From Cyanidioschyzon merolae (taxonomy: Eukaryota): a stretch of 64,000 nt of DNA. A program made the position numbers and the translations under genes. Location of the stretch: assembly GCA_000091205.1 (NCBI GenBank), contig AP006498.2. One strand, written 5' to 3'. The notes under the pieces are model-generated. The model worked only from the letters and a program-made list of their open reading frames with translations. It searched no databases and was not told where the DNA came from. Of this stretch, positions 1 through 64,000 are shown in pieces; within the stretch, counting starts at the first letter, position 1, and each line of letters opens with the position of its first letter.

Positions 1-273
1 AACCTTCGGATTTACTGCGGGCCAGACTATCCGACAAAACCGCCTGTTGTTTTCTTTCGCACTCGTATTAATATAAGCTGTGTGAACGGCGCAACAGGCC
101 AGGTCGATCCGACGCGTTGTGGCATTCTGCACAACTGGACGCCGGACTGCACGCTGGAGACACTGCTCGTTGAGCTGCGACGTGAAATGACTAGCGCAAC
201 CAACCGTAGACTGAACCAACCTCCAGAGGGGTCAGAGTTCCCGCCACCGCGCGACATAGAGCGGTTTGGTTAG
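1..273 (+). CDS. 3' end (partial CDS) of ubiquitin-conjugating enzyme E2 variant (UEV/MMS2/UBE2V-like); stop at 271..273
   Basis: Frame 1 translates to '...RIYCGPDYPTKPPVVFFRTRINISCVNGATGQVDPTRCGILHNWTPDCTLETLLVELRREMTSATNRRLNQPPEGSEF'. This closely matches the UEV C-terminus ('[25 protein letters not shown]...[24 protein letters not shown]'). The ORF-track start at 82 is a GTG and is internal to the gene. Confidence 0.7.
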   Translation, partial: NLRIYCGPDYPTKPPVVFFRTRINISCVNGATGQVDPTRCGILHNWTPDCTLETLLVELRREMTSATNRRLNQPPEGSEFPPPRDIERFG

Positions 274-1024
274 TGCGTTACATGGGTTTGCTCTCACAGC
301 GGTTTACCGAAAGTTCCCCAACAGAGGCGTGCACCATGATTTTTCGCGTGAAATGGTGCTAAGGATCTGATATCTTTCTCAGCGTCCGCAGGTTAGCTAG
401 GGGATGAGCCTGCTAATGATTAACGTGTACCTTTCGCGGTACCAACACAAGCGTTCACCCTTTTCATCGACGCGAACGTGTTCGAAAACGTGGTCGTCGA
501 CAGATGGCGTTCACCCGAGTTGGATGTTCAAACGTCGCAGGCGTCCGTTGGACTGGGAAAATTCGTTCACAGAGACGCTTGCAATTGCGCCCAAGAGTTG
601 TTCGAAGGGGCAGCGAAAGCGTCAGACAGCTTCCTTCCATGGGAGGCTGTTGCTTGGCACGCATGCAGAAGTTGCTCGTTTTCCGTTGGCGCGGTCGACG
701 CTCACCAGAACCTATCGCCGCGGAATTACGAGAAAATAGTCAATCTGGAACATTGTGGGATCGCATAAGTTTCCTGCTGCCTGACGGTTAGAAGAAAACC
801 TTGCACTCTCTACTTCTCACTTCGGCACTACTACGCTTTACTCGATTTTCTCTCTGTCTTCGTCTGAAAAGCCGAGCAGAGCCGGACTCGCTGCTCACTG
901 TAAAGAAGGACCGAGAATGCAATGTTTCTCGGAAACCAGCGGGCAGGCTCCATTCGGAGCTCTATTTCAAGCCACGATGACAAGGAAATGCTCGCGAGTA
1001 TCGGGCATACCGCAAAAGATGCCC

Positions 1025-1681
1025 CTAGTACAACCGATGTGGTTTGCCCATGGAGGTCTTCACGTGAATAGACTTGATGTTCTGCCACTGCTTCTTAAGA
1101 AGAGAGATTAAAAAGTTGATTGCCAGTGTAATGTTGGCGACAAGTTCATCCTCTGTCATTTGGACGTTACCCACAGCCACCGCGAGGCAGAGAACTTTCT
1201 TCAGCTGGAACTTGATCGTGGCTTTCACCTCATTAACCTTCGCCTCTACAGTTTCATTTGAGGCGATGAGAGTCGGAAACTTGCCTGCCTTGTTCAATCC
1301 AGGCCCCAGAACCCTTGGAATCTGACGTATTACAGACTCACTCGCCAGAAAGGCGTCATAGGACTTGGCAAACTTTTTGATCGGTTTCTTCTGTTTGTTG
1401 AACTGCTTGAGCTTCTCGAGGTCGTAAAAGTCTATGCCAAGGGCTGCTGCCTGTGCATTATGCGCAGCATCTCCCAAAACTGCCACTTTCATTTTCGGTC
1501 GGGGAATGTACGGCAGCTTGACGGAGCCAGAGAAACGCTTGTCTTTCTGTGGATCATAGTTTTTCAGACCAACCTGAAGCTCAACCGTTTCGACAAAGTT
1601 TCTCTTGCGCTCCTCCCTTGACTCGCGCAACATTTCCTGCACCGCAGCGCGAGTTACGGACACAGGTAGTTTGCTCGTCAT
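1025..1681 (-). CDS. RPL10A: 60S ribosomal protein L10a (uL1 family), cytosolic
   Basis: Strong full-length match to eukaryotic RPL10A ('[71 protein letters not shown]...'). The ORF-track ORF 1025..1783 has an upstream TTG start. I moved the start to the first ATG (MTSKL), revcomp of 1679..1681, giving about 218 aa. Confidence 0.9.
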
Positions 1682-1970
1682 GGTATACCGTCTAGTTTCT
1701 ATTCCACAGAAACTACAGAAAAGACTAGAGCGTGTCTCGACAGCAATGACGGCGCATCCGCGACGCCGGATACGAATGGACAAGGCTAGCTAAATCTGAT
1801 CAATACGAATAAAAGAGACAGCGATCGCGCCTCTAGCACGCAGGCAGTGACCTACGACCACATACACCACGCGAAACAACAACCTACGAGCTACAATTGC
1901 GCTAAAAGAACAGAAACTATCCAATAACCAGCAACTCTATAACAATTTCGTTTCATCTTCACGGCACGCG

Positions 1971-3310
1971 TTGAAAGGGAAAAGTGTTTCCCTTATTTTA
2001 GAAAGTTTGTCTTCAAGCCGGAAGGTCCCGCGAGACGGACGAGTGTTCCGGGCTTGCACTCCGTGCGCCTCTACAGTGGCGGTCGCAGTGCCGAGACCTG
2101 AACGGCTCATCTGGAATGCGTTTTATTCTGGGAATAAGGGTGGCAAGGGTGTATCCAGGTATCGCCCTGGTGGAAGTGGTCTCCTAGCACAGCTCTTTCG
2201 CGCTGCCGCATGCAGTAGGTCTGTCTGCGCAGATTGCATGCTCCAAAATGATTCTATGATCCGATTCCGTATCGGGTGCACCACGCCTTGGGCCGACGCC
2301 CTCTGTGCCATGACAAAGCCGTTTTGTCTCCGTGCTGTATCCGTACCATCCATGTAGGCGTTATTGTGGGTGCTCACGGCAGGCTCGGCGCGCGGTAGAA
2401 CGCACGTAACGACCAGTACACCCGAGAGGAAATATGGGTGATGAAACTTGAAGGTGGAGCGCAGCATGATGGACGCTTTCCACAATGCCACAACTCATCC
2501 CGCAATTTAGTGACCATGGCCATCTAAAACGATTTCTCAAACAAAAAGGTTCGCATAATGGAGCGATCATTACGTTACACTATGAAAAACACTCGTTCTT
2601 TGGGGTTCAGCTATGGGCATTACGGAGGAATGAAAAGTAGCTCTACCCCCGATAGAATCCGCAAAAGCTCGAACGCAACGGAAATCGTGAAATGCCAGGT
2701 TGTCCAGTAGAAGCACATCAGCAGATGTGAGGGAAAAGTCTCCAATGATTGGATCATGTGGGTGCTATTTCATGAGCCTTCTCTGCGAGAGAATCCGAGG
2801 CCGCCAAATATATCCACTGCAGCTAGAACAGATGATGAAATCTTTCTCTTGGAGTTCGATCTTATATACAACTGGCGCCTTCTATGCGAATACCCATATA
2901 CAATCCGACCGTTTCGTCCGAACGGAGTCTTACCGACTAAGTAAACGGACCGACGTGCCTGTGCTTCCCAGCGATCGAGACGTCCCAGTAACTCTGTCGT
3001 TGCGATATCGGTGGAAGATGGTGGTGCATGAAACTCAACTTTTTTGCGACTGTATCCCTGTGTATTCAGGACCACACGAACAAGCTGCTGAGTACCAGAC
3101 ACGCCCGTGGTCGCTACCATCGTACGGTTTGATTTCTCTAAAGTGATCAACATATCGTTTTCTACCATTGACCGCAAGCACGCTTCGAGAATATCGGTTA
3201 CTGGCTCGGAGCGCATACACGTTTTTCTTTCAGTTTTCCTCAAACATTTGCGCACTGTGGTATGGCTTACTTGAAGGGGCAAGGCAGTCCTCCTTGCACT
3301 CTTCAACAGA
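1971..3310 (-). mobile_element. Tc1/mariner-like transposon relic: degenerate transposase (2700..3306, minus) plus an associated 3' repeat segment (about 1971..2500)
   Basis: The minus-strand ORF 2770..3306 has an HTH-like N-terminus ('ITLEKSNRTMVATTGVSGTQQLVRVVLNTQGYSRKKV') followed by '...SSVLAAVDIFGGLGFS', resembling the Tc1 'GGSVMVWGCFS' region. Homologous fragments occur at 14152..14639, 32514..32699 and 63050..63244. The 1971..2500 segment ('GCTTPWADALCAMTKPFCLRA') recurs at 33432..33767 in the same relative position and orientation. All copies are short and degenerate. Confidence 0.4.
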
Positions 3311-3607
3311 GCATATATCCTATAGGTAATTCGCCTACGATCTAAATGTTACATTCATTAGAGATTTCTGTCTCCTTCTCCACCCCGCAACGATGGTGAA
3401 CCAAAATTGAGTTGAAAGATTACAAGCGACGGCCGTTCCGTGGCCGCAGCTGCTGTGTCCGAATTTACCAAGATCGAGAGCCGTTACGCTTCTGTGCCTG
3501 GCCCTGAGCTCAAACAGCTACGTTTACGTACATACGTTGCAGTGGGTTATGTGAGCACAACTTTAGGCGTCTTACTTTTTCTCACTAGCGCACCAGGATT
3601 TTTCCTA

Positions 3608-4243
3608 ATGAGCAGTCAGGAAATACCATGCAGTTCGCAAAACACTCGAATCGAGTTTGGAAGAGCAGCGAAGCGCTTGCAGTCAGAGCTGTCGTCTCTT
3701 ATGTTGGAAAGCGTACCGGGCGTATCCGCTTTTCCTGAGTCTGACGACATATTGACCTGGAGAGGCACGATTCGTGGCACCGAGCACTCACCATATTCAG
3801 GTATGCGTTTCCATCTGGCACTCAAGTTCCCGCAGAACTATCCATTTTCGCCACCAACGGTCACTTTTGTTACTCGTTGCTTCCACCCGAACATAGACTA
3901 TGCGAGCGGGACCATATGCCTCGATATCCTCAAGGAGCACTGGAGCTCAACATTTACCGTGAAAACTATTCTCTTAAGCATACAGTCTCTTCTCGATGAG
4001 CCCAACGTTGAAAGCCCGCTGAACGTGCAAGCCGCGGGCCTCTGGGAGACAGACCCGCGCGAGTTTCGCGAAGTTTGCATTGCCAAGTATGAGGAAGCAA
4101 CTGGTGAGAAGATCGTTTCTGCAGATTACAGCCAAAGGAACGAGGGGAAGTCGGAGCAGCATGCTCGCAGGGTTCCCGCACCCTTGTATAAATCAAATCC
4201 CATGGTTGCGAACCGGGTGCATCGTTACCGAAACCAAAGTTAG
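3608..4243 (+). CDS. UBE2C: Ubiquitin-conjugating enzyme E2 C-like (UBE2C/UbcH10 family), with an extended C-terminal tail
   Basis: 'GVSAFPESDDILTWRGTIRGTEHSPYSGMRFHLALKFPQNYPFSPPTVTFVTRCFHPNIDYASGTICLDILKEHWSSTFTVKTILLSIQSLLDEPNVESPLN' matches the UBC fold with the HPN motif and the active-site Cys, and is closest to UBE2C ('GISAFPESDNLFKW...ILLSIQSLLGEPN'). The ORF-track ORF starts at 3440. I chose the ATG at 3608 (MSSQEIP...) as the more plausible start. Confidence 0.8.
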   Translation: MSSQEIPCSSQNTRIEFGRAAKRLQSELSSLMLESVPGVSAFPESDDILTWRGTIRGTEHSPYSGMRFHLALKFPQNYPFSPPTVTFVTRCFHPNIDYASGTICLDILKEHWSSTFTVKTILLSIQSLLDEPNVESPLNVQAAGLWETDPREFREVCIAKYEEATGEKIVSADYSQRNEGKSEQHARRVPAPLYKSNPMVANRVHRYRNQS

Positions 4244-4623
4244 TCGACTGCATTCAAGAGCGCACATACTGCGCTCTCCACTAAGCAGCTCTCTAGCCGA
4301 TTGGAAAATCCCACTCGGAGCACGTTCGCTGACGTGCACGCACTCAGATTTAGAACGGTATGCCGTTTCCTGTATCGTGTTGGCAGATGGCAATCGAATT
4401 CTCTTTCATACGACATAGCCCCCGATCGCGGGGCATTCGAGGCGCACGTGGCGAGCTCCAGCCCGAGCCGATGTTCGCACAGAAGCTGGAGCTGTGGTAA
4501 TCGGTGCGTCGCTTCTATTTTATCTTGCTCGAGGACCAACGATTGCGCTGAGTCGCAGGGATAAATATATAAACGGAATTCGTCTGCCATTGACTAACAC
4601 GATCTGCGGCGTTCTGCTGGGCG

Positions 4624-5769
4624 CTACTCAAACCACAGTCTTCTGTGGGAGATGAAATCGAGATGCAGAAGCGATGTGGCTGATTCGGCTTCAGGAAAAA
4701 GGTTCTGAGTAAGGAAACGGCGCAGACCTACGATGATTATCATTTCCTCCTCTGTGAGTTGATCTATTTCATCCGTATCTCGTTCAAGGAGTCGGAACGG
4801 TATAAGCACAGGTTGCTCTTCGAGGGTCCTGAGCCGCCTTAGCCCTATTCCTGGTGTCTTCGCTAGAGTGCGGCTATCAATCTTAAGCGTCCGATTATTA
4901 TCGTCGGCCCGATTTGCTGCTGTTTCGGGTCGTGCTGTTCTCGACCGAACTATCAGCGCCCTGAAACGCCAGTCGAGGAACTGCTGATGATCCCGAGTTT
5001 CACTCTCTCGCACCCTGCAAGATAGTTTCGCACTTGAAAACTGCTCTAGCATGCGAATAGCAGAGTTGGTATCAGGAACCCAAATCACGGCGAAGGTATC
5101 CATGGGGAAGAAGTGCCCATGCTTATCGAAATGTCCTGGAACTTCATCTGTGAAAACCGGGCACTGCGGGTAGAACTCGCGGTATATGAACCATTCCAAT
5201 TCCGCTAACACATGAAGCAGGGTAGAATCTGACAGAAGTGGCAGTTTTCTGCCAAGTCTGGTGCGAAACTCGAACTCATTACTAATACTGGAAGTTGCAT
5301 TCTGCGAGACAAAGCTCAGAGGGATTTGGCAGAGAACAACTTTGCGCTTTGCGGTACATACCCCCTCTTGGGGTTGCTTGGCTGCCTGCTCCACTGAAGT
5401 TCCAGAGCAACCCGCCTCATGAGTGCTCGGTCGTAAAAAGTGGCGCACCCTGCTGAGAAGCCTCGAAACGGAAGCCGCTGACACCGAAGACAGGTCCGTC
5501 GACGACTCACCTGCACCTATTATCTCATTCCAGCAACTGCCACCCGGTTGGTAGCTGATATCGGCAAGAGCAGCGCTGACCTCAGCCGCGTCTACGAACA
5601 GAACCTCAGTCTGGGAGGCTGCGATCCAAAAGTCACAGTTCTCCAAAACGATACTAGAGGGGTCCCGCACGAGCGCTCGAAAACGGTAGGTTTCTTCTCC
5701 ATCGAGTAGCTCAGCGAGCAGTTCGGTTCCTTCGAGTCGTGAGCTACATAGCAAGTAAGGGCACTTCAT
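4624..5769 (-). CDS. Hypothetical protein of 381 aa with no confident family assignment
   Basis: Long uninterrupted ORF with a genuine ATG (revcomp of 5767..5769). It contains 'PGHFDKHGHFFPMDTFAVIWVPD', which I do not recognise with confidence. Confidence 0.4.
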   Translation of the reverse strand: MKCPYLLCSSRLEGTELLAELLDGEETYRFRALVRDPSSIVLENCDFWIAASQTEVLFVDAAEVSAALADISYQPGGSCWNEIIGAGESSTDLSSVSAASVSRLLSRVRHFLRPSTHEAGCSGTSVEQAAKQPQEGVCTAKRKVVLCQIPLSFVSQNATSSISNEFEFRTRLGRKLPLLSDSTLLHVLAELEWFIYREFYPQCPVFTDEVPGHFDKHGHFFPMDTFAVIWVPDTNSAIRMLEQFSSAKLSCRVRESETRDHQQFLDWRFRALIVRSRTARPETAANRADDNNRTLKIDSRTLAKTPGIGLRRLRTLEEQPVLIPFRLLERDTDEIDQLTEEEMIIIVGLRRFLTQNLFPEAESATSLLHLDFISHRRLWFE

Positions 5770-6285
5770 CGTCCAGCGAGCGACGTGCTCGGCTCAAAAG
5801 CCTGTCGTTCGCAGAGATCCATCGGGGTGGGCGTCTGCTAGGACAGCGCTCGCGCATCTGCGGACGCTACGACTTGCGGCAAATTGAATTGCGGAGTGCT
5901 GGATCATCGGCGCCACGCGACCCGACGCCGCAGTGGTGTAACAAGCCGCTAAGCATACCGATAGCTATCGTGCAAATGAGGATAGCTGGATCTTGAAGAA
6001 ATTCCGAAACACTCAAAATACGGAATCGCTACGGCACGCATGCGCATCAATGTGAGAATAAAATGGAACGGATCCTCTACTTCGGACGAACACACTAAAG
6101 TTTCTAACCTCCTGATGCCACCAACACCAGCTTTTTCGGGTTTTTTTCTGCGTTTGCTACTCTTTCCTCTTTTTTGTACCAGGTTATAAATCCGCTGATC
6201 ACTCCTTTCCGTCCAGCTATTTGTCAGCAGTTGGCAGTCGTCGATGGCAGCGTTAGGATCCTGAGTTCGCTGCTTGTAGCTTTCG

Positions 6286-6753
6286 TCAACTCATTTCGAG
6301 CACAGGCGGCAGATGCGATCTTCGTTTCGCTCGCCATTTTCGTCTTCTGTGTATACAGCCACGATGTACCTTTGGTAGCACAGAAACTGCACCGCGGTCA
6401 ATTGTCCTCATATTAAAAACATCTCTTTTTCCGAGGGCCGCACTGTACAGCGTAAAAGCTTGCTTCATTTCTTGGTACACACTTTTCACGGGTTCAGAAG
6501 GTTCTTCTCGATGCCATCCGCCGTTTCCGCACCCGGTGCCGTATGCTATGATCACGAACTTCTCGCGCGCGATGCGCTCAGCGAGTAGCCTGTCCGCTGC
6601 ACGCGCATATAGACGCTTCCCGTTGGAGAACTCGCCATACCTTTCCTTGCACCCACTTCGTTTTCTGCAAACTCTACAACCCAACGTAACGTTGAGCGTT
6701 GCGGGCATCGATGTGCCTTGGCCACTTGCAGGCATCGTGTCCACACGTTCCAC
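6286..6753 (-). pseudogene. Degenerate TnpB/Fanzor-like (family 2) C-terminal fragment
   Basis: 'FVIIAYGTGCGNGGW' recurs at 35356..35583 ('LVIVLYGIGHGNEG') and 43859.. ('MIVGYGTGYGNGV'). It corresponds positionally to 'LVVAYGAGRW', which lies upstream of the RuvC-II region of the family-1 Fanzor copies. Confidence 0.35.
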
Positions 6754-7548
6754 TCACACAAGCTGATGCGGGTAAGGCTTCTGAGCCTCCCTACTGCTTC
6801 CGTCGCTCGACGTACCGTTCTCTTACCTGCCCGGTTTCGTTGAGACGAAGACAATTGGTGCGCGAATTGGACGCCCAGCTGTAAGTGCAAATTAGGCGAT
6901 TCGAAATTCTTGTCTTCAAAGCGTTGTCGGTTGTCAAAGTAGGATTTACTCGAATTCGGTGCTGACAGAAACGCTGGTGTGGAGATGTGCACTCCATGAG
7001 GTCAAGCCTGTGCAGATCGCATTGGGGAGTAAATTCGCAGCGCTATACTTCTGTACGGCTTGTTTCCCCTCGGCTATGTCCTCTTCTAACTAGTGGTGCA
7101 TTTGAGTTCTGACGGGTCATGGAGCGCGTGGGACGTTCGCTATCGATGGCAATGGATACAATCACGCGATCGGTCTCGATAGAGCACCGTGTCTCCTCGA
7201 TATACCGCCAGACTCCTGTTCCTCATTTTTTCGTTCTCTTTCGCACCTTGCTTTATCTGACAGAGCTTTTCCTTTCTCAAACGGTTCAAGATTGCCTGAG
7301 AAGCTCCAGAAAAAGGCTCCAAATATTGCTTCATAAACTCCAGGTCGTCGATCAGCACCTCTTCTACGCCGCACCTTCCGTTCTCCATCGGACGCATCCG
7401 CACCCTGTCTGCGTTGGCAAGCCTCTTCACAATAAAGCAAGAAAGGCGCAAAGCGAGGCGATACTACCAGCGAACCAGAGATGTGTTCGGAAAAGATGGA
7501 GGCCTCTGCCATCAGGAGTTCTGGAAAACCACTCCATCTACAGAAGCA

Positions 7549-8619
7549 TCATTGCTTTCTTGGACGGTTACTTGCAGGTTGCAGGTCTATCTTCTTCTTG
7601 GTGTCTTCGTCTTTCTCGGATATTCCGTAGAGTTGCATCACGCTTTCCATATCTTCCGAGCCAATGGGCTTCAGCACAGCTCCCGTTGTGAAGAATGCGT
7701 CCATGCCGCCCAGGCCAATGACCGTGTCGCCGCTCTCTCTCCTCCCCGTAATCGGGACCTTCATGTGCCCATCGGGTTGAATTCTTAATTTTTTCAAGTT
7801 CGACGTACGTACTTTTCTGTCTACATACTTCTTTGTTTTATCCAGGCCATTATGAGTCACCATGCGAGTGAGGATCTCGACATCCGCAAACCCGTTCAAC
7901 TTGGAAGCCGATGTGCGTGTGGCGTCGATGGAAGCATTGAGCGCATGAGGTGTTTCCGGTATGCGCTCCGGCAGAGTGAGGACATGCAAGGCCGTAAGTG
8001 TCAGCAACGCCTCTAAGAAGTACCCGACTTTTACAAGAATCCCGCCGCACATGATGTTTGCGGTTACGATGGTGAGGTAAGCGCATCGCTGGAGCATGGT
8101 GCGAAAAAAAACATATTCCTGGACGCCAGCTGTCTGTTCCGGCGACAGCAACTACGTTCCGAGGTATCCCTTTATGATCATAGTGTCGCAGAGCAGCGAT
8201 GAGAACAGCTCCTCGTCCCAGAGAACGCCGAAGCAGTAATCTTCCTGTAGGAACGCGTTTCGTATGGTGCTGCCACATTCTCTGCGAGCGACAAACAGCT
8301 CTCTTCGAAACCAGCTGGGATCTTTTGGCGAGTCTTTCACAGTTGTTTCCCTGGCATACCTGGTTTGTACGGGCTGCGTGCCTCCATTAATAAACAGGTC
8401 ATTAATCCGTATCCTTAATGCATTATTTTCCGTTTTTGGTATGCCTCTTCTAGAATCCACGATTAGAGAACGTCGGCGACTTCTTGCAAAACCTGCGCAG
8501 GCGAGTGCGGCAGCCGCAGTCGCTATGCCATGAGCGTCGAGCACTTGTTCGTTTCGGGGACGATCTTTATGATGGAAACTTGCATTTGATTCCATGAAAC
8601 AGCTTTTCAAGGTCCCCAA
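7549..8619 (-). other. 1.07-kb reading frame on the minus strand interrupted by a single in-frame TAG (8152..8154). Either an intron-containing or pseudogenised host gene, or the middle part of the degenerate family-2 TnpB-like element spanning 6286..9164
   Basis: ORFs 8152..8619 and 7549..8151 are in the same frame and separated only by a TAG. The protein contains 'DTVIGLGGMDAFFTTGAV', which weakly resembles the family-1 RuvC-I region 'FVVGLDTGKTNIMAITA'. It lies between family-2 N-terminal (8650..9164) and C-terminal (6286..6753) relics on the same strand. Confidence 0.25.
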
Positions 8620-8649
8620 ACGACATATTCGTGTTTAACCATGGGGAAT

Positions 8650-9164
8650 AAGTTGTAATGTATACGATGATAAATGCTTTGTTCACTGGCGTCTACCAAA
8701 GAGAAGAGGGTTGGTGGAACGTGATGTTGTCCGTGATGAAACAAGTACCGGGAGGAAAATACAACCAGGAGAATAAGTCGACCAATCTGGATTCGTCAAC
8801 GCACTCTTCATGTCCAGCGGTGGCGCAATCTCTACCGAAAATGATCGCCACTATAGCTTAAGTCCGATCCCAAGTCAACTGTCCATGCAAACAGAAGAGA
8901 TGGGAGCCTCCCGGAGTAAATATTTTGAGCGGCATCATCATGCAGAGGAGTGGTGTTGCATCGATGGAAGCGAAGAAGGGATCATTTTTATCAGAGCGAA
9001 ACCCATTATTTGGCGTGACAAGTTCAGTGTGCTTTCGGCATGAGCTTGTGAAGGAGTCTTCAAGCGACGGCGTCGCGTTTTTCTCGTCGCCATTCCAGCG
9101 GCGCGAATCGCTGCGCTCTCGAGTTGCCATCAAAGAAAAAACCAACAGCTTGAAGAACGCTTGA
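8650..9164 (-). repeat. Dispersed repeat X, inferred to be the N-terminal part of the family-2 TnpB-like element (sense strand is minus here)
   Basis: Minus-strand 'LEDSFTSSCRKHTELVTPNNGF...LFCLHGQLTWDRT' is homologous to 35052..35324 (+) 'LEDWFASSYRKFTELGTSSNGF' and to 43150..43707 (+) 'VFCFHGKASWTRT'. It always lies immediately 5' of, and co-oriented with, a family-2 RuvC-like fragment. Confidence 0.4.
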
Positions 9165-9623
9165 TTTGAGCAAGCAACTCGTAAGGAGAGAAGCAGCGTG
9201 GTAGCTGGACCGTATGAACTGGGTGCTGATATGGATTAGTATACAAACCCTCTTTCCAGTCTGTGGCGATTCATCTTGATTCCAGTGGCTTGAGGAATTC
9301 CAGCGTCAACGCCTCAAAGGAGCCAGTTCGAAGCGACGATCGATTAGCCAAAATCTACGTGCAAAACCTTTAGCGGTAAATACGGCACTTAAATGCCTTG
9401 GCTGCACAGCTAAAAAAGTTCAGAAAAAATCGAAAGGCAGAACTTAGCGATTAGTTCATCTTTACCTGCCGCGGCGGCTAGATCCGGGATGGTACGCTCG
9501 GTAAGATCTTGCTGCAGATTCCAAACTAGGTAGTGGTCAGCACAGCGTTTCAACGTGCTCGACGAACAGACGAATCTGCAAAAAAACCCTGACGTCGTAC
9601 GCATAGGGCCGAGGTGTTGGTCT

Positions 9624-10937
9624 ATGTCACTGGTCAAGGACGAGAGCACGGAAACGAGGTTTGTTCCGCTAGAGCGTGCACCGCGGAACGTTTTCAAGCG
9701 GGAAGTATTCAGTTACAAAGATGAGCAGTTTCCGGAAACCCAAGGTCCCAGGGCCGGAAACATTGCCAAAATCGTGCACTGGAGGAACTGCTTCCCACTT
9801 CCTATCGAGTACTCGGTGTATTTATGCGATCCTCTTTTGAGGGCCGAGAACGCCCTCCTGGGTGAGTGCTTGCTACCGGCGAACTTGTCGAGGAGGTTTT
9901 GCGTCGTTGACGATTCCGTTTGGGCAATATATGGAGAAAAATTGAAGGCATACTTTGATGAACGAAATATAGCATCTAAATATGTGGTCTTACCAGGAGG
10001 GGAAGAACATAAAAACATTGGCGCTGTGTTCCAAGTGTTGGATGCCCTTTGTGACTTTGGTCTTCACCGTAGGGAACCGATTCTAGCTATTGGCGGCGGC
10101 GTGGTCCTCGATATTGCGGGATTCGCAGCATCCCTCTATAGGCGTGGTGTTCCCTATATTCGGGTGCCCACGACATTGCTTGCAATCGTTGATGCCAGCG
10201 TCGGCGTCAAAACTGGAATAGACTATACGCATACTGTGACTGACGAACATTTCAAGAACAGGATGGGTGCGTTCTACGCCCCAGTCGCATCATTTTTGGA
10301 CAAAACGTTCGTCGCTACCCAGGACGAAAGACAAATCATTAATGGGCTCGGAGAAATCTTGAAACTGGCCCTTGTTCGCTCTGCAGAGCTCTTCGCTCTT
10401 CTGGAAGAGCACGCAGCAGATTTGGTTCGTATGAAGTTCCAGCAATCGTTTGTGCCGGACCGTGTAATCGAGCTCAGTGTCGAAATCATGCTTGAAGAGT
10501 TAGGGCCGAACCTTTGGGAACAGAAGCTCGAACGATGTGTCGACTATGGCCACACATTTAGCAAAGTGCTCGAAATGAAATGTTTAGGTGAACTCTGCCA
10601 TGGAGAGGCGGTTAACATCGATGGATTTTTCTGTGTCCTACTCAGCGAAGGCCGTGGATGGCTGGATAGCAGGACAAGGAACCGCATCCTGCGTGTTATG
10701 CGTGATTGCTGCCGACTTCCATTCTATCATCCACTCTGCGAGGACGTGGACACTATGTGGCAGGCTGTTATGGATGGGATCGAACATCGCGATGGGCTGC
10801 AGAGGATTCCTCTCATTTACCACGAAATTGGTCGGTGCACTTTTGTGAACGACTTGACAAAGGATGAAATTAAGGTCGCAGCCCAAAAGCTGGTACATAT
10901 CAAGAAGAACTTGTCCGAAGCGCAGGCGTCTCAATAA
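9624..10937 (+). CDS. Stand-alone 3-dehydroquinate synthase-like protein (sugar-phosphate cyclase superfamily), about 437 aa
   Basis: 'VVLPGGEEHKNIGAVFQVLDALCDFGLHRREPILAIGGGVVLDIAGFAASLYRRGVPYIRVPTTLLAIVDASVGVKTGID...NRMGAFYAP...CHGEAVNID' carries the DHQS hallmark motifs GGGxxxDxxGFAA, VPTT, KTG and HGEAV. The ORF-track start at 9555 is a GTG. The first ATG is at 9624. Confidence 0.7.
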   Translation: MSLVKDESTETRFVPLERAPRNVFKREVFSYKDEQFPETQGPRAGNIAKIVHWRNCFPLPIEYSVYLCDPLLRAENALLGECLLPANLSRRFCVVDDSVWAIYGEKLKAYFDERNIASKYVVLPGGEEHKNIGAVFQVLDALCDFGLHRREPILAIGGGVVLDIAGFAASLYRRGVPYIRVPTTLLAIVDASVGVKTGIDYTHTVTDEHFKNRMGAFYAPVASFLDKTFVATQDERQIINGLGEILKLALVRSAELFALLEEHAADLVRMKFQQSFVPDRVIELSVEIMLEELGPNLWEQKLERCVDYGHTFSKVLEMKCLGELCHGEAVNIDGFFCVLLSEGRGWLDSRTRNRILRVMRDCCRLPFYHPLCEDVDTMWQAVMDGIEHRDGLQRIPLIYHEIGRCTFVNDLTKDEIKVAAQKLVHIKKNLSEAQASQ

Positions 10938-11511
10938 ACTCGAGCGCGTTCCCATCAGGATCTCTGCAGAAAAGCGCTCTTCTGCCGCTTCGACTCATCG
11001 TGAAGGGTATGCCTTTTTCACGTAGCCTTCGTTCCAAAGGCTCAAGGGCGTCGACCGTCATGGCGAGGTGGTAGTCCCTGCCTCCATGCGCGGGTCGGTT
11101 TTCCCGAAAGCTGGGTTCCGGTATTTCGAGATTGTCTGCCACCATCAAGTGAATTTGAGTTGCACCCACTTTCACGAAAGCTCCTCCAAAAGGTAACTTT
11201 GGATTTCTGAGGTGAGAGTCGTCTTCCATACCAAGCACACCGACGTAGAAATCGAGCGAACGGTTCAGATCACTCACGATGATCCCCGCGTGCTGGATAC
11301 CACCATAAGTAGCGACTCCATTCTGCGCCACGGTGCAAAAAAGTTTGGGGAGCGAACTATCCACGAACAAACGTTTCCTCGACCCTGCCGAAAAGTGTAT
11401 AGACCAGTTTCGACTTAGGCGAACTGAAGACTTGCAAACTTCACAGGTCAAAGGCCCGCGAAAAGACACGAAGGGCGAAAGGAAAGCAGACGAATAGCTC
11501 TTCCCGAACAT
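10900..11511 (-). CDS. VOC (glyoxalase/bleomycin-resistance/dioxygenase fold) protein with an N-terminal extension of about 60 aa
   Basis: 'GGIQHAGIIVSDLNRSLDFYVGVLGMED...HLMVA...GRDYHLAMTVDALEPLERRLREKGIPF...RALFCRDPDGNALEFIE' is a typical VOC-domain signature. First ATG is at revcomp 11509..11511. The 3' end overlaps the DHQS-like gene by 38 bp, convergently. Confidence 0.6.
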   Translation of the reverse strand: MFGKSYSSAFLSPFVSFRGPLTCEVCKSSVRLSRNWSIHFSAGSRKRLFVDSSLPKLFCTVAQNGVATYGGIQHAGIIVSDLNRSLDFYVGVLGMEDDSHLRNPKLPFGGAFVKVGATQIHLMVADNLEIPEPSFRENRPAHGGRDYHLAMTVDALEPLERRLREKGIPFTMSRSGRRALFCRDPDGNALEFIETPALRTSSS

Positions 11512-11626
11512 ACGATGTGCGCAGAACACGAAATAACGAAATCGTCGCCGCAAAAATCGTGAGCGGCGAACGCGTTTTGCAACAGCGCCATTTGTATTTG
11601 CGGCCAGAGTCAATGGTACGAAAAAC

Positions 11627-11790
11627 GTTTCGCAATCATTGGATAAATGAATAGCCACCTAAAGACTCATCCCAGTCTTTCTCGACCGGCCACCCACAAC
11701 TGGATTCAACTTCTTTCCGAGCAATTCCGCCTTGAGAGGTTGCCCCGTAAAGTTGGCTCTCGTCAACTCTGAGGATCTCGTCTCGAGCAC
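11627..11790 (-). ncRNA. Candidate omega-RNA-like conserved 3' non-coding segment of Fanzor copy A
   Basis: On the minus strand: 'ggggcaacctctcaaggcggaa...ggccggtcgagaaagactgggatgagtctttaggtggctattcatttatcc aatgattgcgaaac'. The blocks 'ggggcaacctc', 'ccggtc.a..aag.ctggga.g.gtc' and 'gattgcgaaac' are conserved with 47974..48197, 56040..56150, 63870..63985, 33961..34065 and, more loosely, 44255..44310. Confidence 0.35.
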
Positions 11791-13889
11791 AGCACATCTT
11801 CTGATATTAATAGCAGCGTAAATGTCATGGTTCATGAACTTTATTCCATTCTTTCAGTTCGTTGTACTCACCAGTGCGAGCAGTCTTCGAAAATGTGCCC
11901 CTCTTTCCGTTTGCTGTTCTGTCAGCGCTCCGTACTTTTCTACATCCTCAGGGCTTCGCTGGCACTTTTCCATCTCGACCCTCTGAAGCGTGCACCCCAG
12001 CTCATAGTGCATACAGGACGTTTGGAAATCATCTACCAGTATTGTGACAAAACGGTGTGTACATTTCTTGTACGCTCTCGTCGATGGAGCAGGTGTGCCT
12101 TTTTTGGACGCCCATCGCGCCGCTCCGTGTGCTACTACGAGAATTTTTCTCGTGTCCGCCTTGAGGGCGCTCAGCTGATTGATGAAGTTGGCGAATGCAC
12201 GCTGTTTCCCATAGTACAGGCTCATACGCGTACGAGCGCACCAGAGCCCTGTGTACTCTTTTCACAGCTCCTCGTTATGAGCAGCGCCAACTTTCATGAA
12301 TTCCTGAAAAGCTTCAAAGTTCTCTACGCGGCTCGGCAGCTGGCTGATCGCTTCCAGATGCTCCTTCACTCCTGCGTTCCATGTCTCAGTTTTCTTCCTC
12401 TCATTCATTATTCCCGATTCTCGGCAATATATCGCTCTCGAGAACTTTAAAAGACGCATGTCTTTTTGACGTAAGTTTGAGTCAGTGCCATCTTCCGCAC
12501 ACTTGGGTGCTGTGATGGCCATGATATTCGTCTTCCCAGTGTCAAGGCCAACGACAAAGTCGTTATCCTGCACTTTCTGTGTCGCAGGATCCGCCTCCTT
12601 CTCATCTTCCTGCTTCGTCACGGGCGATCTCGCAGATGGGCCACGATGATCTGCCTTCAACCTTCGACAGTGTACACATAGGGCTACTCCATCGGTCTCG
12701 ATGATGCCTGCGAGTGCCTTCTGCCTACTCGTTTTGAGACATTTAAAATCGAAGATATTCTTCCAGTACGTCTCCCGGTTTTCGCCGGTGAACTCTGTCA
12801 CCCTTACATCGAACTCCGGACAGATCTCCTTCGTGATGCCGAAAAGGGATGTGGAGTCGATTGTCACAAAACGCCACTTGATCTTACGGAACAGAACGAC
12901 GTTGAAGCGCGTCCCCATTACGACAGCCCTCCGTCGCTCCTGCTCTTCGCTTCCGCCCTCACTCAGCTTCATCTCCACCTTGCGTTCGAGTTCACGGTCC
13001 AAAAATACAAAATAGCGCAGGATGAGGGGATAACACTTTTTCTTATCTTTTTTCGTAGCTGATACCTTTTCTGCTGCATTCGCTAGCCGCAAGACTGCAC
13101 GGTGCTCTTGAACAGCCGCAGAGATCACAGAAGCTCCATTCTTTCTCCTGCGTGATGTCTTCTTGTGGACGAAATCTATCTCCTGTTAATATTGGATATC
13201 GTCCGTGATGCTTTCGACAATGATCCATCTCTCTTTCCGAGAGAGGCCCGGGTACAGTGCAAGCGTGGCGCGTATCATGAAGATTTTGAGTTTCATGGTC
13301 AGATTGTTCTTCAGCTTCGTGAGATACTTCGTCGCCCGTAGGTGCAAATATCCCCGTCACCCCCGTATCGAGTACCGTTGAAAAGGCACTCGGGGTGATT
13401 TTCTTGTAGGACGTGTACTCAATCAATTCTGCTCGACGCTTCCCGTGTGCCAAGCATCAGGCGGAGAATGAAGGTCATGTTGAAAAATTCTTCCGGTACC
13501 TCTACTGTTTTGATGTCCGCCACGTCGTGATGCATCTCCCTCACCATATGCCTCAGTTCTAAAGAAGTGTTTCGGACACTGCTGGAGTACGAGGCGACTC
13601 GGTTTCTGATTGCCTCTTGGACTTTTTGCTCGTACGAACTCTTGATGTGTCCGAGAAGAGACGCTTTCCCTACCATCTCGTCATACTGTCGTCTTCCGTG
13701 CAGCTTTTGATGTCTGACCTCCCTTTTCTGCTCCTTCATCTTCCCCTATTCCTCCGGGCTTGGCACTGTTTTTCGTTTTTTCCGGCAGCCGGCGACACCG
13801 TCCCTCCAGGATCCTCAGCCTCCGCGTCCATAACTTGTTCTTGCGTTTTTTTTATTTTTGACAATTAACGCGCTTGTTTATGCCGTTAG
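11627..13889 (-). mobile_element. Fanzor/TnpB-like element, family 1, copy A. Full length (about 2.26 kb) but pseudogenised by several frameshifts
   Basis: The protein is spread over minus-strand ORFs 13419..13739, 13043..13453, 12262..13128 and 11854..12225. RuvC-I-like motif 'DFVVGLDTGKTNIMAITA' at about 12540..12575. RuvC-II-like 'FVTILVDDFQTS' at about 12020..12054. The RuvC-III region is homologous to the 'EFVNRDFNAAINI' motif seen intact in copies at 46.6, 47.9 and 55.9 kb, but is frameshifted here (11790..11830). The left end 'ggtcctcacctaa...ttgtcaaaaataaaaa' at 13845..13889 is conserved with the copies at 32984 and 55568. The conserved 3' tail ends in 'gattgcgaaac' at about 11627. 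Confidence 0.65.
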
Positions 13890-14149
13890 GTGAGGACCTG
13901 TACGGCGGGGGAAATATTAGCGGGAGAACGACGACATGCGCCCCTATGTCAACGTGTTCTGAACGTTTCGGCGATCCTTCCACTGGATCGATCGTTACTT
14001 TTCCGGATAGAAGAAACTCCATCGATGGGGTTCAAACACGGACACTTCGAAGGAATAAAAAAGCAACGTTAGCCCGATAGAATTGGCAAAAGCTCGAACA
14101 CAAATGGAATGGTATTTACCATTTCGTCCAAGGGAAGGAGGTCACCACA

Positions 14150-14700
14150 CGTCAGGAAAAAAGTTTCAATGATTCGAAAAAGTGGGCGCTGTTGTTTGAG
14201 CCTTCACTATGAGCGATACTGAGACCGCCAAACGAGTCCATCGCAGCTAGAACAGATGATGTCGGAGTTCTCTTTGAGTTCGACCCTGCATACAACAGGC
14301 TCCCTCTCCGCGAATACCCATGTACGCTCCGACGGTTCTGCCCGAGGGGAGTCTCATCGACTAAAAAATAAATCGACACACCTGTGCTTCTTACCTATCG
14401 CACGGTTTCAGGAAAGCTGTAGTCGCGATTCCTGTGGAAGATGGCGATGCCTGAAGCTGAACTTTTTTGCGACTGTATCTTAGTGTTTCCAAGACAATAT
14501 CAACAAGCTGCTGATAAACAGAGACGCCCGTGGCGACTAGTGTCGTCGCGTTTTGCTTTCCTTGAGGCGAGCAACGGGTCATTTTTATACGACTGACCGC
14601 AAACACGCTTTGACAATTCCAGGCTTTGGTGCGGAGCACACATACTTGTTTCTTTTAGTGTTCTTGAACGATCAGAGTATTGTGGTATGACTGACCCGAA
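14150..14700 (-). mobile_element. Tc1/mariner-like transposase relic (fragmentary)
   Basis: ORFs 14391..14639 and 14152..14379 (minus) read '...VLETLRYSRKKVQLQASPSSTGIATTAFLK' and '...VHGYSRRGSLLYAGSNSKRTPTSSVLAAMDSFGGLS'. These are homologous to the 2770..3306 relic. Confidence 0.4.
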
Positions 14701-17069
14701 AGAGGAATGCCGTCCTCGTTGCACTCTTCAGTAAAGAATGCATCCTACATTCAATTCGTCTACTATCTGTACGGCACATTTCGTAATGATTTTGATCTCC
14801 TGCTCTGCGCTCGAAAAAGCATTCGATTGCACTTAGCGACATGGGAGCGAAACTGAATTGGAAGAATTTAAGTTTTTGACCACATCGTCTGAATCCAAAC
14901 CCATCGGGTTGAAAACGGTAAGAAAAAGCATTTGTCTGTGGTGTGGGAAATGAGCAGCGGGCGCATCCGCAGCAGTGATGTACCTCGTTCAGGAAAGGTT
15001 TTCCGGCATTCTCTCCTGCACTGCGGGCTCCAGCTTCCAACTCAAAGGGGCAAATTTCGGCGTTTTTTCCCACGTTGTGTTCATTTCTAGACCAGACACT
15101 GAACAACTGAGATAAGGCAAATTTTCTAAATGGTACGTTTGGATTTGTGACAACCAAGATGTACCAGGCTTTTGGCGGCCTGGTTGCCAAACGCTGCTTT
15201 CCACTGCGAATCAATGGTAATTTTCTCGGCAGTATCACCTAAAGCAAAGATCATCTTCGTTCGCCAATTGCTCAGAAAAATCTCTCTCGGTGCGTTCATC
15301 CGGCGCTCAAGACTCGCTGGACAGCTGAACATTACATTACCGGTGCCTTGCTAGGGTCGACAAGAAAATACCCTCTGTTCTGGCTGCTTACGTTCTCATC
15401 GGAAGTCTCCGTGGTTCGGTACATTGCCCACGTTGAGTACTAATTGATGCTCTGAGAAGTTCGCTCGACACTCCGGAAGCACGAGATATTCCAGGATGCT
15501 TATCAAAGGGCGTTGAAGGCTCAGTGCAGAACTTGCTCCCGCACATGCACACTGGTGAAATCACACTGTAACAAGCCGCTCACCTCCGATTGCATCCCCA
15601 TTTGAAGTTCGATCATCTTACCGCACACAATCCCTTGCATCCGGGTCAGTTTCACGCTGGAATTCTCTAACGGGTTTGGCGAGAACCCGTGCTCGAGATG
15701 CACGGATGTTTTCCCAAACCTTCCATTCATATCGCGCATAATCGTTACTACACTAAATGTACGCCCTTGTGGATGGAGCAGAGGTGCAGCACATGCGTGC
15801 TATATTACGTCCAGCGCCATTGGCTATCATAGAAAGACGTGACTTATCGGTCATTTCCGTTCCCAACTCATTGAACAAGTTCGTTATTGCATGCCTCTTG
15901 CCTTTATAAATCAGAAACCGTTGACAACCCGAGCGTGTCTCGTGTGCTTCTACCAAAGGTCGTCTGCATGAGTCATTGGGATGCTGGTGCACTCTCTGAC
16001 TGAGGCGAACAACGCATCGCACTTTGCTCGATTCAGTGCTCAGAGTCTAGGGATCGGTCCTTGTGTTGTCATAACGCTTCTTGACCTGCATCCTGGCATC
16101 CATTGTGCCGGACTTACCATGAGATCGAGCCATGGAAAAGCTGTGAAGCTCCATCCGGTTTCCGGTCAAATATTCGTCACTACCGCCTTGTTCTAGTGGT
16201 ATAGCGGCGGGCATCATATCCTTGGAGCCAGGATCCACGCCCCTCACGAAATCTTTCTTTCTTCATGGAACTTGAAGGAGTGAAAATGAGAGCCGTTGCA
16301 TCACTCAGGCCTAGTTATCAAGAAGTGTATGCAGATGAATATTCTGTTGGTCTCCGTGGTCCTCGAAAAACTCTTTCCACTTTGTTCCTATATAAAGCAG
16401 GGTCCTTGAACGAGCTTTACCTATTCTTATTGCTAGGTTGTTCGAGTGCTTTGAAGTTTTATGCTTAGGCGAACCATGGCATATAGAGAACCGCCCATAG
16501 TACACTGTGCTAATTCCTACAAAGATATGATTGGGCTGTCAAGCGACGTATGAGACCATGTCGAATAGACGCGTGAGGATTCGAGGGTGGATTCTGCTTT
16601 GTTGTCCTTGGTTTCCTGGAGGAAAACGTGGGAACGAAAGATGCACGCAAGGCAGGTGTTATGTTTGATGAATTCTTAAGACAAGCCCTCTGTGGGTATG
16701 AGGGCTGAAATAACAGCATGAGCTTGCTCGATCCGAAGTGATACGCGCCCCCGCTGAGGTATACCTTCCGGTACTACTAGCTCGTGATTGTCCTCTAACG
16801 ACTTCCCTGTATCCCATCCATTCGTGCCCTCCTTTCTGGGCCGGTACTCTGAGGCTACAACGCCGAGAGGTACGCCTTACGAAGCGCTCGAGATTAACCC
16901 GCAAATAGCTTTTGAGGTTTATTGATACTTTTTGGCAACTACGCCGTAGATATTCCAAAACCCGACTGAGCATTGCTGGGCGTCAAGGTGTTCTGGAGAC
17001 CCTGTTTGCAAATCCCTTATGCTACGTTCCAACCGTCTTGCATCGTCTGTCCCGAGCATCAGTTCATTT

Positions 17070-17395
17070 CTATTGGGAGTTTTGATCAAAAAAATAGGTA
17101 GCCATGTGGACAGCCTGCAGACTTGTTTGCGGAACTCGGATGTTCAGCTGCGTGATGGAGTGCGTCAAGACGAAACACGCTAACCGAGCATTGCTCGAGT
17201 AAGTAGCTACACGCTCACGGATAGCTTGCTGCACCTTACCTTTTGGAAGATTGCCTCCGCGCATGTGTTTAGGTATCTAGCCTTGACAAGGCGTTCAGAC
17301 AGACAAATCCCCCGCTGATTGATCTCTTTCCTGCCCTTCCTCGTCCCCTTTTCGGGAGGACACCTCTCTTCATTGTCCATGGTTTTTTCCTCCTT
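17070..17395 (-). mobile_element. Solo 5' fragment of Fanzor family 1
   Basis: 'KEEKTMDNEER...' and 'KVQQAIRERVATYSSNARL' match the N-terminal region of copy A ('MKEQKREVRHQK...KVQEAIRNRVASYSSSVRN', 13419..13739). No downstream RuvC region is present. Confidence 0.3.
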
Positions 17396-18769
17396 CTTCG
17401 TCTTCACCCTCTTGTTGCGGTATGCGGTGGCATAGATATGGGAGCTGAAAGCCATATTCGCTCGTTTTTCCTCGGGACCTGAATGCACTAGGTGGATACT
17501 GGGGCCGAAGCTCATATTTTTTGAATGAATATAATGTTGTTCGAGTGCTTTTTCGTGGCCATCTCCGTCATGAGCACGCCCAAGGACTGAAGCGCGTCTA
17601 TACGCACTCTCCCTCGCAAAAGCATAAAAGCAACAGATCGATACAGGGCTGGTAAGGGTAGAGAACAATTCGGTGATGAACGGGCTCATGGATGCGAGCG
17701 ATTCGACTATTGGTCCGTGAGCGGAAAAGTGGCGATCGACTACAGAAAAGACGCCGCCGACAGTACTGAACCATGGAGAATAGGCTTAAGCAATGCGCAG
17801 CTCAGCGCCTAATTCAGCTACATACTCCTTGAGCGCTTGTTGAGTGATGGAAAGCGACGTTGTCCGTGAGCTTTACTGGAAAATGTGGAAAGAAGAAGAC
17901 ACGAAGAGTGTCCCGACGGAGGGTGGGGTGACATACGATTCTGTATGTTTCAGAATTTGTTGGTGGCCACAAGATCCAAGCACAGCTAGGGCTGATTTTA
18001 TGGGAATGCTCGCTCGTCTCCTCTTCATGGACAGCAGTTTACCCTTTTTCGTGCTCACATTCAAGTCTACCATTTCTCCAGAATGACGTTCCACAGAATG
18101 AATCGTGCACCCGTCCCTTCATACTCAGCGTTTGCGTTTCGGTATAGAATCGATAGCGTGCCGTTAAATGCGCAAAGATCTCCCAGAGAAGCGTGCGTTT
18201 CTCTTTGTTCAGTCTTGTTCCTTCATCACTATTCATAGAAGAGACATGTAAACTTCATGTGCAGTGGCATCTACGGTATTTTTCTCAGAGATCTTGTTGA
18301 TCGGATTCGATTGACGGGAACACTGACTTGTAGATAGATTCTGTCAACTTCTATTGATGGTGCAGCATGTTTAGGATACGGTCTACGAGAACGGTGATTC
18401 ATCCACCTGGTGACCGCAGAATTACTGCATTGGACACCCAATGCCGTTTTTCGCAAGCCTGAAACGCCAATTCTAAATCATCCGGCAAACTTTCGCGAGT
18501 CTGTGGAGTATAATCGTTCTGATCAATACCCACAAGAAAAACAAGCGATAACAAGAAGGGCGTCACCGTGCGGGTGTTCGAGAACTCACACCTCAAAGCG
18601 GAACCGCGTGCTGCACCGAGCGTCGCCTGAGCAGCCCGCTGGGAAGCAAAAGAGACGCGCGTCCGCTTCGCCGCGAGACGTTTTGGAGCTTCTGAAAGCG
18701 CCCGTACGACTGTTCGAGCCCTTGCCAGTTGGCTGTCAGTGTGCAGCCGCCGGGCGCGAGCGGACGTTC

Positions 18770-19411
18770 ATGTACTTTCACGAGCTGATCGCCCGTGGCT
18801 TTATTTCGCGAACAGAAGATTACGGTCCAGTTTTGAGCATTTTAGAGCGTTTGGCGCCATCTACAAACCCCGGCGTCGAGTTCGCGGAGCTCGAGAGACT
18901 CTACCGGATACCGAGCGCCCTCAACACGAACAGGCATCTGAGATTTTCGCAACCCGAAGTTGTTGTACGTTTCAATCTGCTTCCGGAAAATGAGGCACCG
19001 GAACCTGCCGCTCAGGTAGACCTGTACGTGCGGACCGTGCAGAGGAACGAGGGGACTGTGAGAGCTCGGCGCTTTTGCCGAACTACTTTGCCACCTGTCG
19101 ATGCCCTCTGTTTCGTTGAGGGGTTTTTGCCTGAGGCTACCTTCGCTTTTGAACGTGTCCGCCGCGGAAATCGCTTTTGTTTCCGAGATGGAACAGTGAT
19201 GGACGTCTTCCGCCTGGAGCGAGTGTGTTCAGATTCGAAAGGGAATTTCCACTCAGAACTGCTCTCGGAGCTCAAATGGATTGTAGAGTTGAGATGCTTG
19301 CGTAGTCTCAACGCTCTCGGATCTGAGATTTCTGCAGAGCCTCAATGCAGCATTTCAGATATGCTGGGAAAAAGACTTTCCCTGCTTGCACCGTATGTTG
19401 TCCAAGTGTAG
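18770..19411 (+). CDS. Possible Mediator subunit MED20-like protein (213 aa from the first ATG). Weak assignment
   Basis: The ORF-track ORF 18410..19411 starts at a GTG. The first ATG is at 18770, giving 213 aa, which equals typical MED20 length. The C-terminal half 'ERVRRGNRFCFRDGTVMDVFRLERV' resembles MED20 '[20 protein letters not shown]', and 'VDLYVRTVQ' resembles 'VDCETYHTA'. Similarity is low and recalled from memory. Confidence 0.3.
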   Translation: MYFHELIARGFISRTEDYGPVLSILERLAPSTNPGVEFAELERLYRIPSALNTNRHLRFSQPEVVVRFNLLPENEAPEPAAQVDLYVRTVQRNEGTVRARRFCRTTLPPVDALCFVEGFLPEATFAFERVRRGNRFCFRDGTVMDVFRLERVCSDSKGNFHSELLSELKWIVELRCLRSLNALGSEISAEPQCSISDMLGKRLSLLAPYVVQV

Positions 19412-20598
19412 CAGCACCTTAGAGAACATCGTATGAGTCGCCCGTCCAACTAGAAAAGTTATTGGAATCTTTTGCGTGAAAATTGGTGAGTGCAGCCTCC
19501 GGCACGTCCTCTGCTTTGGAAAAGCTCTCGTTACGAACACTTTTCGAAGCCGTTGCATTAGGAGAAGCCAAGAGAGTCTAATATTGATCTTCTCAGAGTC
19601 GAGAGGTGTAGGATCACAGAGTACTTTGCGATGTGAACCTCTCTGCAGAGCAGCGATGAACACTTCCGCAGTGTTTGTCTGCTGCAAACGTACCAGTTAT
19701 CGCTTGTTATTGGCTCGAGTCCGAAACCTATTTTAGTATCAGACTAGGCTTGCTGCACCACCACAACAACGTGCTCATTTTCCCTGCAATGTTGCAGACT
19801 TGTTCTAATCACAGGCAAGCCAAAGAGCGTTCGAGGTCATAGCGGCTGTTATTCATCCCCAGGATGAGCTCCTTCTTTCTATTTATGAGAGACACCAGAA
19901 CCTGGGGTCGCATGAATTTACCTCTACTCGAAATGCACCCACCACTCTGAGGGGCGGTAACAGCTGCAGTCCGGTTTCAATGACGGAAGACATCTACATA
20001 TACATCGTGGCCCCTGTTGGATGCTTTTGATGACGAGGCATTCGAATATGCAGGACGCAGCCGCTCGTGATGTTAGTTGCATGTCTCGCATGGCTGTGAG
20101 CGCCATAGTGATGTTGTCGATGAACGCTCAACGCGCGTTTGTGGACTCTTGAACATCTCCTGGCATCCTAGATAGAGAAACATATTTACAACGTTCCATG
20201 AAGGATACCTCGAAGGTTACCATCGGCTACTCAAGAAGACTTTGCACAGTTTCCCTCTTTAGCATCAGCCAGAGATTCCCGATGGTCATCTGGACCAAGG
20301 GCCAGGTCAGCGCTCTCGTCTCATGAACGCAGCAGACCAAGCATGTTTAATGCTATAAAGGAAGCAACCGCACGCCAATCCAGCAACGCGATCCGTAGGG
20401 TTACTCTGGTAAGCGATTCAAGTGGCCATCGAGCCCTAGCCGCAATTCTCGCGCAAGTTTCCTGTGTACGGTGGCGAACGCACAGGTACCGTCTGCCTCC
20501 CACAGACGAAAACAGGTACTCTATGAACGTCAAACTTGATGCACAGGGCAGAGAGTTGTCCCAAAGTAGCCGCCATTTGGGGGTGACAAAGCGTGAAA

Positions 20599-21330
20599 TC
20601 AGCTTTTCGGGCAGTAACTGACTGAATAGGTCCCATCAGGGTTGCGCTTTGTCTGAAAATTATCGATCGAAACGCCGAAGAGAGAGAGAAACGAGTTGCC
20701 GACCTCTTTGAGTTTCTGTAATGCCTCCTGCTTTGCCCTCTCGCTCTCAGCAGCTGCACGCTGCGCGAGAAGTTCCGCCTCCGAGCGGTACTCAGGCCGA
20801 ATCTTAGCTAGCGCTTCGGCATCTTTGGCGGCATCCGCGAAGTTATTCTGCCCTTTGTTCGCAACCATACGCCTATAGAGTGCTTTGACGCGTAGTTCCG
20901 TGACCCTTTCTGACTCACCTTCATCCTCAAAGTCAGTAATCAGGTCCAGAGCCACCGAAGCGTCTTCCGCCGCTCTTTGCCAGAGGCTACACGGAGTTGC
21001 TTCTTCAGACTCGTGCTCCGCGGTGCACGCGTCCTCTTCAAAACGGTTCGAGCCAACGTTTGGCAGCGCGGCAGCGGATGCAAGTCTGAGAAAGACGAGT
21101 GCTCGATTGCAGCGGATCAACACCTCCTCAAGACTCCAGGGATAACGGTCTTGGGTTGGCAGCTCCGTTTTCGCTAATCGTATCTTCTCCAAAGCCTCTG
21201 AATAGTAGCTAGCAGCAGCCTCATAATTTCCACGGCGAAATGCTTCGTTTCCCCGAAGACGATCTTCCACGAAGTCGCCTTCCACAGCCTCGCTACTCTT
21301 AGTCAACGGTGCTCCACCTCCCGTCTCCAT
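20599..21330 (-). CDS. TPR-repeat protein, TTC1-like
   Basis: TPR-like helices ('GNEAFRRGNYEAAASYYSEALEKI...'). The C-terminus 'LKEVGNSFLSLFGVSIDNFQTKRNPDGTYSVSY' matches the TTC1 C-terminal box 'LGN..L.PFGLSTENFQIKQDSSTGSYSINF'. The ORF-track ORF starts at a TTG at 21339. The first ATG is at revcomp 21328..21330. Confidence 0.55.
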   Translation of the reverse strand: METGGGAPLTKSSEAVEGDFVEDRLRGNEAFRRGNYEAAASYYSEALEKIRLAKTELPTQDRYPWSLEEVLIRCNRALVFLRLASAAALPNVGSNRFEEDACTAEHESEEATPCSLWQRAAEDASVALDLITDFEDEGESERVTELRVKALYRRMVANKGQNNFADAAKDAEALAKIRPEYRSEAELLAQRAAAESERAKQEALQKLKEVGNSFLSLFGVSIDNFQTKRNPDGTYSVSYCPKS

Positions 21331-22077
21331 CTCAGCCAAAACTTGCTTACAGTGCCCTTCTCCACGGTGCTCCAGCTCGAAAGAACAAAGGTGCTCACAG
21401 AAAATAGTTTCTGTGTTGATAGCGATGTGCGTCGCATTGCATTCGTACCAGCTTCAAGCAGAGTACGCTTCGTACGAGGCTCTCCTTGTGTGAATATGAA
21501 ATAATTGTACAGAATCTCCCATCAGGTGAACAGCATCAAGCCGAGCATGCTTCCACTGAGGCTCCCCTTCAGTAAATTAGAAATGATTGTACAGAATAGC
21601 CCATCAGATTGCATGCGCTTTTCGGGACGGACGTCGATCACCGGCCGCTCATATGCTCCAGCGCAGCTACGAGTGTTCTGCAGCCTATAGCACGTTTCTG
21701 CAGCCCTGTTTAGCTGGAACTACGACAGCTCTTCGCGTGGTTTTCGTTTGGGCACATACTGTGGGGTGCTGCCTAGCTGGCCTGGGTGAAGTCTTCGAGC
21801 GCACGACGACGCGCCTTGAACTTGCTTGGTTTTGCGGTACACTTGTCGCAAACGACGCGCTGCATCCGAGCGAAGCGCTGCTTCCTCTCTGGGCTAGTTT
21901 TGGGGCCATACTGGAAGCTGCTTCTGGTCGCCTTATATTGCCAGTGCTACGGTGGAAGCTTAGCGGTGGCGTCTAAGGAGGTGCATCGCAAACAGGCTCA
22001 ATCTGCGGCGAATACGACTCGCGCTAGAGAACGGCACGGCGCCTTCTGCTAAGCGTCTTGGAGGGGCTGCTTGCATC

Positions 22078-25000
22078 ATGGACAAATTTTGTTCGAAGCT
22101 TAGCTGCAGTGATGAGGAGAGTGCTCGTCAAAGTTCTGAAGGCCGACCTACGCTAGGCGGTGAAGCTCTGGATTTCGGGGCACCGCCAGCGCTGCCCTTT
22201 CCACCAGACGCGAGTCTGGGACTCTGTCGGCGCTTGGAAATCCATGGAGCCACCTGCTCATGTGTATGTGAAGCCTTTGGTAACATGGGCTCACATCTCG
22301 ATAGCCTCGTGCCACTGAACACTGCTGACGTCTTGGCCAAGGTGCGAAGTGCTGCGAAACGCCTCGCCACTCGTCTGGACGAAACTGCCGATGAAGAGCG
22401 ACTGCGCCAGACCTGTTTATCGCTCTGCGATTTATTTGGAGACGGTATTCATCACGATTTGATCCAGGCTGTGCTTGATGCTGGGGTCGTTCCGCGAGTC
22501 GTGAGGATCCTCGAACCACTAATAGATGATGATGGAAGTGGCTCGGGCACGACGCAAGATGCGGATGGGCATACCTCGGACGCGTTTCATTCGCCAATGC
22601 AACGACAGCGGGACGGAGCCGCGACATCTCGACTGAACGAGGAACGGACTGCGGAGTTGTTAGAGACTCCTGACAGATCTGGAGATTCTCCGGGACCGGA
22701 GATGAGACACAGTAGAGTCACGAGTCGCGATCATGCCAGAGCTAGCTCTGGGCATGCGGCAAGCACCGTACGGAAGCGCAGTCGCAGGAGAGAGGTATCC
22801 TTGGGCTTGCAGTCCGCTGCTTTGCAGGTGATCGGGAACATTGCTTGCGGAGACGACCGTCAAACGCAGGTCATTATTGATTGCCCGAACGCTTTGACGA
22901 TTTTGCGAACGCTGCTAGCCTCTGTGGAGCCATGCATTCAGAAGGAATGCTGCTGGATCATTTCGAACATTACAGAATCCGCGCATCAAGTGCAGGATAT
23001 TGTCAGGGCTGGCATTCTAGAACCGCTTGTGGGCATCTTCTCCGGAGGACACGAATCCTGCGATGAGGATGCTGCATGGGTTCTCTACAACGTCACAGCT
23101 AGTGGCGATCCGGAGCACATACGATATTTGGCGAATATCGGTGGCATCTCTGCTCTGTGCGCTCTGATTCTCTCGCCTGCTGAGCTAGAGGTTGCCTGGA
23201 AGGGCTGTGCAACGGTTGCAGCTGTTGCGTTGCACGCACTGTCGAATATGCTCACCGTTTTACCAAACGAGATGCCGTATCGCATTGCTGCGGAGTACGG
23301 TGTGGAATGTCTGGATCTTCTTGCACATGGAGGTGGCCGCCACATCGAAGATGACGAGAACAGACGTCAAGCACGCGAATTGCTGAGTCGTCATTTCCAG
23401 GGCAAGAGCGTCTCGGAAACCGCCGCTGCTCGAAGAAGAAGTGCAAATGAGACGCCCATGTTAGCATCTCTCGGATCCCAGAGGCCGTCTGCCTCCAAGA
23501 TGGAGGCTTCCGCAAACGACGCCCAGGTGCATCTCGTTGCAAGTGGCACTGCCGGCAAACATGCGCCCCAGATTTGTACGGACGAATCTGTACAAACATC
23601 TACATATATAGATGAAGTGGACTATGCGCAAGCGTGCTCGACCGCGACGACTGGCGGCCTCGTGCAGACAGGTTCCGCGGACGCCGAGCGACTCTGCGAA
23701 TGCTCTGCGTCTGAGGTGACTTTGAAGCAGCTCCCCTATGGCGATATCAGCGATGTCAAGCAGATGCGAAACCTGCGGGCATGTTCGTTCTGCTCTGGTC
23801 TTGAGCCTCGGTATGACGTAGACGCAAGCGACTTTATTGGGTGCACCCGGCGTGACAAGTGCACTGCGCTTATGGCGCGTGCTGTGCGAGTGGATCATAA
23901 TTCGTGCTTGGAGAGCATCATCGATGCTTGGTTGACCATGGACGATGTTGATCTGGTCGTGGAGAGGCTTATTCCAGATGCAGGAAAAATTTATGTTGAG
24001 TATCAAGAATTTGTCAGTCGTATTTGCAATTTCCTGCGAAGCGTGATGATGGAAACCAGCACGCTCTCGTGCGCTGTTCAGATGGTTCCACCTGAGGTCG
24101 GTACTGGCACGCCCGGGACGCAGCCGCCTTGGCCGAGCGAAAGAGCGAGCAGCCTAACTGCTTCGAGGTCCGTCGACTGTGAACAATCGACCCAAGATAG
24201 GAATCGTTGCTCTATCATTACGCTTGCGTCGCAACTGGGAAGAGCGGAATGTCTGCAGACGATCCTAAGTCGCATGCAGCCGCTGCTAGTTCCCGAGTGG
24301 AGGGATTTTCTGTATTCCTCGCTGCTAGCTGGTGCCGCCTACAAGGGTCACTTGAACGTTGTGCAGACGTTGCTCGCGTATTGGTGCAATTCCGTTCAGG
24401 AGAATGGGAGGACGCGTTCCATGAGAGGCTCAGCGAATGAAGGTCACGGTACGCTACCGCTGGAAACGATCGATTTCAATGCCCTGCATCTCGCTGCAGC
24501 AGCTGGACAATATAAGACATGTAGCCTGCTTTTGAAGGGGTTTCCGGAAGCGCTGAACTTGACGAGTTCAATGGGACACACCGCTTTGAGCTTTGCTGCA
24601 CTTTTCGGATACACAGATGTTTGCCGTCTTCTGCTGGAAAAGGGAGCAGATATCTGGTCAATGGACACTTACCAGCGAACAGCACTGCATCTGGCTTGTG
24701 TTCACGGTCGCACGGACACCGTGGCATTACTCGTGGAACACGCCAGAAAAGTTCTTGCGGATCAGGATCGAGACGCTTTCACGAAGTGGCTGAACGCCCG
24801 CACGACGACCGGCATAACCGCACTACACTACAGTATACAAAGTCGGGTGCTGGCGTGTGTAGAGCTCCTGGTGACGAACGGTGCTTGCATCAAGGATCGA
24901 TTACCGAATTCAGGGCCGAATCCGCTGCTGGTACTTGCAGCGGATGCGGATTCTCTGGAAATCGTGCAGTTTCTGCTGGAGGCTGGGGCCCCGGTGCGAT

Positions 25001-28000
25001 CCGTCGTACCGCTGAGGATTCGGATTGGTGACACAAGCGACACGCTCTCGCTTTCGTCCCCAGAAGATAGTTTGCACGCCGAAATTGAGGATTTTTTCAC
25101 GCCGCTGCATGTTGCAGCGAACAAAGGTAGCTTGCAGCTAGTGCAGATGCTCCTGGAATCCGGCGCTGATGTCAATGTTCGCGGTGTCACCGGTTGGTCT
25201 GCGCTTGATCTAGCGGTGCTGAACGGTTTCGATGCGGTTGCGAGCTTGCTGCTCTCAAAGGGCGCCATCGTGGATCCCCATCTGAAGATTATTCCAAGCG
25301 GAATCGTCGGGCAAATGCCCAGTGCCAAGACGCTGGTCCAGATTGCTGCAATGAACCACCGCAAGGATTTGGTGCGGATGTTAGTCGAGCGCCTCCGCGT
25401 TCAGAGCCTTAACAGTGAGTCGGCGAATGCTGGAGTCTCGAGCGCATGTCTCGTCTCTGCGTCTCCAGCTGGTGGTGCTGACGTCTCCACGACATGCAGT
25501 GTCGAGGGACCCGATACCGGCCAACATGGTGCCGGCGAGTCTGTCGGCGCTCTTGATGCTCCAAACGATCGAGGAAGCGCTTCAGTGGATGTAAGCGAGT
25601 CCACCGGTTCCAAGAAGCGCCAAGAATCAGATAAGGACTCGCAGCGAAATCGGGAGCTGCGACGACGGGAACTGGAGGCGAACGATGCGCGAGAGCGCTT
25701 GCGAGATGCCATCCAGACGCGCTCTTTAACGAAACTGCAGGATGCTATCGGGATTGCAAACCGGGTGATACTGCAGCTGGCCGCTAGTTACGTCAAATCC
25801 GGCTCCGCCAAACTGGTTGGTCCGGAGATTGGGCTCGGAGCTGAGGTGGAGCGAGCGCGTCGTGTGCTCGCTGCTCTTCAAGAGCAGCAGCAGCGCGTTG
25901 CCGCGGACCGAGAGCGCCTCGCGTTGGAGGCCCGTCAGGATGCCGCACACCGCAAACTGTTAGAGTCCATCGCGTCCTTCTTTTCTTCCAGCGATGTTCG
26001 CGTATTTGACAAAGCGATTCGGCGGGCATCCAAAGCGGGGCTTGACCCCTCTGATAGCGTGATGCAAAGTGTCACGGAGCTGCGCTCTCGCTGGACTGAA
26101 ATGCAAGATGCTGCTCGAGGATTGGATGATTATCTCAACGATGAACATCGGCTCGGAGAGGACGCAGCGACCGTGGTACGTGGATTGGAGGGCATCATTT
26201 CGAAAGCAGAGCATGCATTAGAGCGTTTTTCCGCGTTCAGCCCCGAGGCGGCGAAATGCAGCGCTGCGGAGCGGGTCCGGGATAGTATCAGGCGAGCGAA
26301 GGAGCGAGCGAATGAAGTTCAGAAACTAGTCGAAGAGAAAGCTCGCTTATTCGCGGTTGAGGAAGCCAAATGCCGAGAAATATGCGAACGCCTTGATCAA
26401 ATATGCGCAGTATTGCGGCAGGGACGCTCGCTCGTTGATGCGCCCTCGTCGCTCACAGAGGCGGAAAACGCTATCGAGTTGTTTGCTGTGCAGGTTACCA
26501 AGTCGCTGCAGGATTCGACGCTGCAACTGCGGGCTGAGGAGCATTTGGAGCAGGCTCGTCGGGCGCTGCAGAAAATCGTTCGAAACGAGCGCAAGAGGTT
26601 GCGCTCAGTTGCTACGCTGGAGGATATTACGGCAATCGATGAGCTGATCGATTCAGTGCGGCAACTTGGACTCAAGGCACTAAGTGCGGACCTCTCGAGC
26701 GCCATGGAAGTTCGAGAGCGCAGAATCCTGCAGAGGGAAGCGCTCGCTGACTGGGAGGAGGTTGAAGCTCGGCGCTCGTCGGCGCTGGAGCTTGACGAAG
26801 TGTTGGCACTGCAATCGCGCCTAGAGCAGTTGGGCCTCATCGAGGCTGCTGAGAAGGCACGTCAGCTGGCGGACCACCTTGCTCGAGAGCAGCGTGCGGC
26901 ACAAACGCTGAAGACAGCGACGGATGAAGCTCGCGAAGCGCTGTCCTCTTACGCAGAGGTTGACGCAGACTCGTGCCTTCAGCAGCTTTTGAGCCGAGCT
27001 GGAGACTCGCTGGATCGCGCAAGTCTGGAGAAACTTCGTCGGCTGCGCGTCGCCATCGAACGGGCAAGAAAGTTTGACAGCTTAGCGGAGATCGTCCATG
27101 AGGCACAGCACGTGTACGAAGCTTTCCTTGAGATCCAACGGGAGCGACTGCAGCGTATCTGTAACTGTTTGCGGGCTGTACCTTTGGAGGATGTTCCTAG
27201 CTTGGTTCAGCTCAAAACAGCACTGTGTCATGATAACAGTGAAAAATCCGAGTCCGATACTGGCGTTACTCGTGATGAAGCCCGTTGCCTTGTAGCCGCG
27301 CAAGTGCTGCGAGAGATTTCTGATCGAGTGCAAGTGCTCATGAACGTCTACGCGAACGCGCTGAACGTTGACCCGGAGAATGCCGAAAACAGCTCTCGGG
27401 GGCCTTACTCTGTGATACCGTCAGCGCTGGTAGATTTGAGGTCCTGGCTGGAGAAAGCGACGTGTCGCTGTACTGAGCTTCACGAGGCTGCCCGCCAGCT
27501 GCAAGAGTCTCGCGCCACCGAGTCGCTTATGGTAGAATCGAACGCGGATGGTGCTTCGGAGAAGGCGCGGAGCCAAACACCAGAGGTAGTGGATGTTACA
27601 AGCAAGCTAGCATCCCCGTTGGAACTGGGTTCATCGGTACCTTCAGAGATGCCTTCGTCGGGCGAGCGAAGCGTATCATCGCAACGTCGCTCCGGTCGAA
27701 GAGCTCGAAACCGACGAGGCAGCGCTTCTGCAGTACCTGCAGCCTCCGAGTCCCGCGAAGCTGCGTCTTACATAGAGAGCGGCGCGGAGCGCATGACCGC
27801 GTCGACGACTGTCGACAGCCATGCGGAAGACAATCAGGCACGACGCAGTACCAAGGGGAAGAGTCTCTCCGAGAAGAAGAAGGGCGGCAAGGCAGGTAGA
27901 TCTGCGGACAGTGGAATCGTATTGACGGACGCTGGAGCGGACGAAACAGAGAGTGTGCAGCGGAAAGCGGGAAGCGCCGATCCTGTGGCAGAAGAAGTAA

Positions 28001-29298
28001 GTCGACGCGCAACGCCGAGTCTGGAGACGACGCATCGGAAACGACAAACAGCGAAACGTGCGGAAACGGGTGAGTCAGCGGGTACCGGCAAGCAGGAGAC
28101 GAGGCCATCCGAGGGATCCGGCATCCGCGAGTCAGGCGAACTGGTCGCACCGGAGGCTGGATGCCCTCACTATTACATCTGGACCAAGTCGAACATTGTT
28201 GTCTGCGGCAAATGTGGCGACGTGAGGATCTCACATAATCAGAACTGGCTCGAGCGCGTGAAGAAACGGACGCAGAAGAAGAAGGATCAGGTGCCGGCAG
28301 AGTTTCTGGAGGCTGTGGAAAGCGCATTGCTCGCACGCCGGCGCCGGTCTACCTCCCGGAGTGATACGAATCGAGCACCTGGCGACGAGCAGACTGCTGC
28401 TCTCCAAAATGACGACTCGTACGATAGTGTGCCGTACACTGGCCCAGCGACAAGCACAGGTGATGACTCGCGAGCGAGCGATCCGCATCAAGACCGCTAT
28501 CCACGGCCAACGAGCAGTATGTTCTGGACGACTCCAGCAGCGTTTCCGATCGGGGAAATGAGTTTTGTTGCGAGACCTAGCGTCATGGAGCGTTCACCAT
28601 CGAGCTTCCAGATGCGGCAGGCGCGTCTCGGGTATGCAGCGCCCGCAGAGTCCCTGGAGATGAGTTCGCGTCCAGGTACGCCTGCTCGTCCCGTATCGCC
28701 ATTTGTGAATGCGTTTCCCTCGCCAGGTCGAAATGTGGTCGATGGACGTGCCAACACGCCGCTCTACGCAGACATGATCCTAGGCATGCCAGATACGCGC
28801 TTGAGTGTCGCAGCGAACGGTGCAGCGCGCTCGCCCTGCGTAACCTTGTATCGAGAAGCCCGAGCGGCAGCTGCCACTCCTATGGGGCGGTATCCACCAA
28901 GTCTCGGGGGCGACGTTTGCGATGCAAACGCTGGTGTCTGGTTGCAACCGGGCCTGGTGGCCGGAGCGACAACTCAGGTACCGTTTCCGAATAGTATTCA
29001 CGGAAGTGGCCAAGCTGCGGAGCCGTCCCTGGACCCCGTGGCTCATGGGCACCCTCTGCGCGACGAGCGCGGCCACCTTTTTGGGATGACTGATGTCTTC
29101 CATGGACATGGCGTGCTGAATGGAGTCGACGACGCCCTGCTATCGTCTTCACCTGTTGGTGTTGGGGACTCGGAGTTTGCGAGTCAGAATTTCGGCTTTA
29201 ACATAGATGCTATCGTGGATGAGAATCCACAACCTCGGACAACTTCGAAAGACAAACTGGCAGTAGAAAGCGATTCTTCTCAGTATAGGATCTTTTAA
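22078..29298 (+). CDS. Large (2406 aa) single-exon protein: armadillo-like repeats (N-terminal), ankyrin repeats (about aa 770-1080), long coiled-coil (about aa 1200-1800), and a Ser/Arg/Pro-rich disordered C-terminus
   Basis: Uninterrupted 7.2-kb ORF with a genuine ATG at 22078. ARM-like 'VIGNIACGDDRQTQVIIDCPNALTILRTLL'. ANK repeats 'GHTALSFAALFGYTDVCRLLLEKGADI', 'TPLHVAANKGSLQLVQMLLESGADVN'. Heptad-rich E/R/A/L stretch. 'CPHYYIWTKSNIVVCGKCGD' is a zinc-ribbon-like element. Confidence 0.75.
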   Translation: MDKFCSKLSCSDEESARQSSEGRPTLGGEALDFGAPPALPFPPDASLGLCRRLEIHGATCSCVCEAFGNMGSHLDSLVPLNTADVLAKVRSAAKRLATRLDETADEERLRQTCLSLCDLFGDGIHHDLIQAVLDAGVVPRVVRILEPLIDDDGSGSGTTQDADGHTSDAFHSPMQRQRDGAATSRLNEERTAELLETPDRSGDSPGPEMRHSRVTSRDHARASSGHAASTVRKRSRRREVSLGLQSAALQVIGNIACGDDRQTQVIIDCPNALTILRTLLASVEPCIQKECCWIISNITESAHQVQDIVRAGILEPLVGIFSGGHESCDEDAAWVLYNVTASGDPEHIRYLANIGGISALCALILSPAELEVAWKGCATVAAVALHALSNMLTVLPNEMPYRIAAEYGVECLDLLAHGGGRHIEDDENRRQARELLSRHFQGKSVSETAAARRRSANETPMLASLGSQRPSASKMEASANDAQVHLVASGTAGKHAPQICTDESVQTSTYIDEVDYAQACSTATTGGLVQTGSADAERLCECSASEVTLKQLPYGDISDVKQMRNLRACSFCSGLEPRYDVDASDFIGCTRRDKCTALMARAVRVDHNSCLESIIDAWLTMDDVDLVVERLIPDAGKIYVEYQEFVSRICNFLRSVMMETSTLSCAVQMVPPEVGTGTPGTQPPWPSERASSLTASRSVDCEQSTQDRNRCSIITLASQLGRAECLQTILSRMQPLLVPEWRDFLYSSLLAGAAYKGHLNVVQTLLAYWCNSVQENGRTRSMRGSANEGHGTLPLETIDFNALHLAAAAGQYKTCSLLLKGFPEALNLTSSMGHTALSFAALFGYTDVCRLLLEKGADIWSMDTYQRTALHLACVHGRTDTVALLVEHARKVLADQDRDAFTKWLNARTTTGITALHYSIQSRVLACVELLVTNGACIKDRLPNSGPNPLLVLAADADSLEIVQFLLEAGAPVRSVVPLRIRIGDTSDTLSLSSPEDSLHAEIEDFFTPLHVAANKGSLQLVQMLLESGADVNVRGVTGWSALDLAVLNGFDAVASLLLSKGAIVDPHLKIIPSGIVGQMPSAKTLVQIAAMNHRKDLVRMLVERLRVQSLNSESANAGVSSACLVSASPAGGADVSTTCSVEGPDTGQHGAGESVGALDAPNDRGSASVDVSESTGSKKRQESDKDSQRNRELRRRELEANDARERLRDAIQTRSLTKLQDAIGIANRVILQLAASYVKSGSAKLVGPEIGLGAEVERARRVLAALQEQQQRVAADRERLALEARQDAAHRKLLESIASFFSSSDVRVFDKAIRRASKAGLDPSDSVMQSVTELRSRWTEMQDAARGLDDYLNDEHRLGEDAATVVRGLEGIISKAEHALERFSAFSPEAAKCSAAERVRDSIRRAKERANEVQKLVEEKARLFAVEEAKCREICERLDQICAVLRQGRSLVDAPSSLTEAENAIELFAVQVTKSLQDSTLQLRAEEHLEQARRALQKIVRNERKRLRSVATLEDITAIDELIDSVRQLGLKALSADLSSAMEVRERRILQREALADWEEVEARRSSALELDEVLALQSRLEQLGLIEAAEKARQLADHLAREQRAAQTLKTATDEAREALSSYAEVDADSCLQQLLSRAGDSLDRASLEKLRRLRVAIERARKFDSLAEIVHEAQHVYEAFLEIQRERLQRICNCLRAVPLEDVPSLVQLKTALCHDNSEKSESDTGVTRDEARCLVAAQVLREISDRVQVLMNVYANALNVDPENAENSSRGPYSVIPSALVDLRSWLEKATCRCTELHEAARQLQESRATESLMVESNADGASEKARSQTPEVVDVTSKLASPLELGSSVPSEMPSSGERSVSSQRRSGRRARNRRGSASAVPAASESREAASYIESGAERMTASTTVDSHAEDNQARRSTKGKSLSEKKKGGKAGRSADSGIVLTDAGADETESVQRKAGSADPVAEEVSRRATPSLETTHRKRQTAKRAETGESAGTGKQETRPSEGSGIRESGELVAPEAGCPHYYIWTKSNIVVCGKCGDVRISHNQNWLERVKKRTQKKKDQVPAEFLEAVESALLARRRRSTSRSDTNRAPGDEQTAALQNDDSYDSVPYTGPATSTGDDSRASDPHQDRYPRPTSSMFWTTPAAFPIGEMSFVARPSVMERSPSSFQMRQARLGYAAPAESLEMSSRPGTPARPVSPFVNAFPSPGRNVVDGRANTPLYADMILGMPDTRLSVAANGAARSPCVTLYREARAAAATPMGRYPPSLGGDVCDANAGVWLQPGLVAGATTQVPFPNSIHGSGQAAEPSLDPVAHGHPLRDERGHLFGMTDVFHGHGVLNGVDDALLSSSPVGVGDSEFASQNFGFNIDAIVDENPQPRTTSKDKLAVESDSSQYRIF

Positions 29299-29633
29299 AC
29301 GCTGCTGATCGTGCTTTTTACCTTGCGGCATCGCTCCCGTTACAGGGTGTTCCTGAGTCGACGCACATCGCACGAGGTACTCGCCCGGTTCGCGAGTTGA
29401 GACTCGGGAAACGGGGTGCGCGCATCCTCACCTATTCCATAAAAAAGATGCCCAGTCCGCGGAAGGTTGTCTGTTGCACCTGTGATCCTTCTTCGTTTCT
29501 CCGTGGACTGCTTGCGGTGAGGTTGCGACGGCGTCAAGCACAAGTCAGCGTAGTGCGAGAGCGTCTCGGGCCAGCGACAAGTGCGAAATCCGATCTCTAT
29601 CCAGATATGATTTCGCTATACATCCTGTGTGCA

Positions 29634-31448
29634 TTAAACTTCTAAAATTTTCACGTGATCGAGGATTCTAGCCTCGCGGCTTCCCGGGACCACTCTGCCT
29701 ACAATCCATGCCGGCCAGTGATCGTCTACCGTGGCCAGTTTTTCGCAAAACTGCCGGGCGACGACTTGGCTGCTCCGCTCTGTGCTGGATGCACCGAAGC
29801 AAATGAGTAGACCGCCGCTGGTCTCCGCAGAGAAGCCCTCCAGAAGTCGGAACATTTTTCCACCTTGCAATGCACGATCTGCGCTCGTCATACCCCGAAT
29901 GATCGGAAGTACATCAATCTCCATGTCCACGGGAGCTTTCTGGTTTCGCGCTAGATTTTGGGCGTGCCCCAGAATCCCGAAACCGGTTATGTCAGTGACG
30001 GCGTGCGCAGCACCACTTTCTAAAAGCAGCTGGGCAGCTCTTGCGTTGAGATGGGCCATACTAAGACAAGCCACATCGTAGGCACGACAGATATCCGCTG
30101 GGGTCAGCACTTGTTCGATTTTCGAGTAGTGGACGCGCGCTTGGCGACCTTGAGCGAGCGTCTTGCGGGCAGCGGGTGGTAGTTGTTCGAGAATGCTGCT
30201 CGACAACGCTCGAGACAAACGAGCATCATGAGTTGTATGTGCAGGACCCGGTCCCGGGATGTCGCGAGCATGCGTTTCCTCTGAAGGCGGCACGAACTGC
30301 CCATGAACGCTTCGACGGGTGTCTTCGGGGCCATACTCCTGCTGCTGTGTGGTCTCTAGACTCTCCAGAAGATGCAAGTAGTGAGCATCCTCCATTTGTC
30401 CGAGCCACTGGTAGAGATTGATGGCTACCTGCGTTCCGAGGGGTTTCGTAAGCACAATGGTGTCGCCCGGCTGCGCTGCATCCGGCATTAGAAACTCGCC
30501 TCGAGGGAGGACGACTTCGGCAACACCTCCGATGAGCGGCCACGGATTCAGCGTCGTCTGACCTCCTGTGACTTGAGTACCAGCCTCGTGGCAGGCATCA
30601 ATGAATCCCGCCATCATGGTCTGTGTTACGCCAGCTCGAAGCGCTGGAGGCTCAATCTCTGTTGCCGCACACACGAGCATCAGCATGGTACTCGGTGGTG
30701 TTCGGATACCCAGAGCGTACGCATCGGACAGCACATTCGCGGCTGCAATGCGTCCCATGAGATACGGATCTTCAACCAGTGGGAAAAAGAAGTCCGTAGT
30801 GCTGATCAGATATAGCGGCTGGGTGCCGAAGGAGGGCGCATTCTCGGCGTCTTTCTCCGTGCTCTGTTGTCTGCTGGAGAGCTGGGTCAAGCGTACCACG
30901 GAGGCGTCCATGCCAACCCCGAGTTCCACGGAGACGTCTCCTGGCGTGCTCGACTCTGTGTTGCTTGTACTCATCAAGCCGCCAGGTCTGGAAAAGCTCT
31001 TCATTGGTGAACGCAAGAGGTTCTTGGTTGCGGTCATCCACTCGAGCAACTCACTTTGAGGAACCTTGCAACCACAGCCCTTAAGTGTAGAATACCGCGT
31101 AAGGCGGAAGCGCAGCGTCTGCAGGTCCAGTACCTGATCAGCGGCCTTCTGCTTTGCAGCATATTGAGTCACTCGCTCGAACCAATCCTCTGCTCGGCGT
31201 CGGACGTGCTCATCAGCGCGCTGAAGCGTTGGCAGACCCGTTTCGTGGAGCTTGCGAAAAGCCTTTTCGCTGTGCTCCTCAAGACTGAGCGGCAGCCTCT
31301 CCTGGTCCTTCAACGGCGGCGGAAAGTACTCCCTGAGTGCTTCATAGTCACAGGGATCGAACTCACTCGGACGCGGCACCTTTTCTAACAGGGAGTCCAG
31401 CGACATTTGCACAGCGCATATGAAGTCAGCGTGGAACTGGGAATCCAT
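29634..31448 (-). CDS. selD: Selenophosphate synthetase (selenide, water dikinase; SelD/SPS family), Cys-type, with an N-terminal extension of about 120 aa
   Basis: 'RLTRYSTLKGCGCKVP' is the SelD active-site loop with Cys in place of Sec. 'TTDFFFPLVEDPYLMGRIAAANVLSDAYALG' and 'VTDITGFGILGHAQNLA' are AIR-synthase-related motifs. The ORF-track ORF starts at a TTG at 31526. The first ATG is at revcomp 31446..31448. Confidence 0.8.
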   Translation of the reverse strand: MDSQFHADFICAVQMSLDSLLEKVPRPSEFDPCDYEALREYFPPPLKDQERLPLSLEEHSEKAFRKLHETGLPTLQRADEHVRRRAEDWFERVTQYAAKQKAADQVLDLQTLRFRLTRYSTLKGCGCKVPQSELLEWMTATKNLLRSPMKSFSRPGGLMSTSNTESSTPGDVSVELGVGMDASVVRLTQLSSRQQSTEKDAENAPSFGTQPLYLISTTDFFFPLVEDPYLMGRIAAANVLSDAYALGIRTPPSTMLMLVCAATEIEPPALRAGVTQTMMAGFIDACHEAGTQVTGGQTTLNPWPLIGGVAEVVLPRGEFLMPDAAQPGDTIVLTKPLGTQVAINLYQWLGQMEDAHYLHLLESLETTQQQEYGPEDTRRSVHGQFVPPSEETHARDIPGPGPAHTTHDARLSRALSSSILEQLPPAARKTLAQGRQARVHYSKIEQVLTPADICRAYDVACLSMAHLNARAAQLLLESGAAHAVTDITGFGILGHAQNLARNQKAPVDMEIDVLPIIRGMTSADRALQGGKMFRLLEGFSAETSGGLLICFGASSTERSSQVVARQFCEKLATVDDHWPAWIVGRVVPGSREARILDHVKILEV

Positions 31449-32399
31449 ATGCACAGTGCGTTTAGCGACACGTTCGGCGATGCGGTAATCAGTACGTATT
31501 TTGGTGCTGCTGCGACAAGTACTCAAGCAGGACTCTCTTACCTACAGCAGGGCAGGTGCAAAACTGGATATTCATTTCGCAGCGTGTGATCTGTCTAAAG
31601 AAGATTGCAAAGTCTGTATGCAGTGAACAAGTACTTGCACAGAGGGCTGGAAACTAGCGAACTCAAAAAGCGTACTGTATTGGGTACAGAGCCGAGACGC
31701 GCGCTGACAACAAAAACAGCACGAGGCGCCTATTTTGCACGATCCGCGCTACGTACCTCTCCAGCGTAGCTGTGTTCGGTCTGGATTGAATCCTGGGCTT
31801 TCACGAACAGGTGTTTGCTGAGTGTCAGCAAAACAGGTGTCCCGGCAACGGCTGTATGGAGAGGTGTTTCCAGGGGGAGCTGCCCTCTCTGGGTCGAGAC
31901 GGATAGCAGACTGCACTGGCAGCAGACGATTCAAGGAAACCGCTGATAACCTGTGGAGCGCGGTTGTGGTCAAAAGGCGATGGGATTTTTAGGACAAGCA
32001 GTGCAAAATGCATCGGATGAATCCTATTCTAGTCTTTCAACGGAGTTTTGTTTGACCACCGCTGCGGTGTTGAGCTGGAGATCGAAATCACTATCCAATG
32101 TACTGTATGGATCGTTGATGAATTTCATGTAGGATATATGCTTTACTCAAGAGTACGGGGAGGATTGCATTTCAGTCTGGGTTCAGTTATAAAATAGTAC
32201 GCAGACTGTTGAGGAACACTGAAGGAAACAAGTATACGTGCTCCGCGCCAAAAACACGTTATCCTTAAACACGGATTGTGGTCAATGGTAGAGAACCGGT
32301 CCGTTGAACGCCCTAAGCAAAGCGTTTCCGACGATGGTAGTCGCCATGGACGTCTCTATTTCTCAACGGCACGTTCGTGTGATCGGAAAAAAACTGTGA

Positions 32400-32900
32400 T
32401 ACAGTCGTAAAAAAGTCCTAGTGCATGAACTAATATCTTGCACCGAAATCGCAGCGACAGAATTCCTCGCATCTTGCGATAGCTAAGAAGCACAGGGACG
32501 TCGATTTGTTTCTTCATTCGATGAGACTTGCTTCGGATGAAACCGTTGGAGCGTATATGGGTATTCGCGGAGCAGGGCGTCCGTTGTATGCACGGTCGAA
32601 CTCGAAGAGAACGATGGTATCATAACCTGTTCTAACTTTGATGGATACATTTGGCGGCCTCAATTTCGCTTGTAATGAAGGTTCGTATAACAGCAACAAC
32701 CACTTTTCCGAATCATAGAAGACATTTCCCTGTCGTCGGACGACGTCATTCTACTGGACGAAATAGTAATTCCCTACTCCATTTGCGTTCGAGCTTTTAC
32801 CGATTCTATTGGGCTAGAGGTGCTTTTCATTGCGCCGTACTCTCCGTGGGTCATCCCCATCGATCGATTGTTTGATATCGTGAGAAGTTATGATAGCTCC
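32400..32900 (+). mobile_element. Tc1/mariner-like relic fragment (transposase sense on +)
   Basis: The antisense ORF 32514..32699 reads 'LLYEPSLQAKLRPPNVSIKVRTGYDTIVLFEFDRAYN', homologous to 2756..2944 'LFHEPSLRENPRPPNISTAARTDDEIFLLEFDLIYN'. The 3' repeat segment follows at 33432..33767. Confidence 0.3.
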
Positions 32901-32983
32901 GCTGGGCGACTTGATGAATCATCAGCTCGCCTGATACGGGGGCACATGTCATCTTCTTCTGCAAGTCCTTCGGCTTCAGGGAA

Positions 32984-34065
32984 GGTCCTCACCTAAAGTC
33001 ATAAAAAATTGCGTTCATTGTCAAAAATAAAAATCCAAGGAATGCGATGGGGAGTGCACTTTAGAAGGTCGAGATAGAGAGCAGGCGGCGGAGCGCTTCG
33101 GCGATAGAAAAGCACAGAGAGCTGATTAAGCAGCAAATGGACAGAGGGCACGAGTTCGAGGACACCTTGCACTGGTAAGTTCCACCAGAGGCAATAAAAG
33201 CATGGAGTTCGTGAACGGAGAATTTAACGCCGCCATTAATGGCAGATGTGCGATGCTGGTGAAGAGACCCGAGGTGATTTTTTTCATATGACAAAACGTT
33301 TAGATTGATCATGGATCCCAGAATTCGGAAGAGATAATGGCTTTCAGGGAAGCGTCCATCATGAAGGACCCACCTTCAAGTTCCATCACTCATACGTCCT
33401 CTCGGATATACAGGTCGTTTCGTATGTTCTATCATGCGCCGAGTGCCTGGCGTGAACGCTCACCGTAGCGCCTATATACCGCTGAAGTAGATGCTGCACG
33501 GAGACAGAACGGGTTTGCCGTACCACTGAGGGCGTCGGCTCGAGGCGTGCTATATCCGACACGGAGCCGGACTACAAAATCATTCTGGGAGCCTGCAAAC
33601 TGTGCTGACAGACCTACTGCCTGCGGCAGCGCGATGCAATATACTAGGAGTCCACTGCGACCAGGGCGACGCCCAGATGCAGCTTTGCTGCGTCTACTCC
33701 CAGAATGAATTGCGTTCCAGACGAGCAGCTCAGGTTTCTTTAAAGAACCCACCACTGGAGGCAGCATGAAGCGCTAGCTAGCCCCGCAGACTCGTCCGGC
33801 TCGCGGGACCTTCCGCCTAGAGGGTAAATTTTCGAAGATACGGAAACTTTTCGCCATTTCAACGCTAACTATCAAGGTCGATAGAAACTGTTATCGATTT
33901 GCTAGTTAGCGGTTAGTTTCTGTTCTGTCACCCGAGGTGATGACGCAATACAGCTTTGTGAGACAGCCTCTCAGGCTCGAAGTATATTGGGATAAACTGA
34001 AACCGATAGCAGGCGACCGGTCAAAAAACCTGGGAGGGCCTGTGAGGGGGTATATATATGCACTC
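32984..34065 (+). mobile_element. Internally deleted Fanzor family-1 derivative (5' end joined to 3' end), split by an insertion of about 660 bp (33300..33960) that contains the Tc1-associated repeat
   Basis: Left end 'ggtcctcacctaaagtcataaaaaattgcgttcattgtcaaaaataaaaatcc' at 32984..33040, as in copy A. 33181..33290 encodes 'MEFVNGEFNAAINGRCAMLVKRPEV', a degenerate RuvC-III box. 33961..34065 is the conserved 3' tail 'agacagcctctcaggctcg...ccggtcaaaaaacctgggagggc'. Confidence 0.45.
33432..33767 (-). repeat. 3' repeat segment of the Tc1-like family, inserted within the Fanzor derivative
   Basis: 'GYSTPRADALSGTANPFCLRAAS' is homologous to 1971..2357 'GCTTPWADALCAMTKPFCLRA'. Confidence 0.35.
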
Positions 34066-34189
34066 TTTGGTGGCGAAACGTTTTCGCTCCACTGATCATC
34101 CACAGGTTGCTCTGCTCATGCGATTGCACGTGAGGATGCATCGTGGTTCCGCGTGATGCCCCACGCTACAGAGTCATCCGGGCGGGATG

Positions 34190-34500
34190 TGGGAGCTCGA
34201 AAGCACGTGATCGCTCCTGATTGGAAAGCATCTCATATATGCAGGGTACCAGTACGACCGGAAGTTTTCTTGTGCGTTCATAGCACTTCCAATTGGGAAG
34301 CATCTCATATATGCACGGTACCAGCAAGACAGGAAGTTTTCTTGTGCGTTCATAGCACTTCTGATTGCGAAGCATCTCATGTTTGCAGTGTACCAGTAAG
34401 ACAGGAAGTTTTCTTATGCTTCCATAGCACTCCTCATTGGGACGCATCTCACGTATGCACATGGTGCTCGAGCTGGCGGTTCCGAGCGATGCACCTCTTC
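34190..34500. repeat. Tandem repeat, 72-bp unit x about 4.3
   Basis: Unit starts at 34225, 34297, 34369 and 34441 ('gaagcatctcatatatgcacggtaccag.aagacaggaagttttcttgtgcgttcatagcacttc..attg.'). Seen in the ORF track as the reiterated peptide 'EASHICTVPARQEVFLCVHSTSDC'. Confidence 0.8.
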
Positions 34501-35038
34501 GATAAGAGGCAGCGTAGGCTTGCTCAGACTCTGTTTGCGCCTTACCCTCAAGGAGCGTAGACTGGATTCGCTTGCCAGTGGTGCTTCCGAACTCTATGTA
34601 AATCGGAATTCAGAGTGCGGTGTCGGCCTAATTACCGCCTAAATGCATGAGTGATTGGAATGGAACATGGAACTGGTCGCCATGTTCCTAAATTTCGGAT
34701 TTTTCCGAACTTTGTTTCGTGGCACTGCCACCGCATTCGGAGTGCAGCAATAAGGACTTTTGGATTCATGCATAGTTTTCAGGTTTTCGGTCATTTTTTG
34801 GAATGGTTCCTTTGACGCTGTGCTGCTGAATTTCGTTAAGATACGGTCCTCAGGTGGATTCGCGACGTCCTCGAACAACGGTTCGAAGAATGGCCGGTTT
34901 TATCATCCCATTCAGGCGTGCAAGAATGCACGCTTCTCTTGTCCTCAGGCACAGCATGCGCAAAATACATATTCTTCTTTTTTTGATCCATCCGTTTGAC
35001 GGTTTCGCGTAGGCGCCGCACTTCGCACTGGTAGGTGC

Positions 35039-35930
35039 TCAAGGCAAAATCTTGACGTCTTCGCTTGAGGACTGGTTCGCGAGCTCATACCGAAAGTTCA
35101 CTGAACTTGGTACGTCAAGTAACGGATTTTGCTGGAAATGCAAATCCTCCTTTCTTGAAGGCAATCGGCGGAACGGGACGCAACAGCAGTTAGGTGTCGC
35201 CCTCGGGATATGCTCGCTGAACGCTCCCCTTCCTCTTTTGTTCGTGTGGCAAAGGGTTATGTGCTCGGATATGAGCCCTGACAAAGAACGCTTTCAGTGG
35301 AGCGCGCGTCACAGCTTTACATGAACGAGGCGTAGACGGATCGAAGCTTCTCGAATTGTCCTCCGACTTTGGGTTTTGTATTCAATACTTGTTTCATCAT
35401 GAGCAACGTCGCGTTCCACAGATCCTTTTTCGGATAGAACGGCGTACCGAGGAGTGTGCAGTGGACAACCTACTCACCGAGGGACTTACCCTGAAGAGGC
35501 TCGTAATCGTCCTGTACGGTATTGGGCACGGAAACGAAGGAAGGCATCAAAGGGCGCGCATTGAACCCGTCAAGGGTATATAACGGGCAATGAAGAGAGC
35601 GCTCTCGCGCTCAAGGGCAGCGCCCGAAGGACGAGTAGGATTAGCAAGAGGTGTACTGGTCCCATTGGAACACCTAACAGCAGTCAACTGCCACCGCTAC
35701 GAAGCCGGCTTTCAGGCTTTATGCACAGATGATGAAAATGGCAAGTCAAGCGTAGCTCGCAATTTCCACCTGCACATGAAATGCATAGACAAGTTCCCGA
35801 AGCGGTAAAACCGGGACATGCACACTGCCATCAGCATCCTTCGACTGATAATAACAGAGCTGGGAGACAAGAGAGATCGGTGTATTTAGGGCCGGAGACA
35901 CAATAGAGGTCCAGGGAGCACTCATGGATG
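35039..35930 (+). pseudogene. Degenerate family-2 TnpB/Fanzor-like element: repeat X (35039..35324) plus a RuvC-like C-terminal fragment (35356..35808) and a 3' tail
   Basis: 'LVIVLYGIGHGNEG'. 'GVLVPLEHLTAVNCHRYEAGF' resembles a RuvC-II 'EYRTSKVC'-like box. 'RNFHLHMKCIDKFPKR' is homologous to 43902..44246 'RSLNLFVKCANKYRKRVHWDVKSAINILRQ'. The tail 35810..35930 resembles 44190..44310. Confidence 0.35.
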
Positions 35931-36266
35931 AGGCCTCCAAAGGCCGCTTTTGACGGCACTGAGTGCTATCTAAATATTAGTGTGCACGGTCGAGTTAGAC
36001 GATCCGTTCCATTTTATTCTTGCATGGGTATAAATAGATGAGCATGTGAGTCGAACCACCGCTAACAGGAACTCGAAATGCTCTGGCGGCGGTCCGGGTG
36101 CACTGGTCAACAAGTGACGCCATGGCTTACGCCACGAAAGGTAAAACCCGTATTGGGATGATCTGTACGGTCGCTTTCGGGCTCGGGTACCCTAGAAGCT
36201 TTGCGTTCCGTTCGTGCGCTTCGTTGCCTGGTTGTGAGTTTTCTATAGGTACGAGAAGCTCAGCGA

Positions 36267-37865
36267 ATGACAGACAACGATGCGCTGCGAGCGAAGAGCC
36301 TGCGAGCCCCCCGAAGTGTTGCCCCTGCCGGTGTGCGTTACAGCAACTGGCAAGTCAAGGTAGAGAGCCCGCGAGTGCGCTATACTGATGAGTTCATCTA
36401 CGCAGACTTCGAGTGTGATGAGGTGAAAGCATGTCCTAACGACGAGAAGAAGGAAACAATTGTGAGGACGCTGAGAAGAAAGCTTCAGTTCAGGACGGCG
36501 ATTCGCCCTCCGCGCCTGGGGCTGCTTCTCGTGGGCTGGGCTGGAAATAACGGTTCCACACTGACGGCAGCTCTGATCGCTAACCGTGAAAACATTTGCT
36601 GGCAAAGCCGGTGTGGAGTTTGCAAACCGAACTTTTATGGTTCACTGACGCAGTGCGCAAGTATGCACATCGGTTATGATGGTGGCGCTGATGTTTTCGT
36701 GCCGCTCCATGCCGTTGTACCGCTCGTGCATCCGAAAGATATCGTCGTTGGGGGCTGGGACATTTCCTCCGTAAACTTGGCCGACGCTCTTGAGCGAGCG
36801 CAGGTGCTCGAAGCAGATCTTCGCCAGCGCCTTCGACCGTTTCTGGAGCATCAGAAGCCCTGGGCGGGGGCGATGGACCCTACGTTTATCGCCCAAAACC
36901 AGCTCGGTCGCGCGGACAACGTCATATCAGGTAGCAAGTTCGAACAACTGGAAAAGCTACGAGAGGACATCCGAAGCTTCAAGGCAAAACACGGTCTTGA
37001 GACAGCGGTTGTGGTATGGAGTGCGAATAGTGAGCGGTACTCCGAGCTTTCGCCAGGGGCCGCCCACGATCCGGAACTTCTGCTTGAGGCCATCCGGAGG
37101 AATGAAGCCGAAGTATCACCGTCGATTCTATATGCTGTCGCTGCAATTCTCGAGCGCTGTCCATATGTGAATGGGTCTCCCCAAAATACACTCATCCCTA
37201 GTGTAGTGGAATTAGCTCGACGACACGCGATCCCTGTCAGTGGAGACGACTTCAAATCCGGCCAGACGAGGCTCAAGTCAGTACTCGTCGACTTTTTTGT
37301 CGGTTGTGGCCTGAAACCGCGAGCTATCGTGACCTACAATCATCTCGGAAATAATGACATGTACCAACTCACTGACGGCACCATGTGGAAGCCGAAAGCC
37401 GTCGCAAAATCTGGCGTTCTCACGGATATTGTGCAGAGTAATGGAGCACTGTACCCGAACGGCGAGGAGCCCGACCACGTCGTTGTTGTCAAATATGTTC
37501 CGTTTCTTGGGGACTCCAAACGAGATGTCAGCGAATACACCAGCGAGGCATTCATGGGCGGTCTCTACACGAACATCATCCACAACGAGGCGTTGGACTC
37601 TGTGCTCTGTGCTCCCTTGATTCTTGACACTGCAGTGCTGTGCGAACTCTTGACACGTGTCTCGTGGAGAGATTCCCCGAGTGAGGCGTATCAGCCGATG
37701 GATTCGGTGGCCGTTGCTCTAAGCTTCTTCATGAAAAACCCGGTGATGCCACACGGACTGCCGGCCGTGAATGCGCTCTGGCGGCAACGTCAATGTTTAG
37801 AGGACTTGCTGCGCGCCCTGGTTGGCCTCGGACCGCATCACGAGCTGCAGTATATGCTCGCTTGA
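36267..37865 (+). CDS. INO1: myo-Inositol-1-phosphate synthase (MIPS)
   Basis: 'LGLLLVGWAGNNGSTLTAAL', 'NGSPQNT', 'SYNHLGNNDM', 'LGDSKRDVSEYTSEAFMGG'. A genuine ATG at 36267 gives a full-length protein of about 532 aa. Confidence 0.9.
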   Translation: MTDNDALRAKSLRAPRSVAPAGVRYSNWQVKVESPRVRYTDEFIYADFECDEVKACPNDEKKETIVRTLRRKLQFRTAIRPPRLGLLLVGWAGNNGSTLTAALIANRENICWQSRCGVCKPNFYGSLTQCASMHIGYDGGADVFVPLHAVVPLVHPKDIVVGGWDISSVNLADALERAQVLEADLRQRLRPFLEHQKPWAGAMDPTFIAQNQLGRADNVISGSKFEQLEKLREDIRSFKAKHGLETAVVVWSANSERYSELSPGAAHDPELLLEAIRRNEAEVSPSILYAVAAILERCPYVNGSPQNTLIPSVVELARRHAIPVSGDDFKSGQTRLKSVLVDFFVGCGLKPRAIVTYNHLGNNDMYQLTDGTMWKPKAVAKSGVLTDIVQSNGALYPNGEEPDHVVVVKYVPFLGDSKRDVSEYTSEAFMGGLYTNIIHNEALDSVLCAPLILDTAVLCELLTRVSWRDSPSEAYQPMDSVAVALSFFMKNPVMPHGLPAVNALWRQRQCLEDLLRALVGLGPHHELQYMLA

Positions 37866-38372
37866 AAGACCGCTGAATGCCTGGCGAGCTGCGTGTTGGA
37901 TGCGATGCACAGCGACAGGCTGCCGAGGCGAAGCGTCGCCTCTGAGATGTGATACATCGCATACGAGTGATACAAGAACATATAGAACCGCTCCTGGTCA
38001 TCGCGCATAAAAATGCTTGGGCTGTCGTTCAGTTTCGAAGAATTTGCTGTTTGCCCCGTTCAAATAAACCACTGCGGCGCTGGATCTTCGTGGATCGTTT
38101 AGTGTGCTTCTAGTACAGAGCACGAACCCGTTTACTTGCTAGTGGCGAAGATCATCCAAGAGCGCCCTCAATGGCCGATAGCGCAGGTTGCAGCGGACAC
38201 CGCAGCTATAAAAGCAAGGCTTACGCGATCGCTTGCCGGACACCAGGCTTGCAGCTTGATCCACGCTCCCGAATTGGTGTACTCTATTATGATCAACGCC
38301 GCGTCAAGGTTATTCCCCCGGAATTCTGCGATTGGCTGCTCGACCCCAAAACTGGAGACTAGTCCACGCTTC

Positions 38373-38388
38373 CACACACACACACACA
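38373..38388. repeat. (CA)8 microsatellite
   Basis: 'cacacacacacacaca' is read directly from the sequence. Confidence 0.8.
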
Positions 38389-38526
38389 AAAGTACGCTAC
38401 TCTGGTCGACGCCTTGAATTGGCGCAAATCTGCATCGCCACTCAACTCTTGGGAACCTTCGAATTCAGTTACATTCCGATGCATCCTCGATTATTCATGG
38501 GCCTGCACCTCCTGCTGTATGCGCAC

Positions 38527-39147
38527 TTACTCGATGATGCCAAGAATACGAAGCAAGAGTTCAATCTGCTGTGGCATCGTTTGTCCAGTCCAGTACTCTG
38601 TCAGCATGCCAGTCACGAAAAAGAACATCGCCGTCCGTCCGTTGATAACCTCTGCGTTTCTACAGAAACCGAAAACTCGCCGAGACTCCGCCTCCTTTGC
38701 AAGACGGGCGGCTTTATAACGCTCTGCGACGGCACGCAGCGCCCGACGCTGCTCGGCAAGCTCTATGGCGCTCAGTTTGTATCGCCCCGGAACGCGCTCT
38801 GTCGCACTGCTTTGGGAACTTCCGCCGGTGGGAACAGCTCCCGCTGCTTCACTGCGCCCAGATGACGAGTCTGTAGTCTGCGAGACGGGGCCTCGGTCTG
38901 CCTGGCCGGGTCGACTCGCAGCGTCGCCTTCTGCCAGAGCGGAGAGCCTTGTACGCAACGACTGACTGGAGCAGCTTCTCCAGGATCCTACTCGTTCTCG
39001 GCCAGTCTCGCTGAACTCGTGTCGAACTCTTGAACCATAGTTTCTCTTATTTGCCCCTTTCAGGCAAACAGTGGCGCTGGGACTTCGCCTGTGCCTTCCA
39101 GCAAGCCAGTGTGAACAGAACCCGCACGAGTTCGCCTCAAAAGCCAT
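38527..39147 (-). CDS. One-helix LHC-motif protein (OHP/HLIP/ELIP-like, light-harvesting-like family) with a long low-complexity N-terminal presequence
   Basis: The C-terminal helix 'AEVINGRTAMFFFVTGMLTEYWTG' carries the chlorophyll-binding LHC motif ExxNGRxAM. Genuine ATG at revcomp 39145..39147. The N-terminus is S/R/A-rich and resembles a transit peptide. Confidence 0.55.
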   Translation of the reverse strand: MAFEANSCGFCSHWLAGRHRRSPSATVCLKGANKRNYGSRVRHEFSETGRERVGSWRSCSSQSLRTRLSALAEGDAASRPGQADRGPVSQTTDSSSGRSEAAGAVPTGGSSQSSATERVPGRYKLSAIELAEQRRALRAVAERYKAARLAKEAESRRVFGFCRNAEVINGRTAMFFFVTGMLTEYWTGQTMPQQIELLLRILGIIE

Positions 39148-39331
39148 TGTTCCACGTGGTGCTACCCTCGCTTTTTCGACTCGCCGCTCAGCGCACAGAC
39201 ACAGTTACTATTAAAGAAAGCGCTTGGGTGACAAGCTCTGAGCCAAGCGGAAAGCTAACGTTGACCAGAAAAGCAGCAGCAGCAGCAGCGGGGTACTAAA
39301 GATCGTGTACCTCTCTAGTATTTCCGCTGCA

Positions 39332-40846
39332 ATGCATACGGGAATCGTGTTCACAAGCGGCGCACTTGCCCTGCACGATGGCGAGGTCGCGTTTGACTAC
39401 TGCGAGAATGCCAGGCGTGGACGAGGCTCTTTCCGGGACCAGCCTGAGAGTGCATTTTTGCTTTACAAGTCTAGAGCAGGCGTAAAAGCACAATACGCTG
39501 TGGAAGAGAGCGACAGGGGCTGGAGTTGCTCCCTGTGGGTAAAGCTGCGCGTCGGTCGCTCAGCTCGAAGCACTGCAGCTTTGGTACCGGAGCCTGACCC
39601 GCGGTACCTCGGGAAAAGTATGCTTGTCTGTGACCAGGTTTTCGCTATTGGTTTGAGTTGCGTTGATCTCGCGCTACACCAGGTAGACAGGCTGCCGCTG
39701 CACGCTGATGATCTCGTGCAGTTTTGTGGCGTTGATTTTGTACCTGGAGGCGGCGTCTACCACACGCTCGAGTCGCTCGCCAGTTTGCTGCGGTGTGCTG
39801 CAGACGAGGGCAATTCTACCGTTCCTCGGTTGCAAGCGGTCACGCTCGTCGGAGACGATATCTTTGGGAGGTTTTATGCACGCCGCGTTTCCGAAGATGT
39901 TTCACCAGAGGCTTCGCGGACCGTGGCTTTCACGAACGAGGCAAACACTGCACTCGCTGTGGTACCCATCTATCGCGACGGAAGTCGAGGCTGTTTCGTA
40001 GACCTTGGTGCGAATCGAGTGCTTTCCGGTGAGCGCATTGTGCAGAGTGTCGCGGAGCTTCTCGCTGGGGCGAAGTTGGCGCATAGCGCGGACACCAAGC
40101 CTACTGTGCTCGTACATCTCGCGTATCCGCATTTGCTGCCAATGCTACGAGGCGAACGACTCGAGGAGCTTTTCCGCGAGCTTACCATACAGGCTGGATT
40201 GGTAAATGCCGCTGCAGTTTTTAGCGTAGACGTGAATGGCGCCACCAGGGATTCTGGATCATCGACGGACATTAAAAAGGGTGCGCTCGAGTCTATTCTC
40301 CATCACGTGGATATTTTTCATGCGAACTACGAGGAAGCCTGTGCACTTCTGGACGAGCAAATGATCGTGACACGTGAGACCTCTGGAGCGGATCTGGAGG
40401 CAGCCACATCCTCTGCAGCGTTGGTGCACTGTGTTCGCGAGCACGGACGAAGGCTGCTTCAGCGCTTAAAGGACCGCTTCTTCAACCCTGCGTCTCCGGA
40501 GAAGAGCGGCGATCGCCTGCTCGTTGTTGGGGTCACGATAGGACGGGAAGGCGCATGGCTCGTGGCGGGCTCGCGAGACGACCTGCAGACTTTTACGTGC
40601 ACACAAGAGCAGTATATACCGCCACCGAGCATCCCAGACCAGCAGCGAATCAACGCAAACGGTGCAGGAGACGCGTTTGTGGCGGGACTGTGTTTTGCCT
40701 ACCTGCGGGCCAGTCGTGGGCGCGAATCAGGTACGCAGCGCCCGCAACGCTCCCCAGCAGCTTGGACACAGTTCTTTGCTGATAACGCTCTGAGAGCAGT
40801 CACTCGCAAACTCTCCATCAAACGAGGAAACCATGCGATCTGGTGA
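39332..40846 (+). CDS. pfkB-family carbohydrate/nucleoside kinase domain protein (504 aa)
   Basis: The C-terminal 'INANGAGDAFVAGLCFAYL' matches the pfkB signature 2 (DTxGAGDxF). The ORF-track start at 39305 is a GTG. The first ATG is at 39332. The N-terminal half is not assigned. Confidence 0.45.
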   Translation: MHTGIVFTSGALALHDGEVAFDYCENARRGRGSFRDQPESAFLLYKSRAGVKAQYAVEESDRGWSCSLWVKLRVGRSARSTAALVPEPDPRYLGKSMLVCDQVFAIGLSCVDLALHQVDRLPLHADDLVQFCGVDFVPGGGVYHTLESLASLLRCAADEGNSTVPRLQAVTLVGDDIFGRFYARRVSEDVSPEASRTVAFTNEANTALAVVPIYRDGSRGCFVDLGANRVLSGERIVQSVAELLAGAKLAHSADTKPTVLVHLAYPHLLPMLRGERLEELFRELTIQAGLVNAAAVFSVDVNGATRDSGSSTDIKKGALESILHHVDIFHANYEEACALLDEQMIVTRETSGADLEAATSSAALVHCVREHGRRLLQRLKDRFFNPASPEKSGDRLLVVGVTIGREGAWLVAGSRDDLQTFTCTQEQYIPPPSIPDQQRINANGAGDAFVAGLCFAYLRASRGRESGTQRPQRSPAAWTQFFADNALRAVTRKLSIKRGNHAIW

Positions 40847-40847
40847 T

Positions 40848-42107
40848 TTATTTTCTCTTGCCGGATCCTACAGCTTTCATGCTCGCTTGTGTGTCATTGC
40901 TGGCGGAATCAGCAACCGGAATCGATGCAGACTGCTTGGGCTGTTGGCTGCGAGCAAGGGGATTCGACATGCTTATGATCCGCTCGTAGTCTCTTGGCAA
41001 TAAATGTCTGACCGCGTCCCGCTCTTCAATAAGTTCTTTTCGTGTGCGCTCCATCATGCTGGCACTGAACTCGTCGACCGGGAGCTCCAAGATACGACGA
41101 AAATGTGCACCAGGGCAGAGGCAGGGCACGGAATACCAGAGACATGCATCGATTCCATACGAGCCATCACTTGGCACCGACATAGACAGCCACTTATTAC
41201 CAGCGCCGAGCCACAGATCCCGCATATGATCGATTGCTCCATTAGCCGCAGATGCGGCTGAACTGGCACCACGAGCCTCAATCACCTCCGCACCGCGTTT
41301 CTGAATCCGAGGGATGAACTCGTTTCTGTACCAGTCTTCATCGATGCGTGGACGGATCCATTCGCCGCGTACCAGGGCATGTGACAGATCTGGGTACTGC
41401 GTCGTCGAGTGATTACCCCAGATGATGACACGCTCCACCTCGGCGACATCACAGTGCATCTTCAGCGCAAGCTGCGTGATAGCGCGATTCTGATCGAGGC
41501 GGCTCATCGCGGTAATCTGCTCTGCCCAAATATCCGGAGCGTTTGCTGCCGCCACCAGCGCGTTGGTGTTCGCGGGGTTCCCGACGACGAGGACTCGGAC
41601 CTCACGCGACGCTACCTTGTTCAGTGCCCGACCTTGTTCAGCAAATATCTGCGCGTTAGAGGCCAGCAGATCGCGGCGCTCCATGCCAGGCCCTCGAGGC
41701 TTTGCACCGACCAGAATCGCAAAGTCTGCATCCGCAAAGCCCTTATCCACCTGGTCTGTCGCACTGACGCTCTTTAGCAGCGGAAACGCACAATCCTCCA
41801 GTTCCATAACGACGCCACGAAGCGCCTTCATGCCTTGTGGCGTCTCAATGCAGCTGAGATGTATCGGCTGATTCTTTCCCAACATTTCTCCCGAAGCGAT
41901 GCGGGTTACAAGTTGGTAGCCGATTTGTCCGGCAGCACCGGTGACGGCCACCCGCAAAGGCGGCAGCAGATCCGACAACTTTCCAACAGCACCACTACCA
42001 GAAGCAGCACCAGCAGCACTCTTAGGTGACGCGGTTGCCTCCGTTGCCAGCCATCTGCAACCCAGGCGTTGGACCAGCCTCGCTCCAAAGCGTCGTGCTA
42101 CGTTCAT
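40848..42107 (-). CDS. MDH: Malate dehydrogenase (LDH/MDH superfamily, cytosolic-type GAAGQIGY class) with N-terminal (about 45 aa) and C-terminal (about 60 aa) extensions
   Basis: '[15 protein letters not shown]', '[15 protein letters not shown]', '[13 protein letters not shown]', '[21 protein letters not shown]'. The ORF-track start at 42149 is a TTG. First ATG ([11 protein letters not shown]..., presequence-like) is at revcomp 42105..42107. Confidence 0.85.
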
Positions 42108-43149
42108 CAGCGAGTCAACAAGGGAGTTCAAGGCACCGTGCAGCAGCAAGTCAACCGTTTCAAGCGACGCGATGCGACTCGTGGTATCGATGATTCCTTC
42201 ATCGACGTCGTCGAGCGCTGGCGCTATATTCGTGGTGGCGGCGGCAGTGGCGGCGGCGGCTATTCGTCAACTGCCGTACGGCGTTACCGCCTCACAGGCG
42301 TGCCTCTCGAAGCTTGGACACAGAGGTAGCGGTGGTGTAGCGTGTGCGTCCGGGGAAACGGAAACGCTGACGCTTTGTGAACGCTGCTGCGGGATCGCAG
42401 TGACTGGGAGGGAGCACACGCCTCCGAGTCAGAGCACGTGCACGGGGTTGGCTAGCATAGTGCTGTGGAAGGCTGCTCGAGGCTGACAGCAGTCACCTGG
42501 GTACGAGCTCGCTGAAGAGAGTCTGAGGCAAGGCGCTTGCGGGAGTGGTGCGCTCTTGGCACAGCGATTTCACAACTGGGAAGCGAGTGCGGTAACGTCG
42601 GTGCGCGTGTTGCTAGGGCGGGGTGATGGCTGATGAGGAGGTACGTGGACCTGCGTGCCTGTGCTCCTGCTGTTTGGCATTGTGAGTGGGCGTGAACGTC
42701 GTATTTCGAGTTGACGGCACCCGGAGGTTCGCTGGATCGAGTCAGTATTCGTTAGCGAAGCAGTGCTGCGGGGTGTTGGCGTGCGATCGTGTGCGTTGTA
42801 GCAATAGCGCCGTTGTGCTAGTGACTTGCCGCGTGCATGAACCAAGCGTCCCTTCCTTGGCGGAGTACTCGCATGGTGGCCTTGGAGCTCGGAAGCGTCC
42901 CCAGAAGCAATGAAGTCCATGCTCTAAAGACTGGCAGTGTGCGCGTCTCTGGTGGCTTTTGGACAGAAGCACCGAACCTGGTCTACGCGCGAGAGAAATT
43001 AGAATGGAATACTGAACTGCATGCTCGATTCCTGCCTTGCGGATTCATTCCCGAACTTTTGTCATGTATACAGCTTCGATATCTGTAGTCCATGAAAGAG
43101 CTCTTTCGGATGCGAATGCGTCTTCGGACTCGCAATCGTCCATTTCGGA

Positions 43150-44310
43150 GTGACTCCATCGGCGCTGTGCTGCTCGAACTCAAAAAGTCACCGAAATCAA
43201 GACGATTCTCGACGCAGCAGAACGACGGTTCGTAAAATAACTGGTATCGTTATCCGACGCGCACGAACAAGCCTCCACTCTTGTCTGTTCCCTAGGTGTA
43301 GCATGCTCAGATCACGCAAGCTCCTAGTTTGCCGATCTTTCTGTTTTCAGGCAAATCGTAGAGACGGCAGTTGGCGCCGCAGGGATGGCGATCAGGAAAC
43401 TCAACGTTGTCACTTGACGGCTTGTTCACAAGATGGTGCCGAAAGCTCACTACACTTTTCATGTCTAATAATTGATTCCGTTCGAGCGACACATCCCGCT
43501 CTCTTCATGCCTATCGACGAGACTGAACTCGACAGCAGCCGCAGCAGCCGCAGCATGCTTCTGACGAGGTATGATCCCAGAGGCGTTCGTGTCTTCTGCT
43601 TCCATGGAAAAGCTTCTTGGACTCGGACGTCGATCATCGCAGCGACCGCTTCCATTTGCGAGCGGATCACCGGTTTGCACGAAGGGAGCGTAGACGGATC
43701 GAAATAGCTCGACTTGTCCCCGAGCCCGTATTTTCCTTCCGGTACTTGTTTCACCTTGGACAACACCGCGTTCCCCAAATCGTCTAAAGAATGGAGCAGC
43801 ATGCGCTTGTGCGTGCAAGGGACGGAGCACTCGCCGGCGTATTGTCCAGAACGGGCCCGTGATCGTTGGGTACGGCACCGGGTACGGAAACGGAGTAGCG
43901 CATGCTGGGCGATGCTTCTCCACTCGGAAAGGGCTTGTGCCAAGCGAGGCATTGTTCATTTATGCGCCAGGGGGCAGCGATCAGAGGAGGCATTGCGGGC
44001 GTATTGGAACACCTGGCCACAGCCAAGCGTCACCGCTGCGAATGGCGCACCCATTCTGTCTACGAAGACGGTGGAACTGGCAAGCGAAGCGCAGGTCGCA
44101 GCTTGAACCTGTTCGTCAAGTGCGCCAACAAGTACCGGAAGCGGGTGCATTGGGACGTCAAATCTGCCATCAACATCCTTCGGCAGCTGATAACGGAGCT
44201 GGAGCGACACGAGAGACCGGCATATTTCAAGCCGGATGCGCCATAGAGGAACAAAGAGCAGTCGTAGATACCGCGGGCAAAGGCTGGTGTCGTAGGTGAG
44301 AACTGGATGA
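43150..44310 (+). pseudogene. Degenerate family-2 TnpB/Fanzor-like element inside the left palindrome arm (mirrored copy at about 50241..51407, minus)
   Basis: Repeat X 43150..43707, then 'IVGYGTGYGNGV' (43859..), 'GVLEHLATAKRHRCEW' and 'VHWDVKSAINILRQ' (about 44163..44195, a degenerate NAAxNI RuvC-III box) across shifted frames. The tail 44255..44310 'gcagtcgtagataccgcgggcaaaggctggtgtcgtaggt' resembles the family-1 3' tail 'gcagtagtaggtgcccggtccatgaagactgggaggcgtccgtacgt'. Confidence 0.4.
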
Positions 44311-44637
44311 GACCCAGTATAATGATTACATATGCCCGAGTTTGTTAAGTGGAACGTTTCAATTTATTCTGAAATGGACGTAGGGCATCGATGTCCTTCA
44401 TCAAGCACCTTGTGCAGCACAGAAAATGAACCAGAATTGTTCGCTTGTGTGTCGAGGCGGCAAACTCCTCCGCACAATATCCCCGGCCGAAATGCTCTCA
44501 CACGGGCTCAGAGACATCTCTCTGGCATTGACATCCGATGCTCCAGGCTAGCTCGTACTAGGTGGCGCACTCTTCTAATACGAGACAGCAGACATGCACG
44601 TGTGTTGCACCGAGCGACAACGCGCCGGCGACGTCCT

Positions 44638-46014
44638 TCAGTAGCCCAGGTACCTCACTGGGGGTTTCTTCTTCCGACGTGTGCCGTCTGCGAAGCCGTC
44701 CCGACGATCATCGGTTTCATCGCTATCACCGCGTAGGTCGTGCACAAACCCCCGGAGGCTGGCCATCACTTTGTGGGCTTGGCGTCGCAGTTCAGCAGCG
44801 CGAAGCTGCTCGAATGCATCGTAGGTTCGCGAGCCGCTCGTTCCGACATCCCGCGGTCTACGCCGCAAGTGCTGAAACTTTTGCCATCCAGGAACCGCCT
44901 CATACCGGTGATCGCGCATAATTGGAAAGCAGTTGAAACCCTCCTCGCCGGGAAGTGGCTCCTCCGCAATAGACTCAATGGTGGGCAGTTTGATGCAGTG
45001 GTCATCCACCATCGTGGCAAAATCTACGCGTTGACTCGACAAATAATCGTCAAAGTCCAGGCTGTCAGGCGCAATGCGAAATACATTGGCAAGCTCGTCT
45101 GCGACATGCAGCCAGCCAATGTAGATGAGAAAAACAGAAAGCACGTAAATAATGTCCAGCCAGCGATAGTTTCCAATATCGATGCTGCTGGACGTTGCGC
45201 TCAATAAATTCAGATTTCCCGCGAGCAGTATGACACAAATCACGTAGATGCGCACTGTTGCGTTCACGAGCTGGCGGTACATCAGCGGAACTGGAACCCA
45301 CATGGGCACATATAAATAACCGAAATATCCGCGCACGAGCGCAAGCTGCTGCACAAGCTGAAGATGAACGAATTCCGTGATGCCGTAGCGGTGGTTCTGA
45401 TCACGCAGGCGAGAAAGCAAGTGCCCAGCCCACATGACTGGCATCGTCCACTGGGCTCTGTCTACATCATTCTCCAGCCGGTATCGCTCCTCAGGTGTGA
45501 TCAAGCCAATACGTTCCATGGCCTCAGTGGTGCGGTACGCATGATCACCGCCAAGAAAAACATCGCGAAGCACCATAGCGAACGGAATGCAGATCCACCG
45601 GACAATGAGTTGCTTCAACCGTGCAGCGCCGATAGGGTCGTTATCATCATACACGAAGGACGTCATCTCGAGAGCAATATTGTAGGCAGCGATTTGGCCA
45701 GTGCCACACATGACAACACGAACACTCCACCAACGGGAATAGATTGTGCTAGTATAAAACCCCAGCATAAAGGTAAGAATTGGCGAAAGGACACTGACAA
45801 GTGCTGCGAGAGTATTCAGGAAGGGTATCGGCCATTCTGCAACGTAGAGCTTGAGCGCTATCACGAGCACTGCGGCACCGATCCAGGAAAGAAGTTCAAA
45901 GAGCAACCGCTGGACCAATGAGCCGTACCAATGAAAGAAGACTCTAGTCCATGAAAGGGGAAATACATAGTCTTTCCCGAACGTGGCTATGGGATCCTTG
46001 TAGTAGATTGTCAT
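44638..46014 (-). CDS. Bestrophin-like (Bestrophin/RFP-TM/UPF0187 family) putative anion channel, 458 aa. Copy 1 of an identical pair
   Basis: 'LTFMLGFYTSTIYSRWWSVRV' matches the bestrophin 'F.LGFYV...RWW' motif. 'WLHVADELANVFRIAPDSLDFDDY' resembles the bestrophin 'NPFGEDDDDFE' box. Multiple TM helices. Genuine ATG (mirror of 48537). Confidence 0.7.
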   Translation of the reverse strand: MTIYYKDPIATFGKDYVFPLSWTRVFFHWYGSLVQRLLFELLSWIGAAVLVIALKLYVAEWPIPFLNTLAALVSVLSPILTFMLGFYTSTIYSRWWSVRVVMCGTGQIAAYNIALEMTSFVYDDNDPIGAARLKQLIVRWICIPFAMVLRDVFLGGDHAYRTTEAMERIGLITPEERYRLENDVDRAQWTMPVMWAGHLLSRLRDQNHRYGITEFVHLQLVQQLALVRGYFGYLYVPMWVPVPLMYRQLVNATVRIYVICVILLAGNLNLLSATSSSIDIGNYRWLDIIYVLSVFLIYIGWLHVADELANVFRIAPDSLDFDDYLSSQRVDFATMVDDHCIKLPTIESIAEEPLPGEEGFNCFPIMRDHRYEAVPGWQKFQHLRRRPRDVGTSGSRTYDAFEQLRAAELRRQAHKVMASLRGFVHDLRGDSDETDDRRDGFADGTRRKKKPPVRYLGY

Positions 46015-46353
46015 CTCTGGGAAACAAACGTGCCGCGTACCAGGTAAAGGCGTCGCTGGCCTGTGGAAACCTCTTCGGGCTCTTCAAATACGCACAAACA
46101 CCGCTTGGGTGCTTGCGCAACTCTGATTTGTGCTTTGGTCGTCGAACGGGGACTCGCTCGCTCTTGAACAGCAGCCGCACTCGAGCCGTGTGCACGTTTC
46201 CAACCTACGAAAACGCGAACTCCCGCTTCCAGCAGGTATCCTGATCTTGTTGCCTCTACGGTCAGGACGCGCAGTAAGCCTGGTTCACGTACGTACCGAC
46301 TATTTACCGGTGATAGTCGTCCGATCGCAGTGAGACCTACGGCGTCCCGTGTG

Positions 46354-47030
46354 TTTCGCAATCTGTCTGCAATAGCCGTTAGACAACCTGTTTATGGTTG
46401 CTTTGTGGCTCTGTGGCAAACACACACGCCGACACCGAACACTTTCCAAAAGTCGAACGACGCCAGCGCTGTACAGTACTGGCGAGAAGCCCGCCCTAGA
46501 CAAGAAGTCTCCAGCTGACGTACGGACGCCTCCCAGTCTTCATGGACCGGGCACCTACTACTGCTTCCAATTGTTTCTCATATAGTTCCACTTTGGGAGG
46601 TTGCCCCCACAAAATTCTCTCTTGTCAGCGCTGGAGGTCTGCTTTCCAGCACCGCACATCTCCTGATATTGATGGCGGCATTAAAGTCTCGGTTCACAAA
46701 CTCCATACGTTTCTTGCCATCACTGGTTGTACTCACTAGTGCGAGTAGCCCTCGAACTTTCGCCCTTGTTTCCATTTGCTCCTCCGTCAGCGGTCCGTAC
46801 TTTTCTATGTCTTCAGGGCTCCGCTGGCACTTTTCCATCCCGACCCTCTTAAGTACGCACCCCAGTTCATGGTGTGTATAGGACGTTCGGAACCCATCTA
46901 TCGGTATCGTAACAAAACGCTGTGCGCACTCCCTGTATGTTCTTGTCGACGGAGCTGGTACACATTCTTTTTGGGTCTTCCATCGCCCTGCTCCGTATGC
47001 CACTACGAGCCTCTGACGCTCGTCCTCCTT
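46354..47030 (-). mobile_element. Fanzor family-1 copy B: 3' half only (C-terminal about 150 aa plus conserved 3' tail), in the left palindrome arm
   Basis: ORF 46578..47123(-): '...KEDERQRLVVAYGAGRWKTQ...RFVTIPIDGFRTSYTHHELGC...SDGKKRMEFVNRDFNAAINIRRCAVLESRPPALTRENFVGATSQSGTI'. RuvC-III is intact (about 46651..46691). The RuvC-II position carries G ('IDGFRTS'). The tail 46354..46577 mirrors 47974..48197. Confidence 0.6.
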
Positions 47031-47039
47031 CATAATCCA

Positions 47040-48197
47040 TTTCCGTCTTCGATATTGTACGTGACGAAGCATGAAGATGAGAAGGAGGCGGGTCCTGCGA
47101 CGCAGAAAGTGCATGAGAACCACTTTGTCGTTGGCGCGGGCCCTGGGAACACGAATATCATGACCATCACAACACGCCGTTGTGGGGATGATGGCGTCGA
47201 CGGCAACTTACGTCAAAAAACACACGCGTGTTTTAAAGCGCTAAAGAACGAGATATTACCGAGAGTTCGGTGTGATGAATGCAAAGAAGAAAAGTGGAAC
47301 GTGGAGTGCTGGAGTGAAAAAGCACCTGGAAGCGATCAGCCAGGTGACGAGCCGAGAAGCGGACTTTAAAGCTTTTCGGAAATTCATGGAAGTTCGTGTT
47401 GCTCACTGGGATGCGCTGTGGGAGGGGCATACAAAGCCCCGGTGGGCTCGTCTGCGAATGAATCTATACTGTGGCAAGCAGCGCGCATTCGCGAACTTTT
47501 TCAACCAGCTGAGCGCCGTGAAGGAGGACGAGCGTCAGAGGCTCGTAGTGGCATACGGAGCAGGGCGATGGAAGACCCAAAAAGAATGTGTACCAGCTCC
47601 GTCGACAAGAACATACAGGGAGTGCGCACAGCGTTTTGTTACGATACCGATAGATGGGTTCCGAACGTCCTATACACACCATGAACTGGGGTGCGTACTT
47701 AAGAGGGTCGGGATGGAAAAGTGCCAGCGGAGCCCTGAAGACATAGAAAAGTACGGACCGCTGACGGAGGAGCAAATGGAAACAAGGGCGAAAGTTCGAG
47801 GGCTACTCGCACTAGTGAGTACAACCAGTGATGGCAAGAAACGTATGGAGTTTGTGAACCGAGACTTTAATGCCGCCATCAATATCAGGAGATGTGCGGT
47901 GCTGGAAAGCAGACCTCCAGCGCTGACAAGAGAGAATTTTGTGGGGGCAACCTCCCAAAGTGGAACTATATGAGAAACAATTGGAAGCAGTAGTAGGTGC
48001 CCGGTCCATGAAGACTGGGAGGCGTCCGTACGTCAGCTGGAGACTTCTTGTCTAGGGCGGGCTTCTCGCCAGTACTGTACAGCGCTGGCGTCGTTCGACT
48101 TTTGGAAAGTGTTCGGTGTCGGCGTGTGTGTTTGCCACAGAGCCACAAAGCAACCATAAACAGGTTGTCTAACGGCTATTGCAGACAGATTGCGAAA
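47040..48197 (+). mobile_element. Fanzor family-1 copy B-prime: 5'-truncated pseudogene (RuvC-I region through C-terminus plus 3' tail), spanning the palindrome spacer and right arm
   Basis: 46776-frame: '...HEDEKEAGPATQKVHENHFVVGAGPGNTNIMTITT', where RuvC-I Asp is replaced ('VGAGPG' versus 'VGLDTG' in copy A, about 47118..47145). It then shifts into the 47272..47973 frame: '...TWSAGVKKHLEAISQ...MEFVNRDFNAAINI...'. The region upstream of 47040 is the inverted arm, so the N-terminus is absent. The 3' tail ends with 'gattgcgaaac' at about 48187..48197. Confidence 0.6.
47974..48197 (+). ncRNA. Candidate omega-RNA-like conserved 3' segment of Fanzor B-prime (mirror copy at 46354..46577, minus)
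   Basis: Directly follows the stop at 47973: 'gtgggggcaacctcccaaagtggaac...agcagtagtaggtgcccggtccatgaagactgggaggcgtccgtacgt...ggctattgcagacagattgcgaaac'. It shares the conserved blocks of copy A and of copies at 56040..56150 and 63870..63985, and carries an extra insert of about 150 nt relative to A. Confidence 0.35.
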
Positions 48198-48536
48198 CAC
48201 ACGGGACGCCGTAGGTCTCACTGCGATCGGACGACTATCACCGGTAAATAGTCGGTACGTACGTGAACCAGGCTTACTGCGCGTCCTGACCGTAGAGGCA
48301 ACAAGATCAGGATACCTGCTGGAAGCGGGAGTTCGCGTTTTCGTAGGTTGGAAACGTGCACACGGCTCGAGTGCGGCTGCTGTTCAAGAGCGAGCGAGTC
48401 CCCGTTCGACGACCAAAGCACAAATCAGAGTTGCGCAAGCACCCAAGCGGTGTTTGTGCGTATTTGAAGAGCCCGAAGAGGTTTCCACAGGCCAGCGACG
48501 CCTTTACCTGGTACGCGGCACGTTTGTTTCCCAGAG

Positions 48537-49913
48537 ATGACAATCTACTACAAGGATCCCATAGCCACGTTCGGGAAAGACTATGTATTTCCCCTTTCAT
48601 GGACTAGAGTCTTCTTTCATTGGTACGGCTCATTGGTCCAGCGGTTGCTCTTTGAACTTCTTTCCTGGATCGGTGCCGCAGTGCTCGTGATAGCGCTCAA
48701 GCTCTACGTTGCAGAATGGCCGATACCCTTCCTGAATACTCTCGCAGCACTTGTCAGTGTCCTTTCGCCAATTCTTACCTTTATGCTGGGGTTTTATACT
48801 AGCACAATCTATTCCCGTTGGTGGAGTGTTCGTGTTGTCATGTGTGGCACTGGCCAAATCGCTGCCTACAATATTGCTCTCGAGATGACGTCCTTCGTGT
48901 ATGATGATAACGACCCTATCGGCGCTGCACGGTTGAAGCAACTCATTGTCCGGTGGATCTGCATTCCGTTCGCTATGGTGCTTCGCGATGTTTTTCTTGG
49001 CGGTGATCATGCGTACCGCACCACTGAGGCCATGGAACGTATTGGCTTGATCACACCTGAGGAGCGATACCGGCTGGAGAATGATGTAGACAGAGCCCAG
49101 TGGACGATGCCAGTCATGTGGGCTGGGCACTTGCTTTCTCGCCTGCGTGATCAGAACCACCGCTACGGCATCACGGAATTCGTTCATCTTCAGCTTGTGC
49201 AGCAGCTTGCGCTCGTGCGCGGATATTTCGGTTATTTATATGTGCCCATGTGGGTTCCAGTTCCGCTGATGTACCGCCAGCTCGTGAACGCAACAGTGCG
49301 CATCTACGTGATTTGTGTCATACTGCTCGCGGGAAATCTGAATTTATTGAGCGCAACGTCCAGCAGCATCGATATTGGAAACTATCGCTGGCTGGACATT
49401 ATTTACGTGCTTTCTGTTTTTCTCATCTACATTGGCTGGCTGCATGTCGCAGACGAGCTTGCCAATGTATTTCGCATTGCGCCTGACAGCCTGGACTTTG
49501 ACGATTATTTGTCGAGTCAACGCGTAGATTTTGCCACGATGGTGGATGACCACTGCATCAAACTGCCCACCATTGAGTCTATTGCGGAGGAGCCACTTCC
49601 CGGCGAGGAGGGTTTCAACTGCTTTCCAATTATGCGCGATCACCGGTATGAGGCGGTTCCTGGATGGCAAAAGTTTCAGCACTTGCGGCGTAGACCGCGG
49701 GATGTCGGAACGAGCGGCTCGCGAACCTACGATGCATTCGAGCAGCTTCGCGCTGCTGAACTGCGACGCCAAGCCCACAAAGTGATGGCCAGCCTCCGGG
49801 GGTTTGTGCACGACCTACGCGGTGATAGCGATGAAACCGATGATCGTCGGGACGGCTTCGCAGACGGCACACGTCGGAAGAAGAAACCCCCAGTGAGGTA
49901 CCTGGGCTACTGA
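48537..49913 (+). CDS. Bestrophin-like protein, copy 2 (identical to 44638..46014)
   Basis: Identical 458-aa translation. Genuine ATG at 48537. Confidence 0.7.
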   Translation: MTIYYKDPIATFGKDYVFPLSWTRVFFHWYGSLVQRLLFELLSWIGAAVLVIALKLYVAEWPIPFLNTLAALVSVLSPILTFMLGFYTSTIYSRWWSVRVVMCGTGQIAAYNIALEMTSFVYDDNDPIGAARLKQLIVRWICIPFAMVLRDVFLGGDHAYRTTEAMERIGLITPEERYRLENDVDRAQWTMPVMWAGHLLSRLRDQNHRYGITEFVHLQLVQQLALVRGYFGYLYVPMWVPVPLMYRQLVNATVRIYVICVILLAGNLNLLSATSSSIDIGNYRWLDIIYVLSVFLIYIGWLHVADELANVFRIAPDSLDFDDYLSSQRVDFATMVDDHCIKLPTIESIAEEPLPGEEGFNCFPIMRDHRYEAVPGWQKFQHLRRRPRDVGTSGSRTYDAFEQLRAAELRRQAHKVMASLRGFVHDLRGDSDETDDRRDGFADGTRRKKKPPVRYLGY

Positions 49914-52372
49914 AGGACGTCGCCGGCGCGTTGTCGCTCGGTGCAACACACGTGCATGTCTGCTGTCTCGTATTAGAAGAGTGCGCCACCTAGTACGAGC
50001 TAGCCTGGAGCATCGGATGTCAATGCCAGAGAGATGTCTCTGAGCCCGTGTGAGAGCATTTCGGCCGGGGATATTGTGCGGAGGAGTTTGCCGCCTCGAC
50101 ACACAAGCGAACAATTCTGGTTCATTTTCTGTGCTGCACAAGGTGCTTGATGAAGGACATCGATGCCCTACGTCCATTTCAGAATAAATTGAAACGTTCC
50201 ACTTAACAAACTCGGGCATATGTAATCATTATACTGGGTCTCATCCAGTTCTCACCTACGACACCAGCCTTTGCCCGCGGTATCTACGACTGCTCTTTGT
50301 TCCTCTATGGCGCATCCGGCTTGAAATATGCCGGTCTCTCGTGTCGCTCCAGCTCCGTTATCAGCTGCCGAAGGATGTTGATGGCAGATTTGACGTCCCA
50401 ATGCACCCGCTTCCGGTACTTGTTGGCGCACTTGACGAACAGGTTCAAGCTGCGACCTGCGCTTCGCTTGCCAGTTCCACCGTCTTCGTAGACAGAATGG
50501 GTGCGCCATTCGCAGCGGTGACGCTTGGCTGTGGCCAGGTGTTCCAATACGCCCGCAATGCCTCCTCTGATCGCTGCCCCCTGGCGCATAAATGAACAAT
50601 GCCTCGCTTGGCACAAGCCCTTTCCGAGTGGAGAAGCATCGCCCAGCATGCGCTACTCCGTTTCCGTACCCGGTGCCGTACCCAACGATCACGGGCCCGT
50701 TCTGGACAATACGCCGGCGAGTGCTCCGTCCCTTGCACGCACAAGCGCATGCTGCTCCATTCTTTAGACGATTTGGGGAACGCGGTGTTGTCCAAGGTGA
50801 AACAAGTACCGGAAGGAAAATACGGGCTCGGGGACAAGTCGAGCTATTTCGATCCGTCTACGCTCCCTTCGTGCAAACCGGTGATCCGCTCGCAAATGGA
50901 AGCGGTCGCTGCGATGATCGACGTCCGAGTCCAAGAAGCTTTTCCATGGAAGCAGAAGACACGAACGCCTCTGGGATCATACCTCGTCAGAAGCATGCTG
51001 CTGCTGCGGCTGCTGCGGCTGCTGTCGAGTTCAGTCTCGTCGATAGGCATGAAGAGAGCGGGATGTGTCGCTCGAACGGAATCAATTATTAGACATGAAA
51101 AGTGTAGTGAGCTTTCGGCACCATCTTGTGAACAAGCCGTCAAGTGACAACGTTGAGTTTCCTGATCGCCATCCCTGCGGCGCCAACTGCCGTCTCTACG
51201 ATTTGCCTGAAAACAGAAAGATCGGCAAACTAGGAGCTTGCGTGATCTGAGCATGCTACACCTAGGGAACAGACAAGAGTGGAGGCTTGTTCGTGCGCGT
51301 CGGATAACGATACCAGTTATTTTACGAACCGTCGTTCTGCTGCGTCGAGAATCGTCTTGATTTCGGTGACTTTTTGAGTTCGAGCAGCACAGCGCCGATG
51401 GAGTCACTCCGAAATGGACGATTGCGAGTCCGAAGACGCATTCGCATCCGAAAGAGCTCTTTCATGGACTACAGATATCGAAGCTGTATACATGACAAAA
51501 GTTCGGGAATGAATCCGCAAGGCAGGAATCGAGCATGCAGTTCAGTATTCCATTCTAATCTGATAGCCCCGTCGGCGACGAGGATCTCAGAGTCGGATTG
51601 CACCTGCACTGATTCCGGGGATCTTGGTGTGCATGATGGAAATCTTTGGAAAATGTTCTGCGAATGATGGAACACGGGAAGTGTTGGACGCTTCCACCGT
51701 GCGCCCAGCTCTTTCTGATGCCTCCGAAAATGGAATTTTCGGAGCGCTCTCGGACACTAGTCTTGTGTGCGGTGCTTTGCACTCGATGGACGCAAAGAGT
51801 ACCGAAGCGAATCCTCACGAAGTTACGGATTCGCGCTCATTCAAGCAATCCCGGAGACATACCATAGAGTTGACATCGACGTTGCGCTGCCTCGGACCTT
51901 ACCAGGGATTGGTCACAGCACAAACGTCGGCGTCGCTCATGCTGCAGCGCCGGCGCTCTAGGCTCACTGTGGGCCCCCCTATCAAGCACTTGGCCCCGGA
52001 GGATTGCACGAAGCGACGGTTATCTCCAAAGAAAAGCGCGCGTGGTTGTTGTTGGGGCTTGAAGATCTGTTGCCGCGGAATGGACGCTCTCTCTGATGCC
52101 GTCAACCCTCGCGCAGTCAAGGATTCCTTCGAGTGTGTAAACGAATCTACACACCCCTGTGGGAAATCGCTCGTGCGAGAGAAGATGTACTTTTAGGGAC
52201 AATAATGTATGTCTTGTACGTCCGTGCGCGTGGCCTCGACAGCAGCGCAGCACCTGCACCTTGCAGTCGTTTCGAGCGCGCAGCCAGTGCTTGTTGTAAA
52301 CGACCTAGTCTAGGGTTGCTGGGGCGGTCCTCGCGTCAGGCTGTCCGCCCGACACACCTTGCAATAGGCACC

Positions 52373-53815
52373 ATGCCGATTATGTACATGGATCCCGTGG
52401 CGAACCTGGGGAAGGACTACGTTCTTCCCCTTTCCTGGGTGCGCATATTTCTCTACTGGCACGGAAGCCTCTTGCAGCGCTTGCTGTTCGAAGTGTGCAT
52501 CCTGTTCGGTCTCGCTGCTTTTATTATTGCCATGAAGCTTTACGTTGCAGAGTGGCCACGCTTCCTTCTAGAAGTCTTTGCAAATATTGTCAACATTCTT
52601 TCAGGCGTGTTGACGCTCCTGCTGGGGTTCTATGCCAGCACCATCTACAGCCGCTGGTGGTACACGCGCACGAACATGTTCGGGACCGCGCAAGGTGGAG
52701 TGTACAACTGCGGTTTCATGTTGAACGCGCTCGTCTACGACGATGAGAATCCGGAACTTTGCGCCCGCTTTAAGCAGCGGTTTCTCCGTTGGATGAACCT
52801 CGCTTTCGGAATCATGCTCATGGACGTCACCTCTGGTGGATCGCATCTCTTCGAGTCCTTTGATAGCATGGAACGCATCGGTTTGGTGACCCCCGAGGAG
52901 CGCTATCGCCTGGAGCATGACGTGGAGCGTGTGCGCTTCACGCTGCCCATTATGTGGGCGGGTCATATGCTTACGCGCCTCCGGGATAATAATCACCAGT
53001 TTCACATTACGGATCGGGTACACATGCAGCTGTCGATCGAGTTGGCTTACTTGCGGCAGGGTCTCGGTGGATGCTATCTCATGAAGAACACACCGGTGCC
53101 GCTTCTCTATGTGCAGTTCGTGGAGGTTGCTGTCCGAATGTACGTTATTAGCATGATTCTGCTTGTAGGTGATTTGAACTTGCTGTCTGGAACCTTTCAA
53201 GAACGCGGCAACGATAGATGGGTCGATCTCGTCTACATCGCAGCGCTGTTTTTCATCTACGTCGGCTGGCTTCATGTAGCGGAGGAACTTGCAAACCCCT
53301 TCCGAATAGCCCCGGATGGACTCGATTTGGATGACCTTCTCTCCGGACAACGATGCGATGTGATGACCATGTCCGACTCGACGCGTCAACGTTTACCGAA
53401 ACCCGAGGTGATTCAGGAAGCGCCGCTTCCAGGAGAGCAGGGCTGGTATTTGCCGATTATAACCCGAGATCACAGCTACGAGCCTGTTCCCTACTGGTAC
53501 AGTTTTTGGTACAATCTCATCCGTCGCCGAAAGTGCAGCACCGCGCCTTCACCTCATTCCATTATTTGGGGATTCTATCCCGAGAAACAGCCGCTGCTTA
53601 CCGAGCCAGAAAAGAAACATGCAGCATCAAATCCATCGGCGTGGTCCAACGTAGTGCATGTACACCCGGGAGCTTCACAACATTGGAACGTGAGTCACCG
53701 CAACGACGGGCCAGCGCCCATGGCCTCACATTGCCCAAGCGGGCTGGTCAGTTCGGGTTTCGGCGGACTTGGTGTGGATAGCAGCAGTGCTGACGGCGGC
53801 GGCAGTGTATTATGA
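52373..53815 (+). CDS. Bestrophin-like paralog (about 480 aa) with a Gly/Ser-rich C-terminal tail
   Basis: 'MPIMYMDPVANLGKDYVLPLSWVRIFLYWHGSLLQRLLFE...LLLGFYASTIYSRWWYTRT...WLHVAEELANPFRIAPDGLDLDDL' is collinear with the 44638..46014 protein. The ORF-track ORF starts at 52133. The ATG at 52373 aligns with the paralog N-termini. Confidence 0.65.
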   Translation: MPIMYMDPVANLGKDYVLPLSWVRIFLYWHGSLLQRLLFEVCILFGLAAFIIAMKLYVAEWPRFLLEVFANIVNILSGVLTLLLGFYASTIYSRWWYTRTNMFGTAQGGVYNCGFMLNALVYDDENPELCARFKQRFLRWMNLAFGIMLMDVTSGGSHLFESFDSMERIGLVTPEERYRLEHDVERVRFTLPIMWAGHMLTRLRDNNHQFHITDRVHMQLSIELAYLRQGLGGCYLMKNTPVPLLYVQFVEVAVRMYVISMILLVGDLNLLSGTFQERGNDRWVDLVYIAALFFIYVGWLHVAEELANPFRIAPDGLDLDDLLSGQRCDVMTMSDSTRQRLPKPEVIQEAPLPGEQGWYLPIITRDHSYEPVPYWYSFWYNLIRRRKCSTAPSPHSIIWGFYPEKQPLLTEPEKKHAASNPSAWSNVVHVHPGASQHWNVSHRNDGPAPMASHCPSGLVSSGFGGLGVDSSSADGGGSVL

Positions 53816-54503
53816 ACATTGTCCGGAGCTTTGGCATGCTTCTAAAGATGGAAAGCAGCTGGACCGCGCAGGCGGGATGCATCTTCCTCGTGTTGAGCGC
53901 TTCGCGTGGAGGATTCCCAAAAGGAGAATTTTAGTGCTGCGCGAATAATATTCTGATGAAACGAGTTTGTGGATGCTGAGCGGCAAACATGTGCGCCATG
54001 CGCACCGACGATGACAATGACCAACGCTTTCAGAACGCCAAGTACGTGCCGAGTGACGTCATCTACCTAGCGAATGCCTGGCTTCTCAGAGCAGACAGCT
54101 GGCACACAGTAGCGAGGCGCCGAGGCTTCGCCGCATGCATCCGCCATGCCGCTGACGCTCCAAAGCCACCGATCTGACCCTGCCAGTGAAGATGCTGGTA
54201 CGATTTTATTGATTCATTTTGCCAGTCAATCTGTATGACATACGATCGTTTTCTTTCCGCAAAACGCGTAAAAGTTGTATACGCTTTTGACGTTACGTGG
54301 AACGAATCGGTGGGTGCATCTCGTGGCGATTCTGCTCAGTTGTCTTTGACTTTGTGACCTACGCTCGGCGCGATTCCAGCACTCTGGACAGGTACACCAC
54401 AAGCCTCGGTGAGATGCGGGCATCATTGCCATTAGAGGCGAATCTCTGTCGTCTGCGCTGGTTCGCCGAGGCTACGCTAGCAAGCCCTATCATTTGGTGC
54501 ATG

Positions 54504-55139
54504 TTATGAAGACTCCTTGGGTTCAAACTTCAAGGAGTAAGAGTTCATGCAGTAGCGAAGCCCGGTCGGCTTGGGACCATCAGGAAAAACGTGCCCCAGG
54601 TGCGCGTCGCAGACCGCACAAAGCACCTCCGTACGTATCATACCATGCGATAGATCCCGTCTCTCTTTGACAGCCTCTTTGCTCAGGGGAGCATAAAACG
54701 AGGGCCAGCCCGTGCCACTGTCGAACTTTGTTTCGCTGGAAAATAACGGCGTTCCACAGCAGACACACCGATATATCCCCGTGCGTTTTTCGTTCCAGTA
54801 CTCGCCGGTAAAAGGCCGCTCGGTGCCAGCTCGTCGCGCTACCTCGAACTGCATCGGCGTGAGACGTGCTTTCCAGTCTTCTTCAGTGAGAGCTCGCCAG
54901 TCTTTTACGTCCGCTGGGTTGCTCTGACTCATTTTCAGACGCGAGCTACCTTTCACAAGCTGGGTCAGCTGTCCACGCTGCAGAGACGCTCTCCAGAAAG
55001 CAACACCGAGGACGGTACGCTGCTGCTGCTGCTGCTGCTGCACGGTGTTGCCAGAGTACAGAACACGGCAACACTGCTTGCACTGGTACTGTAAACGTGC
55101 TTGCTGAACAAGTGGTGAAGTGAAAATACTAACGAACAT
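54504..55139 (-). CDS. msrB: Methionine-R-sulfoxide reductase B (MsrB/SelR domain) with an N-terminal hydrophobic/Gln-rich extension
   Basis: '[51 protein letters not shown]...[37 protein letters not shown]' has both CxxC zinc pairs and the catalytic Cys in 'RYCMNS'. The (CAG)n run at 55015..55041 encodes QQQQQQQ. The ORF-track start at 55154 is a GTG. The first ATG is at revcomp 55137..55139. Confidence 0.85.
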
Positions 55140-55567
55140 CAAAACAGGTATCACTGCAACCGTCTAGCGAATCGTCTCCGAGAAACCAGAAATTAACAGT
55201 GATTTAAGAATCGGAGATGCAACGAAGAAAAGTTACGCAACAATATTCACTGTACACAGTTGTCCAGGATCGTCTACAGTGCATGTGCATGCACGCGGTT
55301 CCGAGATGACGCCTCGGCACGCAGCAATGCATGGCGTTTCGGGTTGCCTGAGTGGCGGCGCAATCAGCATCGCGGCAAGCGCCCGCGATAGGCGCAGTAT
55401 GCCGAGAACTCTTTGCCCGCAGACAAACAACTAATCTCTATGTCGAACGGAGGGACTGTTCTTGAGCTAGTGGAACGTTGAAGCGTCTGAAGTAATACGC
55501 AACTATGATGGAATTGAGCAGCATTGTGAAGTGCATTGGAGGTGTTCGTTCAAGTTTTCTTGTCATA

Positions 55568-56150
55568 GTTTTTCACCTAAATTGTGTTCCACTCCTCCGG
55601 TGCGTGTCATCAAATGCGTGTTCGCGGTTTATAGCGGATTCGTTCGAAGTAGGTTCATTTCCAAAAATAAAAATCTAAGGATCAGGTATCGACATGCAAG
55701 GCGGGGATCCAGGAGGACCCTCATCACTGGCTGCCTGAGTAAAAAACGAAACAAATCCTCTTCTCGCCGATCATCGAGCGAAGAAGAGCAAGTGACCAGG
55801 AAGAAAAAGGCGAAGAAGATGACGATGAGAGATCGGCGAGAAAATGTATTTGGTCAACGGAACGATGACGTCCCTTTGGTGGCAAAGAGGGCTCGCGTTC
55901 TGACAACTATTTTAAAGGTGAGCTCAACCAGAGGCAATAAACGCATAGAGTTCGTGAACCGAGACTTCAACGCCGCCATCAATATCATGAGATGCACGGT
56001 GCTGGAGACGAGACCCGAGGAGCTGAGGCGATCCAAGTTTGTGAGGCAGCCTCTCAGGCTCGTTCTGTGCATGAATAAACCTAAATCGATAGCAGGGTCG
56101 CGGTCGAACAGGGCAGGGACGCGTCTACGGGTGGGTATTCACGCACCCTG
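55568..56150 (+). mobile_element. Internally deleted Fanzor family-1 derivative C (about 0.58 kb: left end plus last about 60 codons plus 3' tail)
   Basis: Left end 'tcacctaaa...catttccaaaaataaaaatctaagga' (55571..55670). 'RARVLTTILKVSSTRGNKRIEFVNRDFNAAINIMRCTVLETRPEELRRSKFV' at about 55900..56045 has an intact RuvC-III box. Tail 56040..56150 'gtgaggcagcctctcaggctcg...gcggtcgaacagggcagggacgcgtctacgg gtgggtattcac'. The 216-aa ORF-track ORF 55531..56181 is not a host gene. Confidence 0.5.
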
Positions 56151-58281
56151 CTTGCTCGTGGGACTTTGTTTCTTTCATTGACGATAACAGTGACGATAAT
56201 CACGGACAGAATATCCACCTGTGTGCACTTTGTAAAGCTCCTGAAACCTAGGCCACAGTCGAGTAACGAAGCTCATTGTCTACCGTTCAGGGTAGATCAA
56301 GAGACAGACTTCGGGGTCGGCGTGGACCCGGGAGCTGCAGGATGTCACGCCCGATTTTTAACCTCTGAATGAGGAGGCCGGCGCCAAAGACCTACTCGGA
56401 AGGAAGCTGACCCTGTTCAAGCTTTCCAGGGCAGGGGATTATCGAGATTCGGGCATAACGTTCGCCAGCAGGGATACCAGCAAGTGGAACGACGGCGTCC
56501 GGGCCCGACTCTCGACGCTCTGGACACCGTATCGAGCAGACGGGGGCATGCTTTGCACGCTTGATTCATAGATCATATGAGCCTCAAAACGTCTCCTGCG
56601 GGCGGTCTTTGGCAGCAGTACACACGGGCGCGCGGGGTCGGAAACCGATTCGGTTGAACGGAGGCAGCCATCGTGTATGCGCCAACTTGTCAGATGTGTT
56701 CGAACGAGAAATGATCGACACGTCGCGCTGTTTCGCGGAAGCCTAAGGCGCTGGACGTGGTTTAACGCGCATGAATGCGCTCCTACTCTTCGACCAGAGC
56801 GTGCAACGAGTGCAGGAACCGATCCTCAACGATACCCCAGCCCTGAGTTCGGGACGGCGTGCACGCATCCCGAGCACAGGTGCATGCTGAAACTGGTAGC
56901 AAAGAAGAGACGGAAATAAAGTTGGATGCTCGAGCTGGTGTACGGTAAGCTGACTGTGTGTCAGATGGCGAGCGAGTCGCAAGTGCGACGCGTGCTACAA
57001 TCTGAGTCCACCGCCATCCATGAGAGAAAGCAACTTCTGCACCGATATCTCAAAGCCTTGAAAAGCGTACGGAAATGTCTCGTGCCTCCGAAGAGTTCGG
57101 TGGCTTTGTGTGGCGCGAGCTTTCGGGAATTATTTCGTATCCTATCCATGCATTGTGCTGAAACACAGAAGAGTATTTATAAAAAATCAGGGCCAGGAGC
57201 GAGGGGGCGGCCTTCGTTTCTCGCCCGGAGCAAGGCTCTGGTATGGTACGATTCAGCTACCGAACGACATTGGTGCACCGTACACATACATCGTCAATGA
57301 TTTTCCTCGGCAACTGATACACCATTATTTGAGACGACGAATATAGAACAGAGTCAAATTGATGGATCAAAGCAGGTGAGCGGGGGCATAGACCTTGCGT
57401 TTCCGCAGACGGATTCCGGATGATGCCGCTTGTGTGATTTTTTCGTTGACAAGTCGCCCGCAGGGGACACGAACCTCCAAGTTCCCACAGAGAGGACACT
57501 TTGAGGCCAGTGCTGGACCGCACGGCCTGCAAGACCTGTGTTCGCTCCATACCCCTGTAGTATCTCCTATGGACGTGCTTTCCACGACTTATTCTGTCCA
57601 AACGAGCGTTTGCCCACAAAGATCTGGTCCATCAAAGTTGAGTTCAAGGCACAAGCGCAAGTAAAGCCAATTTTGGGCCCTGTACAATATGCAGGTGGCC
57701 TTCACAGCATACGCTTCGTTCCTCGTTTACGACGCGGCGAACGAGTGCTTCCGCGGAGGCGACCACGCACACAACCCCTGAAACTGAGCAGCTACAAACT
57801 GCATTAGTGGACCTGGAAGACCTGTTTCTCCTGCTTTGTATTCGTCTCGTCATCGAGCCCAGCGTATTCAGTAAACTTCCGTGCAAGTCACGGTTTACGT
57901 GCAGGTTTTCTTCGTAGACTCCGCCTTGTCCTGGAGAGTTTACGCTCGATTACGAGCAGCCTCGTAGGTAAACTTCGAAACAATTCGCCATTTACGTGCA
58001 GATGCCTATCCAGATGCTGCGACGTCCTGCTGAAATCACTCTCGTAGACGTGCAGTTTCGTGCAGGCCGCCCCTAGTTCTGTTCGAACTCGCGCGTCCAG
58101 CAGCGAGCCTCGTTGCTGAGCGCTGCGCTCGGCACCGAATGCCTCTGCGGCTTGCACATGCTCGCTCAGAAGCGTTCGTGTTGCACTGGGGGGTTCATCG
58201 CAGCGTACGCCAAGTCACTGTGACCAGATCATAACGTTTCGGCTTCCGCTACGCGGCTTATACGGTGAGTTCGTGCGCCGG

Positions 58282-60156
58282 ATGCAAGACTATGAAGCTC
58301 TGCGCGAGTTGCGCTGGTGCGGAGCGGAGCTACACCGCGTCGCCGGTGCCCAGCTGGTGTCTCAGAGCACTGCTCTCGAGCGCACCAGTACTCTTGTAAG
58401 AAGCCTGCTTGAAAAGAAGGACTTTATGGAGGAGAACTGGAAAGAGGTGCTGCATCTGCAATCACAGTGGTTCTGCTGTTTGCAGACCCTGGTGCAGCGC
58501 TCAGTACAAGCGGAAAAGCCAACGTCAAAGCCCAGCTGTGCGGTAGTCGGAGCGCTCGAAGCGTCACTGCAACGGATAGCGCCAGTGGTTGTTCGATTGG
58601 GCACGGAGCAGGATATGGCGCTCGTTTTCAGCATCGCAGGCGGTCTCTGTGCTTTAGAACTGCTGAGCTGGTCCCAGTGCTGGCACGTCCTCGTGCGTCA
58701 ACTTTTGGACAGCAGCATCGATGACGCAGCACGTTGGCAAACCGTCCTGGTGCAGGGGTGTGCCGCAGCGTTTTGCGACCTGCGTTTGCATACGCTCCAC
58801 GCAGTAGCGCACCTGCTACGTGAATCGAGTTCGGTATACTCGACGCCTGCACCCGGGGCTGCGCTTGACTTGGCGGCGCGTGCGGAGAATGCATGGCGGT
58901 TCGTTTTGAAGCCCATTGGGCGACTACTCACCAAGGATGTGGCAAAGCAGCACCAGCAGCTGCTCAGTGAGGTCTTGCGGCGAGTCACGACGCCATCGCA
59001 ACGCGGAGACCGGCAGCAGCGACTACTGAAAGCATCCCGAAAGGCATTCACGGATGCGATGCTGGCGCTGCTGTCGACCGGTGAACACGGAATCGATTTG
59101 TCTGCACCCGTCCTCCTCGATGTTTTCGGAGAGCTTGTAGACAACCTCCTGCCGAACCATTGTATCGCAGAGCCGCTCCGACTGGGTGACTTTCTCGCGG
59201 AGACTTTTCGCGAGGCGATTGCCGGTCGTTCTGTGTATGGGATCGCAGCACTGGAGCCGCTGCTGTTTCTCATGCGCCACGATGGCCTCGAGTACGAACA
59301 CATATATGAGCAAGTGTATTCCAAGCTGGACGTACACACGCTCCTGCGACTGAACGCATGTGAGTCGGCCACAAGGGGGCGAGTGCTGCGCGCTGTCACG
59401 CAGCTATTGACGTCTAGCCACCTTCCGCATGCACTCATCAGCGCCTATACGAAGCGCCTTGCCCGGATAGCGCTGCAGAGCTGGGATGCAACACTGACGC
59501 TGTGGGCGCTTCGCTTGACGCTCGAACTCGTGCATCGCCATACGAGTGCGCGTCTGCTGCTCGAGTCGTGGTTCAAGCGACAGCAACCCGACAGGGAGCC
59601 TGTCATCGAAAGCAGCTGCTCGGACTCGACACCACGTCGTCGGGATCAGAGCGAGGCCTCGTTTGAGGCATCAGGGACCGGTGTGGTGCGTTCGACTCCC
59701 ACGAAACGCCTTGCATATGGATTCGTGTTTTGGGAGCGATCCAGCGGTCAACGAGCCGGAGATGAGTGCGCTAGTTCGACGCCCGGGCTGACGAACGACC
59801 CGTTTTTGGCCGATGAGCCAGATCCGCGTCGCTCCAACGCCTCTGCGAGTTTCCTCTGGGAAGTGGGTATGCTCTCTGAGCACTTTGTTTCCAGTGTTCG
59901 ACAACTCGCCGCTTTGTTCGAGGACCCGGAAAAGGCGATCAGTCGGGCGGGTCCGCTGGACGCCTGGTGTGATGCCTCACTTCGGGACCTTATCGAGTTG
60001 GAGTTACGCCGCTCCCAACATTTGGTGCGGAACAAGCCGATCGCGTTTGAGGCACCCAGGGACGACGACATCGTCGGAGACTCTGGATCAAAGGTAGAAG
60101 CTCAATTTACAGCGCATGCTGCGAATGCAAAAGTCATATTTGGTGAATATTCATAG
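58282..60156 (+). CDS. Hypothetical alpha-helical (HEAT/ARM-like) protein, about 624 aa
   Basis: Long ORF. The ORF-track start at 58273 is a GTG and the first ATG is at 58282. Leu/Ala-rich helical repeats. I could not place it in a family. Confidence 0.4.
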   Translation: MQDYEALRELRWCGAELHRVAGAQLVSQSTALERTSTLVRSLLEKKDFMEENWKEVLHLQSQWFCCLQTLVQRSVQAEKPTSKPSCAVVGALEASLQRIAPVVVRLGTEQDMALVFSIAGGLCALELLSWSQCWHVLVRQLLDSSIDDAARWQTVLVQGCAAAFCDLRLHTLHAVAHLLRESSSVYSTPAPGAALDLAARAENAWRFVLKPIGRLLTKDVAKQHQQLLSEVLRRVTTPSQRGDRQQRLLKASRKAFTDAMLALLSTGEHGIDLSAPVLLDVFGELVDNLLPNHCIAEPLRLGDFLAETFREAIAGRSVYGIAALEPLLFLMRHDGLEYEHIYEQVYSKLDVHTLLRLNACESATRGRVLRAVTQLLTSSHLPHALISAYTKRLARIALQSWDATLTLWALRLTLELVHRHTSARLLLESWFKRQQPDREPVIESSCSDSTPRRRDQSEASFEASGTGVVRSTPTKRLAYGFVFWERSSGQRAGDECASSTPGLTNDPFLADEPDPRRSNASASFLWEVGMLSEHFVSSVRQLAALFEDPEKAISRAGPLDAWCDASLRDLIELELRRSQHLVRNKPIAFEAPRDDDIVGDSGSKVEAQFTAHAANAKVIFGEYS

Positions 60157-60892
60157 AGTGCGTCCTGGTGTCTTGTGTGGCGTCACACTTGCGGAAACGC
60201 AGCGTCACTGGCGTGCAGGCAGCAGCTGCGATGCTCTCGCGTTGACGAGATTTCCGTCGTTATGGTGAACGCTTTCGAGCGACATTCCTGGTACATTCCT
60301 GCTGCGTTCTGCTAGATGATTCGGCAGGAGCGCCATCAGGTCGTTCCAGACCAGTGCGCGAGGTAACAGCAGCTGCAGCAGGTCCAACGCCTGCGACGCG
60401 AAGACAACGCTGCGCTGGATGTCTCGATGGTATCATAGCACCGATCGCAGCGACACCGCTGAGATGGACTTGAAGCAGTGGCGTCCAAGCGAGCTCCTCG
60501 ATTCTACGCTTCTGTGGATCGTGCAGCTCGAGCGGGACGGGAACGTGACTGGAGCAAGACGTGGTTCAGTGCGCACTGCTTGAAGCCGACGTACACGCTC
60601 GTCGAGCTAGTGTCACCGCTCCGTCATCGTGAAACGAAAACGCCTGTTCGGATTCGGGATCAGCGCCACACACGCTCCGTTCTGACTTGTCGGTAATGCG
60701 TCCTGCGTTAGCACGCAGGGCGTATCTGTGCTCCGTATCGACATGTGCGGAGGCACGGGGGCGCTTCTTCGGTGCGGGATACCTGCGGAGCACCCACCGC
60801 ACGCAGGCGAGGAACGTTATCGAAGCCAGACCGTGCTGGTTGCGCTTGTTTGCGCGGATATTGTGCTTGGCCAGGCGATGCGCTTGACGAGT

Positions 60893-62275
60893 TCAGAATC
60901 CGTAGTACCGGATCCTTTCGGGAGGTCCGGTCCAACATCGGGTGGTGCCACGTAGTGACGTGTTGCCCTGCAGTCCGATGCTTTGGGCCCAGTCCGTCTG
61001 CGTCGGAGCTGTGGTATCGTCGGTTGCGAACGTCTCCTCATCCGAGAGCAGGCGTTGGCGCACCCGCTGGAAAAAGTCGTATGTCTTTGCATGGCCGTCT
61101 TGTCGACTTGCTTTGACGGTCCGAATATACTCCTTGTACTTGTTCCAGCCTGGGACCGCCTCGTAAGCGTGATCACGCCACACGAACGGACAATTCCAGT
61201 TCGGATCGCCCGGTAGGGGCTCGTCGTTGATGGAATCCACTGTGGGCAAGCGGATACTGTTGTCGTCGACCATAGTGGCGTGGTCCGCTCGCTGACTCGA
61301 GAGATAATCGTCAAAATCGAGGCCATCTGGGGCTATTCGGTACGGATTTGCGAGCTCGTCTGCAACGTGCAACCAACCAATATAAATGAAGAAGACGCTC
61401 ACAATGTAGACCATATCGGTCCAACTGTAGTTGGCGGAATCCGTCCCCGAGCTGGTGGCACCCAAAAGCTGCAGGTTCCCAGCAAGCAGGACGACAACGA
61501 GAATATAGATTCGTACAGCGGCACTCACAAGCTGCCGGTACATAAGAGGCACTGGCACTGTCACAAAAACGTACATGCTTCCGAGGCCTTGACGAAGGCT
61601 TGCCAACTGCTGTGAGAGCTGCAAGTGGACCCAATGCGTCACTCCGTAGTTCGGCTCGTGGTCTCGCAGGCGCGTAAACGTGTGTCCCGCCCACATCAGA
61701 GGCAGCGTGAAACGAACTCGGTCCACGTCGTGCTCAATGCGTTGGCGCTCCTCTGCCGTCATCATGCCGAGCTGCTCCAGGGAATCAAAGGAGTTGTACA
61801 GGTGCGTTCCATCGGTTATAATCTCACGCAACACGAGCGCAAACGCGAGGTTGCACCAACGCACAATTCGCTGTTTGAGACGTGCAGCTGTTATCGGGTC
61901 CTTGTCGCTGTAAATAAACTGAGTCATCTCCATGGCGATGTTGTAGGCGGCCATCTGCGCGGTGCCACACATGGAGACGCGCGCGTCCCACCAGCGCGAG
62001 TATATCGTGCTCGTGTAAAAACCCAGCATAAACGTGAGAATTGGAGATAGCACGTTCGCCAAAATCGCCAAAACAAGGAGAAACGCATGAGTCCACGTCG
62101 CAACGTACAGCTTGAGCGCGATCACGAGCGCCGCCAGCGCTAGCCATAAGATTATTTCGAACAGCAGCCGCTGCATCAGAGAACCGTGCCAGTAAAAAAA
62201 GAGCCGCAACCATGACAGGGGCAGAACATAGTCTTTCCCGAAAGTGGCAACGGGGTCTTTGTACAGGATGGTCAT
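60893..62275 (-). CDS. Bestrophin-like paralog (about 460 aa)
   Basis: 'MTILYKDPVATFGKDYVLPLSWLRLFFYWHGSLMQRLLFE...LTFMLGFYTSTIYSRWWDARV...WLHVADELANPYRIAPDGLDFDDY'. The start was taken at the ATG (MTILYK) aligned with the other paralogs. The ORF-track ORF extends to 62302 from a TTG. Confidence 0.65.
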   Translation of the reverse strand: MTILYKDPVATFGKDYVLPLSWLRLFFYWHGSLMQRLLFEIILWLALAALVIALKLYVATWTHAFLLVLAILANVLSPILTFMLGFYTSTIYSRWWDARVSMCGTAQMAAYNIAMEMTQFIYSDKDPITAARLKQRIVRWCNLAFALVLREIITDGTHLYNSFDSLEQLGMMTAEERQRIEHDVDRVRFTLPLMWAGHTFTRLRDHEPNYGVTHWVHLQLSQQLASLRQGLGSMYVFVTVPVPLMYRQLVSAAVRIYILVVVLLAGNLQLLGATSSGTDSANYSWTDMVYIVSVFFIYIGWLHVADELANPYRIAPDGLDFDDYLSSQRADHATMVDDNSIRLPTVDSINDEPLPGDPNWNCPFVWRDHAYEAVPGWNKYKEYIRTVKASRQDGHAKTYDFFQRVRQRLLSDEETFATDDTTAPTQTDWAQSIGLQGNTSLRGTTRCWTGPPERIRYYGF

Positions 62276-63049
62276 GGACGCAGTTTGTGGTCCGGCGCAC
62301 AAGGCAAGCCGCCACGCGTCCGCGCAGGCAACAACGTGCTCACGGGGAATACTGGCGTGTCGGTGCCGAGCCTGCGCGCGGCACTAGCGCCCCAGTCCAA
62401 TATGTCCATAAGATCTACTTGATTCACTAGATGTCAAGTTAAGGACAGGTATGAGACTGCTCCCAGGGGCACCCATCCGGATGCTACCGCTGATTAAGCG
62501 ACGCGTTCCGGTGTTCACGGGTGCATGGCTCGTCGAGCGGAACCCCTTTTCCCAAGGTCAGCGAATGCACTGCACAGCGCTTGGCACTTGCGCCTCGAGA
62601 CAGTTAGGCAGTTATCGGAGCGCTTGAGGCAACTTGGGGATCGCCAGCGGGGGCCAGCGTGCCACGACTGAACTTGGTGCGGCCGGCTGACTCGCCTATC
62701 GCCTCCGCCCACTGCCGGGTTCGGCATGGAGCCGAGGATGCTCGACCTTTCGCACTGCGCGGGTTCGAGATTTGTTTTATTCGGGTATTTGAACTGAAAT
62801 TTATTCCAGACCAGCTGATTCCACTCGAATGCTTTTCTGCAGTGTATGGCAGGAGATCCAAATCACGATGCAACGTACCGTATAGATCGTAGACGAATTG
62901 CATGCAGGATACATGTATGACTGAACAGCGCAGAGAAGAATGCGTTCGTACTTCATGTCAGTCATACGATGGTACCGTGATGGTTGAGGAACGCTGAAAG
63001 ATCTAAGTAGACGCGCTTCGCGCCAAAATCCGATATTTTTACAGACTGT

Positions 63050-63250
63050 TTGCGATCTGTGGTAGAAAACGACACGTTGATCACTTTACAGAAAGCAAAA
63101 GCGATGATAATAGGCGTCACAGGCATCTCTGTTTCGCAACAGCATGTTCGTTTGGTCTTGAAAACAGTCGGATACTGTCGCAATAAAGTCCTAGTTCACA
63201 CACGGTATCCTGCACCGAAATCCCAGCTACTACAGCGTCCCTAGAACGTC
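63050..63250 (+). mobile_element. Tc1/mariner-like HTH fragment
   Basis: 'VENDTLITLQKAKAMIIGVTGISVSQQHVRLVLKTVGYCRNKV' is homologous to 2770..3306 'VENDMLITLEKSNRTMVATTGVSGTQQLVRVVLNTQGYSRKKV'. Confidence 0.3.
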
Positions 63251-63499
63251 GTGATCGGTATGAAGCAAAGGAACGTCGGTCTGTTTTTCCCGACTCTATC
63301 GGGGAGTAGAGCTGCTTTTGATTCCTCCATACTTTCCATGGTTCCTCCCCATCGATGGATACTTTTCTATTGTGAAACGTGGTGATCGCTATACTGGGCG
63401 AGGCGCTGAGGTGTTAAGCATACCGTTACACACCGGGCCACATGACATCGTTCTTCCGCAAGACCTTCTTCTTCCCCAGGGAGATGGGTGCTCACCTAG

Positions 63500-63985
63500 C
63501 CGCATAAACAAGAGTATTCATTTTCAAGAAAAAACTATCGAAAGGAAAGTTTTGGGAACGAAAATCGGGGATACCACAAGGCCGTCATCGCGGAGTTCGA
63601 CAGCGAAACGAAAAAATTCTCCTCTCGTCGATCATCGAGCGAGGAAGAGCAAGCGACGAAGGTGTCAATGATACGCGAGAAAAGGTGTTTCCCCGACGGG
63701 ACGACGACGATACTGTATTGGAACTGAGGCGCAACTTCGAGGACATGCTCGATTGCTGAGTTCCATCAGCGTCAATACACGGACGGAGTTCGTGAACCGA
63801 GCCCTTAACAGTGCCATCAATACCAGACGACATGCGGTGCTCCAGAAGAAACCTGAGGAGATGAAGGGATACAAGTTTGTCGCACAGCCTCACAGGCTCG
63901 AAATATGTAGGAATAAACAGATACCGACAGCAGGTGTCCGGTCAAAAGGGGCTGGGAGGCGTCTGCGCGTTGGGATTCATTTACC
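63500..63985 (+). mobile_element. Internally deleted Fanzor family-1 derivative D (degenerate), reaching the window edge
   Basis: Collinear with derivative C: 'cgaaaaaattctcctctcgtcgatcatcgagcgaggaagagcaagcgac', a degraded RuvC-III box 'EFVNRALNSAINTRR', and the tail 'tttgtcgcacagcctcacaggctcg...gtccggtcaaaaggggctgggaggcgtctgcgcgttgggattcatttaccc'. The last block matches copy A 'ggctattcatttatcc'. Confidence 0.45.
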
Positions 63986-64000
63986 CGAGCGAGCATCGAC

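Follow-up and report, generated by a model that had tools for sequence, protein, structure and literature searches.

Decayed Fanzor1 loci on nuclear chromosome 16 of Cyanidioschyzon merolae

Remnants of reading frames with RuvC-like motifs are scattered along a 64-kb stretch of DNA, referred to here in its entirety as the window, and raise the question of which element they derive from and whether any of them could still act as a nuclease. The original prediction placed them in a TnpB-like (Fanzor-type) nuclease family. The data presented here identify them, with a probability of about 0.93, as decayed copies and fragments of CMe-1A, a known interspersed repeat of Cyanidioschyzon merolae whose sole gene encodes the Fanzor1 protein CMe-1.

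A known repeat of the host genome

The window is contiguous nuclear chromosome 16 of C. merolae 10D with host genes on both sides, and it gave exact protein matches to CMP188C (XP_005537853) and BAM81819 of that strain. The repeat was classified as Fanzor1, under the name CMe-1A, in 2013 (Bao & Jurka, Mobile DNA 4:12, PMC3627910), and it is very probably the 253-copy, 3.2-kb, WSV486-like interspersed repeat that was reported in 2007 with the complete genome (Nozaki et al., PMC1955436), as judged from size, abundance and the viral relative. The novelty implied by the original prediction is therefore lost, and as a discovery the family matters little. Published estimates put CMe-1A at ~150 to 253 copies, or about 5% of the genome (PMC3627910; PMC1955436), and elements of the 253-copy repeat are reported to be transcribed (PMC1955436). 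Nozaki et al. describe every one of its copies as truncated; Bao & Jurka favour a family that is still live in 10D. CMe-1A has no terminal inverted repeats (TIRs), its target-site duplications (TSDs) are not determinable and no associated transposase is given in the published table (PMC3627910).

The published 3169-bp DNA consensus and 734-aa CMe-1 protein, both from the supplements of PMC3627910, served as reference; the Fanzor ORF occupies positions 906-3110 of that consensus. Window loci are 72-88% identical to it, and tblastn searches of the window with CMe-1 returned copy A at E=0, followed by matches at 47.0-48.1 kb (1e-151), 46.5-47.0 kb (5e-84), 55.9 kb (1e-19), 63.7 kb (2e-14), 15.7-16.3 kb (4e-13) and 33.1 kb (4e-10). 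By sequence comparison the loci thus resemble CMe-1 far beyond chance. At least six CMe-1-derived loci and two TE-N2 modules lie within the window, and 443 confirmed relatives were found in metagenome contigs. The family is accordingly a Fanzor1 (eukaryotic TnpB-like) RuvC nuclease carried on a multi-copy element in a plastid-bearing eukaryote, and this part of the original prediction is upheld by the match to CMe-1A and CMe-1, by profile matches to Fanzor1 chains, by a fold search in which Fanzor1 structures came first and by conserved Asp, Glu and Asp residues.

Copy A and its neighbours in the window

Copy A (11663-13875, minus strand), a CMe-1 Fanzor1 pseudogene of almost full length, corresponds to consensus positions 869-3082 and lacks 1-868 and 3083-3169. 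It is 81.6% identical to the CMe-1A consensus over 2206 aligned bp (blastn and pairwise alignment) and 66-71% identical to CMe-1 at the amino-acid level (tblastn, E=0). A single frame, interrupted by stops at 12262-12264 and 11854-11856, spans 13335 to 11653, and upstream of it there are two frameshifts, near 13775 and 13335. Alignment to the consensus shows two 1-bp deletions, at consensus 956 and 1401. All four motifs quoted in the original prediction occur verbatim in the window, on the implied strands. In copy A (all minus strand) the RuvC-I motif DFVVGLDTGKTNIMAITA at 12508-12561 keeps the catalytic Asp (GLDTG) and aligns to D484 of the family motif GxDPG, and the RuvC-III motif KFMNHDIYAAINI at 11803-11841 keeps the Asp that aligns to D725 of NRDxNAAxNI. 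Between them, at 12016-12042, lies ILVDDFQTS, in which the invariant Glu of the consensus IPVDEFRTS has been replaced by Asp. Motifs of this VDEFRTS type had been labelled RuvC-II; they represent the relocated Fanzor glutamate, which does not occupy the canonical RuvC-II position (PMC10530073).

A noncoding repeat of ~1 kb, designated X (13849-14837, minus strand), abuts the 5' side of copy A. Copies 70% identical to it are found at 2559-3425, 32027-33033 and 62814-63555, each adjoining a CMe-1A or TE-N2 piece, and the junction between repeat X and consensus position 869 recurs in an unrelated metagenome copy (L056). Repeat X is probably an alternative 5' region of a CMe-1 subfamily. Its interpretation as coding sequence was rejected; all six frames are equally conserved and none is favoured.

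The possibility that the host has domesticated copy A or one of the others, which would then be a gene and not a transposon relic, was also considered. Purifying selection acts across the family, the elements are reported to be transcribed (PMC1955436) and two metagenome contigs (L001 and L002) have retained the same insertion at 99% identity, all of which could suit a host function. Domestication is nevertheless very unlikely given that copy A carries its two frameshifts, two stops and Glu-to-Asp change, and that the remaining window copies are all fragments. Furthermore, the product of the L001/L002 insertion (P0002) ends at the same residues as the 288-aa ORF of copy A (...AAHNEEL), consistent with the same stop.

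Two other pieces derived from CMe-1A make up a pair near 47 kb. A 3' segment of 590 bp (46444-47030, minus strand) matches consensus 2577-3165 at 87.4% identity and lies within the left arm of a palindrome; it combines IDGF (Glu to Gly) with an intact RuvC-III motif. A 5'-truncated copy (47036-48107, plus strand) matches consensus 2093-3165 at 85.6% identity with two frameshifts, and has lost the RuvC-I Asp to Gly (GAGPG) and the relocated Glu to Gly (IDGF) while retaining RuvC-III. These copies at 46.4-48.2 kb coincide in part with the opposite arms of a single palindrome (99.85% identity) and so are not independent insertions; the palindrome spacer (47033-47518) is the first 483 bp of the 47036-48107 copy. 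The motif IPIDGFRTS appears twice, at 46881-46907 (minus) and 47644-47670 (plus), and EFVNRDFNAAINI is found at 46665-46703 (minus), 47848-47886 (plus) and 55948-55986 (plus). Conserved, defined ends had also been claimed for the family. The window does not bear this out: copy A is missing sequence at both ends, and the 3' terminus of CMe-1A is reached only by the 46.4/48.1-kb pair.

The remaining loci are shorter or older. At 55565-56126 (plus strand) lies an internally deleted derivative in which consensus ~787-967 is joined to ~2833-3082 and RIEFVNRDFNAAINI is kept; it is paralogous, at 69% identity, to 63606-63979 (plus strand), a second internally deleted derivative recognised by consensus alignment, tblastn and translation, whose RuvC-III motif is degenerate (NRALNSAIN). 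A short CMe-1A fragment at 33042-33269 (plus strand; consensus 2737-2971), also with a degenerate RuvC-III (NAAING), is followed directly by a TE-N2_CMe-like module (33288-33926, plus strand; consensus 3-634, 82-84% identity). A solo 5' 635-bp module equivalent to TE-N2_CMe stands at 1905-2539 (minus strand; blastn to consensus 4-636, 77-79% identity), the relation of the CMe-1A 5' module to TE-N2 being taken from PMC3627910.

Three more remnants are highly diverged. The largest (15735-16586, minus strand) is Fanzor1-like, covers the RuvC-I to RuvC-II region at ~29-30% amino-acid identity, and matches CMe-1 residues 425-597 (E 3.5e-13) and residues 303-586 of the metagenome homologue P0146 (E 7e-24) by tblastn. 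Membership in a second, better-matching family was rejected for this piece: the best of 73 diverse relatives is only 29% identical to it, which indicates that the remnant is simply old. At 56181-56633 (plus strand) a Fanzor-like piece retains a RuvC-I-like GVGVDPG (tblastn E 1e-4, 29% identity). The third, at 16872-17243 (minus strand), corresponds to what had been listed as a RuvC-bearing member at 17.1-17.4 kb; it is a weak match (tblastn E 3.2e-4, 31% identity) to the N-terminal residues 68-188 of CMe-1 and contains no RuvC motif.

The claim that every member carries three RuvC motifs is likewise too broad. Only copy A has all three, the 47-kb copy has mutated forms, and at 33, 55.9 and 63.7 kb only the RuvC-III end is present. 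Copy A, both members of the 47-kb pair and the 55.9-kb piece retain the RuvC-III Asp (RDxNAAxNI), and the motif is degenerate at 63.7 kb. Every copy in the window is dead, being truncated, frameshifted or stopped, just as the original prediction had stated that no intact copy is present.

Fanzor1 membership and catalytic residues

Single sequences from the window gave little information on their own. Pfam scans of the ORF pieces and of a rejoined 488-aa protein produced only chance-level matches, and phmmer searches of PDB sequences with the rejoined protein found nothing; nor did a PDB search with a profile built from 35 close homologues, whose mutual identities are 70-84%, and AlphaFold on this shallow 35-homologue alignment gave an unusable model (pLDDT 33). 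Significant PDB matches and a good model were obtained only after relatives at 28-39% identity had been added. The profile of P0005, a metagenome homologue, with 72 distant relatives matched PpFz1 (9cf0, E 3.8e-21), SpuFz1 (8gkh, 4.1e-12) and GtFz1 (9cer, 4.9e-8), and no other PDB chain, TnpB included, at E<=10. The profile search proposed as a check on the family thus fails for a single sequence against Pfam and PDB, and succeeds against Fanzor1 once distant relatives are included. Against six published Fanzor sequences, a close-family profile matched Volvox VCa-2 best (E 2e-14), with VCa-1 at 3e-3 (Z=1e6). The Cas12f1-like TNB domain of Pfam (PF07282) was matched by 15 of the 73 relatives (best E 2e-8); P0005 itself had no match. 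As a separate observation, accession PF26935.1 is attached to many database matches and did not appear in the Pfam scan.

Structure prediction, carried out on P0005 and not on a window copy, also gave Fanzor1 structures as the first matches. The AlphaFold2 model (pLDDT 83, pTM 0.81) has an overall fold with the WED/REC/RuvC architecture of solved Fanzor1 structures, and in Foldseek searches of the PDB the top seven matches were all Fanzor1 (E 3e-17 to 4e-14; TM 0.72 normalised to SpuFz). Cas12 proteins followed at E>6e-3, so that Fanzor1 is ahead of Cas12/TnpB-like chains by ~11 or more orders of magnitude. On sequence profiles and predicted fold, the family is assigned to the Fanzor1 branch of the TnpB/Cas12 superfamily.

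These results also bear on whether the loci could instead be a prokaryotic-type TnpB (IS200/IS605 or IS607) that arrived by recent horizontal transfer or contamination. The RDxNAAxNI box is common to bacterial TnpB, and Cas12f-type proteins do appear in the PDB fold search, but far below Fanzor1, which gives the best matches by both sequence and fold. The loci are embedded in a nuclear chromosome between host genes, the protein is ~734 aa long with a long N-terminal extension, no TnpA-like ORF is listed for the published consensus, in which the Fanzor ORF leaves little room for a second gene, and there are hundreds of copies, all told an old population (dS ~0.47). The chance of a prokaryotic origin of this kind is vanishingly small, and it can be regarded as effectively refuted.

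Within the Fanzor1 family, D484 and E656 are invariant in an alignment of 73 sequences, and D725 is present in 71 of them. The canonical RuvC-II position is Gly or Ala, in VVAYG(A/S)A, and the invariant E656 follows ~35 residues later in VDEFRT. Fanzors are known for exactly this arrangement, with a non-acidic residue in place of the canonical RuvC-II Glu and an alternative conserved Glu downstream (PMC10530073). The family therefore keeps the Asp-Glu-Asp triad of RuvC, its glutamate relocated in the manner characteristic of Fanzors. The window copies themselves fail in this respect: wherever the region survives, the relocated Glu has been replaced, by Asp in copy A and by Gly in the 47-kb pair. 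A zinc ribbon or TNB domain between RuvC-II and RuvC-III is common in the superfamily but may not be obligatory. Its CxxC...CxxC ligands are absent from CMe-1 and most of its clade, in which only scattered Cys/His columns are conserved. Across 69 distinct copies (897 nt) the median pairwise dN/dS is 0.27 and dS is 0.47, values that indicate diversification of the family under purifying selection.

Element ends, spread and known systems

Conservation in ~45 copies covers the 3' UTR and a hairpin-forming sequence at the terminus, beyond which flanks become unrelated within ~10 nt. RNAalifold found only four pairs in a consensus structure of the last 250 nt, and in covariation a hand-drawn two-hairpin model of the 3' end did not exceed shuffled controls (76.8% of cells paired, compared with 76.6% after shuffling). 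Two sequence types at the 3' end seem to pair in different registers, folding z-scores for individual sequences ranged from -3.3 to +1.05 and were mostly not significant, and an Rfam scan of the whole 64-kb window gave no match. Support for a structured 3'-end RNA is weak, and no conserved RNA structure is claimed. At the other end, most independent copies have a T-rich motif, (A)TTTTTTC, before their 5' end; it may be a TAM, reflect a preference for certain targets or belong to the element itself. Inspection of full-length metagenome copies by eye found no convincing target-site duplications.

By analogy with characterised Fanzor1s, the protein encoded by an intact copy would be nuclear and would bind a guide RNA (omega/fRNA) produced by transcription of the element's own 3' end. 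The guide-RNA region would consist of the last part of the ORF and a ~60-70-nt tail ending in the hairpin-forming sequence, with the adjoining flank as the guide, and the complex would cut matching DNA beside a short motif, thereby helping the element to persist or spread. In the window no such process is possible: the copies are relics, all of them truncated, frameshifted or stopped and without the relocated Glu where its region survives.

An unlikely, though not negligible, alternative is that the Fanzor1-derived protein is no longer an RNA-guided nuclease and serves the element in another role, for example by binding RNA or DNA, by regulation or by assisting transposition, in which case the conserved 3' hairpin would be a DNA transposition signal (cf. 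IS200/IS605 or Helitron ends) and not part of a guide RNA. The missing zinc-ribbon ligands, the failure of covariation and folding tests to give a significant RNA signal at the 3' end, the absence of TIRs and TSDs (PMC3627910) and copies that are often 5'-truncated and sometimes head-to-tail with TE-N2 modules would all fit such a role, and the Chlamydomonas Fanzor1 CrFNuc-1 formed a ribonucleoprotein that did not cleave in vitro (PMC10530073). However, the Asp-Glu-Asp triad is invariant or nearly so in 73 relatives at only 28-39% identity and dN/dS is 0.27, which is the pattern expected if catalysis has been maintained, and the three solved homologues are all RNA-guided nucleases. A putative RNA-guided nuclease remains the preferred reading of the intact family.

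How such an element spreads is a separate matter. The C. merolae genome is otherwise almost free of transposons. CMe-1A encodes only a Fanzor1, yet has 150-250 copies (~5% of the genome) and a protein under purifying selection. It is conceivable, if quite improbable, that the Fanzor1 and its 3'-end RNA can by themselves spread the element through RNA-guided homing or copy-in, with no dedicated transposase, or that an undescribed single-strand or rolling-circle route is used. The latter route would be marked by the hairpin at the 3' terminus, the T-rich motif flanking the 5' end, the frequency of 5'-truncated copies and their head-to-tail arrangements. Were transposase-free spread to be true, L004, a near-intact copy from hot-spring metagenomes, would encode a live RNA-guided nuclease suited to heat and acid.

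The RNA-guided nuclease activity of Fanzors was demonstrated in 2023. As a thermoacidophile that is amenable to genetics and has CMe-1A as its dominant repeat, C. merolae offers a clean system for the study of how a Fanzor-only, transposase-free element spreads and of whether its nuclease is active at 42-45 degrees C. To the published description, the present analysis adds confirmation by profile and fold against solved Fanzor1 structures, a between-copy dN/dS of ~0.27, the finding that the clade has lost the zinc-ribbon ligands, a variant with different 5' and 3' regions and a 3' terminus slightly longer than that published.

The closest known system is CMe-1A itself. Copy A belongs to the same family in the same genome, with an identity in agreement with the published '~80% to consensus', and the ORF, the motifs and the 5' 635-bp TE-N2-like module of the window copies all agree with CMe-1A. 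The variant represented by copy A and the 55.9- and 63.7-kb pieces differs in its 5' region (repeat X joined at consensus 869) and in its C-terminal tail (...RLRVGIH), both absent from the published consensus. In metagenome copies the conserved 3' end extends ~8-10 nt beyond the published terminus, and the T-rich motif stands before position 1 of CMe-1A.

Among solved structures, SpuFz1 (Spizellomyces punctatus, 8GKH), PpFz1 (Parasitella parasitica, 9CF0) and GtFz1 (Guillardia theta, 9CER) are the best fold matches, with profile E-values of 4e-21 to 5e-8, and share with the family the relocated Glu in (V/L)DE(F/Y)xTS and an NRD-type RuvC-III. CMe-1 differs from them in having only 12-15% identity in structural alignments, no CxxC...C zinc-ribbon ligands and a variable 25-aa tandem repeat ahead of RuvC-I, and the element that carries CMe-1 lacks TIRs, TSDs and a transposase. 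VCa-2 and VCa-1 of Volvox carteri (Bao & Jurka 2013) share the block LYGxKxxxFAxFF...VVAYxxxKF...PT...KEC...FVTxPVDEFR, although the host is a green alga and the VCa-2 sequence is partial. In TnpB the guide RNA is encoded at the 3' end of the element (PMC10530073). TvTnpB of Thermoplasma volcanium and ISDra2 TnpB have the RuvC fold and the RDxNAAxNI box in common with the family but, unlike CMe-1, are ~400 aa long, associated with a TnpA transposase and bounded by defined LE/RE ends.

A published Fanzor1 family and its decayed copies in the window

Homology, fold and a conserved catalytic triad place the repeat family of this window among the Fanzor1 proteins, in a multi-copy mobile context, with purifying selection behind it and decay in all of its window copies. 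The observation behind the original prediction was real and its interpretation correct, and the family had already been described in 2007/2013. It is the C. merolae element CMe-1A of Bao & Jurka 2013 (PMC3627910), whose consensus DNA and Fanzor1 protein (CMe-1) were taken from the supplementary files and aligned to the window. Some 150 copies of CMe-1A are reported, each with about 80% identity to a consensus of 3169 bp that has a single 734-aa Fanzor1 ORF; the element lacks TIRs, its TSDs are not determinable, and its 5' 635 bp are 95% identical to a separate repeat of ~70 copies, TE-N2_CMe (PMC3627910). Nozaki et al. 2007 (PMC1955436) described a transcribed 3.2-kb interspersed repeat (253 copies, about 5% of the genome) whose truncated ORF bears a weak similarity to white spot syndrome virus WSV486; a Fanzor of this virus is among those in Bao & Jurka (PMC3627910). 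As size, abundance and the viral link agree, we infer that the two are one element. Nozaki et al. describe the ORF as truncated in all 253 copies (PMC1955436), while Bao & Jurka report that some CMe-1A copies still encode intact Fanzor1 (PMC3627910). Rhodophytes are among the Fanzor hosts of Jiang et al. 2023.

Every copy in the window is dead, as had been predicted, through frameshifts, stops, truncation or internal deletion. Copy A (13875-11663, minus strand) aligns to consensus 869-3082 at 81.6% identity; one frame runs from 13335 to 11653, broken by in-frame stops at 12262-12264 and 11854-11856, with two more shifts of frame on its upstream side (near 13775 and 13335). The damage comprises two 1-bp deletions, the two stops and a change of the relocated Glu to Asp (ILVDDFQTS). 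At its two ends copy A is short of the first 868 and the last ~87 consensus bases, an example of why the 'conserved, defined ends' claimed for the window are inaccurate. The 47-kb copy (47036-48107, plus; consensus 2093-3165, 86%) starts at consensus position 2093 and has two frameshifts as well as two catalytic substitutions, Asp to Gly in GAGPG and Glu to Gly in IDGF. The remaining pieces are either internally deleted or reduced to short 3' fragments: 47030-46444 (minus; 2577-3165, 87%), 33042-33269 (plus; 2737-2971, 79%), 55565-55751 plus 55880-56126 (plus; ~787-967 plus ~2833-3082, 73-74%) and 63719-63970 (plus; 2833-3088, 72%). TE-N2-like modules lie at 2539-1905 (minus; 4-636, 79%) and 33288-33926 (plus; 3-634, 84%). 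In tblastn, the rejoined copy A protein matched pieces at 15.7-16.3, 17.1-17.2, 33.1-33.3, 46.6-47.0, 47.0-48.0, 55.9-56.1 and 63.7-64.0 kb; an old remnant at 15.7-16.6 kb has ~29% identity. The four quoted peptide motifs all occur verbatim in the window, but their assignment to loci was inaccurate, since at 17 kb only a marginal remnant of the N-terminal part is left (E 3e-4) and several other pieces are short 3' fragments.

Element ends and repeat X

Among ~40 copies compared at the 3' end (e.g. L041:4293-4544 in a metagenome locus, window 46432-46683), conservation runs on past the stop codon to a hairpin-forming sequence of one of two types, CGTTCGA-CTT-TCGAACG or CGTTTTTC-TTTT-GAAAGGCG, which appear to pair in different registers. 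Some 8-10 semi-conserved bases (TTTGKTG...) follow the published 3' terminus GAAAGGCG, and beyond them flanks are unrelated. Tests of this end did not demonstrate a conserved RNA structure: RNAalifold returned 4 pairs only, a two-hairpin model gave 76.8% paired against 76.6% in shuffles, and single-sequence folding z-scores ranged from -3.3 to +1.05. At the 5' end, 16 independent copies were compared (e.g. window 33286, L041:1215, L052:3697), and nearly all carry (A)TTTTTTC directly before the published terminus (consensus position 1), with unrelated sequence further upstream; the motif could be the true element end, a target preference or site, or a TAM.

Repeat X, a noncoding ~1-kb repeat with ~70% identity between copies (2559-3425, 13849-14837, 32027-33033, 62814-63555; metagenome L056:2926-3916), always lies directly 5' of a CMe-1A or TE-N2 piece, in constant relative orientation. 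One variant, to which copy A, the pieces at 55.9 and 63.7 kb and some of the metagenome copies belong, has repeat X as its 5' region together with a different C-terminal tail; the junction lies at consensus position 869 and is identical in the unrelated copy L056. Repeat X probably represents the 5' region of a CMe-1 subfamily not yet published. CMe-1A copies and TE-N2 modules are frequently arranged head-to-tail, with spacers of ~56-58 bp in metagenome loci (L042:2512-2568, L052:3642-3698, L058:5342-5400) and 19 bp in the window (33269-33288), an order that suggests tandem or site-directed insertion. Just 3' of the 33-34 kb cluster lies a short tandem duplication (34214-34460; period ~72 bp, 83-87% identity). 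A second dispersed repeat (8705-8812, 35286-35929, 43644-44269, 50282-50907; 66-75% identity) shows no kinship to CMe-1A by blastn.

Host genes and a palindrome

Two long ORFs are identical to C. merolae 10D CMP188C (XP_005537853) and myo-inositol-1-phosphate synthase (BAM81819), both encoded on chromosome 16, so the predicted 'plastid-bearing eukaryote' is indeed this red alga. The repeats lie among genes for a glyoxalase, DHQ synthase, an E2 enzyme, malate/lactate dehydrogenase, SelR and four bestrophin (PF01062) paralogues spanning 18 kb. Two of these occupy, one each, the arms of a palindrome (44638-46014, minus; 48537-49913, plus); the others lie at 52133-53815 (plus) and 60893-62302 (minus), with ~64% DNA identity.

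The arms, 42998-47032 and 47519-51559, are 4-kb inverted repeats, 99.85% identical, forming a near-perfect 8.5-kb palindrome with the innermost 132 nt 100% complementary. The copies at 46.4-48.1 kb are therefore not independent. As the 486-nt spacer (47033-47518) corresponds to consensus 2093-2576 of the longer 47-kb copy, the inner breakpoint falls inside the Fanzor element, and the palindrome looks like a recent fold-back duplication begun at a break within CMe-1A.

Fanzor1 membership, selection and catalytic site

The proposed HMM-profile check depended on the depth of the profile. Pfam and PDB searches with a single window sequence found nothing, nor did a profile built on 35 close homologues when run against the PDB; from so shallow an alignment AlphaFold reached pLDDT 33. 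When P0005, a 752-aa near-complete metagenome homologue, was aligned with 72 relatives at 28-39% identity, the only distinct PDB sequences that the profile matched were three Fanzor1 proteins, PpFz1 of Parasitella (E 3.8e-21), SpuFz1 of Spizellomyces (4.1e-12) and GtFz1 of Guillardia (4.9e-8). The close-family profile matched the published Volvox Fanzor1 VCa-2 (E 2e-14), and in an exhaustive search of representative sequences the family profile found 1475 clusters at E<=1e-3. Pfam PF07282 (Cas12f1-like TNB domain) was matched by 15/73 aligned members; PF26935.1 is a precomputed label on many homologues (P0001, P0003, P0005, others) that the Pfam-A scan did not report for the same proteins. Structure prediction, also proposed, agreed: the seven best Foldseek PDB matches to the deep-alignment model of P0005 (pLDDT 83, pTM 0.81) were all Fanzor1 structures (E 3e-17 to 4e-14; TM 0.72 normalised to SpuFz), with Cas12i, Cas12f and similar proteins far behind. 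Together with the CMe-1A alignment and the conserved triad, these matches support the Fanzor assignment.

One scan of metagenome contigs gave 443 confirmed relatives, and 80 loci were studied. Stops or frameshifts mark most copies: among 69 distinct ones, the 897-nt RuvC half is undamaged in only 6, and a near-full ORF survives in only about one locus type (L003/L004). Over this half pairwise dN/dS is 0.27 (median dS 0.47; 0.21 against the consensus), so the lineages that generated copies were under protein-level constraint, as argued qualitatively by Bao & Jurka (PMC3627910). An in-frame tandem repeat of 75-78 bp just before RuvC-I varies from 1 to 6 units between copies (L003-L082; consensus 2117-2196) and encodes ~25 aa (...ATQKVQDNDLVVDAxKHEEKKEA...); it corresponds to low-confidence, disordered residues 388-469 of the model. 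At L036:4143-6548 and L037:5240-7645 an 801-aa ORF starts in the CMe-1 C-terminal part (MERMSKVRGLLALVS...) and runs into the flank, possibly a chimeric ORF or chance read-through.

In the 73-sequence alignment every member has D484 (GxDPG) and E656 (VDEFRT), and 71 have D725 (NRDxNAAxNI); the usual CxxC...CxxC zinc ribbon is not a conserved feature of this clade. VVAYG(A/S)A stands at the canonical RuvC-II position; with the canonical Glu missing and E656 downstream, the motif originally labelled 'RuvC-II' is instead that of the relocated glutamate.

A possible point of interest is the mobility and activity of a Fanzor-only element present in hundreds of copies, with no described transposase, no TIRs and no determinable TSDs. 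By analogy with characterised Fanzor1s (PMC10530073) and solved RNP structures, the protein of an intact copy would associate with RNA derived from the 3' end of its element, and the complex would cut guide-matched, TAM-adjacent DNA. The CMe-1 clade shares the rearranged RuvC-II of known Fanzors, in which an alternative Glu, here E656, lies downstream of the site that has lost the canonical one (PMC10530073).

Follow-up and report, generated by a model that had tools for sequence, protein, structure and literature searches.

The window, a 64,000-nt stretch of DNA, belongs to chromosome 16 of Cyanidioschyzon merolae 10D, the reference of which was finished with Sanger shotgun reads and BACs. 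It contains two inverted copies of a gene-bearing segment with a single-copy spacer between them, bordered by a malate dehydrogenase (MDH) gene on the left and a further bestrophin gene on the right:

40848..42107, minus strand: malate dehydrogenase gene of the left flank (Pfam; a 419-aa gene call in contig L004)
42998..47032 (4035 nt), no strand: left arm, the derived, inverted copy, with a novel outer junction (42997/42998) to the malate dehydrogenase flank
42998-44311, plus strand: mirror copy of the decayed second repeat, of putative TnpB affinity
43533..43555, no strand: (CAG)n(CCG) microsatellite of the left arm, 23 nt
44638..46014, minus strand: bestrophin best1, left-arm copy, 458 aa (Pfam PF01062/PF25539)
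46431..47032, minus strand: mirror Fanzor 3' end and tail (repeat search, tblastn)
47033..47518 (486 nt), plus strand: single-copy spacer, the middle of a dead CMe-1A Fanzor1 ORF (consensus residues ~398-556), continuous with the right arm
47519..51559 (4041 nt), no strand: right arm, the ancestral copy (repeat search and synteny)
47519..48120, plus strand: 3' end of the dead CMe-1A Fanzor1, consensus residues 557-734 plus a conserved non-coding tail
48537..49913, plus strand: bestrophin best1, right-arm copy, 458 aa (Pfam PF01062/PF25539)
50240..51559, minus strand: decayed second dispersed repeat family, with a 'HWDVKSAINILR' motif and putative TnpB affinity
50996..51024, no strand: (CAG)n(CCG) microsatellite of the right arm, 29 nt
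52373..53815, plus strand: bestrophin best2 (BAM81825.1) of the right flank, in tandem with right-arm best1 as in the relative described below

Comparison of the window with itself yielded two blocks of 100% complementarity, pairing 43535-47032 with 47519-51016 (3498 nt) and 42998-43555 with 51002-51559 (558 nt), and BLAST of the window against itself gave a single inverted alignment of 4041 nt at 99.85% identity, the sole difference being an indel. The near-perfect palindrome of the preliminary description is confirmed, with arms refined to 42998-47032 and 47519-51559; its mirrored coordinate sums of 94551 and 94557 are right, and a 6-bp indel is indeed the only difference between the arms (43533-43555 versus 50996-51024). 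The spacer it described is single-copy, with a length of 486 rather than 490 nt. Chance cannot account for a perfect inverted repeat of 4 kb. The spacer is colinear with a Fanzor copy at 11861-12639, and spacer and right arm together follow the order of another Fanzor copy and of the published consensus, while the join of left arm and spacer interrupts this colinearity; the spacer thus has one native junction, to the right arm, and one novel junction, to the left arm. The inner arm boundary falls, as described earlier, at the 'KEDERQRLVV' codons, which correspond to residue 557 of the 734-aa published CMe-1 Fanzor1 consensus.

Each arm was said to hold one complete bestrophin gene, and both do: the 458-aa ORF matches PF01062 (E=8.5e-34, residues 1-313) and PF25539 (E=3.5e-15), and its product is identical to the C. 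merolae 10D entries BAM81823.1 and BAM81824.1, themselves identical and adjacent. In a related species (GCA_041825655.1), we found the gene order MDH(-) best1(+) best2(+) best3(+), in which the arm gene corresponds to best1 (87% identity) and the right-flank gene to best2 (83%). The relative's tandem array opens with the ortholog of right-arm best1. Given this gene order, the left-arm orientation is derived and the right-arm orientation ancestral. The right arm is native on both sides, with the native Fanzor reading towards the spacer and the native best1-best2 order towards the right flank.

The arms also carry part of a transposon of the CMe-1A Fanzor1 family, published for C. merolae by Bao and Jurka in 2013 (PMC3627910), whose consensus protein (CMe-1, Additional file 3 of that paper) served as the tblastn query. 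Residues 456-699 matched 47215-47946 at 83%, residues 557-699 matched 47033-46605 at 87%, and residues 10-550 matched the environmental contig L093 at 74%. Each arm holds the 3' end and tail of the element, as previously proposed, in an extent of the last ~178 codons, the final quarter of the ORF rather than its half. The relic is frameshifted at consensus residue ~699, and its RuvC triad is broken, with GAGPGNTNI in place of the RuvC-I motif (D->G) and IDGFRTS in place of RuvC-II (E->G), NRDFNAAINI being kept. These lesions mark the copy as a catalytically dead relic, not a functional CMe-1A member; it would therefore have acted through its repeated sequence, with no nuclease activity of its own. 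It shows 83-87% protein identity to the 734-aa consensus, and a size of ~3 kb, many copies ~75-82% alike and a 5' module of ~640 bp that is also found alone agree with what is published for the family (PMC3627910); unlike an active CMe-1A, the window copy is truncated, frameshifted and mutated in two of three RuvC catalytic residues. Its role here would be that of dispersed homology for repair, not of a mobile or nuclease-encoding unit. Pfam and NCBIfam profiles gave no match to the Fanzor even at E<=1-10, a PDB sequence search returned only chance matches (E>1), and the AlphaFold model (mean pLDDT 35) was too poor for use; the TnpB link of CMe-1A rests on Bao and Jurka 2013 (PMC3627910) and the motifs.

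We examined whether the duplication is real. The preliminary description had left room for a fold-back artefact, in which a chimeric join would have written a truly single-copy segment into the reference twice, once inverted. The 100% arm identity over 4 kb would fit a repeat collapsed and then duplicated, and the 2007 finishing paper reported misassemblies in earlier versions and 13 gaps 99.4-100% identical to other regions. Yet the source is Sanger shotgun and BAC sequence, not the long-read libraries prone to fold-back chimeras, and all four junctions (the two outer ones and, next to the spacer, one novel and one native joint) were found again in independent environmental (metagenome) assemblies, 97-99% identical to the window, though such contigs may be strain chimeras. 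The junction from left flank to arm is present in contigs L004, L005, L007, L098-L100 and L102-L107, nine JGI contigs among them. L004 covers the left flank, the entire left arm, the joint and 419 nt of spacer, ending 67 nt before the right arm. Spacer-to-arm sequence is crossed by L007, L008, L093 and L094, and arm-to-right-flank sequence by L090 and L101. About ten flank contigs end exactly k or k-1 bases into the arm, in agreement with the assembler k wherever that is known or inferred, and therefore bear the signature of a repeat boundary: L005, from a k141 assembly, ends 141 nt into the left arm, and nine right-flank contigs (L109-L117) begin 141, 127, 121 or 30 nt inside the arm. L001 begins exactly at the inner arm boundary. 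Both best1 genes have separate annotations, and since the arms differ in length at the microsatellite, one was not simply copied from the other. The palindromic segmental duplication on 10D chromosome 16 is genuine; an assembly artefact is barely credible and is essentially excluded. One MEGAHIT contig, L101/L108 (ERZ27247235), passes unbroken from arm to right flank at 51559, and may represent either an unduplicated haplotype or a branch pruned by the assembler.

The environmental contigs also bear on how the palindrome arose. L093 ends in 94 nt that repeat Fanzor codons ~27-57 perfectly in inverted orientation, 1257 nt away from their partner. L008, from another sample, starts at L093:1352, the exact partner base, and ends exactly at the outer end of the arm, and by these bounds it is probably a collapsed arm of 5640 nt. 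Taken together, the bounds of L008 and the inverted end of L093 indicate that two separate samples each contain a repeated 5.64-kb arm. Other populations therefore appear to carry a larger palindrome, with 5.64-kb arms and a 1.26-kb centre of two head-to-head CMe-1A 5' ends, as read from collapsed short-read contigs and their end points rather than from one contig with both arms. At its centre lies a paralogous CMe-1A 5' region in inverted orientation, which shares 66-72% identity with other copies; at its junction two inverted CMe-1A copies are fused into a hybrid, and identity jumps abruptly from ~70% to 100%.

At the inner joint, 47032/47033, the window and L004 read CCTTCA/TA/GTCCAG, compared with the native GGATC/GTCCAG and CCTTCA/CGGCGC of L007/L008. 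We observed no inverted homology or microhomology at this joint, where the junction alignment allows 0-1 nt of microhomology, and a 2-nt 'TA' filler occupies 47033-47034. Because of this minimal microhomology and the filler, we read it as a deletion joint. The boundary at 'KEDERQRLVV' would thus be the end-joined scar of a later central deletion of ~3.95 kb and not a fold-back priming site. The suggestion that the duplication was nucleated at the transposon is supported in that the original junction, known solely from the larger form, is a hybrid of two head-to-head Fanzor1 copies, but not at 'KEDERQRLVV'. At the outer junction, 42997/42998, no microhomology was detected on the readable side. 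The full-Fanzor allele (L007) meets the left flank at this same outer base, and since it shares the outer junction with 10D, the two are not independent events.

A simpler course would be a recent fold-back in one step, in which a break in the Fanzor at 47033 primed at 47519 and gave the present structure directly; contigs with the complete Fanzor would then represent the ancestral allele before duplication, and the arms would be identical because they are young. A spacer bounded by one native and one novel junction is what a fold-back classically leaves (PMC3907307), and L094 and L101 from ERZ27247235 may represent an unduplicated haplotype. Against this, the novel joint lacks inverted microhomology and has a 2-nt filler, unlike fold-back priming sites; L008 and L093 imply the repeated 5.64-kb arm; the outer base is common to the full-Fanzor L007; and the joint is shared with L004, whose arm differs at 20 sites, which speaks against recency. 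We regard the one-step course as clearly unlikely.

We next turn to age. The arms of 10D show 0 substitutions between them. By comparison, 17 environmental arms contain 137 polymorphic columns, each arm lying 14-79 substitutions from 10D, and the L004 arm, with the same joint as 10D, lies 20 substitutions away. The duplication is older than the divergence of these strains, because the same joints occur in strains 14-79 substitutions from 10D, and the 'very recent' origin previously entertained is not supported. The joints shared by diverged strains therefore make ongoing gene conversion the better reading of the 100% arm identity. Consistent with it, the arms within 10D are closer to each other than the same arm is across strains, with consensus collapse possible in the interior; over the ~1400 nt of each arm that a read anchored in unique DNA can reach, 10D has 0 differences, compared with 6-7 relative to L004. 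This comparison points to arm-to-arm conversion behind the identity in 10D, in a single genome. The microsatellite is length-polymorphic in the population, at 26 nt in L004 and 38 nt in L007/L008.

It is also conceivable, if unlikely, that the duplication is real and its arm identity technical, reads of both arms having been pooled in the consensus so that conversion is unneeded. The only difference lies ~540 nt from the outer boundary, where a single Sanger read still reaches unique sequence, and any that sit farther in, more than ~700 nt away from such sequence, may have been lost to averaging. Opposing this are the 0 substitutions in ~1400 nt per arm near unique DNA where L004 has 6-7, and the collapsed arm contigs of several samples, which run unbroken across 3.4-5.6 kb. 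Moreover, high-quality discrepancies usually block merges of Sanger reads, which counts against a technical origin. Breaks made by an active Fanzor offer another route: an RNA-guided Fanzor1 from an intact CMe-1A elsewhere would have cut near the relics and triggered both duplication and deletion. Both rearrangement points do lie within CMe-1A sequence, and other copies in the population retain long ORFs with intact GADPG, DEFRTS and NRDFNAAINI motifs, intact copies also having been reported by Bao and Jurka (PMC3627910). The local copy is nevertheless catalytically dead, the breakpoints lie away from the element's 3' end, and repeat-mediated repair accounts for the hybrid junction with no nuclease. 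Guides of TnpB and Fanzor are defined at the element's 3' end. Nuclease-made breaks are therefore very improbable as the origin.

We consider it probable, as a whole, that this is a genuine palindromic duplication that doubled the first gene of a bestrophin cluster, passed through a larger form and was later shaped by central deletion and conversion. The ancestral order would have been MDH(-) ... best1(+) best2(+) best3, with two head-to-head CMe-1A Fanzor1 copies upstream of best1. A break may then have been repaired through these two homeologous inverted copies, whether by fold-back annealing or by break-induced replication, and the stretch copied in inverted orientation would have run from about codon 27 of the right-hand Fanzor through best1 to 1.6 kb beyond that gene. 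Joining of the inverted copy to the MDH flank, with the outer junction 42997/42998 as a second event resolving a putative hairpin-capped or dicentric intermediate, would have closed a palindrome of about 12.5 kb, having 5.64-kb arms and a 1.26-kb centre of two Fanzor 5' ends, a form that apparently persists in some wild populations. In the 10D lineage, a deletion of about 3.95 kb would have taken the centre and unequal lengths of both arms; end joining would have left the 2-nt 'TA' filler, and the 486-nt imbalance would be the present spacer. Later arm-to-arm gene conversion may keep the arms identical, the fast-mutating trinucleotide repeat alone differing. A more far-reaching reading, which we hold to be improbable as a whole, is that the palindrome is maintained rather than merely tolerated in a haploid alga without known sexual recombination, conversion keeping two expressed genes for a bestrophin anion/bicarbonate channel the same; this would give the gene dosage and self-repair, an idea put forward for Y-chromosome palindromes, and wild populations would be polymorphic, under selection, for the 12.5 kb and 8.6 kb architectures. 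More speculative still, active CMe-1A Fanzor nucleases might supply breaks for the formation, revision and conversion of palindromes.

The locus resembles fold-back inverted duplications, both the human constitutional cases of Hermetz et al. 2014 with hybrid Alu (82-90%) and L1 (95%) junctions (PMC3907307) and those that Al-Zain et al. 2023 obtained in yeast at double-strand breaks near natural inverted repeats (PMC10622511), in its inverted copies, its single-copy spacer (0.5 to several kb in that class) and its one native and one novel junction. The novel junction of the larger variant, where two interspersed repeats of opposite orientation and ~70-80% identity form a hybrid, matches the hybrid junctions of Hermetz et al. 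(PMC3907307). In contrast to duplications at chromosome-arm scale with terminal deletion or translocation, the copies here are 4-5.6 kb and interstitial, with a second junction to the left flank; and unlike in fold-back systems, no inverted microhomology is present at the window joint, for which a later deletion is the better reading.

A second likeness is to primate sex-chromosome palindromes (human Y P1-P8, and X), for which Jackson et al. 2021 described, on X, gene conversion, centre-biased deletions and segregating spacer-deletion polymorphisms (PMC8327919). Shared with them are inverted repeats that carry genes on either side of a spacer, an identity between arms far above that between lineages, read as ongoing conversion, and structural change concentrated at the centre of symmetry. 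They differ in that the arms here measure 4 kb, compared with 8 kb-1.45 Mb, the host is a unicellular red alga and its chromosome autosome-like, a single ion-channel gene stands in place of a testis gene family, and the case for conversion comes from one genome. In mouse, yeast and E. coli, centre-directed revision by central deletions turns near-perfect palindromes into stable interrupted ones. The 10D allele shares with such revision an asymmetric deletion across the centre, an end-joined joint, shorter arms and a new spacer, but with a 1.26-kb centre already present in the parent palindrome, extrusion of a hairpin or cruciform is no obvious trigger of the deletion.

The kind of palindrome is already known and reveals no new mechanism. 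Its importance lies partly in the organism, since C. merolae 10D serves widely as a minimal model eukaryote and is prized for low redundancy. With BAM81823 and BAM81824 in a real 8.6-kb palindrome, knock-outs need both copies removed, short reads are unassignable to either best1 copy, and targeting by homologous recombination may end in inversion or loss of the region. The locus may also offer a compact natural palindrome life cycle, from seeding at inverted transposons through revision by central deletion to homogenisation of the arms; both architectures apparently still segregate in wild populations, and the steps are open to testing in a genetically tractable organism.

Additionally, we examined the non-coding repeats of the arms. 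The family-2 TnpB-like relic proposed earlier is a fully decayed dispersed repeat, its sole TnpB-like trait being one RuvC-III-like motif. For the Fanzor tail, an Rfam search gave no match and RNAalifold on the tail alignment found 2 compensatory pairs only. The element ends at ~48120/46431, homology to about 90 other copies stopping at 48080-48139, and up to ~48120 the tail is as conserved as the ORF, with hairpins of variable loops.

Two perfectly complementary blocks were returned by a repeat finder run over the window, 43535-47032 with 47519-51016 and 42998-43555 with 51002-51559; joined, they give two arms (42998-47032 and 47519-51559) that enclose a 486-nt spacer. Self-BLAST of the window yielded a single inverted alignment of 4041 nt, in which the arms differ solely in the length of a (CAG)n(CCG) tract, by 6 nt. 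The palindrome coordinates and coordinate sums of the preliminary description were correct, and so was its placement of the inner arm boundary at the 'KEDERQRLVV' codons. Each arm carries a complete 458-aa bestrophin ORF (PF01062 in Pfam, E=8.5e-34). Exact look-ups of both ORFs crossing the inner junctions found no record, and a search for tRNA genes and Rfam families found none at any boundary of the palindrome. The features are as follows.

42998-47032, left arm
47033-47518, spacer
47519-51559, right arm
44638-46014 (-), best1, the bestrophin gene of the left arm
48537-49913 (+), best1, the bestrophin gene of the right arm
43533-43555, (CAG)n(CCG) tract of the left arm, 23 nt
50996-51024, (CAG)n(CCG) tract of the right arm, 29 nt
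50240-51559, mirrored at 42998-44311, second dispersed repeat family
~34797-35956 (+) and 8696-9172 (-), other copies of the second repeat family

The palindrome is already in the public reference with both genes annotated, and as a palindrome it is apparently not described in the papers found. The arm bestrophin protein is identical to BAM81823.1 and BAM81824.1, adjacent GenBank entries of C. merolae 10D, and the protein of the right-flank paralogue (best2) is identical to BAM81825.1. All three entries lie on a record of 908,485 bp, equal in length to chromosome 16 of the telomere-to-telomere 10D genome. That genome was finished with Sanger shotgun reads, BACs and PCR gap filling, so long-read fold-back chimeras are not a relevant source of error; the finishing paper reports 13 former gaps that are 99.4-100% identical to other regions and describes no palindrome (PMC1955436). 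A literature search for papers on the palindrome or the duplicated bestrophins found none.

Many public metagenomes contain wild Cyanidioschyzon populations with 97-99% identity to 10D, and we examined the junctions in their contigs. L004, a JGI contig of 66.8 kb, follows window 26270-47451 colinearly, spanning the left flank/arm junction, the entire left arm, the arm/spacer joint and 419 nt of the spacer, and it ends 67 nt short of the right arm. The left flank is also covered by L005, a contig of a MEGAHIT k141 assembly that ends 141 nt inside the arm, and is joined to the arm in nine more JGI contigs. The crossing from spacer to arm is found in four contigs (L007, L008, L093 and L094) and that from arm to right flank in two (L090 and L101). 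Nine other right-flank contigs start 141, 127, 127, 127, 127, 121, 30, 30 and 30 nt within the arm, offsets equal to k or k-1 for MEGAHIT (141), probably metaSPAdes (127) and Logan contigs (30), and L001 starts at the exact inner arm boundary. Contig ends that track the k-mer size of the assembler are the product of a true repeat boundary in a de Bruijn graph. The recurring junctions, together with the k-sized contig ends, show that the duplication is real and exists in the wild, with identical breakpoints across many samples. A search of about 1 Mb of related loci for other large inverted repeats near Fanzor copies found none, but short-read contigs cannot hold such repeats, nor can they resolve the orientation of the spacer relative to the flanks. 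An apparent absence of the spacer from metagenome contigs, seen as an unmatched exact 24-mer, was rejected, as one SNP within the pattern had caused the non-match. A surviving unduplicated haplotype may be present in one sample, where a 26-kb MEGAHIT contig (L101/L108, ENA ERZ27247235 k141_963320) continues unbroken past 51559, from arm to right flank, and the full Fanzor allele (L094) also occurs.

The polarity of the duplication can be read from the related species GCA_041825655.1, whose gene order is Ank, AIRS, INO1, PfkB, MDH(-), best1(+), best2(+), best3(+). The arm bestrophin is orthologous to its best1, at 87% identity, and the gene at 52373-53815 in the right flank is best2 (83% identity to its counterpart); therefore, the right arm and right flank retain the ancestral tandem order. 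By this comparison of gene orders, the left arm, with best1 inverted beside the malate dehydrogenase gene MDH, is the derived copy. In addition, spacer and right arm read as one continuous Fanzor, colinear with the copy at 11861-12639. Further along the right flank, best3 (60893-62302 (-); 89% identical to that of the relative) is inverted compared with the related species (L087, from 21157 onward (+)), and SelR, a Fanzor relic (55879-56133) and a CBF/Mak21 gene lie between best2 and best3. The inversion of best3 and its separation from best2 point to a further rearrangement of the bestrophin cluster.

The repeated element of the palindrome is the published Fanzor1 family CMe-1A, of which about 150 copies of ~3.2 kb are known, each ~80% identical to the consensus, with a 635-bp 5' module also found alone (PMC3627910). 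In alignments with the 734-aa CMe-1 consensus from the supplement of that paper, identity is 83% over 47215-47946 and 87% in the left arm. Of the element, the arms hold only consensus residues 557-734 and the non-coding tail, which is conserved and reaches the element end at ~48120, and the spacer codes for residues ~398-556. With a frameshift and the changes GADPG to GAGPG and DEF to DGF, this copy is dead. The ~150-nt tail is as strongly conserved as the ORF in an alignment (A2) of window 47880-48120 with 24 other copies, and its end, at the boundary of the element, forms short hairpins whose stems are conserved and whose loops vary, with two compensatory pairs; these hairpins, with their weak covariation, match what would be expected of a Fanzor guide RNA scaffold. 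Searches of Pfam, of NCBIfam and of PDB (the last by sequence and by profile) for a TnpB/Fanzor relationship gave no meaningful match, and an AlphaFold2 model of the Fanzor from an 8-sequence alignment had a pLDDT of 35. The putative TnpB link of CMe-1A comes from the literature and from motifs.

Four environmental contigs carry a larger variant. In L007, L008, L093 and L094, elsewhere 99% identical to the window, the Fanzor 5' part (residues 10-397) lies directly upstream of the spacer. The first 94 nt of L093 perfectly match the reverse complement of positions 1352-1445 of the same contig (Fanzor codons ~27-57), with 1257 nt between. L008, from another sample, starts exactly at L093:1352 and ends exactly at the outer arm base 51559, and is therefore the collapsed 5640-nt repeat unit between two graph branch points. 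L007 leads from the longer arm into the left flank at junction 42997/42998, as in the window, and L090, from the same sample as L093, links arm to right flank. About 1 kb of the 1257-nt centre is the 5' region of a paralogous CMe-1A element in inverted orientation, with 66-72% identity to other copies; the centre includes the first ~26 codons of this paralogue and ~200 nt of the 5' region of the right-hand copy. Identity between the two sides rises abruptly from ~70% to 100% at codon ~27. Such a hybrid junction would have been made when homology-driven repair engaged two Fanzor copies lying head to head, a configuration paralleled by the hybrid Alu and L1 junctions of human fold-back duplications (PMC3907307) and by the dependence on natural inverted repeats in yeast (PMC10622511).

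The outer junctions are common to both forms, which argues for one duplication event, and the 10D form lacks sequence present in the larger form and is therefore derived. It would correspond to the larger form after a loss of about 3.95 kb: 1589 nt from the inner end of the left long arm, all 1257 nt of the centre, and 1107 nt from the inner end of the right long arm. The resulting arm asymmetry of 486 nt would have become the spacer. The joint reads CCTTCA/TA/GTCCAG in L004 and CCTTCA/TA/ATCCAT in 10D, the native sequences being GGATC/GTCCAG and CCTTCA/CGGCGC. A 2-nt filler and no inverted microhomology at this joint fit end joining, not fold-back priming. Centre-biased deletions are documented as segregating in populations for primate X palindromes (PMC8327919).

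L004 has the deletion joint, but its arm and that of 10D differ at 20 sites; therefore, the palindrome predates that divergence. Across 17 environmental arm sequences we counted 137 polymorphic substitution columns, with 14-79 substitutions between each environmental arm and the 10D arm versus 0 between the two 10D arms, an arm-interior identity to be read with the caveat that Sanger assembly may average the interior of a 4-kb repeat. Over the ~1400 nt of each arm within reach of single reads anchored in unique sequence, the two 10D arms still show 0 differences, versus 6-7 against L004. Where independent arm evolution predicts about 20 arm differences, only the trinucleotide-repeat difference is present, and gene conversion from arm to arm is the simplest explanation. 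Taken together, the palindrome is probably a typical inverted duplication that was seeded by a transposon and later revised at its centre, and whose arms probably evolve in concert; it is of moderate interest for genome-structure work and practical for C. merolae engineering. The (CAG)n(CCG) microsatellite is hypervariable (23, 29, 26 and 38 nt across the 10D arms, L004, L007 and L008), a possible marker separating arms and strains.

The outer 1.3 kb of each arm is a second, fully decayed dispersed repeat family, with copies 63-72% alike across many loci. We sought an intact copy against which to test the label 'family-2 TnpB' of the preliminary description and found none, all copies being decayed. 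Its ORF 50305-50649 (-) has 'HWDVKSAINILR', resembling the TnpB RuvC-III motif, and from this one motif a TnpB-like nature is putative. Most matches to the repeat stop ~150 nt before the outer boundary, both flanks of the palindrome are unique, and neither the repeat end nor the flank comparison gave any sign of a repeat mediating the outer junction.

Several further observations concern the Fanzor families. Immediately upstream of the RuvC-I motif, CMe-1A copies (L021:3351-5519, proteins P0124 and P0130, and window 47060-47120) repeat a ~19-aa unit (KHEEKKEADPATQEVQDND-like) in tandem, with one to five units per copy, and the deletion breakpoint 47033-47036 is at the start of this unit. Window 15735-17243 (-) and 56181-56633 (+) encode protein only ~30% identical to the CMe-1 consensus and may belong to another Fanzor-like family that is divergent from the first; the list of Bao & Jurka has a single Fanzor family for C. 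merolae (PMC3627910). A spurious 48-aa cluster member proved to be an unrelated short-chain dehydrogenase. P0230 (ENA, 658 aa), from an unrelated metagenome, is a distant CMe-1 homologue (23-31% identity) with intact motifs (CDPGRT / SEFRTT / DRDLNAAENI), which would be useful for widening the diversity of a profile for this Fanzor1 branch. Finally, a 72-bp tandem repeat at 34220-34435 (three copies, 82-100% alike) is intergenic, lies beside transposon fragments and also occurs in environmental contigs.

Follow-up and report, generated by a model that had tools for sequence, protein, structure and literature searches.

The stretch analysed (the window; 64,000 nucleotides) is nuclear DNA from chromosome 16 of the intron-poor red alga Cyanidioschyzon merolae 10D, as judged by four of its long ORFs, which match 10D proteins exactly: CMP182C, CMP188C, myo-inositol-1-phosphate synthase and a bestrophin-like protein. 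Four collinear pieces in this window had been described in an initial annotation as a second, more degenerate TnpB-like family. The pieces are real copies of a single decayed transposon family, here called family 2; their true limits are wider than first given, and two of them, A and A', lie in opposite arms of a near-perfect palindrome and are thus not independent copies (Table 1). A blastn search of 43000–44400 against the window returned the mirror copy at 99.6% identity and collinear matches of 66–86% at 35286–35929 (+), 9128–8705 (−) and 6556–6521 (−), and full-length alignments, pairwise for A and B and three-way with C added, span about 1.39 kb. The palindrome arms (42998–47032 and 47519–51559) are separated by a 486-nt spacer, and their sole difference is a 6-bp indel in a CAG repeat (microsatellite). 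The amino-acid blocks quoted in the initial annotation were found in the copies. Scanning the window for Rfam families and tRNAs gave no matches. Family 1 is CMe-1A, the sole Fanzor1 family listed for C. merolae, with a length of 3169 bp, ~150 copies and no terminal inverted repeats (TIRs) (Bao & Jurka 2013).

Table 1. Family-2 copies in the window and the features predicted within them
Feature	Position	Strand	Remarks
Copy A	42986-44380	+	1.39-kb short form, internally deleted; from alignments
Putative transposase remnant, copy A	43020-43780	+	the N-terminal "repeat X"; DDE_3, IS630 and PUl-2 matches
D1 in 'PIDETELD', copy A	43510-43533	+	putative first catalytic D
D2 in 'FTLDNTAF', copy A	43750-43773	+	putative second catalytic D
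Deletion junction, short form	43780-43830	+	copy C has ~2.08 kb extra here
Putative Fanzor1 C-terminal remnant, copy A	43830-44246	+	PF07282, Fanzor1 HMM, P0183 similarity
'VIVGYGTG' strand, copy A	43859-43882	+	
RuvC-II and first CxxC VLEHLATAKRHRCE, copy A	44001-44042	+	
Second zinc knuckle 'FVKCANKY', copy A	44112-44135	+	
RuvC-III 'HWDVKSAINIL', copy A	44148-44180	+	
3' tail, copy A	44247-44380	+	consensus: first part coding (basic C-terminal extension), last ~28-45 nt right TIR
Copy A'	50171-51571	-	mirror of A, other palindrome arm; identical from 51559 inwards except for the 6-bp CAG-repeat indel
Copy B	34642-36030	+	short form; TIR still visible
RuvC-II PLEHLTAVNCHRYE, copy B	35662-35703	+	
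RuvC-III 'NRDMHTAISIL', copy B	35809-35841	+	
Copy C	9478-6045	-	3434 bp, near full-length: left repeat, putative transposase remnant, putative Fanzor1 remnant, right repeat
Putative transposase catalytic core remnant, copy C	8624-8977	-	PUl-2 comparison, DDE_3
D1 in 'FFASIDATPLL', copy C	8977-8945	-	
D2 in 'FITDNITFHQ', copy C	8740-8711	-	
Third motif YITTYSPWLNTNM, copy C	8662-8624	-	35 residues past D2; acidic residue lost
Putative Fanzor1 N-terminal (non-RuvC) region, copy C	7561-8262	-	P0176 residues 34-271, E 7e-24; P0183 residues 28-237, E 1e-18 (tblastn)
'VIGLGGMDAFF', copy C	7722-7690	-	inside the Fanzor1 N-terminal region
SIETDRVIVSIAI, TDG-motif remnant upstream of RuvC-I, copy C	7091-7183	-	matches P0176 SIETDGVGMSIVL (E 0.01), P0183 and P0178; collinear
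Putative Fanzor1 C-terminal remnant, copy C	6225-6648	-	P0176 residues 547-636, E 2.5e-12
FVIIAYGTGCGNGG, copy C	6558-6517	-	within the Fanzor1 C-terminal remnant
RuvC-III 'QDPNAAIDD', copy C	6263-6237	-	

Further copies were collected by a pattern scan of metagenome contigs, which yielded 52 loci and, from these, 17 distinct copies (three of them orthologues of A, B and C); a consensus was taken as the majority base across the 17 independent aligned copies. Searched with a consensus of three copies by a word-seeded method, 5.8 billion proteins yielded only two fragments, both of the same family. A long intact ORF was absent from all 20 copies inspected, every one of which contained stops and frameshifts, and the positions at which A, B and C differ showed no codon (three-base) periodicity, indicating that these copies have drifted as pseudogenes. 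By their sequences, all family-2 copies examined from the C. merolae lineage are neutrally drifting pseudogenes. Single copies gave no match when compared with Pfam. Sequences and profiles of both families were also compared with PDB sequences, where no Fanzor or TnpB match was obtained; the published CMe-1 family fails the same comparison, so that it is uninformative either way.

The C-terminal half of family 2 is, as judged by profile matches and motif order, the putative remnant of a Fanzor1/TnpB-type nuclease with RuvC-II, zinc-ribbon and RuvC-III elements. The three boxes picked out in the initial annotation ('YG.GhGNG', 'LEHLT..CHRCE' and 'KC....NRD.NAAINIL') were correctly read. The one-frame translation of the consensus runs ...KKPVIVGYGTGRGNGGGHRGEPSVPVKGMYRAMKQAF...VVDIWEHLTAVKCHRCE...LCMKCVDNSRKRRNRDLNAAINILRLLTTELEGQERPAYFKP. 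PF07282 (the Cas12f1-like TNB domain, formerly OrfB_Zn_ribbon; gathering score 26.3) matched a four-copy consensus with 31.1 bits (E 2.7e-7) and the 17-copy consensus, a second independent build, with 27.7–28.5 bits (E up to 3e-6), both above the gathering score, whereas single copies remained below it. An HMM made from the ten Fanzor1 proteins of Bao & Jurka 2013 gave the consensus a score of 58.4 bits (E 7e-19), copy A one of 13 bits, and reverse-frame decoys scores below 0 bits. The RuvC-II/zinc motif could be followed from the consensus (WEHLTAVKCHRCE...CMKC) through copy A (LEHLATAKRHRCE) and copy B (LEHLTAVNCHRYE) to the intact relative P0176 (WEHLTTKKCYKCH), and the RuvC-III 'RD' motif is present after the zinc finger (consensus RNRDLNAAINIL). 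The published Fanzor/TnpB signature consists of the RuvC-II E followed by T-[ST]-x-x-C4 zinc finger-x(5,50)-RD (Bao & Jurka 2013), and the family-2 consensus carries it as E-x-x-T-[ST]-x-x-C with a C4 zinc finger-x(5,50)-RD.

The N-terminal half, named repeat X in the initial annotation and taken there for the N-terminus of the TnpB-like protein, is instead predicted to be the remnant of an IS630/Tc1-mariner DDE transposase. Pfam DDE_3 (PF13358) matched the one-frame 17-copy consensus with 37.5 bits (E 2.7e-9; cut-off 28.6) and, once the consensus was continued with copy C, with 53.7 bits (E 2.6e-14). The same continued sequence matched NCBIfam IS630 (NF033545) with E 1.9e-16 at 60 bits, below the equivalog cut-off of 100. 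Initial, weak matches of the consensus to DDE_3 and IS630 models had prompted a comparison with the mariner transposases of the Pythium ultimum elements PUl-1 and PUl-2. By tblastn, the PUl-2 transposase aligned with the consensus over 115 aa, ungapped and in a single frame (E 6e-6), the aligned stretch passing from 'FVAIDETAF' through 'GYAPRGSR' and 'VIAAIASSGA' to FPSGTCFIMDNIAFHKS. The consensus retains D1 in 'IDET' and D2 in 'MDNIAFH'. In copy C the transposase frame runs on into the extra segment, where IIVYITTYSPWLN corresponds to the third catalytic motif; this motif ('YSPWLNTNM'), with its acidic residue replaced, lies 35 residues after D2, the spacing of the last two acidic residues of a DDE triad being expected at about 34–37 residues. 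The first half of repeat X, LEDSFTSSCRKHTELV, is the transposase translated in a shifted frame. Assignment of 'IDET' as RuvC-I and of FSFRYLFHHGQHR as a Fanzor helix was tried and rejected, the mariner transposase alignment having shown that these readings used an incorrect frame or belonged to another protein. A consensus of decayed copies gave two clear domain assignments that were beyond the reach of any single copy, and it put right an earlier reading of the N-terminal half that had seemed plausible.

Copy C was suspected to be the longest copy, and it is, at 3.43 kb; it has about 2.08 kb, from ~8700 to ~6620, that is missing from A and B. Its TAG-interrupted ORF belongs to the nuclease, as had been proposed, given the match of P0176 residues 34–271 to 8262–7561. 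When the 200-aa ORF of this copy (7552–8151, −) was compared by phmmer with 1.84 billion representative proteins, P0176 (E 1.2e-14) and P0183 were retrieved. Four stretches of copy C are collinear with the relatives: 8262–7561, 'SIETDG' at 7183–7091, residues 547–636 at 6648–6394, and RuvC-III at 6359–6225. The internal 2.08 kb had no further copy in the window or among 58 fetched loci, except in the orthologues of C itself, and the full-length form is represented in the window by this one copy, whose middle is heavily decayed. The string 'VIGLGGMDAFF', which had been put forward as a RuvC-I remnant, aligns at about residue 220 of the intact relatives and their RuvC-I ('GLDPGR') lies over 200 residues farther downstream. 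RuvC-I, whose 'DPG' aspartate is expected 125–275 residues upstream of RuvC-II, was sought with the Fanzor1 HMM and by pairwise searches, and a convincing remnant was not found in copy C. The best candidate, 'VSTKPGR' near 6850, has a low score, has lost the D and sits farther from the TDG motif than RuvC-I does in intact relatives. The RuvC-I segment is wholly missing from A, A' and B, falling at their deletion junction.

Intact relatives of the Fanzor half were identified outside C. merolae. P0183 (682 aa), which carries PF07282, shows 50% identity to the consensus across an aligned 153 aa; for P0176 (756 aa), whose RuvC-I is at residue 445, the figure is 41% over 219 aa. The C-terminal ends of the two read KPVIIGYGTGKGNGGGHKGEPAVPVKAMYRAL...GVLDIWEHLTTKKCYKCH...RNRDFNAAINIL. 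Like P0187 (the three proteins span 682–758 aa), they are encoded within elements bounded by TIRs, the genomes having a G+C content of 59% and 33%. Those of P0176 and P0187 lack a transposase and carry the Fanzor alone between 95-bp repeats, so the two-gene form is not universal in this lineage. On an independent metagenome contig, a DDE_3 gene lies immediately 5' of a family-2-type Fanzor fragment on the same strand, which supports the two-gene layout. Decayed fragments of the family-2 type were present on additional JGI metagenome contigs.

The 3' tail of family 2 consists of the last part of the Fanzor ORF and the right terminal repeat. The consensus right TIR ends ...TTCTGACA(T/C)GGGTGTA, and the two consensus ends, CCCGTGTCAGATGAAAATGGAAC on the left and, reverse-complemented, CCCATGTCAGAATAAAATGGAAC on the right, are inverted repeats of one another. 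In copy B the TIR can still be seen as a 21-nt pair at 34646–34666 and 36006–36026 (71%), with an adjoining 16-nt pair at 81%. TA lies on both sides of copy A (42984–85 and 44381–82) and of copy B (34640–41 and 36031–32), and several metagenome copies are likewise TA-flanked; copy C lacks the right-hand TA and has CG there. Read from such decayed ends, these dinucleotides are candidate TA target-site duplications.

The tail after 44246 had been described as recognisably related to that of family 1, and from this a shared 3' RNA module had been proposed as the conserved functional core. Similarity between the two was at the level of shuffled sequences (p = 0.12–0.20 for the post-RuvC-III region, 0.40 for the non-coding part), and since the tails are not detectably homologous, the argument from a shared module has no basis here. 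The CMe-1A tail is itself largely coding, ending in ...EAVVGGRSKKTGRRLHVSWRRFV followed by the stop. Family 2 is distinct from family 1, as first supposed: no DNA similarity between them was found, profile comparison by hhalign gave a probability of only 6%, and only family 2 has TIRs. The tail is also not the best-conserved part of family 2, the transposase core being more conserved. A motif, CCCAaaCtTtaGtGaATACGCC, is common to the family-2 tail and the tails of intact relatives (p = 0.011–0.023 per pair). In the intact relatives it covers the stop codon and the inner part of the terminal repeat, and in one of them (L063) it forms the inner part of the 95-bp TIR and occurs at both ends. Folding was slightly better than that of shuffled sequences for both the family-2 consensus tail (z = −2.0) and the CMe-1A tail (z = −2.4), a difference that is not decisive.

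Taken together, we consider it highly probable that family 2 is a decayed IS630/Tc1-mariner-type transposon that once carried both a DDE transposase and a Fanzor1. The full form, as preserved in the 3.43 kb of copy C, would have encoded the transposase and then a Fanzor1 of ~700 aa in the same orientation between TIRs. As in other members of the transposase family, the enzyme presumably bound the repeats (consensus start ACCCGTGTCAGA...) and inserted the element at TA sites by a cut-and-paste mechanism, and the Fanzor1 may, by analogy with published Fanzor work, have been a passenger RNA-guided nuclease. An internal deletion of ~2.08 kb would then have removed the C-terminus of the transposase and the N-terminal three quarters of the Fanzor, RuvC-I included, leaving a 1.39-kb non-autonomous derivative. 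In the short copies the transposase, just past the second aspartate, is joined to the last ~150 residues of the Fanzor. The junction falls at an identical alignment position in all short copies, and the 2.08-kb segment occurs only in C and its orthologues; the shared position argues that one deletion derivative spread. Presumably mobilised in trans, it would have given rise to A, B and most metagenome copies, while intact Fanzor-gene relatives appear to persist in other organisms.

Other readings of the locus were weighed against this one. It is scarcely credible that a single degenerate TnpB-like gene accounts for the entire 1.2-kb block, with an N-terminal domain of its own, with RuvC-I in 'IDET' or 'VIGLGG' and a 3' RNA module homologous to that of family 1. 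The distance of ~150 aa between 'IDET' and the E of RuvC-II does resemble that in CMe-1, but in the correct frame this N-terminal half is DDE_3/IS630 (E 1e-9 to 1e-16), including 'DNxxxH', and the RuvC-I of the intact relatives falls in the segment that the short copies lack, well downstream of 'VIGLGGMDAFF'. A weak collinear hhalign match to family 1 around 'VIVGYGTG' (E 0.006, at the 6% probability given above) and a tblastn match of a family-1 copy to the C-terminus of the three-copy consensus (E 1.5e-4) also speak for a single gene; against it, the tails of the two families are similar only at chance level. We regard as improbable, though less so, chance nesting, in which an ancient element carrying only Fanzor1 and a mariner-like element unrelated to it came to lie one inside the other and the junction is an insertion boundary. 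Chimerism is common among Fanzor elements (Bao & Jurka 2013), and a Fanzor-only layout with its own 95-bp repeats is seen in the elements of the intact P0176 and P0187. Nesting is, however, hard to reconcile with the left end on the transposase side and the right end on the Fanzor side being inverted repeats of each other, with 17 distinct copies that align across the junction at the same position, and with the separate contig on which DDE_3 directly precedes the same type of Fanzor; nor was a second pair of termini or a duplication seen at the internal junctions.

The short form might also still be functional, for instance as a source of a 3' guide (omega-like) or regulatory RNA for nucleases encoded elsewhere in the genome, a reading that we consider very improbable. 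The non-coding tail shares CCCAaaCtTtaGtGaATACGCC with the intact relatives, in genomes of 33% and 59% G+C, and the z score of the consensus-tail fold points the same way. The copies, however, differ by 25–35% with no constraint detected, the tail is conserved less than the transposase core, and an intact family-2-type Fanzor was not found in the C. merolae lineage (protein search and 20 copies). The presence of the motif at both TIR ends in L063 can be explained by a transposase binding site. Outside C. merolae, a family-2-type Fanzor lineage may survive in which CCCAaaCtTtaGtGaATACGCC could be part of a guide-RNA scaffold; we hold this to be possible, if on the unlikely side. Should its hosts be heat- and acid-loving red algae, such proteins would be candidate thermotolerant eukaryotic RNA-guided nucleases.

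The decayed two-gene transposon favoured here belongs to a known class. Mariner-type Fanzor1 elements, with or without a transposase of their own, have TIRs of 24–133 bp and TA duplications, examples being PUl-1, PUl-2, PUl-4, ROr-1 to ROr-3 and SPu-1 (Bao & Jurka 2013, Mobile DNA 4:12). PUl-1 and PUl-2 resemble family 2 in having an IS630/mariner-like DDE transposase followed by Fanzor1, and have TIRs of 24–33 bp, TA duplications and a length of 3.6–3.8 kb, compared with 3.43 kb for copy C; their proteins align with those of family 2 in the transposase, over 115 aa, and also in the Fanzor C-terminus. Family 2 differs in occurring in a red alga, in that its copies are dead and mostly a 1.39-kb deletion derivative, and in a sequence identity to the PUl proteins of only ~23–27%. 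In SPu-1, the element of SpuFz1 from Spizellomyces punctatus, and in other Fanzor-only elements, a Fanzor1 ORF lies between TIRs with TA duplications, whereas copy C has a transposase remnant as well; the family-2 relative P0187 shares the Fanzor-only layout, with its 95-bp TIRs. Saito and colleagues reportedly found RNA-guided activity for SpuFz1 in 2023.

Bacterial TnpB (IS200/IS605 and IS607) and Cas12f share with family 2 the TNB/zinc-ribbon, RuvC-II and RuvC-III, as reflected in the PF07282 match and a weak Cas12f2 match. Family 2 is eukaryotic, however, the N-terminus of its intact relatives is much longer, and it goes with a DDE transposase and TIRs, whereas bacterial TnpB goes with TnpA and hairpin ends. 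CMe-1A has the same host and belongs to the same superfamily, with RuvC-II 'VDEFRTS' and RuvC-III 'NRDFNAAINI', but it lacks a transposase and its protein no longer has the cysteines of the zinc finger, whereas family 2 has kept CxxC...CxxC and has TIRs and TA; family 2 is nearer to P0176, P0183 and NOc-1-like Fanzors than to CMe-1A. Family 2 provides a second Fanzor1-bearing transposon family for C. merolae, where the published survey had CMe-1A alone. The mariner/IS630 two-gene type was already known from oomycetes, fungi and algal viruses, and the general understanding of Fanzor/mariner systems is unchanged by it. Its use lies in the repeat annotation of a model red alga and in tracing how DDE transposons have come to capture Fanzors. 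Family 2 fits the mariner-type Fanzor1 elements; its novelty is confined to the family itself and to its occurrence in C. merolae, in which it is extinct.

The near-perfect palindrome in the window spans 8.56 kb. Contigs from related-strain metagenomes (99.3–99.5% identical) extend into its spacer from both arm orientations, and the palindrome is therefore real and common to strains. Although strains differ by ~0.5%, the arms are identical to each other, which hints at gene conversion between them. Two identical copies of a bestrophin-like gene, held under two NCBI accessions, lie inside the palindrome, and its centre is contained in a copy of CMe-1A, the Fanzor1 family of C. merolae that is separate from family 2. 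For family-2 copies A and A' (decayed IS630/mariner-type transposons with a Fanzor1 remnant, in opposite arms), the left terminus lies ~12 nt beyond the outer palindrome edges; edge and transposon end coincide.

Within copy A, a perfect 15-nt inverted repeat (CTTCCGGTACTTGTT / AACAAGTACCGGAAG) connects the region of the second catalytic Asp of the transposase (D2) with the Fanzor zinc-ribbon region. By chance, ~0.001 such perfect pairs would be expected in 1.4 kb, and 12 of the 15 positions are retained in the family-2 consensus.

At a metagenome locus from a related organism (L005), a family-2 copy has its right end directly next to a CMe-1A fragment starting at 'KHEDEKEAD'. The palindrome-centre CMe-1A copy is broken at the same point, and intact CMe-1-like proteins contain tandem duplications of exactly the 'K.EDEKEA.PATQKVQDNDFVV' unit. 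The site looks like a recombination-prone spot. Elsewhere in the window, a 3' fragment from a different CMe-1A copy is directly followed by the 5' end ('ATGACAAAACGTTTAGATTGATCATGGATCCCAG...') of a CMe-1A/TE-N2_CMe-type element.

Three tandem 72-nt units (82–100% identical) sit ~200 nt upstream of family-2 copy B. A further dispersed repeat family, with 72–81% identity, falls outside family 2 and does not obviously derive from the CMe-1A coding part. A pair of long ORFs converges at 40846–40848, where one base separates their ends.

Coordinates of repeats, junctions and ORFs (window positions unless a locus is named)
Feature	Position	Detail
Palindrome	42998-51559	
Palindrome arms	42998-47032; 47519-51559	spacer 47033-47518
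Break point region of CMe-1A copy, palindrome centre	47033-47060	
Family-2 right end and adjoining CMe-1A fragment, L005	~1150-1421	
CMe-1A/TE-N2_CMe-type element	33240-33560 (5' end)	
Inverted repeat, copy A	43736-43750; 44127-44141	15 nt
Tandem array	34220-34435	
Dispersed repeat	2648-3130; 14119-14553; 32510-33033	both orientations
Convergent ORFs	39305-40846(+); 40848-42149(-)	second malate-dehydrogenase-like
L063 terminal inverted repeats	306-401; 2945-3040	87/95 identical

A second metagenome locus (L063, 33% G+C) carries P0187, an intact F2-type Fanzor of 758 aa, between 95-bp terminal inverted repeats that enclose no transposase gene. This relative of family 2 may still be a mobile element that codes for protein.

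Follow-up and report, generated by a model that had tools for sequence, protein, structure and literature searches.

Fanzor1 elements of the CMe-1A type have already been described in Cyanidioschyzon, and both the family and its mechanism are known. The CMe-1A element of Cyanidioschyzon merolae, described from ~150 copies that are ~80% identical to their consensus, measures ~3 kb and lacks inverted repeats; over its first 635 bp it is identical to TE-N2_CMe, which is an element in its own right (Bao and Jurka 2013, PMC3627910). That 2013 paper predates omega RNAs, and the 3' structure and the two tail types reported here are not described in it. Omega RNAs have been characterized in other Fanzor1 systems. 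For example, the Spizellomyces omega RNA has a 75-nt conserved region reaching from the stop codon to the right end, plus 14-15 variable nt (PMC10432273), the Guillardia omega RNA overlaps 17 codons (Saito et al. 2023, PMC10432273), and in the solved Fanzor1 RNAs a first stem-loop is succeeded by between one and three others ahead of the guide (Xu et al. 2024, PMC11423790). PpFz1, the closest homologue with a solved structure, uses 5'-ATN as its target-adjacent motif (PMC11423790). No omega RNA of the cyanidiophyte Fanzor1 family is described in the literature that we searched.

We analysed a stretch of 64,000 nucleotides (hereafter, the window), whose setting is eukaryotic, that of a cyanidiophycean red alga. 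An earlier note on this DNA had proposed that a non-coding block at 47974-48197, directly 3' of a nuclease ORF, is an omega-RNA or guide-RNA scaffold. The part of this proposal that stands is that the family to which this copy (copy B) belongs has a conserved, structured 3' segment; its limits are 48037-48130 and not 47974-48197. By analogy with characterized Fanzor1 systems, we read the tail as the 3' end of a dead transposon that carried Fanzor1 only, in which ~48037-48130 probably encodes an omega-RNA scaffold.

The earlier note had counted six copies of the tail. Self-comparison of the window revealed an inverted duplication whose arms, 42998-47032 and 47519-51559, are 100% identical, and the copies at 46354-46577 (-) and 47974-48197 (+) are the two arms of this duplication, flanks included. 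This leaves five independent copies, listed here with the mirror image of the structured segment:

11609-~13300 (-), copy A
47036-48130 (+), copy B
33042-34096 (+), copy C
55917-56182 (+), copy D
63606-64000 (+), copy E, cut by the window end
46421-46514 (-), mirror of 48037-48130 in the other arm (covariance model match 46427-46514), not independent

The left arm is matched collinearly by the metagenome contig L031, which has 2.3 kb of the element that is absent from the window. For this reason the right arm, in which 47974-48197 lies, is taken to be either an artefact of assembly or a fold-back duplicate. All of the window copies are pseudogenes. Copy A contains in-frame stops, and copy B is truncated at 47036, is frameshifted and encodes Gly where the first catalytic Asp is expected (47139-47141). 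That some copies have lost most of the ORF was correctly recognized before and is true of C, D and E, which are internal-deletion derivatives: in C and E a 1-kb upstream segment and the final 250-400 nt survive and the interior is deleted, and the 3' end alone remains of D. Copy C also has a 650-nt insertion at 33279-33929, which is a solo copy of a ~650-nt module discussed below. Retention of the 3' end in the deletion derivatives agrees with a requirement in cis, for RNA or DNA alike.

Profile matches to solved structures identify the nuclease family as Fanzor1. A library-wide profile search returned 1,602 relatives, many of them 600-700 aa long, and a profile built from 30 full-length relatives, when run against solved structures, matched Parasitella parasitica PpFz1 (PDB 9cf0, E=1.5e-20), Spizellomyces punctatus SpuFz1 (PDB 8gkh, E=4.9e-12) and Guillardia theta GtFz1 (PDB 9cer, E=0.004), with the DPG(R), DEFRT and NRDxNAA motifs aligned between the relatives' profile and the solved proteins. 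The features of Fanzor1 membership, a split RuvC (D...E...D) and RD-x-NAA, are present in the relatives; the window copies themselves are degenerate. The Pfam family Cas12f1-like_TNB was matched by 4 of the 30 relatives. Within the close family, reconstructed copy A, the upstream 'X' segment and the best relatives had no match in Pfam, single-sequence searches of the PDB gave no match, and an AlphaFold2 model from the close-family alignment (mean pLDDT 44) was too poor for use. The element is multicopy, with 376 related stretches in metagenome contigs in addition to the five window copies, and its boundaries are sharp.

Three sequence blocks had been reported to recur after the nuclease ORFs, and we found them at or near the positions given. 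Blocks 1 and 2, which had been taken to be non-coding, can be read in frame with the nuclease in copies A, C, D and E and correspond to the C-terminus of intact relatives. With reconstructed copy A as the query we obtained 167 relatives, the intact ones ending in ...NFVGQPLKVELYEKKLEAVVGGRSKKTGRRLHVSWRRFV (also given as ...GRSKKTGRRLHVSWRRFV), and, of 46 related genomic copies, about a dozen keep the ORF intact to this same stop. The nuclease frame of the 'tail' is open in A, C, D and E and reads F-V-x-Q-P-L-R/K-x-E...G-x-R-S-K-x-x-G-x-R-L; block 1 ('ttgtg.gg.cagcctc.ca.g') encodes FVGQPLK and block 2 ('ccggtc.a.aag.ctggga.g.gtc') encodes GRSKKTGRRL. In copy B, a 1-nt insertion creates a false stop at 47973, which had been taken as the end of the ORF:

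47943-47973 (+), frameshift in copy B: an extra G in the G-run 47943-47947 leads to a premature TGA at 47971-47973
47945-48055 (+), C-terminus of copy B as truly encoded once the frame is corrected, ...GQPPKVELYEKQLEAVVGARSMKTGRRPYVSWRLLV, which contains blocks 1 and 2

The extra base in the G-run appears as an alignment column (column 15) filled by copy B alone, and the tblastn match to copy B is split at the frameshift, residues 1-36 falling at 47839-47946 and residues 36-71 at 47945-48052. The natural stop in the corrected frame is TAG at 48053-48055. Because L031 carries the same 1-nt insertion, the frameshift is not a sequencing error. The further claim that the tail is conserved at least as well as the coding part did not hold: among the five window copies, mean pairwise identity was highest over the RuvC-III part (0.68-0.75), followed by blocks 1 and 2 (0.58-0.65), block 3 (0.42-0.54) and the sequence beyond it (0.24-0.28), so the tail is less conserved than the coding core. 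One lesson for genome scans is that, where transposon copies have decayed, a conserved post-stop block can turn out to be the true C-terminus, hidden by a frameshift.

The real non-coding block of copy B occupies ~48056-48130, is rich in hairpins and ends where similarity between copies ends. We fetched 80 related loci, which yielded 50 non-redundant 3' ends. Across these 50 copies, conservation is 0.8-0.9 through the end of the ORF and for ~70 nt past the stop and then falls abruptly to background, with a diversity of 0.7 in the flanks beyond this boundary. The post-stop consensus consists of GGCG-GGTTTCT-CGCC, then ACTACTGTACAC, then a long hairpin. In copy B, the parts of the structured segment and the adjoining flank are as follows:

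48037-48055 (+), SL1, a weak 4-bp hairpin that takes in the stop codon's first base and pairs AGAC (48041-48044) with GTCT (48050-48053)
48056-48070 (+), SL2, a GGCGGG-CTT-CTCGCC hairpin directly 3' of the stop, its four basal pairs almost invariant
48071-48082 (+), conserved single strand, which reads AGTACTGTACAG in B and ACTACTGTACAC in the family consensus and with its final bases forms the foot of the terminal hairpin
48078-48130 (+), SL3, the long terminal hairpin, with the right end of the element at its 3' foot
48131-48150 (+), first flanking bases, tttgccacagagccacaaag, from which point the similarity of the ~50 copies is at background

The single-stranded segment is complementary to CAGTAGT in the codons for A-V-V, which would give a long-range helix (CAGTAGT/ACTACTG). 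The terminal hairpin occurs in several sequence versions across the copies (GTTCGActtTCGAAC; CGTTTTTCttttGAAAGGCG), and two copies, L009 and L005, have unrelated, perfect hairpins at the same terminal position. Diversity is 0.15-0.18 in the single-stranded segment and 0.15-0.21 when the base of SL2 is included, compared to 0.27 at third codon positions, which argues for constraint beyond shared ancestry. Over the post-stop region as a whole, primary-sequence diversity is 0.38 and exceeds the 0.27 of synonymous sites. Third-position variation is ~2x that of first and second positions over most of the ORF, and the ratio is 1.22 in the last 50 codons. This drop is suggestive of a nucleotide-level constraint that overlaps a weakly constrained C-terminal extension; alternatively, a less constrained C-terminal extension alone may account for the weaker codon signature.

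A covariance model made from 14 copies gave 53 matches; its only hits in the window were 48037-48124 (+) and the mirror in the other arm, with none in A, C, D or E. In a covariation alignment of 50 distinct sequences, which was fitted to the model and thereby favours the structure, 81% of cells were paired compared to 75.4% in shuffles (0 of 500 shuffles reached the observed value), 18 of 29 pairs had compensatory changes compared to 12.0 in shuffles (1 of 500), and the covariation score was 0.172 compared to 0.108 in shuffles (0 of 500) and 0.04-0.08 with the partners slid. The signal is located in the terminal hairpin. SL1, in which 82.5% of cells were paired across the 50 copies, SL2 and the long-range helix are complementary, but their covariation across the same 50 copies was not significant. 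Covariation among the 14 most similar copies was not above shuffles, the variation there being too low, and RNAalifold on the raw MAFFT alignment, in which the hairpin arms are misaligned, gave 3 pairs with SL2 as the sole helix. Covariation had been proposed as a check on the scaffold claim, and it supported the terminal hairpin of copy B's family and not SL1, SL2 or the second tail type described below.

Because the covariation alignment had been fitted to the model, we added two alignment-free checks. The terminal 62 nt had a median z of -1.62, with 43% of copies below -2, compared to 0.09 and 2% in the flanks. The sense strand was the more stable in 36 of 46 copies, and G·U or U·G pairs outnumbered A·C or C·A pairs by 202 to 55. 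Copy B folds at -33.8 kcal/mol in the sense orientation compared to -17.9 in the antisense orientation, and its single-sequence fold is not exceptional (z = -1.41). Rfam gave no match at the gathering score in the whole window and none at E<=1 in 47800-48300.

These observations give copy B's family the layout of an omega RNA: a conserved non-coding 3' segment that overlaps the end of the ORF and stops at the right end, with variable sequence beyond. Compensatory sense-strand structure was found for the terminal hairpin alone, in the model-fitted alignment. The copies are alike by descent, and conservation by itself proves little. In this reading, 47974-48055 is the frameshifted C-terminus of Fanzor1, and the structured segment at ~48037-48130 spans the final 16 bases of coding sequence, then the stop codon, then 75 bases that are non-coding. 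The candidate scaffold would consist, in order, of SL1, SL2, the conserved single strand and the long terminal hairpin. As in characterized Fanzor1 systems, we expect that it would be transcribed and bound by the Fanzor1 protein, that the variable DNA from ~48131 would be transcribed as the guide, and that the guide would direct cleavage at sites with a short motif beside the guide match, an analogy with tested TnpB and Fanzor nucleases. The terminal hairpin may double as a DNA end signal for transposition.

Like the omega RNAs of SpuFz1, GtFz1 and PpFz1, the segment is a structured stretch of ~75-95 nt that lies at or overlaps the 3' end of the ORF and extends up to the right end, with stem-loops between the end of the ORF and the predicted guide, followed by variable sequence. 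The candidate motif 5' of the left end is AT(C/A) here, compared to the ATN of PpFz1. Unlike those systems, the segment has no sequence similarity to the known Fanzor1 scaffolds and no Rfam model, its terminal hairpin is unusually long (~20 bp) and variable, and the 30-nt inverted repeats of Spu-1 are not seen here. TnpB of IS200/IS605 offers a further parallel, in that its scaffold overlaps both the right-end hairpin and the nuclease gene at its 3' end and the flank serves as the guide, as predicted here; those elements likewise have end hairpins, lack inverted repeats and are located after a short fixed motif. The differences from IS200/IS605 TnpB are the eukaryotic host, a protein of ~700 aa rather than ~400, and the absence of a TnpA transposase.

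The element is of the CMe-1A kind, a likeness drawn from the described architecture and not from the consensus sequence. It has in common with CMe-1A and TE-N2_CMe a host in the Cyanidiophyceae and a multicopy element of ~2.7-3.3 kb whose copies are ~70-80% alike, and with CMe-1A a Fanzor1 ORF only, no terminal inverted repeats, and a ~650-nt 5' module that also occurs solo. The core is ~2.65 kb and contains the Fanzor ORF only, with no Y1/HUH transposase in or beside the elements. The ~650-nt module is often found at the 5' side of the element, in either orientation. The left end begins with a GCGC-TCAGTGA-GCGC hairpin, and AT(C/A) precedes it in the majority of independent contexts; several of these contexts are themselves repeats, and one unique context is CCA. 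Two described classes were considered for the element and rejected. Both ends have hairpins, as in an IS200/IS605-like element, but the only ORF of the 2.65-kb element is that of Fanzor. For a Helitron, there is no conserved CTRR after the hairpin, the 5' TC is missing in several left-end contexts, and there is no Rep/helicase ORF.

A second tail type, common to A, C, D and E and to 7-8 further copies in related loci, has the consensus ...GGnTAT...AnCC...G(C/T)GAAAC-GTTTTTCG-YCAYTGAC, and the copies diverge only after CAYTGAC. The tails of this type, together with the stretch of copy B that resembles their terminal block, are:

11609-11751 (-), tail of copy A, with coding blocks 1-2 at 11751-11662 and the stop TAG at 11659-11661
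11641-11656 (-), GGCTATTCATTTATCC, post-stop part of copy A
11627-11637 (-), GATTGCGAAAC, post-stop part of copy A, which ends ...GTTTTTCGTACCATTGAC at 11609
34048-34096 (+), tail of copy C, which ends ...CCACTGAT at 34096
56133-56182 (+), tail of copy D, which ends ...TTCATTGAC at 56182
63971-64000 (+), tail of copy E, cut off by the window end
48174-48198 (+), look-alike 'terminal block' of copy B, ggctattgcagacagattgcgaaac, in flanking DNA outside B's element

The ORF of copy D is open as far as a TGA within the terminal motif. For the two candidate hairpins of this type, GGnTAT...AnCC and CGAAA...TTTCG, covariation was not above shuffles or slid controls, and we found no convincing terminal inverted repeats, the one 27-nt pair being 70% complementary and confined to copy C.

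The third block had been described as terminal in every copy, with 'gattgcgaaac' as the right end. It is part of one tail type (A, C, D and E); copy B has only an 11-mer and a 7-mer of it, ~45-67 nt beyond the boundary of B's family. In B, 'gattgcgaaac' is ~67 nt past the end of the element, and in A, C and D conservation continues 18 nt further. Both guides that had been proposed on this basis, one from 11626 downwards on the minus strand and one from 48198, are misplaced because 'gattgcgaaac' is external to the element of B and internal to the elements of A, C and D. Since divergence begins only after CAYTGAC, the element in A ends at ~11609 and not at 11627, and 'gtttttcgtaccattgac' is element sequence and not a guide. 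The coordinates were also off by one, with GAAAC in B ending at 48198. We considered whether B's 'terminal block' is a remnant of a second-type right end and found the case weak, as there is no similarity after GAAAC and 22 of 2000 shuffles reach the shared 11-mer.

The main rival to the scaffold reading, which does not exclude a role for an RNA, is that the terminal and left-end hairpins are a DNA-level transposition signal only, recognized by a single-stranded-DNA transposase as in IS200/IS605 or Helitron, with no guide RNA. Several observations fit this idea. A strand-specific terminal hairpin is also what a single-stranded-DNA transposition signal would present, the strand bias also fits a top-strand DNA hairpin, the left end has its GCGC-TCAGTGA-GCGC hairpin, the right end has a hairpin of its own, and the location after AT(C/A), the lack of terminal inverted repeats in the second type, as in CMe-1A (PMC3627910), and the retention of the 3' end by deletion derivatives all agree with it. 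We nevertheless regard this explanation as somewhat unlikely, given that the elements have the Fanzor ORF with no Y1/HUH transposase in or beside them, that the hallmarks of a Helitron named above are absent, and that every Fanzor1 tested so far has an omega RNA at this place (PMC10432273, PMC11423790). A related and bolder interpretation is that this thermoacidophilic alga has two Fanzor1 sublineages with unrelated 3' ends, perhaps orthogonal guide-RNA scaffolds, on elements that resemble a eukaryotic version of IS200/IS605, with a hairpin at each end, insertion after AT(C/A), and neither inverted repeats nor a transposase of their own. It is speculative and in our view rather improbable.

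It is also conceivable that the block has no function, being the 3' UTR or terminator of a Fanzor mRNA or the end of a decaying repeat, alike among copies through shared ancestry. The death of all window copies, the excess of post-stop over synonymous diversity and the lack of significant covariation in SL1 and SL2 agree with this account; the compensatory changes that keep pairing, the unrelated hairpin sequences at the same position, the parts of the block that are more conserved than synonymous sites and the absence of a fold signal in the flank controls speak against it, and we consider it distinctly improbable. Hardly any credence can be given to the original form of the proposal, in which the non-coding scaffold is the whole of 47974-48197, 'gattgcgaaac' marks the right end, and guides begin at 48198 and at 11626 (-). 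The blocks do recur in all copies, and A and B do share the 11-mer GATTGCGAAAC; yet blocks 1 and 2 are coding, B's family ends at ~48130, the 11-mer is matched by shuffles at the frequency given above and finds no support in C, D or E, and conservation extends 18 nt past GAAAC in A, C and D and in the 7-8 further copies.

If the scaffold reading of ~48037-48130 is true, it provides the first concrete omega-RNA prediction for the Fanzor1 family of cyanidiophyte red algae: it sets the limits of the scaffold exactly, says where the guide probably starts and names ATC/ATN as a candidate target-adjacent motif. The general picture would be unchanged because the use of a 3'-end omega RNA by Fanzor1 is already known. 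The hosts grow in hot, acidic conditions and have tiny, genetically tractable genomes, and the ~50 diverged copies amount to a natural mutational scan of a Fanzor scaffold. Were the two-sublineage interpretation true, a single terminal hairpin would be both a transposition end and the guide-proximal stem of the omega RNA, and the Fanzor-only elements would be a tractable case for how such elements move and persist.

The surroundings of the elements yielded some minor observations. The window contains long ORFs without introns, among them ankyrin and armadillo repeat proteins, CBF/Mak21, an inositol-phosphate synthase and bestrophins. For the inositol-phosphate synthase, a metagenome protein is 100% identical; relatives follow at 73-74%, then Cyanidium caldarium at 62% and then other red algae. 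On this basis we place the host among the cyanidiophycean red algae, outside C. merolae itself. JGI metagenome contigs match the window at 99.3% identity and belong to the same organism.

Copy B, one of five dead Fanzor1 transposon copies (A-E) in the window, holds the centre of an inverted duplication whose two arms, each about 4 kb long, are 100% identical to one another and separated by a spacer of 486 nt:

42998-47032, left arm
47519-51559, right arm, inverted

A bestrophin-like gene, duplicated by this arrangement, is present in both arms. A metagenome contig (L031, 99.3% identical) tracks the left arm only, and the 5' 2.3 kb of the element, missing around copy B in the window, is present in that contig. 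The inverted duplication at 42998-51559 is either a true fold-back rearrangement or an assembly artefact. Copy B itself carries Gly in place of the first RuvC catalytic Asp (47139-47141; VVGAGPGNTN compared to VVGADPGNTN in the family) and an additional frameshift around 47230-47272.

The left end of type-I elements, the kind to which copy B's family belongs, starts with a short hairpin, GCGC-TCAGTGA-GCGC (for example, L006 ~4820-4845, L011 ~965-990 and L028 ~2930-2955, all loci from metagenome contigs). Directly before it, in most contexts, stands AT(C/A), a candidate target-adjacent motif that resembles the 5'-ATN of PpFz1, the nearest solved Fanzor1.

In several copies of the second element type, the ORF is open across the entire tail. 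Its stop in copy D (56174-56182) and in metagenome loci L038 (~10790) and L002 (~8130) is the TGA within the terminal motif CAYTGAC, one base short of the element end. In copies A, C, L015b and L061b of the same type, the stop falls ~50 nt earlier, directly behind the C-terminal residues ...RRL. Upstream of the second-type ORF lies a segment of ~1 kb, which is retained in the deletion derivatives C and E:

14837-13828 (-), ~1-kb segment
32301-33033 (+), ~1-kb segment
62814-63555 (+), ~1-kb segment
3376-2560 (-), ~1-kb segment

Judged by eye, part of its translation looks like a transposase; the translation had no Pfam match.

Copy C also contains a ~650-nt repeat with a T-run at one end, which occurs a second time in the window at 1907-2547:

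33279-33929 (+), ~650-nt repeat inside copy C
1907-2547 (-), ~650-nt repeat

Because a 12-bp direct repeat, ACCCGAGGTGAT, flanks it on both sides in copy C (33267-33278 and 33930-33941), a retroposon-like insertion is suggested. Among the 80 related loci (L001-L080), this module adjoins the Fanzor left end in many, in either orientation. Compared by description, it fits TE-N2_CMe, published as the 5' 635 bp of the C. merolae element CMe-1A (PMC3627910). About 125 nt downstream of copy C's end, a 72-nt unit is repeated three times in tandem (34220-34435, 82-100% identity).

The window also contains a cluster of bestrophin-like genes:

44638-46014 (-), bestrophin-like gene
48537-49913 (+), bestrophin-like gene
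52133-53815 (+), bestrophin-like gene
~60893-62302 (-), bestrophin-like gene

Two of these belong to the duplicated arms, and the N-terminal 176 nt of one gene match 62100-62275 at 73% identity.

Follow-up and report, generated by a model that had tools for sequence, protein, structure and literature searches.

A 64,000-nucleotide stretch of the Cyanidioschyzon merolae genome (contig AP006498.2; referred to here as the window) contains three short loci, C (55.6-56.2 kb), D (63.5-64.0 kb) and E (33.0-34.1 kb), which carry the end of a TnpB/Fanzor-like reading frame. They raise the question of whether such loci are miniature mobile elements, from which parent they derive and by what mechanism they were moved. 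A self-comparison of the window placed them in a repeat family built around the ORF end EFVNRDFNAAINI, together with copy A (11.6-13.8 kb, minus strand, nearly full length) and copy B (47.0-48.1 kb). Three host ORFs of the window are identical to proteins of C. merolae 10D, namely BAM81817.1 (CMP188C), BAM81819.1 and BAM81823.1/BAM81824.1.

Remnants of a published Fanzor1 family

Comparison with published sequences identifies the repeats as CMe-1A, a Fanzor1 (TnpB-like) family of C. merolae whose protein (CMe-1) and 3169-bp consensus are given in the supplementary files of Bao and Jurka (2013, Mob DNA 4:12; PMC3627910). CMe-1A was described as having about 150 copies, roughly 80% identical to the consensus and without terminal inverted repeats (TIRs); a target-site duplication (TSD) could not be determined and the class was left unknown (PMC3627910). 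The consensus lacks a transposase, and its first 635 bp are TE-N2_CMe (PMC3627910). The Fanzor1 ORF occupies positions 906-3110 of the 3169 bp and encodes the 734 aa of CMe-1. Identity of the window copies to the consensus is 73-88%. In a tblastn search with CMe-1, copy A matched residues 1-729 (66-71% identity), B 374-734, C 643-728, D 628-729 and E from residue 646 onwards. A conceptual protein of copy A found 172 homologues, all of them metagenome proteins.

The catalytic residues of the consensus are the D of GADPGNTN, the E of VDEFRTSYT and the RD of FVNRDFNAAINI. The RuvC-III 'NRD' is intact in copies C and B only; A has NHD, D has NRA and E has NGE. RuvC-I and RuvC-II are wholly missing from C, D and E, so that the set of catalytic motifs expected of a Fanzor1 is incomplete. 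These short elements are, as read from their sequence, Fanzor remnants rather than Fanzor genes. All window copies are dead, with stops and frameshifts, pairwise identities of 59-72% and not one intact gene. Sequence and profile searches of the PDB with the Fanzor fragments or the family alignment gave no match, and Pfam returned only a faint Cas12f1-like_TNB match. An AlphaFold2 model of the family protein P0007, built from a 20-sequence alignment, had a mean pLDDT of 31, which is too low for a fold assignment. The family proteins P0001, P0006 and P0007 contain tandem units of ~25 aa (…KHEEKKEA.PATQKVQDNDLVVD…) ahead of RuvC-I. The units sit just before the catalytic GADPGNTN motif and their number differs between family members.

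Copy A (11610-14866, minus strand) is the closest progenitor-like copy in the window. It is a near full-length composite, 81% identical to positions 869-3082 of CMe-1A, with a left end at 14866-14810, a transposase pseudogene of the DDE_3 type ending in a stop at 13888-13886, a Fanzor1 pseudogene reaching from the ATG at 13831 to about 11653 and interrupted by in-frame stops and frameshifts, and a right-end hairpin at 11637-11610. Copy B (47036-48090, plus strand) is a 5'-truncated Fanzor1 ORF end with a right end of the CMe-1A type and is 86-88% identical to consensus positions 2093-3145. A partial mirror of B at 47030-46461 (minus strand) is the product of a 4-kb inverted duplication (42998-47032 and 47519-51559), whose arms are 99.85% identical and separated by a 486-bp spacer. 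The duplication doubles a bestrophin-like gene, represented in NCBI by BAM81823.1 and BAM81824.1, which are identical. With an inner junction that cuts through copy B, the duplication could be either a palindrome of recent origin or a feature of the assembly.

At 56181-57360 (plus strand) and 15220-17243 (minus strand) lie relics of another, divergent Fanzor-like family. They show about 30% amino acid identity to CMe-1 and 35-40% to each other. The former directly abuts the right end of C, and the latter lies just upstream of composite A.

Two Fanzor deletions and their dispersed copies

In the first-pass annotation the three short loci were regarded as internally deleted, non-autonomous Fanzor-type derivatives, and this is borne out by their mutual similarity and by their mapping onto CMe-1A. 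Positions 55744-56141 of C correspond to 63606-63979 of D (69% identity, E about 1e-36). The ORF-end stubs of C and E are 82% identical over 104 nt (E about 2e-21), their tails match with E about 6e-10, and their A-rich leaders (55653-55681 in C, 33013-33041 in E) are 90% identical. In consensus coordinates, C consists of 787-967 plus 2833-3082, D of 869-969 plus 2833-3088 and E of 868-909 plus 2737-3077. All three keep the leader and the ORF start, the right terminus and the last 85-125 codons including RuvC-III, a longer stub than the about 60 codons originally given.

Copy C (55564-56181, plus strand; nhmmer match with E 1e-23) is a solo mini-element of 618 bp that carries no transposase. 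It comprises a left-end segment (55564-55640), whose boundary is common to the metagenome copy G1 (L004) introduced below, an ATG at 55694, a deletion junction at about 55860-55880, the ORF-end stub at 55879-56133 and a hairpin-like terminal right end at 56160-56181. The deleted Fanzor part of copy D starts at 63500 and has its junction at about 63700-63718. The right end of D lies 21 bp past the end of the window and was located in contig L017, at window-equivalent positions 64000-64021. In copy E an ATG microhomology marks the junction between the leader and the ORF end, at about 33042-33050, and the right end is at 34095. The apparent length of 1.08 kb for this part of E is due to the insertion of an unrelated 648-bp repeat (33282-33929, plus strand), which is a copy of TE-N2_CMe and 82% identical to positions 3-634 of the CMe-1A consensus, the part that equals TE-N2_CMe.

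A 12-bp direct repeat, ACCCGAGGTGAT, lies on either side of the inserted TE-N2_CMe, whose end at consensus position 1 has a T6 run (A6 on the opposite strand). The equivalent end of a second TE-N2_CMe (about 1905-2549) carries an A-rich run (aacaaaaagg). With these features TE-N2_CMe, which Bao and Jurka did not classify, looks like a retroposon or SINE. Some 125 bp beyond the right end of E, at 34220-34435, are three tandem 72-bp units (82-90% identical).

A metagenome scan with a pattern taken from the tail motif common to C, D and E returned 20 loci. Seven are the window loci themselves (98.7-99.6% identical), and all orthologous metagenome contigs (99.3-99.5% identical) carry C, D and E, with no polymorphic empty site among them. 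Two others (L005 and L020) fitted the pattern by chance only. The remaining 11 collapse into four further loci, one of which (L018) has two copies, which gives five further copies designated G1-G5. These are all short; the scan loci included no full-length copy with this tail type.

The short copies fall into two lineages. In the C/D lineage (C, D, G1, G2 and G5) the deletion spans CMe-1A positions about 1010/1070 to about 2830; G1, G2 and G5 resume at consensus 2819-2849, and all five copies have a 16-nt insertion in the N-terminal remnant that is specific to this lineage. In the E lineage (E, G3 and G4) the deletion runs from 906 to 2729, the start codon region being joined to consensus ~2729 at the ATG microhomology. 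The flanks differ at every short-copy locus, and for C, D, E and G1-G5 similarity ends right outside both the left and the right end. Since the same breakpoints occur in five and three copies with unrelated flanks, the short forms multiplied after the deletions. On this comparison each Fanzor-deleted form has given rise to dispersed copies, at least five of the C/D type and at least three of the E type, and the earlier view of the short forms as mobile derivatives is upheld. Both lineages are new and are absent from the original description of CMe-1A.

An upstream DDE transposase and the ends of the unit

The left end of the short elements had been placed at the conserved sequence ggtcctcacctaa, which is found at 32984-32996 in E and 13898-13886 (minus strand) in A and has the counterpart ggtgctcacctag at 63487-63499 in D. 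Homology between the copies extends about 1 kb to the left of this sequence, 13849-14805 corresponding to 33033-32072 and 14364-14837 to 63288-62814. ggtcctcacctaa and GGTCCTCACCTAA are in fact the last residues and the stop codon (TAA or TAG) of an upstream DDE_3 transposase pseudogene. The motif noticed in copy A (13898-13845, minus strand) is therefore real, but what it marks in A, D and E is the transposase stop and not the end of an element. For annotation the gain is that the stop codon of a transposase pseudogene is no longer mistaken for a transposon terminus.

The upstream transposase region is also present in G2-G4 and in copy F (2559-3422, minus strand), which consists of a left end and the DDE_3 pseudogene and has no Fanzor part left; the second TE-N2_CMe copy (1905-2539) interrupts the pseudogene of F near its 3' end. 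A majority consensus of seven copies, with two frame changes, yielded a protein of roughly 300 aa (~299 codons). It matched Pfam DDE_3 (PF13358) with 79.6 bits (cut-off 28.6) and E 2.8e-22 and showed an N-terminal Tc3-type HTH (HTH_Tnp_Tc3_2) and the motifs VDETSFG, LLLDN and PPYSPWFNPID. These features identify the upstream gene as a DDE transposase of the IS630/Tc1-mariner type.

Copies D and E are thus composites. D (62785-64000, plus strand, 1.2 kb) has its left end at 62785-62852, followed by the DDE_3 pseudogene up to the TAG at 63497-63499. E (32030-34095, plus strand) measures 2.07 kb, or 1.4 kb without the TE-N2 insertion, with the left end at 32030-32095 and the DDE_3 pseudogene at about 32099-32996 (TAA at 32994-32996). 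The first-pass annotation of all three loci as elements of ~0.5 kb remains valid for C, a solo mini-element, but not for D and E, whose homology begins ~1 kb further left. The proposed boundaries of D and E do not coincide with the ends of the repeat, and their shared segments are parts of something larger; C, G1 and G5 escape this revision.

Where, then, is the true left end? Positions 55564-55640 of C and 787-860 of CMe-1A align, in all composite copies, with the ~75 bp ahead of the transposase ORF. An nhmmer profile of the left ends of the solo copies matched G3 (E 7e-5), G2 (1e-3), F (at 3422; 0.07), A (at 14867; 0.07), D (62787-62852; 0.08) and E (at 32026; 1.3). The matches were in the right orientation at the left boundaries of the composites, with essentially none elsewhere. 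The left-end homology of the window composites is individually weak (E 0.07-1.3); it convinces only because it recurs at exactly this place. The region upstream in the solo copies (C, L001, L002) had been considered unrelated to the composites, a view abandoned when alignment and nhmmer indicated the same left end, split by the cassette. Likewise 'ttttcacctaa' (TTTTTCACCTAA) in C was dismissed as a counterpart of ggtcctcacctaa: the resemblance is a coincidence, since the sequence aligns with the true left end, upstream of the transposase in the composites. The transposase cassette is precisely what is missing from the solo forms (C, G1, G5 and the published consensus), and the order of the unit, as these alignments place it, is left end (~75 bp), transposase cassette, 50-bp leader or spacer, Fanzor ORF and right end. 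Among short copies only C, G1 and G5 are solo mini-elements, and the full-length form represented by the CMe-1A consensus is also without the cassette. Because the C/D deletion is found in copies that have the cassette and in copies that do not, an extra recombination step is needed, which was not observed.

The left boundaries are not uniform, for copies of the CMe-1A type, and perhaps C, D and G3, reach further upstream. A possible weak inverted match, seen by eye only, pairs CMe-1A 700-725 (CGCCGTTGAAGGGAAACGCG) with 3145-3169 (reverse complement of ...CGTTTTTCTTTTGAAAGGCG); its window equivalents are at about 55470-55495 (C) and 48065-48090 (B). If this match is real, the left end of CMe-1A begins ~85 bp further upstream than the boundary adopted here.

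At the right end, eight copies agree as far as a hairpin-like terminal motif (roughly ...CGCGAAACGTTTTCGCGCCAYTGA), past which they diverge. This puts the ends at 56181 in C, 34095 in E and 11610 in A, besides that of D outside the window; the ends first assigned to C and E fall about 30 bp short. A hairpin is present at the right end only, not at both ends. The earlier statement that the copies have no TIRs agrees with our analysis, as neither a repeat search nor Smith-Waterman comparison of left with reverse-complemented right ends (seven C. merolae copies against shuffles, p 0.05-0.94) gave a significant match. In E a 27-nt inverted match of 70% (31934-31960 and 34085-34111) was judged to be chance, because it is absent from every other copy. 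No TSD could be defined in the C. merolae copies. Only in G1 is a 9-bp imperfect inverted repeat bordered by TA on both sides; the other copies are too decayed for a TA duplication to be recognised. No conserved motif or TAM was seen outside the left end among the flanks, and no TnpA-like Y1 or serine recombinase was associated with the unit. Since loss of recognisable TIRs is expected where both arms have diverged by ~25%, the lack of TIRs here is no argument for an IS200/605-like mechanism.

Origin of the short copies and related systems

Relatives of the decayed composites are found in metagenomes. For the reconstructed transposase, 161 full-length homologues were found, about 295 aa long and 40-52% identical. 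In all three that were looked up (L023, L024 and L026) the transposase is followed on the same strand by an ORF of 587-669 aa, in units of 3.1-3.4 kb, and these downstream ORFs are CMe-1 homologues (blastp E 4e-150, 4e-86 and 2e-77, respectively). Two of the three intact units have TIRs, of 32 nt in L023 (107-138 and 3053-3084) and 34 nt in L024 (3-36 and 3349-3382), while a TIR search of L026 and of its giant-virus-like copy L025 found none. The unit of L025 (5001-7922) resides in a giant-virus-like contig beside genes for GIY-YIG, IF4E and NAD-ligase proteins. The intact two-gene units may be living relatives of the fossil copies in C. merolae. Fanzor1 within Mariner elements with TA duplications has been described before (Bao and Jurka 2013, PMC3627910).

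The explanation that we favour, with a probability of about 65%, is that C, D and E derive by deletion from a two-gene cut-and-paste transposon, encoding a DDE_3 transposase and Fanzor1, that belonged to the CMe-1A family or was its parent; they are now non-autonomous fossils. The DDE transposase inside the unit and the TIRs of two intact relatives argue for cut-and-paste rather than an IS200/605-like mechanism, contrary to what the missing TIRs had first suggested. The parent would have had a ~75-bp left end, a DDE_3 gene of ~299 codons, a 50-bp spacer, the 734-aa Fanzor1 (CMe-1) and a right end with the terminal hairpin. Two internal deletions took out most of the Fanzor ORF and founded the C/D and E lineages. 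The DDE transposase would have moved the copies by acting on both ends, supplied in cis for copies of the D and E type while the gene was intact and in trans for those of the C type. Abortive gap repair or template switching after excision could have produced the deletions and the mixed combinations, and the ends would persist since copies lacking them cannot move. As the C. merolae copies have no TIRs and no definable TSD, we infer their transposase-mediated movement from the relatives only.

CMe-1A itself is probably a transposase-less offshoot of the two-gene transposon of the DDE_3 (Tc1/mariner-type) plus Fanzor1 kind, and the DDE_3 link likely classifies this family, which its describers left unclassified. 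That lineages without the nuclease and with the transposase still multiplied fits a role of Fanzor/TnpB that is accessory, not essential, to transposition. The short loci are ordinary relics of a known Fanzor1 family and do not constitute a new kind of system.

Fanzor guide RNAs (fRNAs) are known to map to the interval bounded by the ORF end and the right end (PMC10530073), and under the favoured explanation too the 250-350 bp retained at the 3' end may carry one that overlaps the ORF end. Alternatively, the units might be TIR-less IS200/605-like or Fanzor-type elements whose mobilisation or homing relies on a guide-RNA module in the tail, with the short copies as solo guide-RNA carriers served in trans by Fanzor protein from full-length copies. 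It fits this explanation, which we nevertheless consider unlikely, that TIRs are undetectable in the C. merolae copies and that at least 250-350 bp of the 3' end, where fRNAs lie (PMC10530073), escaped both independent deletions. However, two independent deletion events are all that it rests on, and they cannot sustain the original proposal that an RNA module is required in cis. Moreover, because the ORF stops at 3110 of 3169, the conserved tail mostly encodes the last about 45 residues (...GQPLKVELYEKKLEAVVGGRSKKTGRRLHV...), a peptide still recognisable in C, D and E. The right-terminus hairpin does recur with different stem sequences, for example in D and G2 (read by eye), and the 3' 200 nt of the CMe-1A consensus fold somewhat better than shuffles (z = -2.8), but the antisense strand scores better still (z = -3.8). 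The last 200 nt of individual copies gave minimum free energy z-scores of -1.8 to +0.7 against dinucleotide shuffles, which are not significant. RNAalifold on eight tails gave -9.4 kcal/mol with no compensatory pairs and no covariation, and an Rfam search of 55400-56400 found no match. The tail called RNA-like in the first-pass annotation is mostly coding sequence. A DDE transposase in the unit, two intact relatives with TIRs and no Y1 or serine recombinase seen also speak against this explanation. It is very doubtful that the Fanzor-deleted copies acted as stand-alone guide-RNA units recruiting a full-length CMe-1A Fanzor1 to cut their own empty sites; if they did, they would be non-autonomous elements maintained by RNA-guided homing in a eukaryote.

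It might also be supposed that the short copies never moved as such, each being a separate full-length insertion that decayed in place, with deletion hot spots accounting for the similar breakpoints. The E-type junction does lie at a 3-bp ATG microhomology, and the copies are very old (59-72% identity), so that the lineage signal of the stubs is saturated; E pairs best with G2 and not with G3. Against this, the 906 to 2729 junction is found in three copies and that of ~1010/1070 to 2830 in five, which also have the 16-nt N-terminal insertion specific to their lineage. Recurrence three and five times over at a 3-bp microhomology is improbable, and decay in place appears quite unlikely. Segmental duplication of a larger chromosomal block without transposition is hardly tenable: the window does hold the 4-kb inverted duplication, in which part of element B is repeated, but that real duplication is 99.85% identical whereas the copies are ~30-40% diverged, and for C, D, E and G1-G5 no similarity is left in the sequence that directly adjoins either end.

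As deletion derivatives of a two-gene transposon, the short copies can be set beside several known systems. They resemble TnpB-only and PATE-type derivatives of IS200/IS605 elements in their TIR-less appearance and in the retention of the nuclease-proximal right end, the expected place of a guide RNA. Those elements, however, are recognised by a Y1 TnpA (a serine enzyme in IS607), sub-terminal hairpins at both ends and insertion next to a fixed TAM; in C. merolae there is neither such a TnpA nor a defined TAM, the unit has a DDE transposase and it is the nuclease gene itself that has been deleted. Copy C resembles MITEs and other internally deleted forms of cut-and-paste transposons (Stowaway, Tourist and Ds-type elements), as little but its two ends and some non-functional remnants is left and its deletion is shared by the several copies of one lineage. 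Being short (<0.8 kb), non-coding, multi-copy and uniform in structure applies to C (618 bp), G1 and G5 alone; D and E are not miniature, since they still carry the transposase pseudogene. The C. merolae short copies differ from MITEs in having no demonstrable TIRs or TSDs and in being few (eight known), and no MITEs are reported for C. merolae in the P-MITE survey (PMC3964958).

With CMe-1A as published (PMC3627910) the copies share organism and family as well as the lack of TIRs and of a TSD. The difference lies in a sub-lineage (A, D, E, F and G2-G4) in which the DDE_3 pseudogene stands between the left end and the Fanzor leader. In this respect the composites resemble Mariner/Tc1 elements carrying Fanzor1 (PUl-1 and PGv-1, PMC3627910; Fanzor1c, Jiang et al. 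2023, PMC10530073). While the C. merolae copies are without detectable TIRs or TA duplications and every gene in them is a pseudogene, the gene order is the same in both: Fanzor1 comes after a DDE transposase gene, and one strand encodes the two. The Mariner/Tc1 plus Fanzor1 units are about 3.2-3.6 kb long, and the same order is found in the fetched units L023, L024 and L026.
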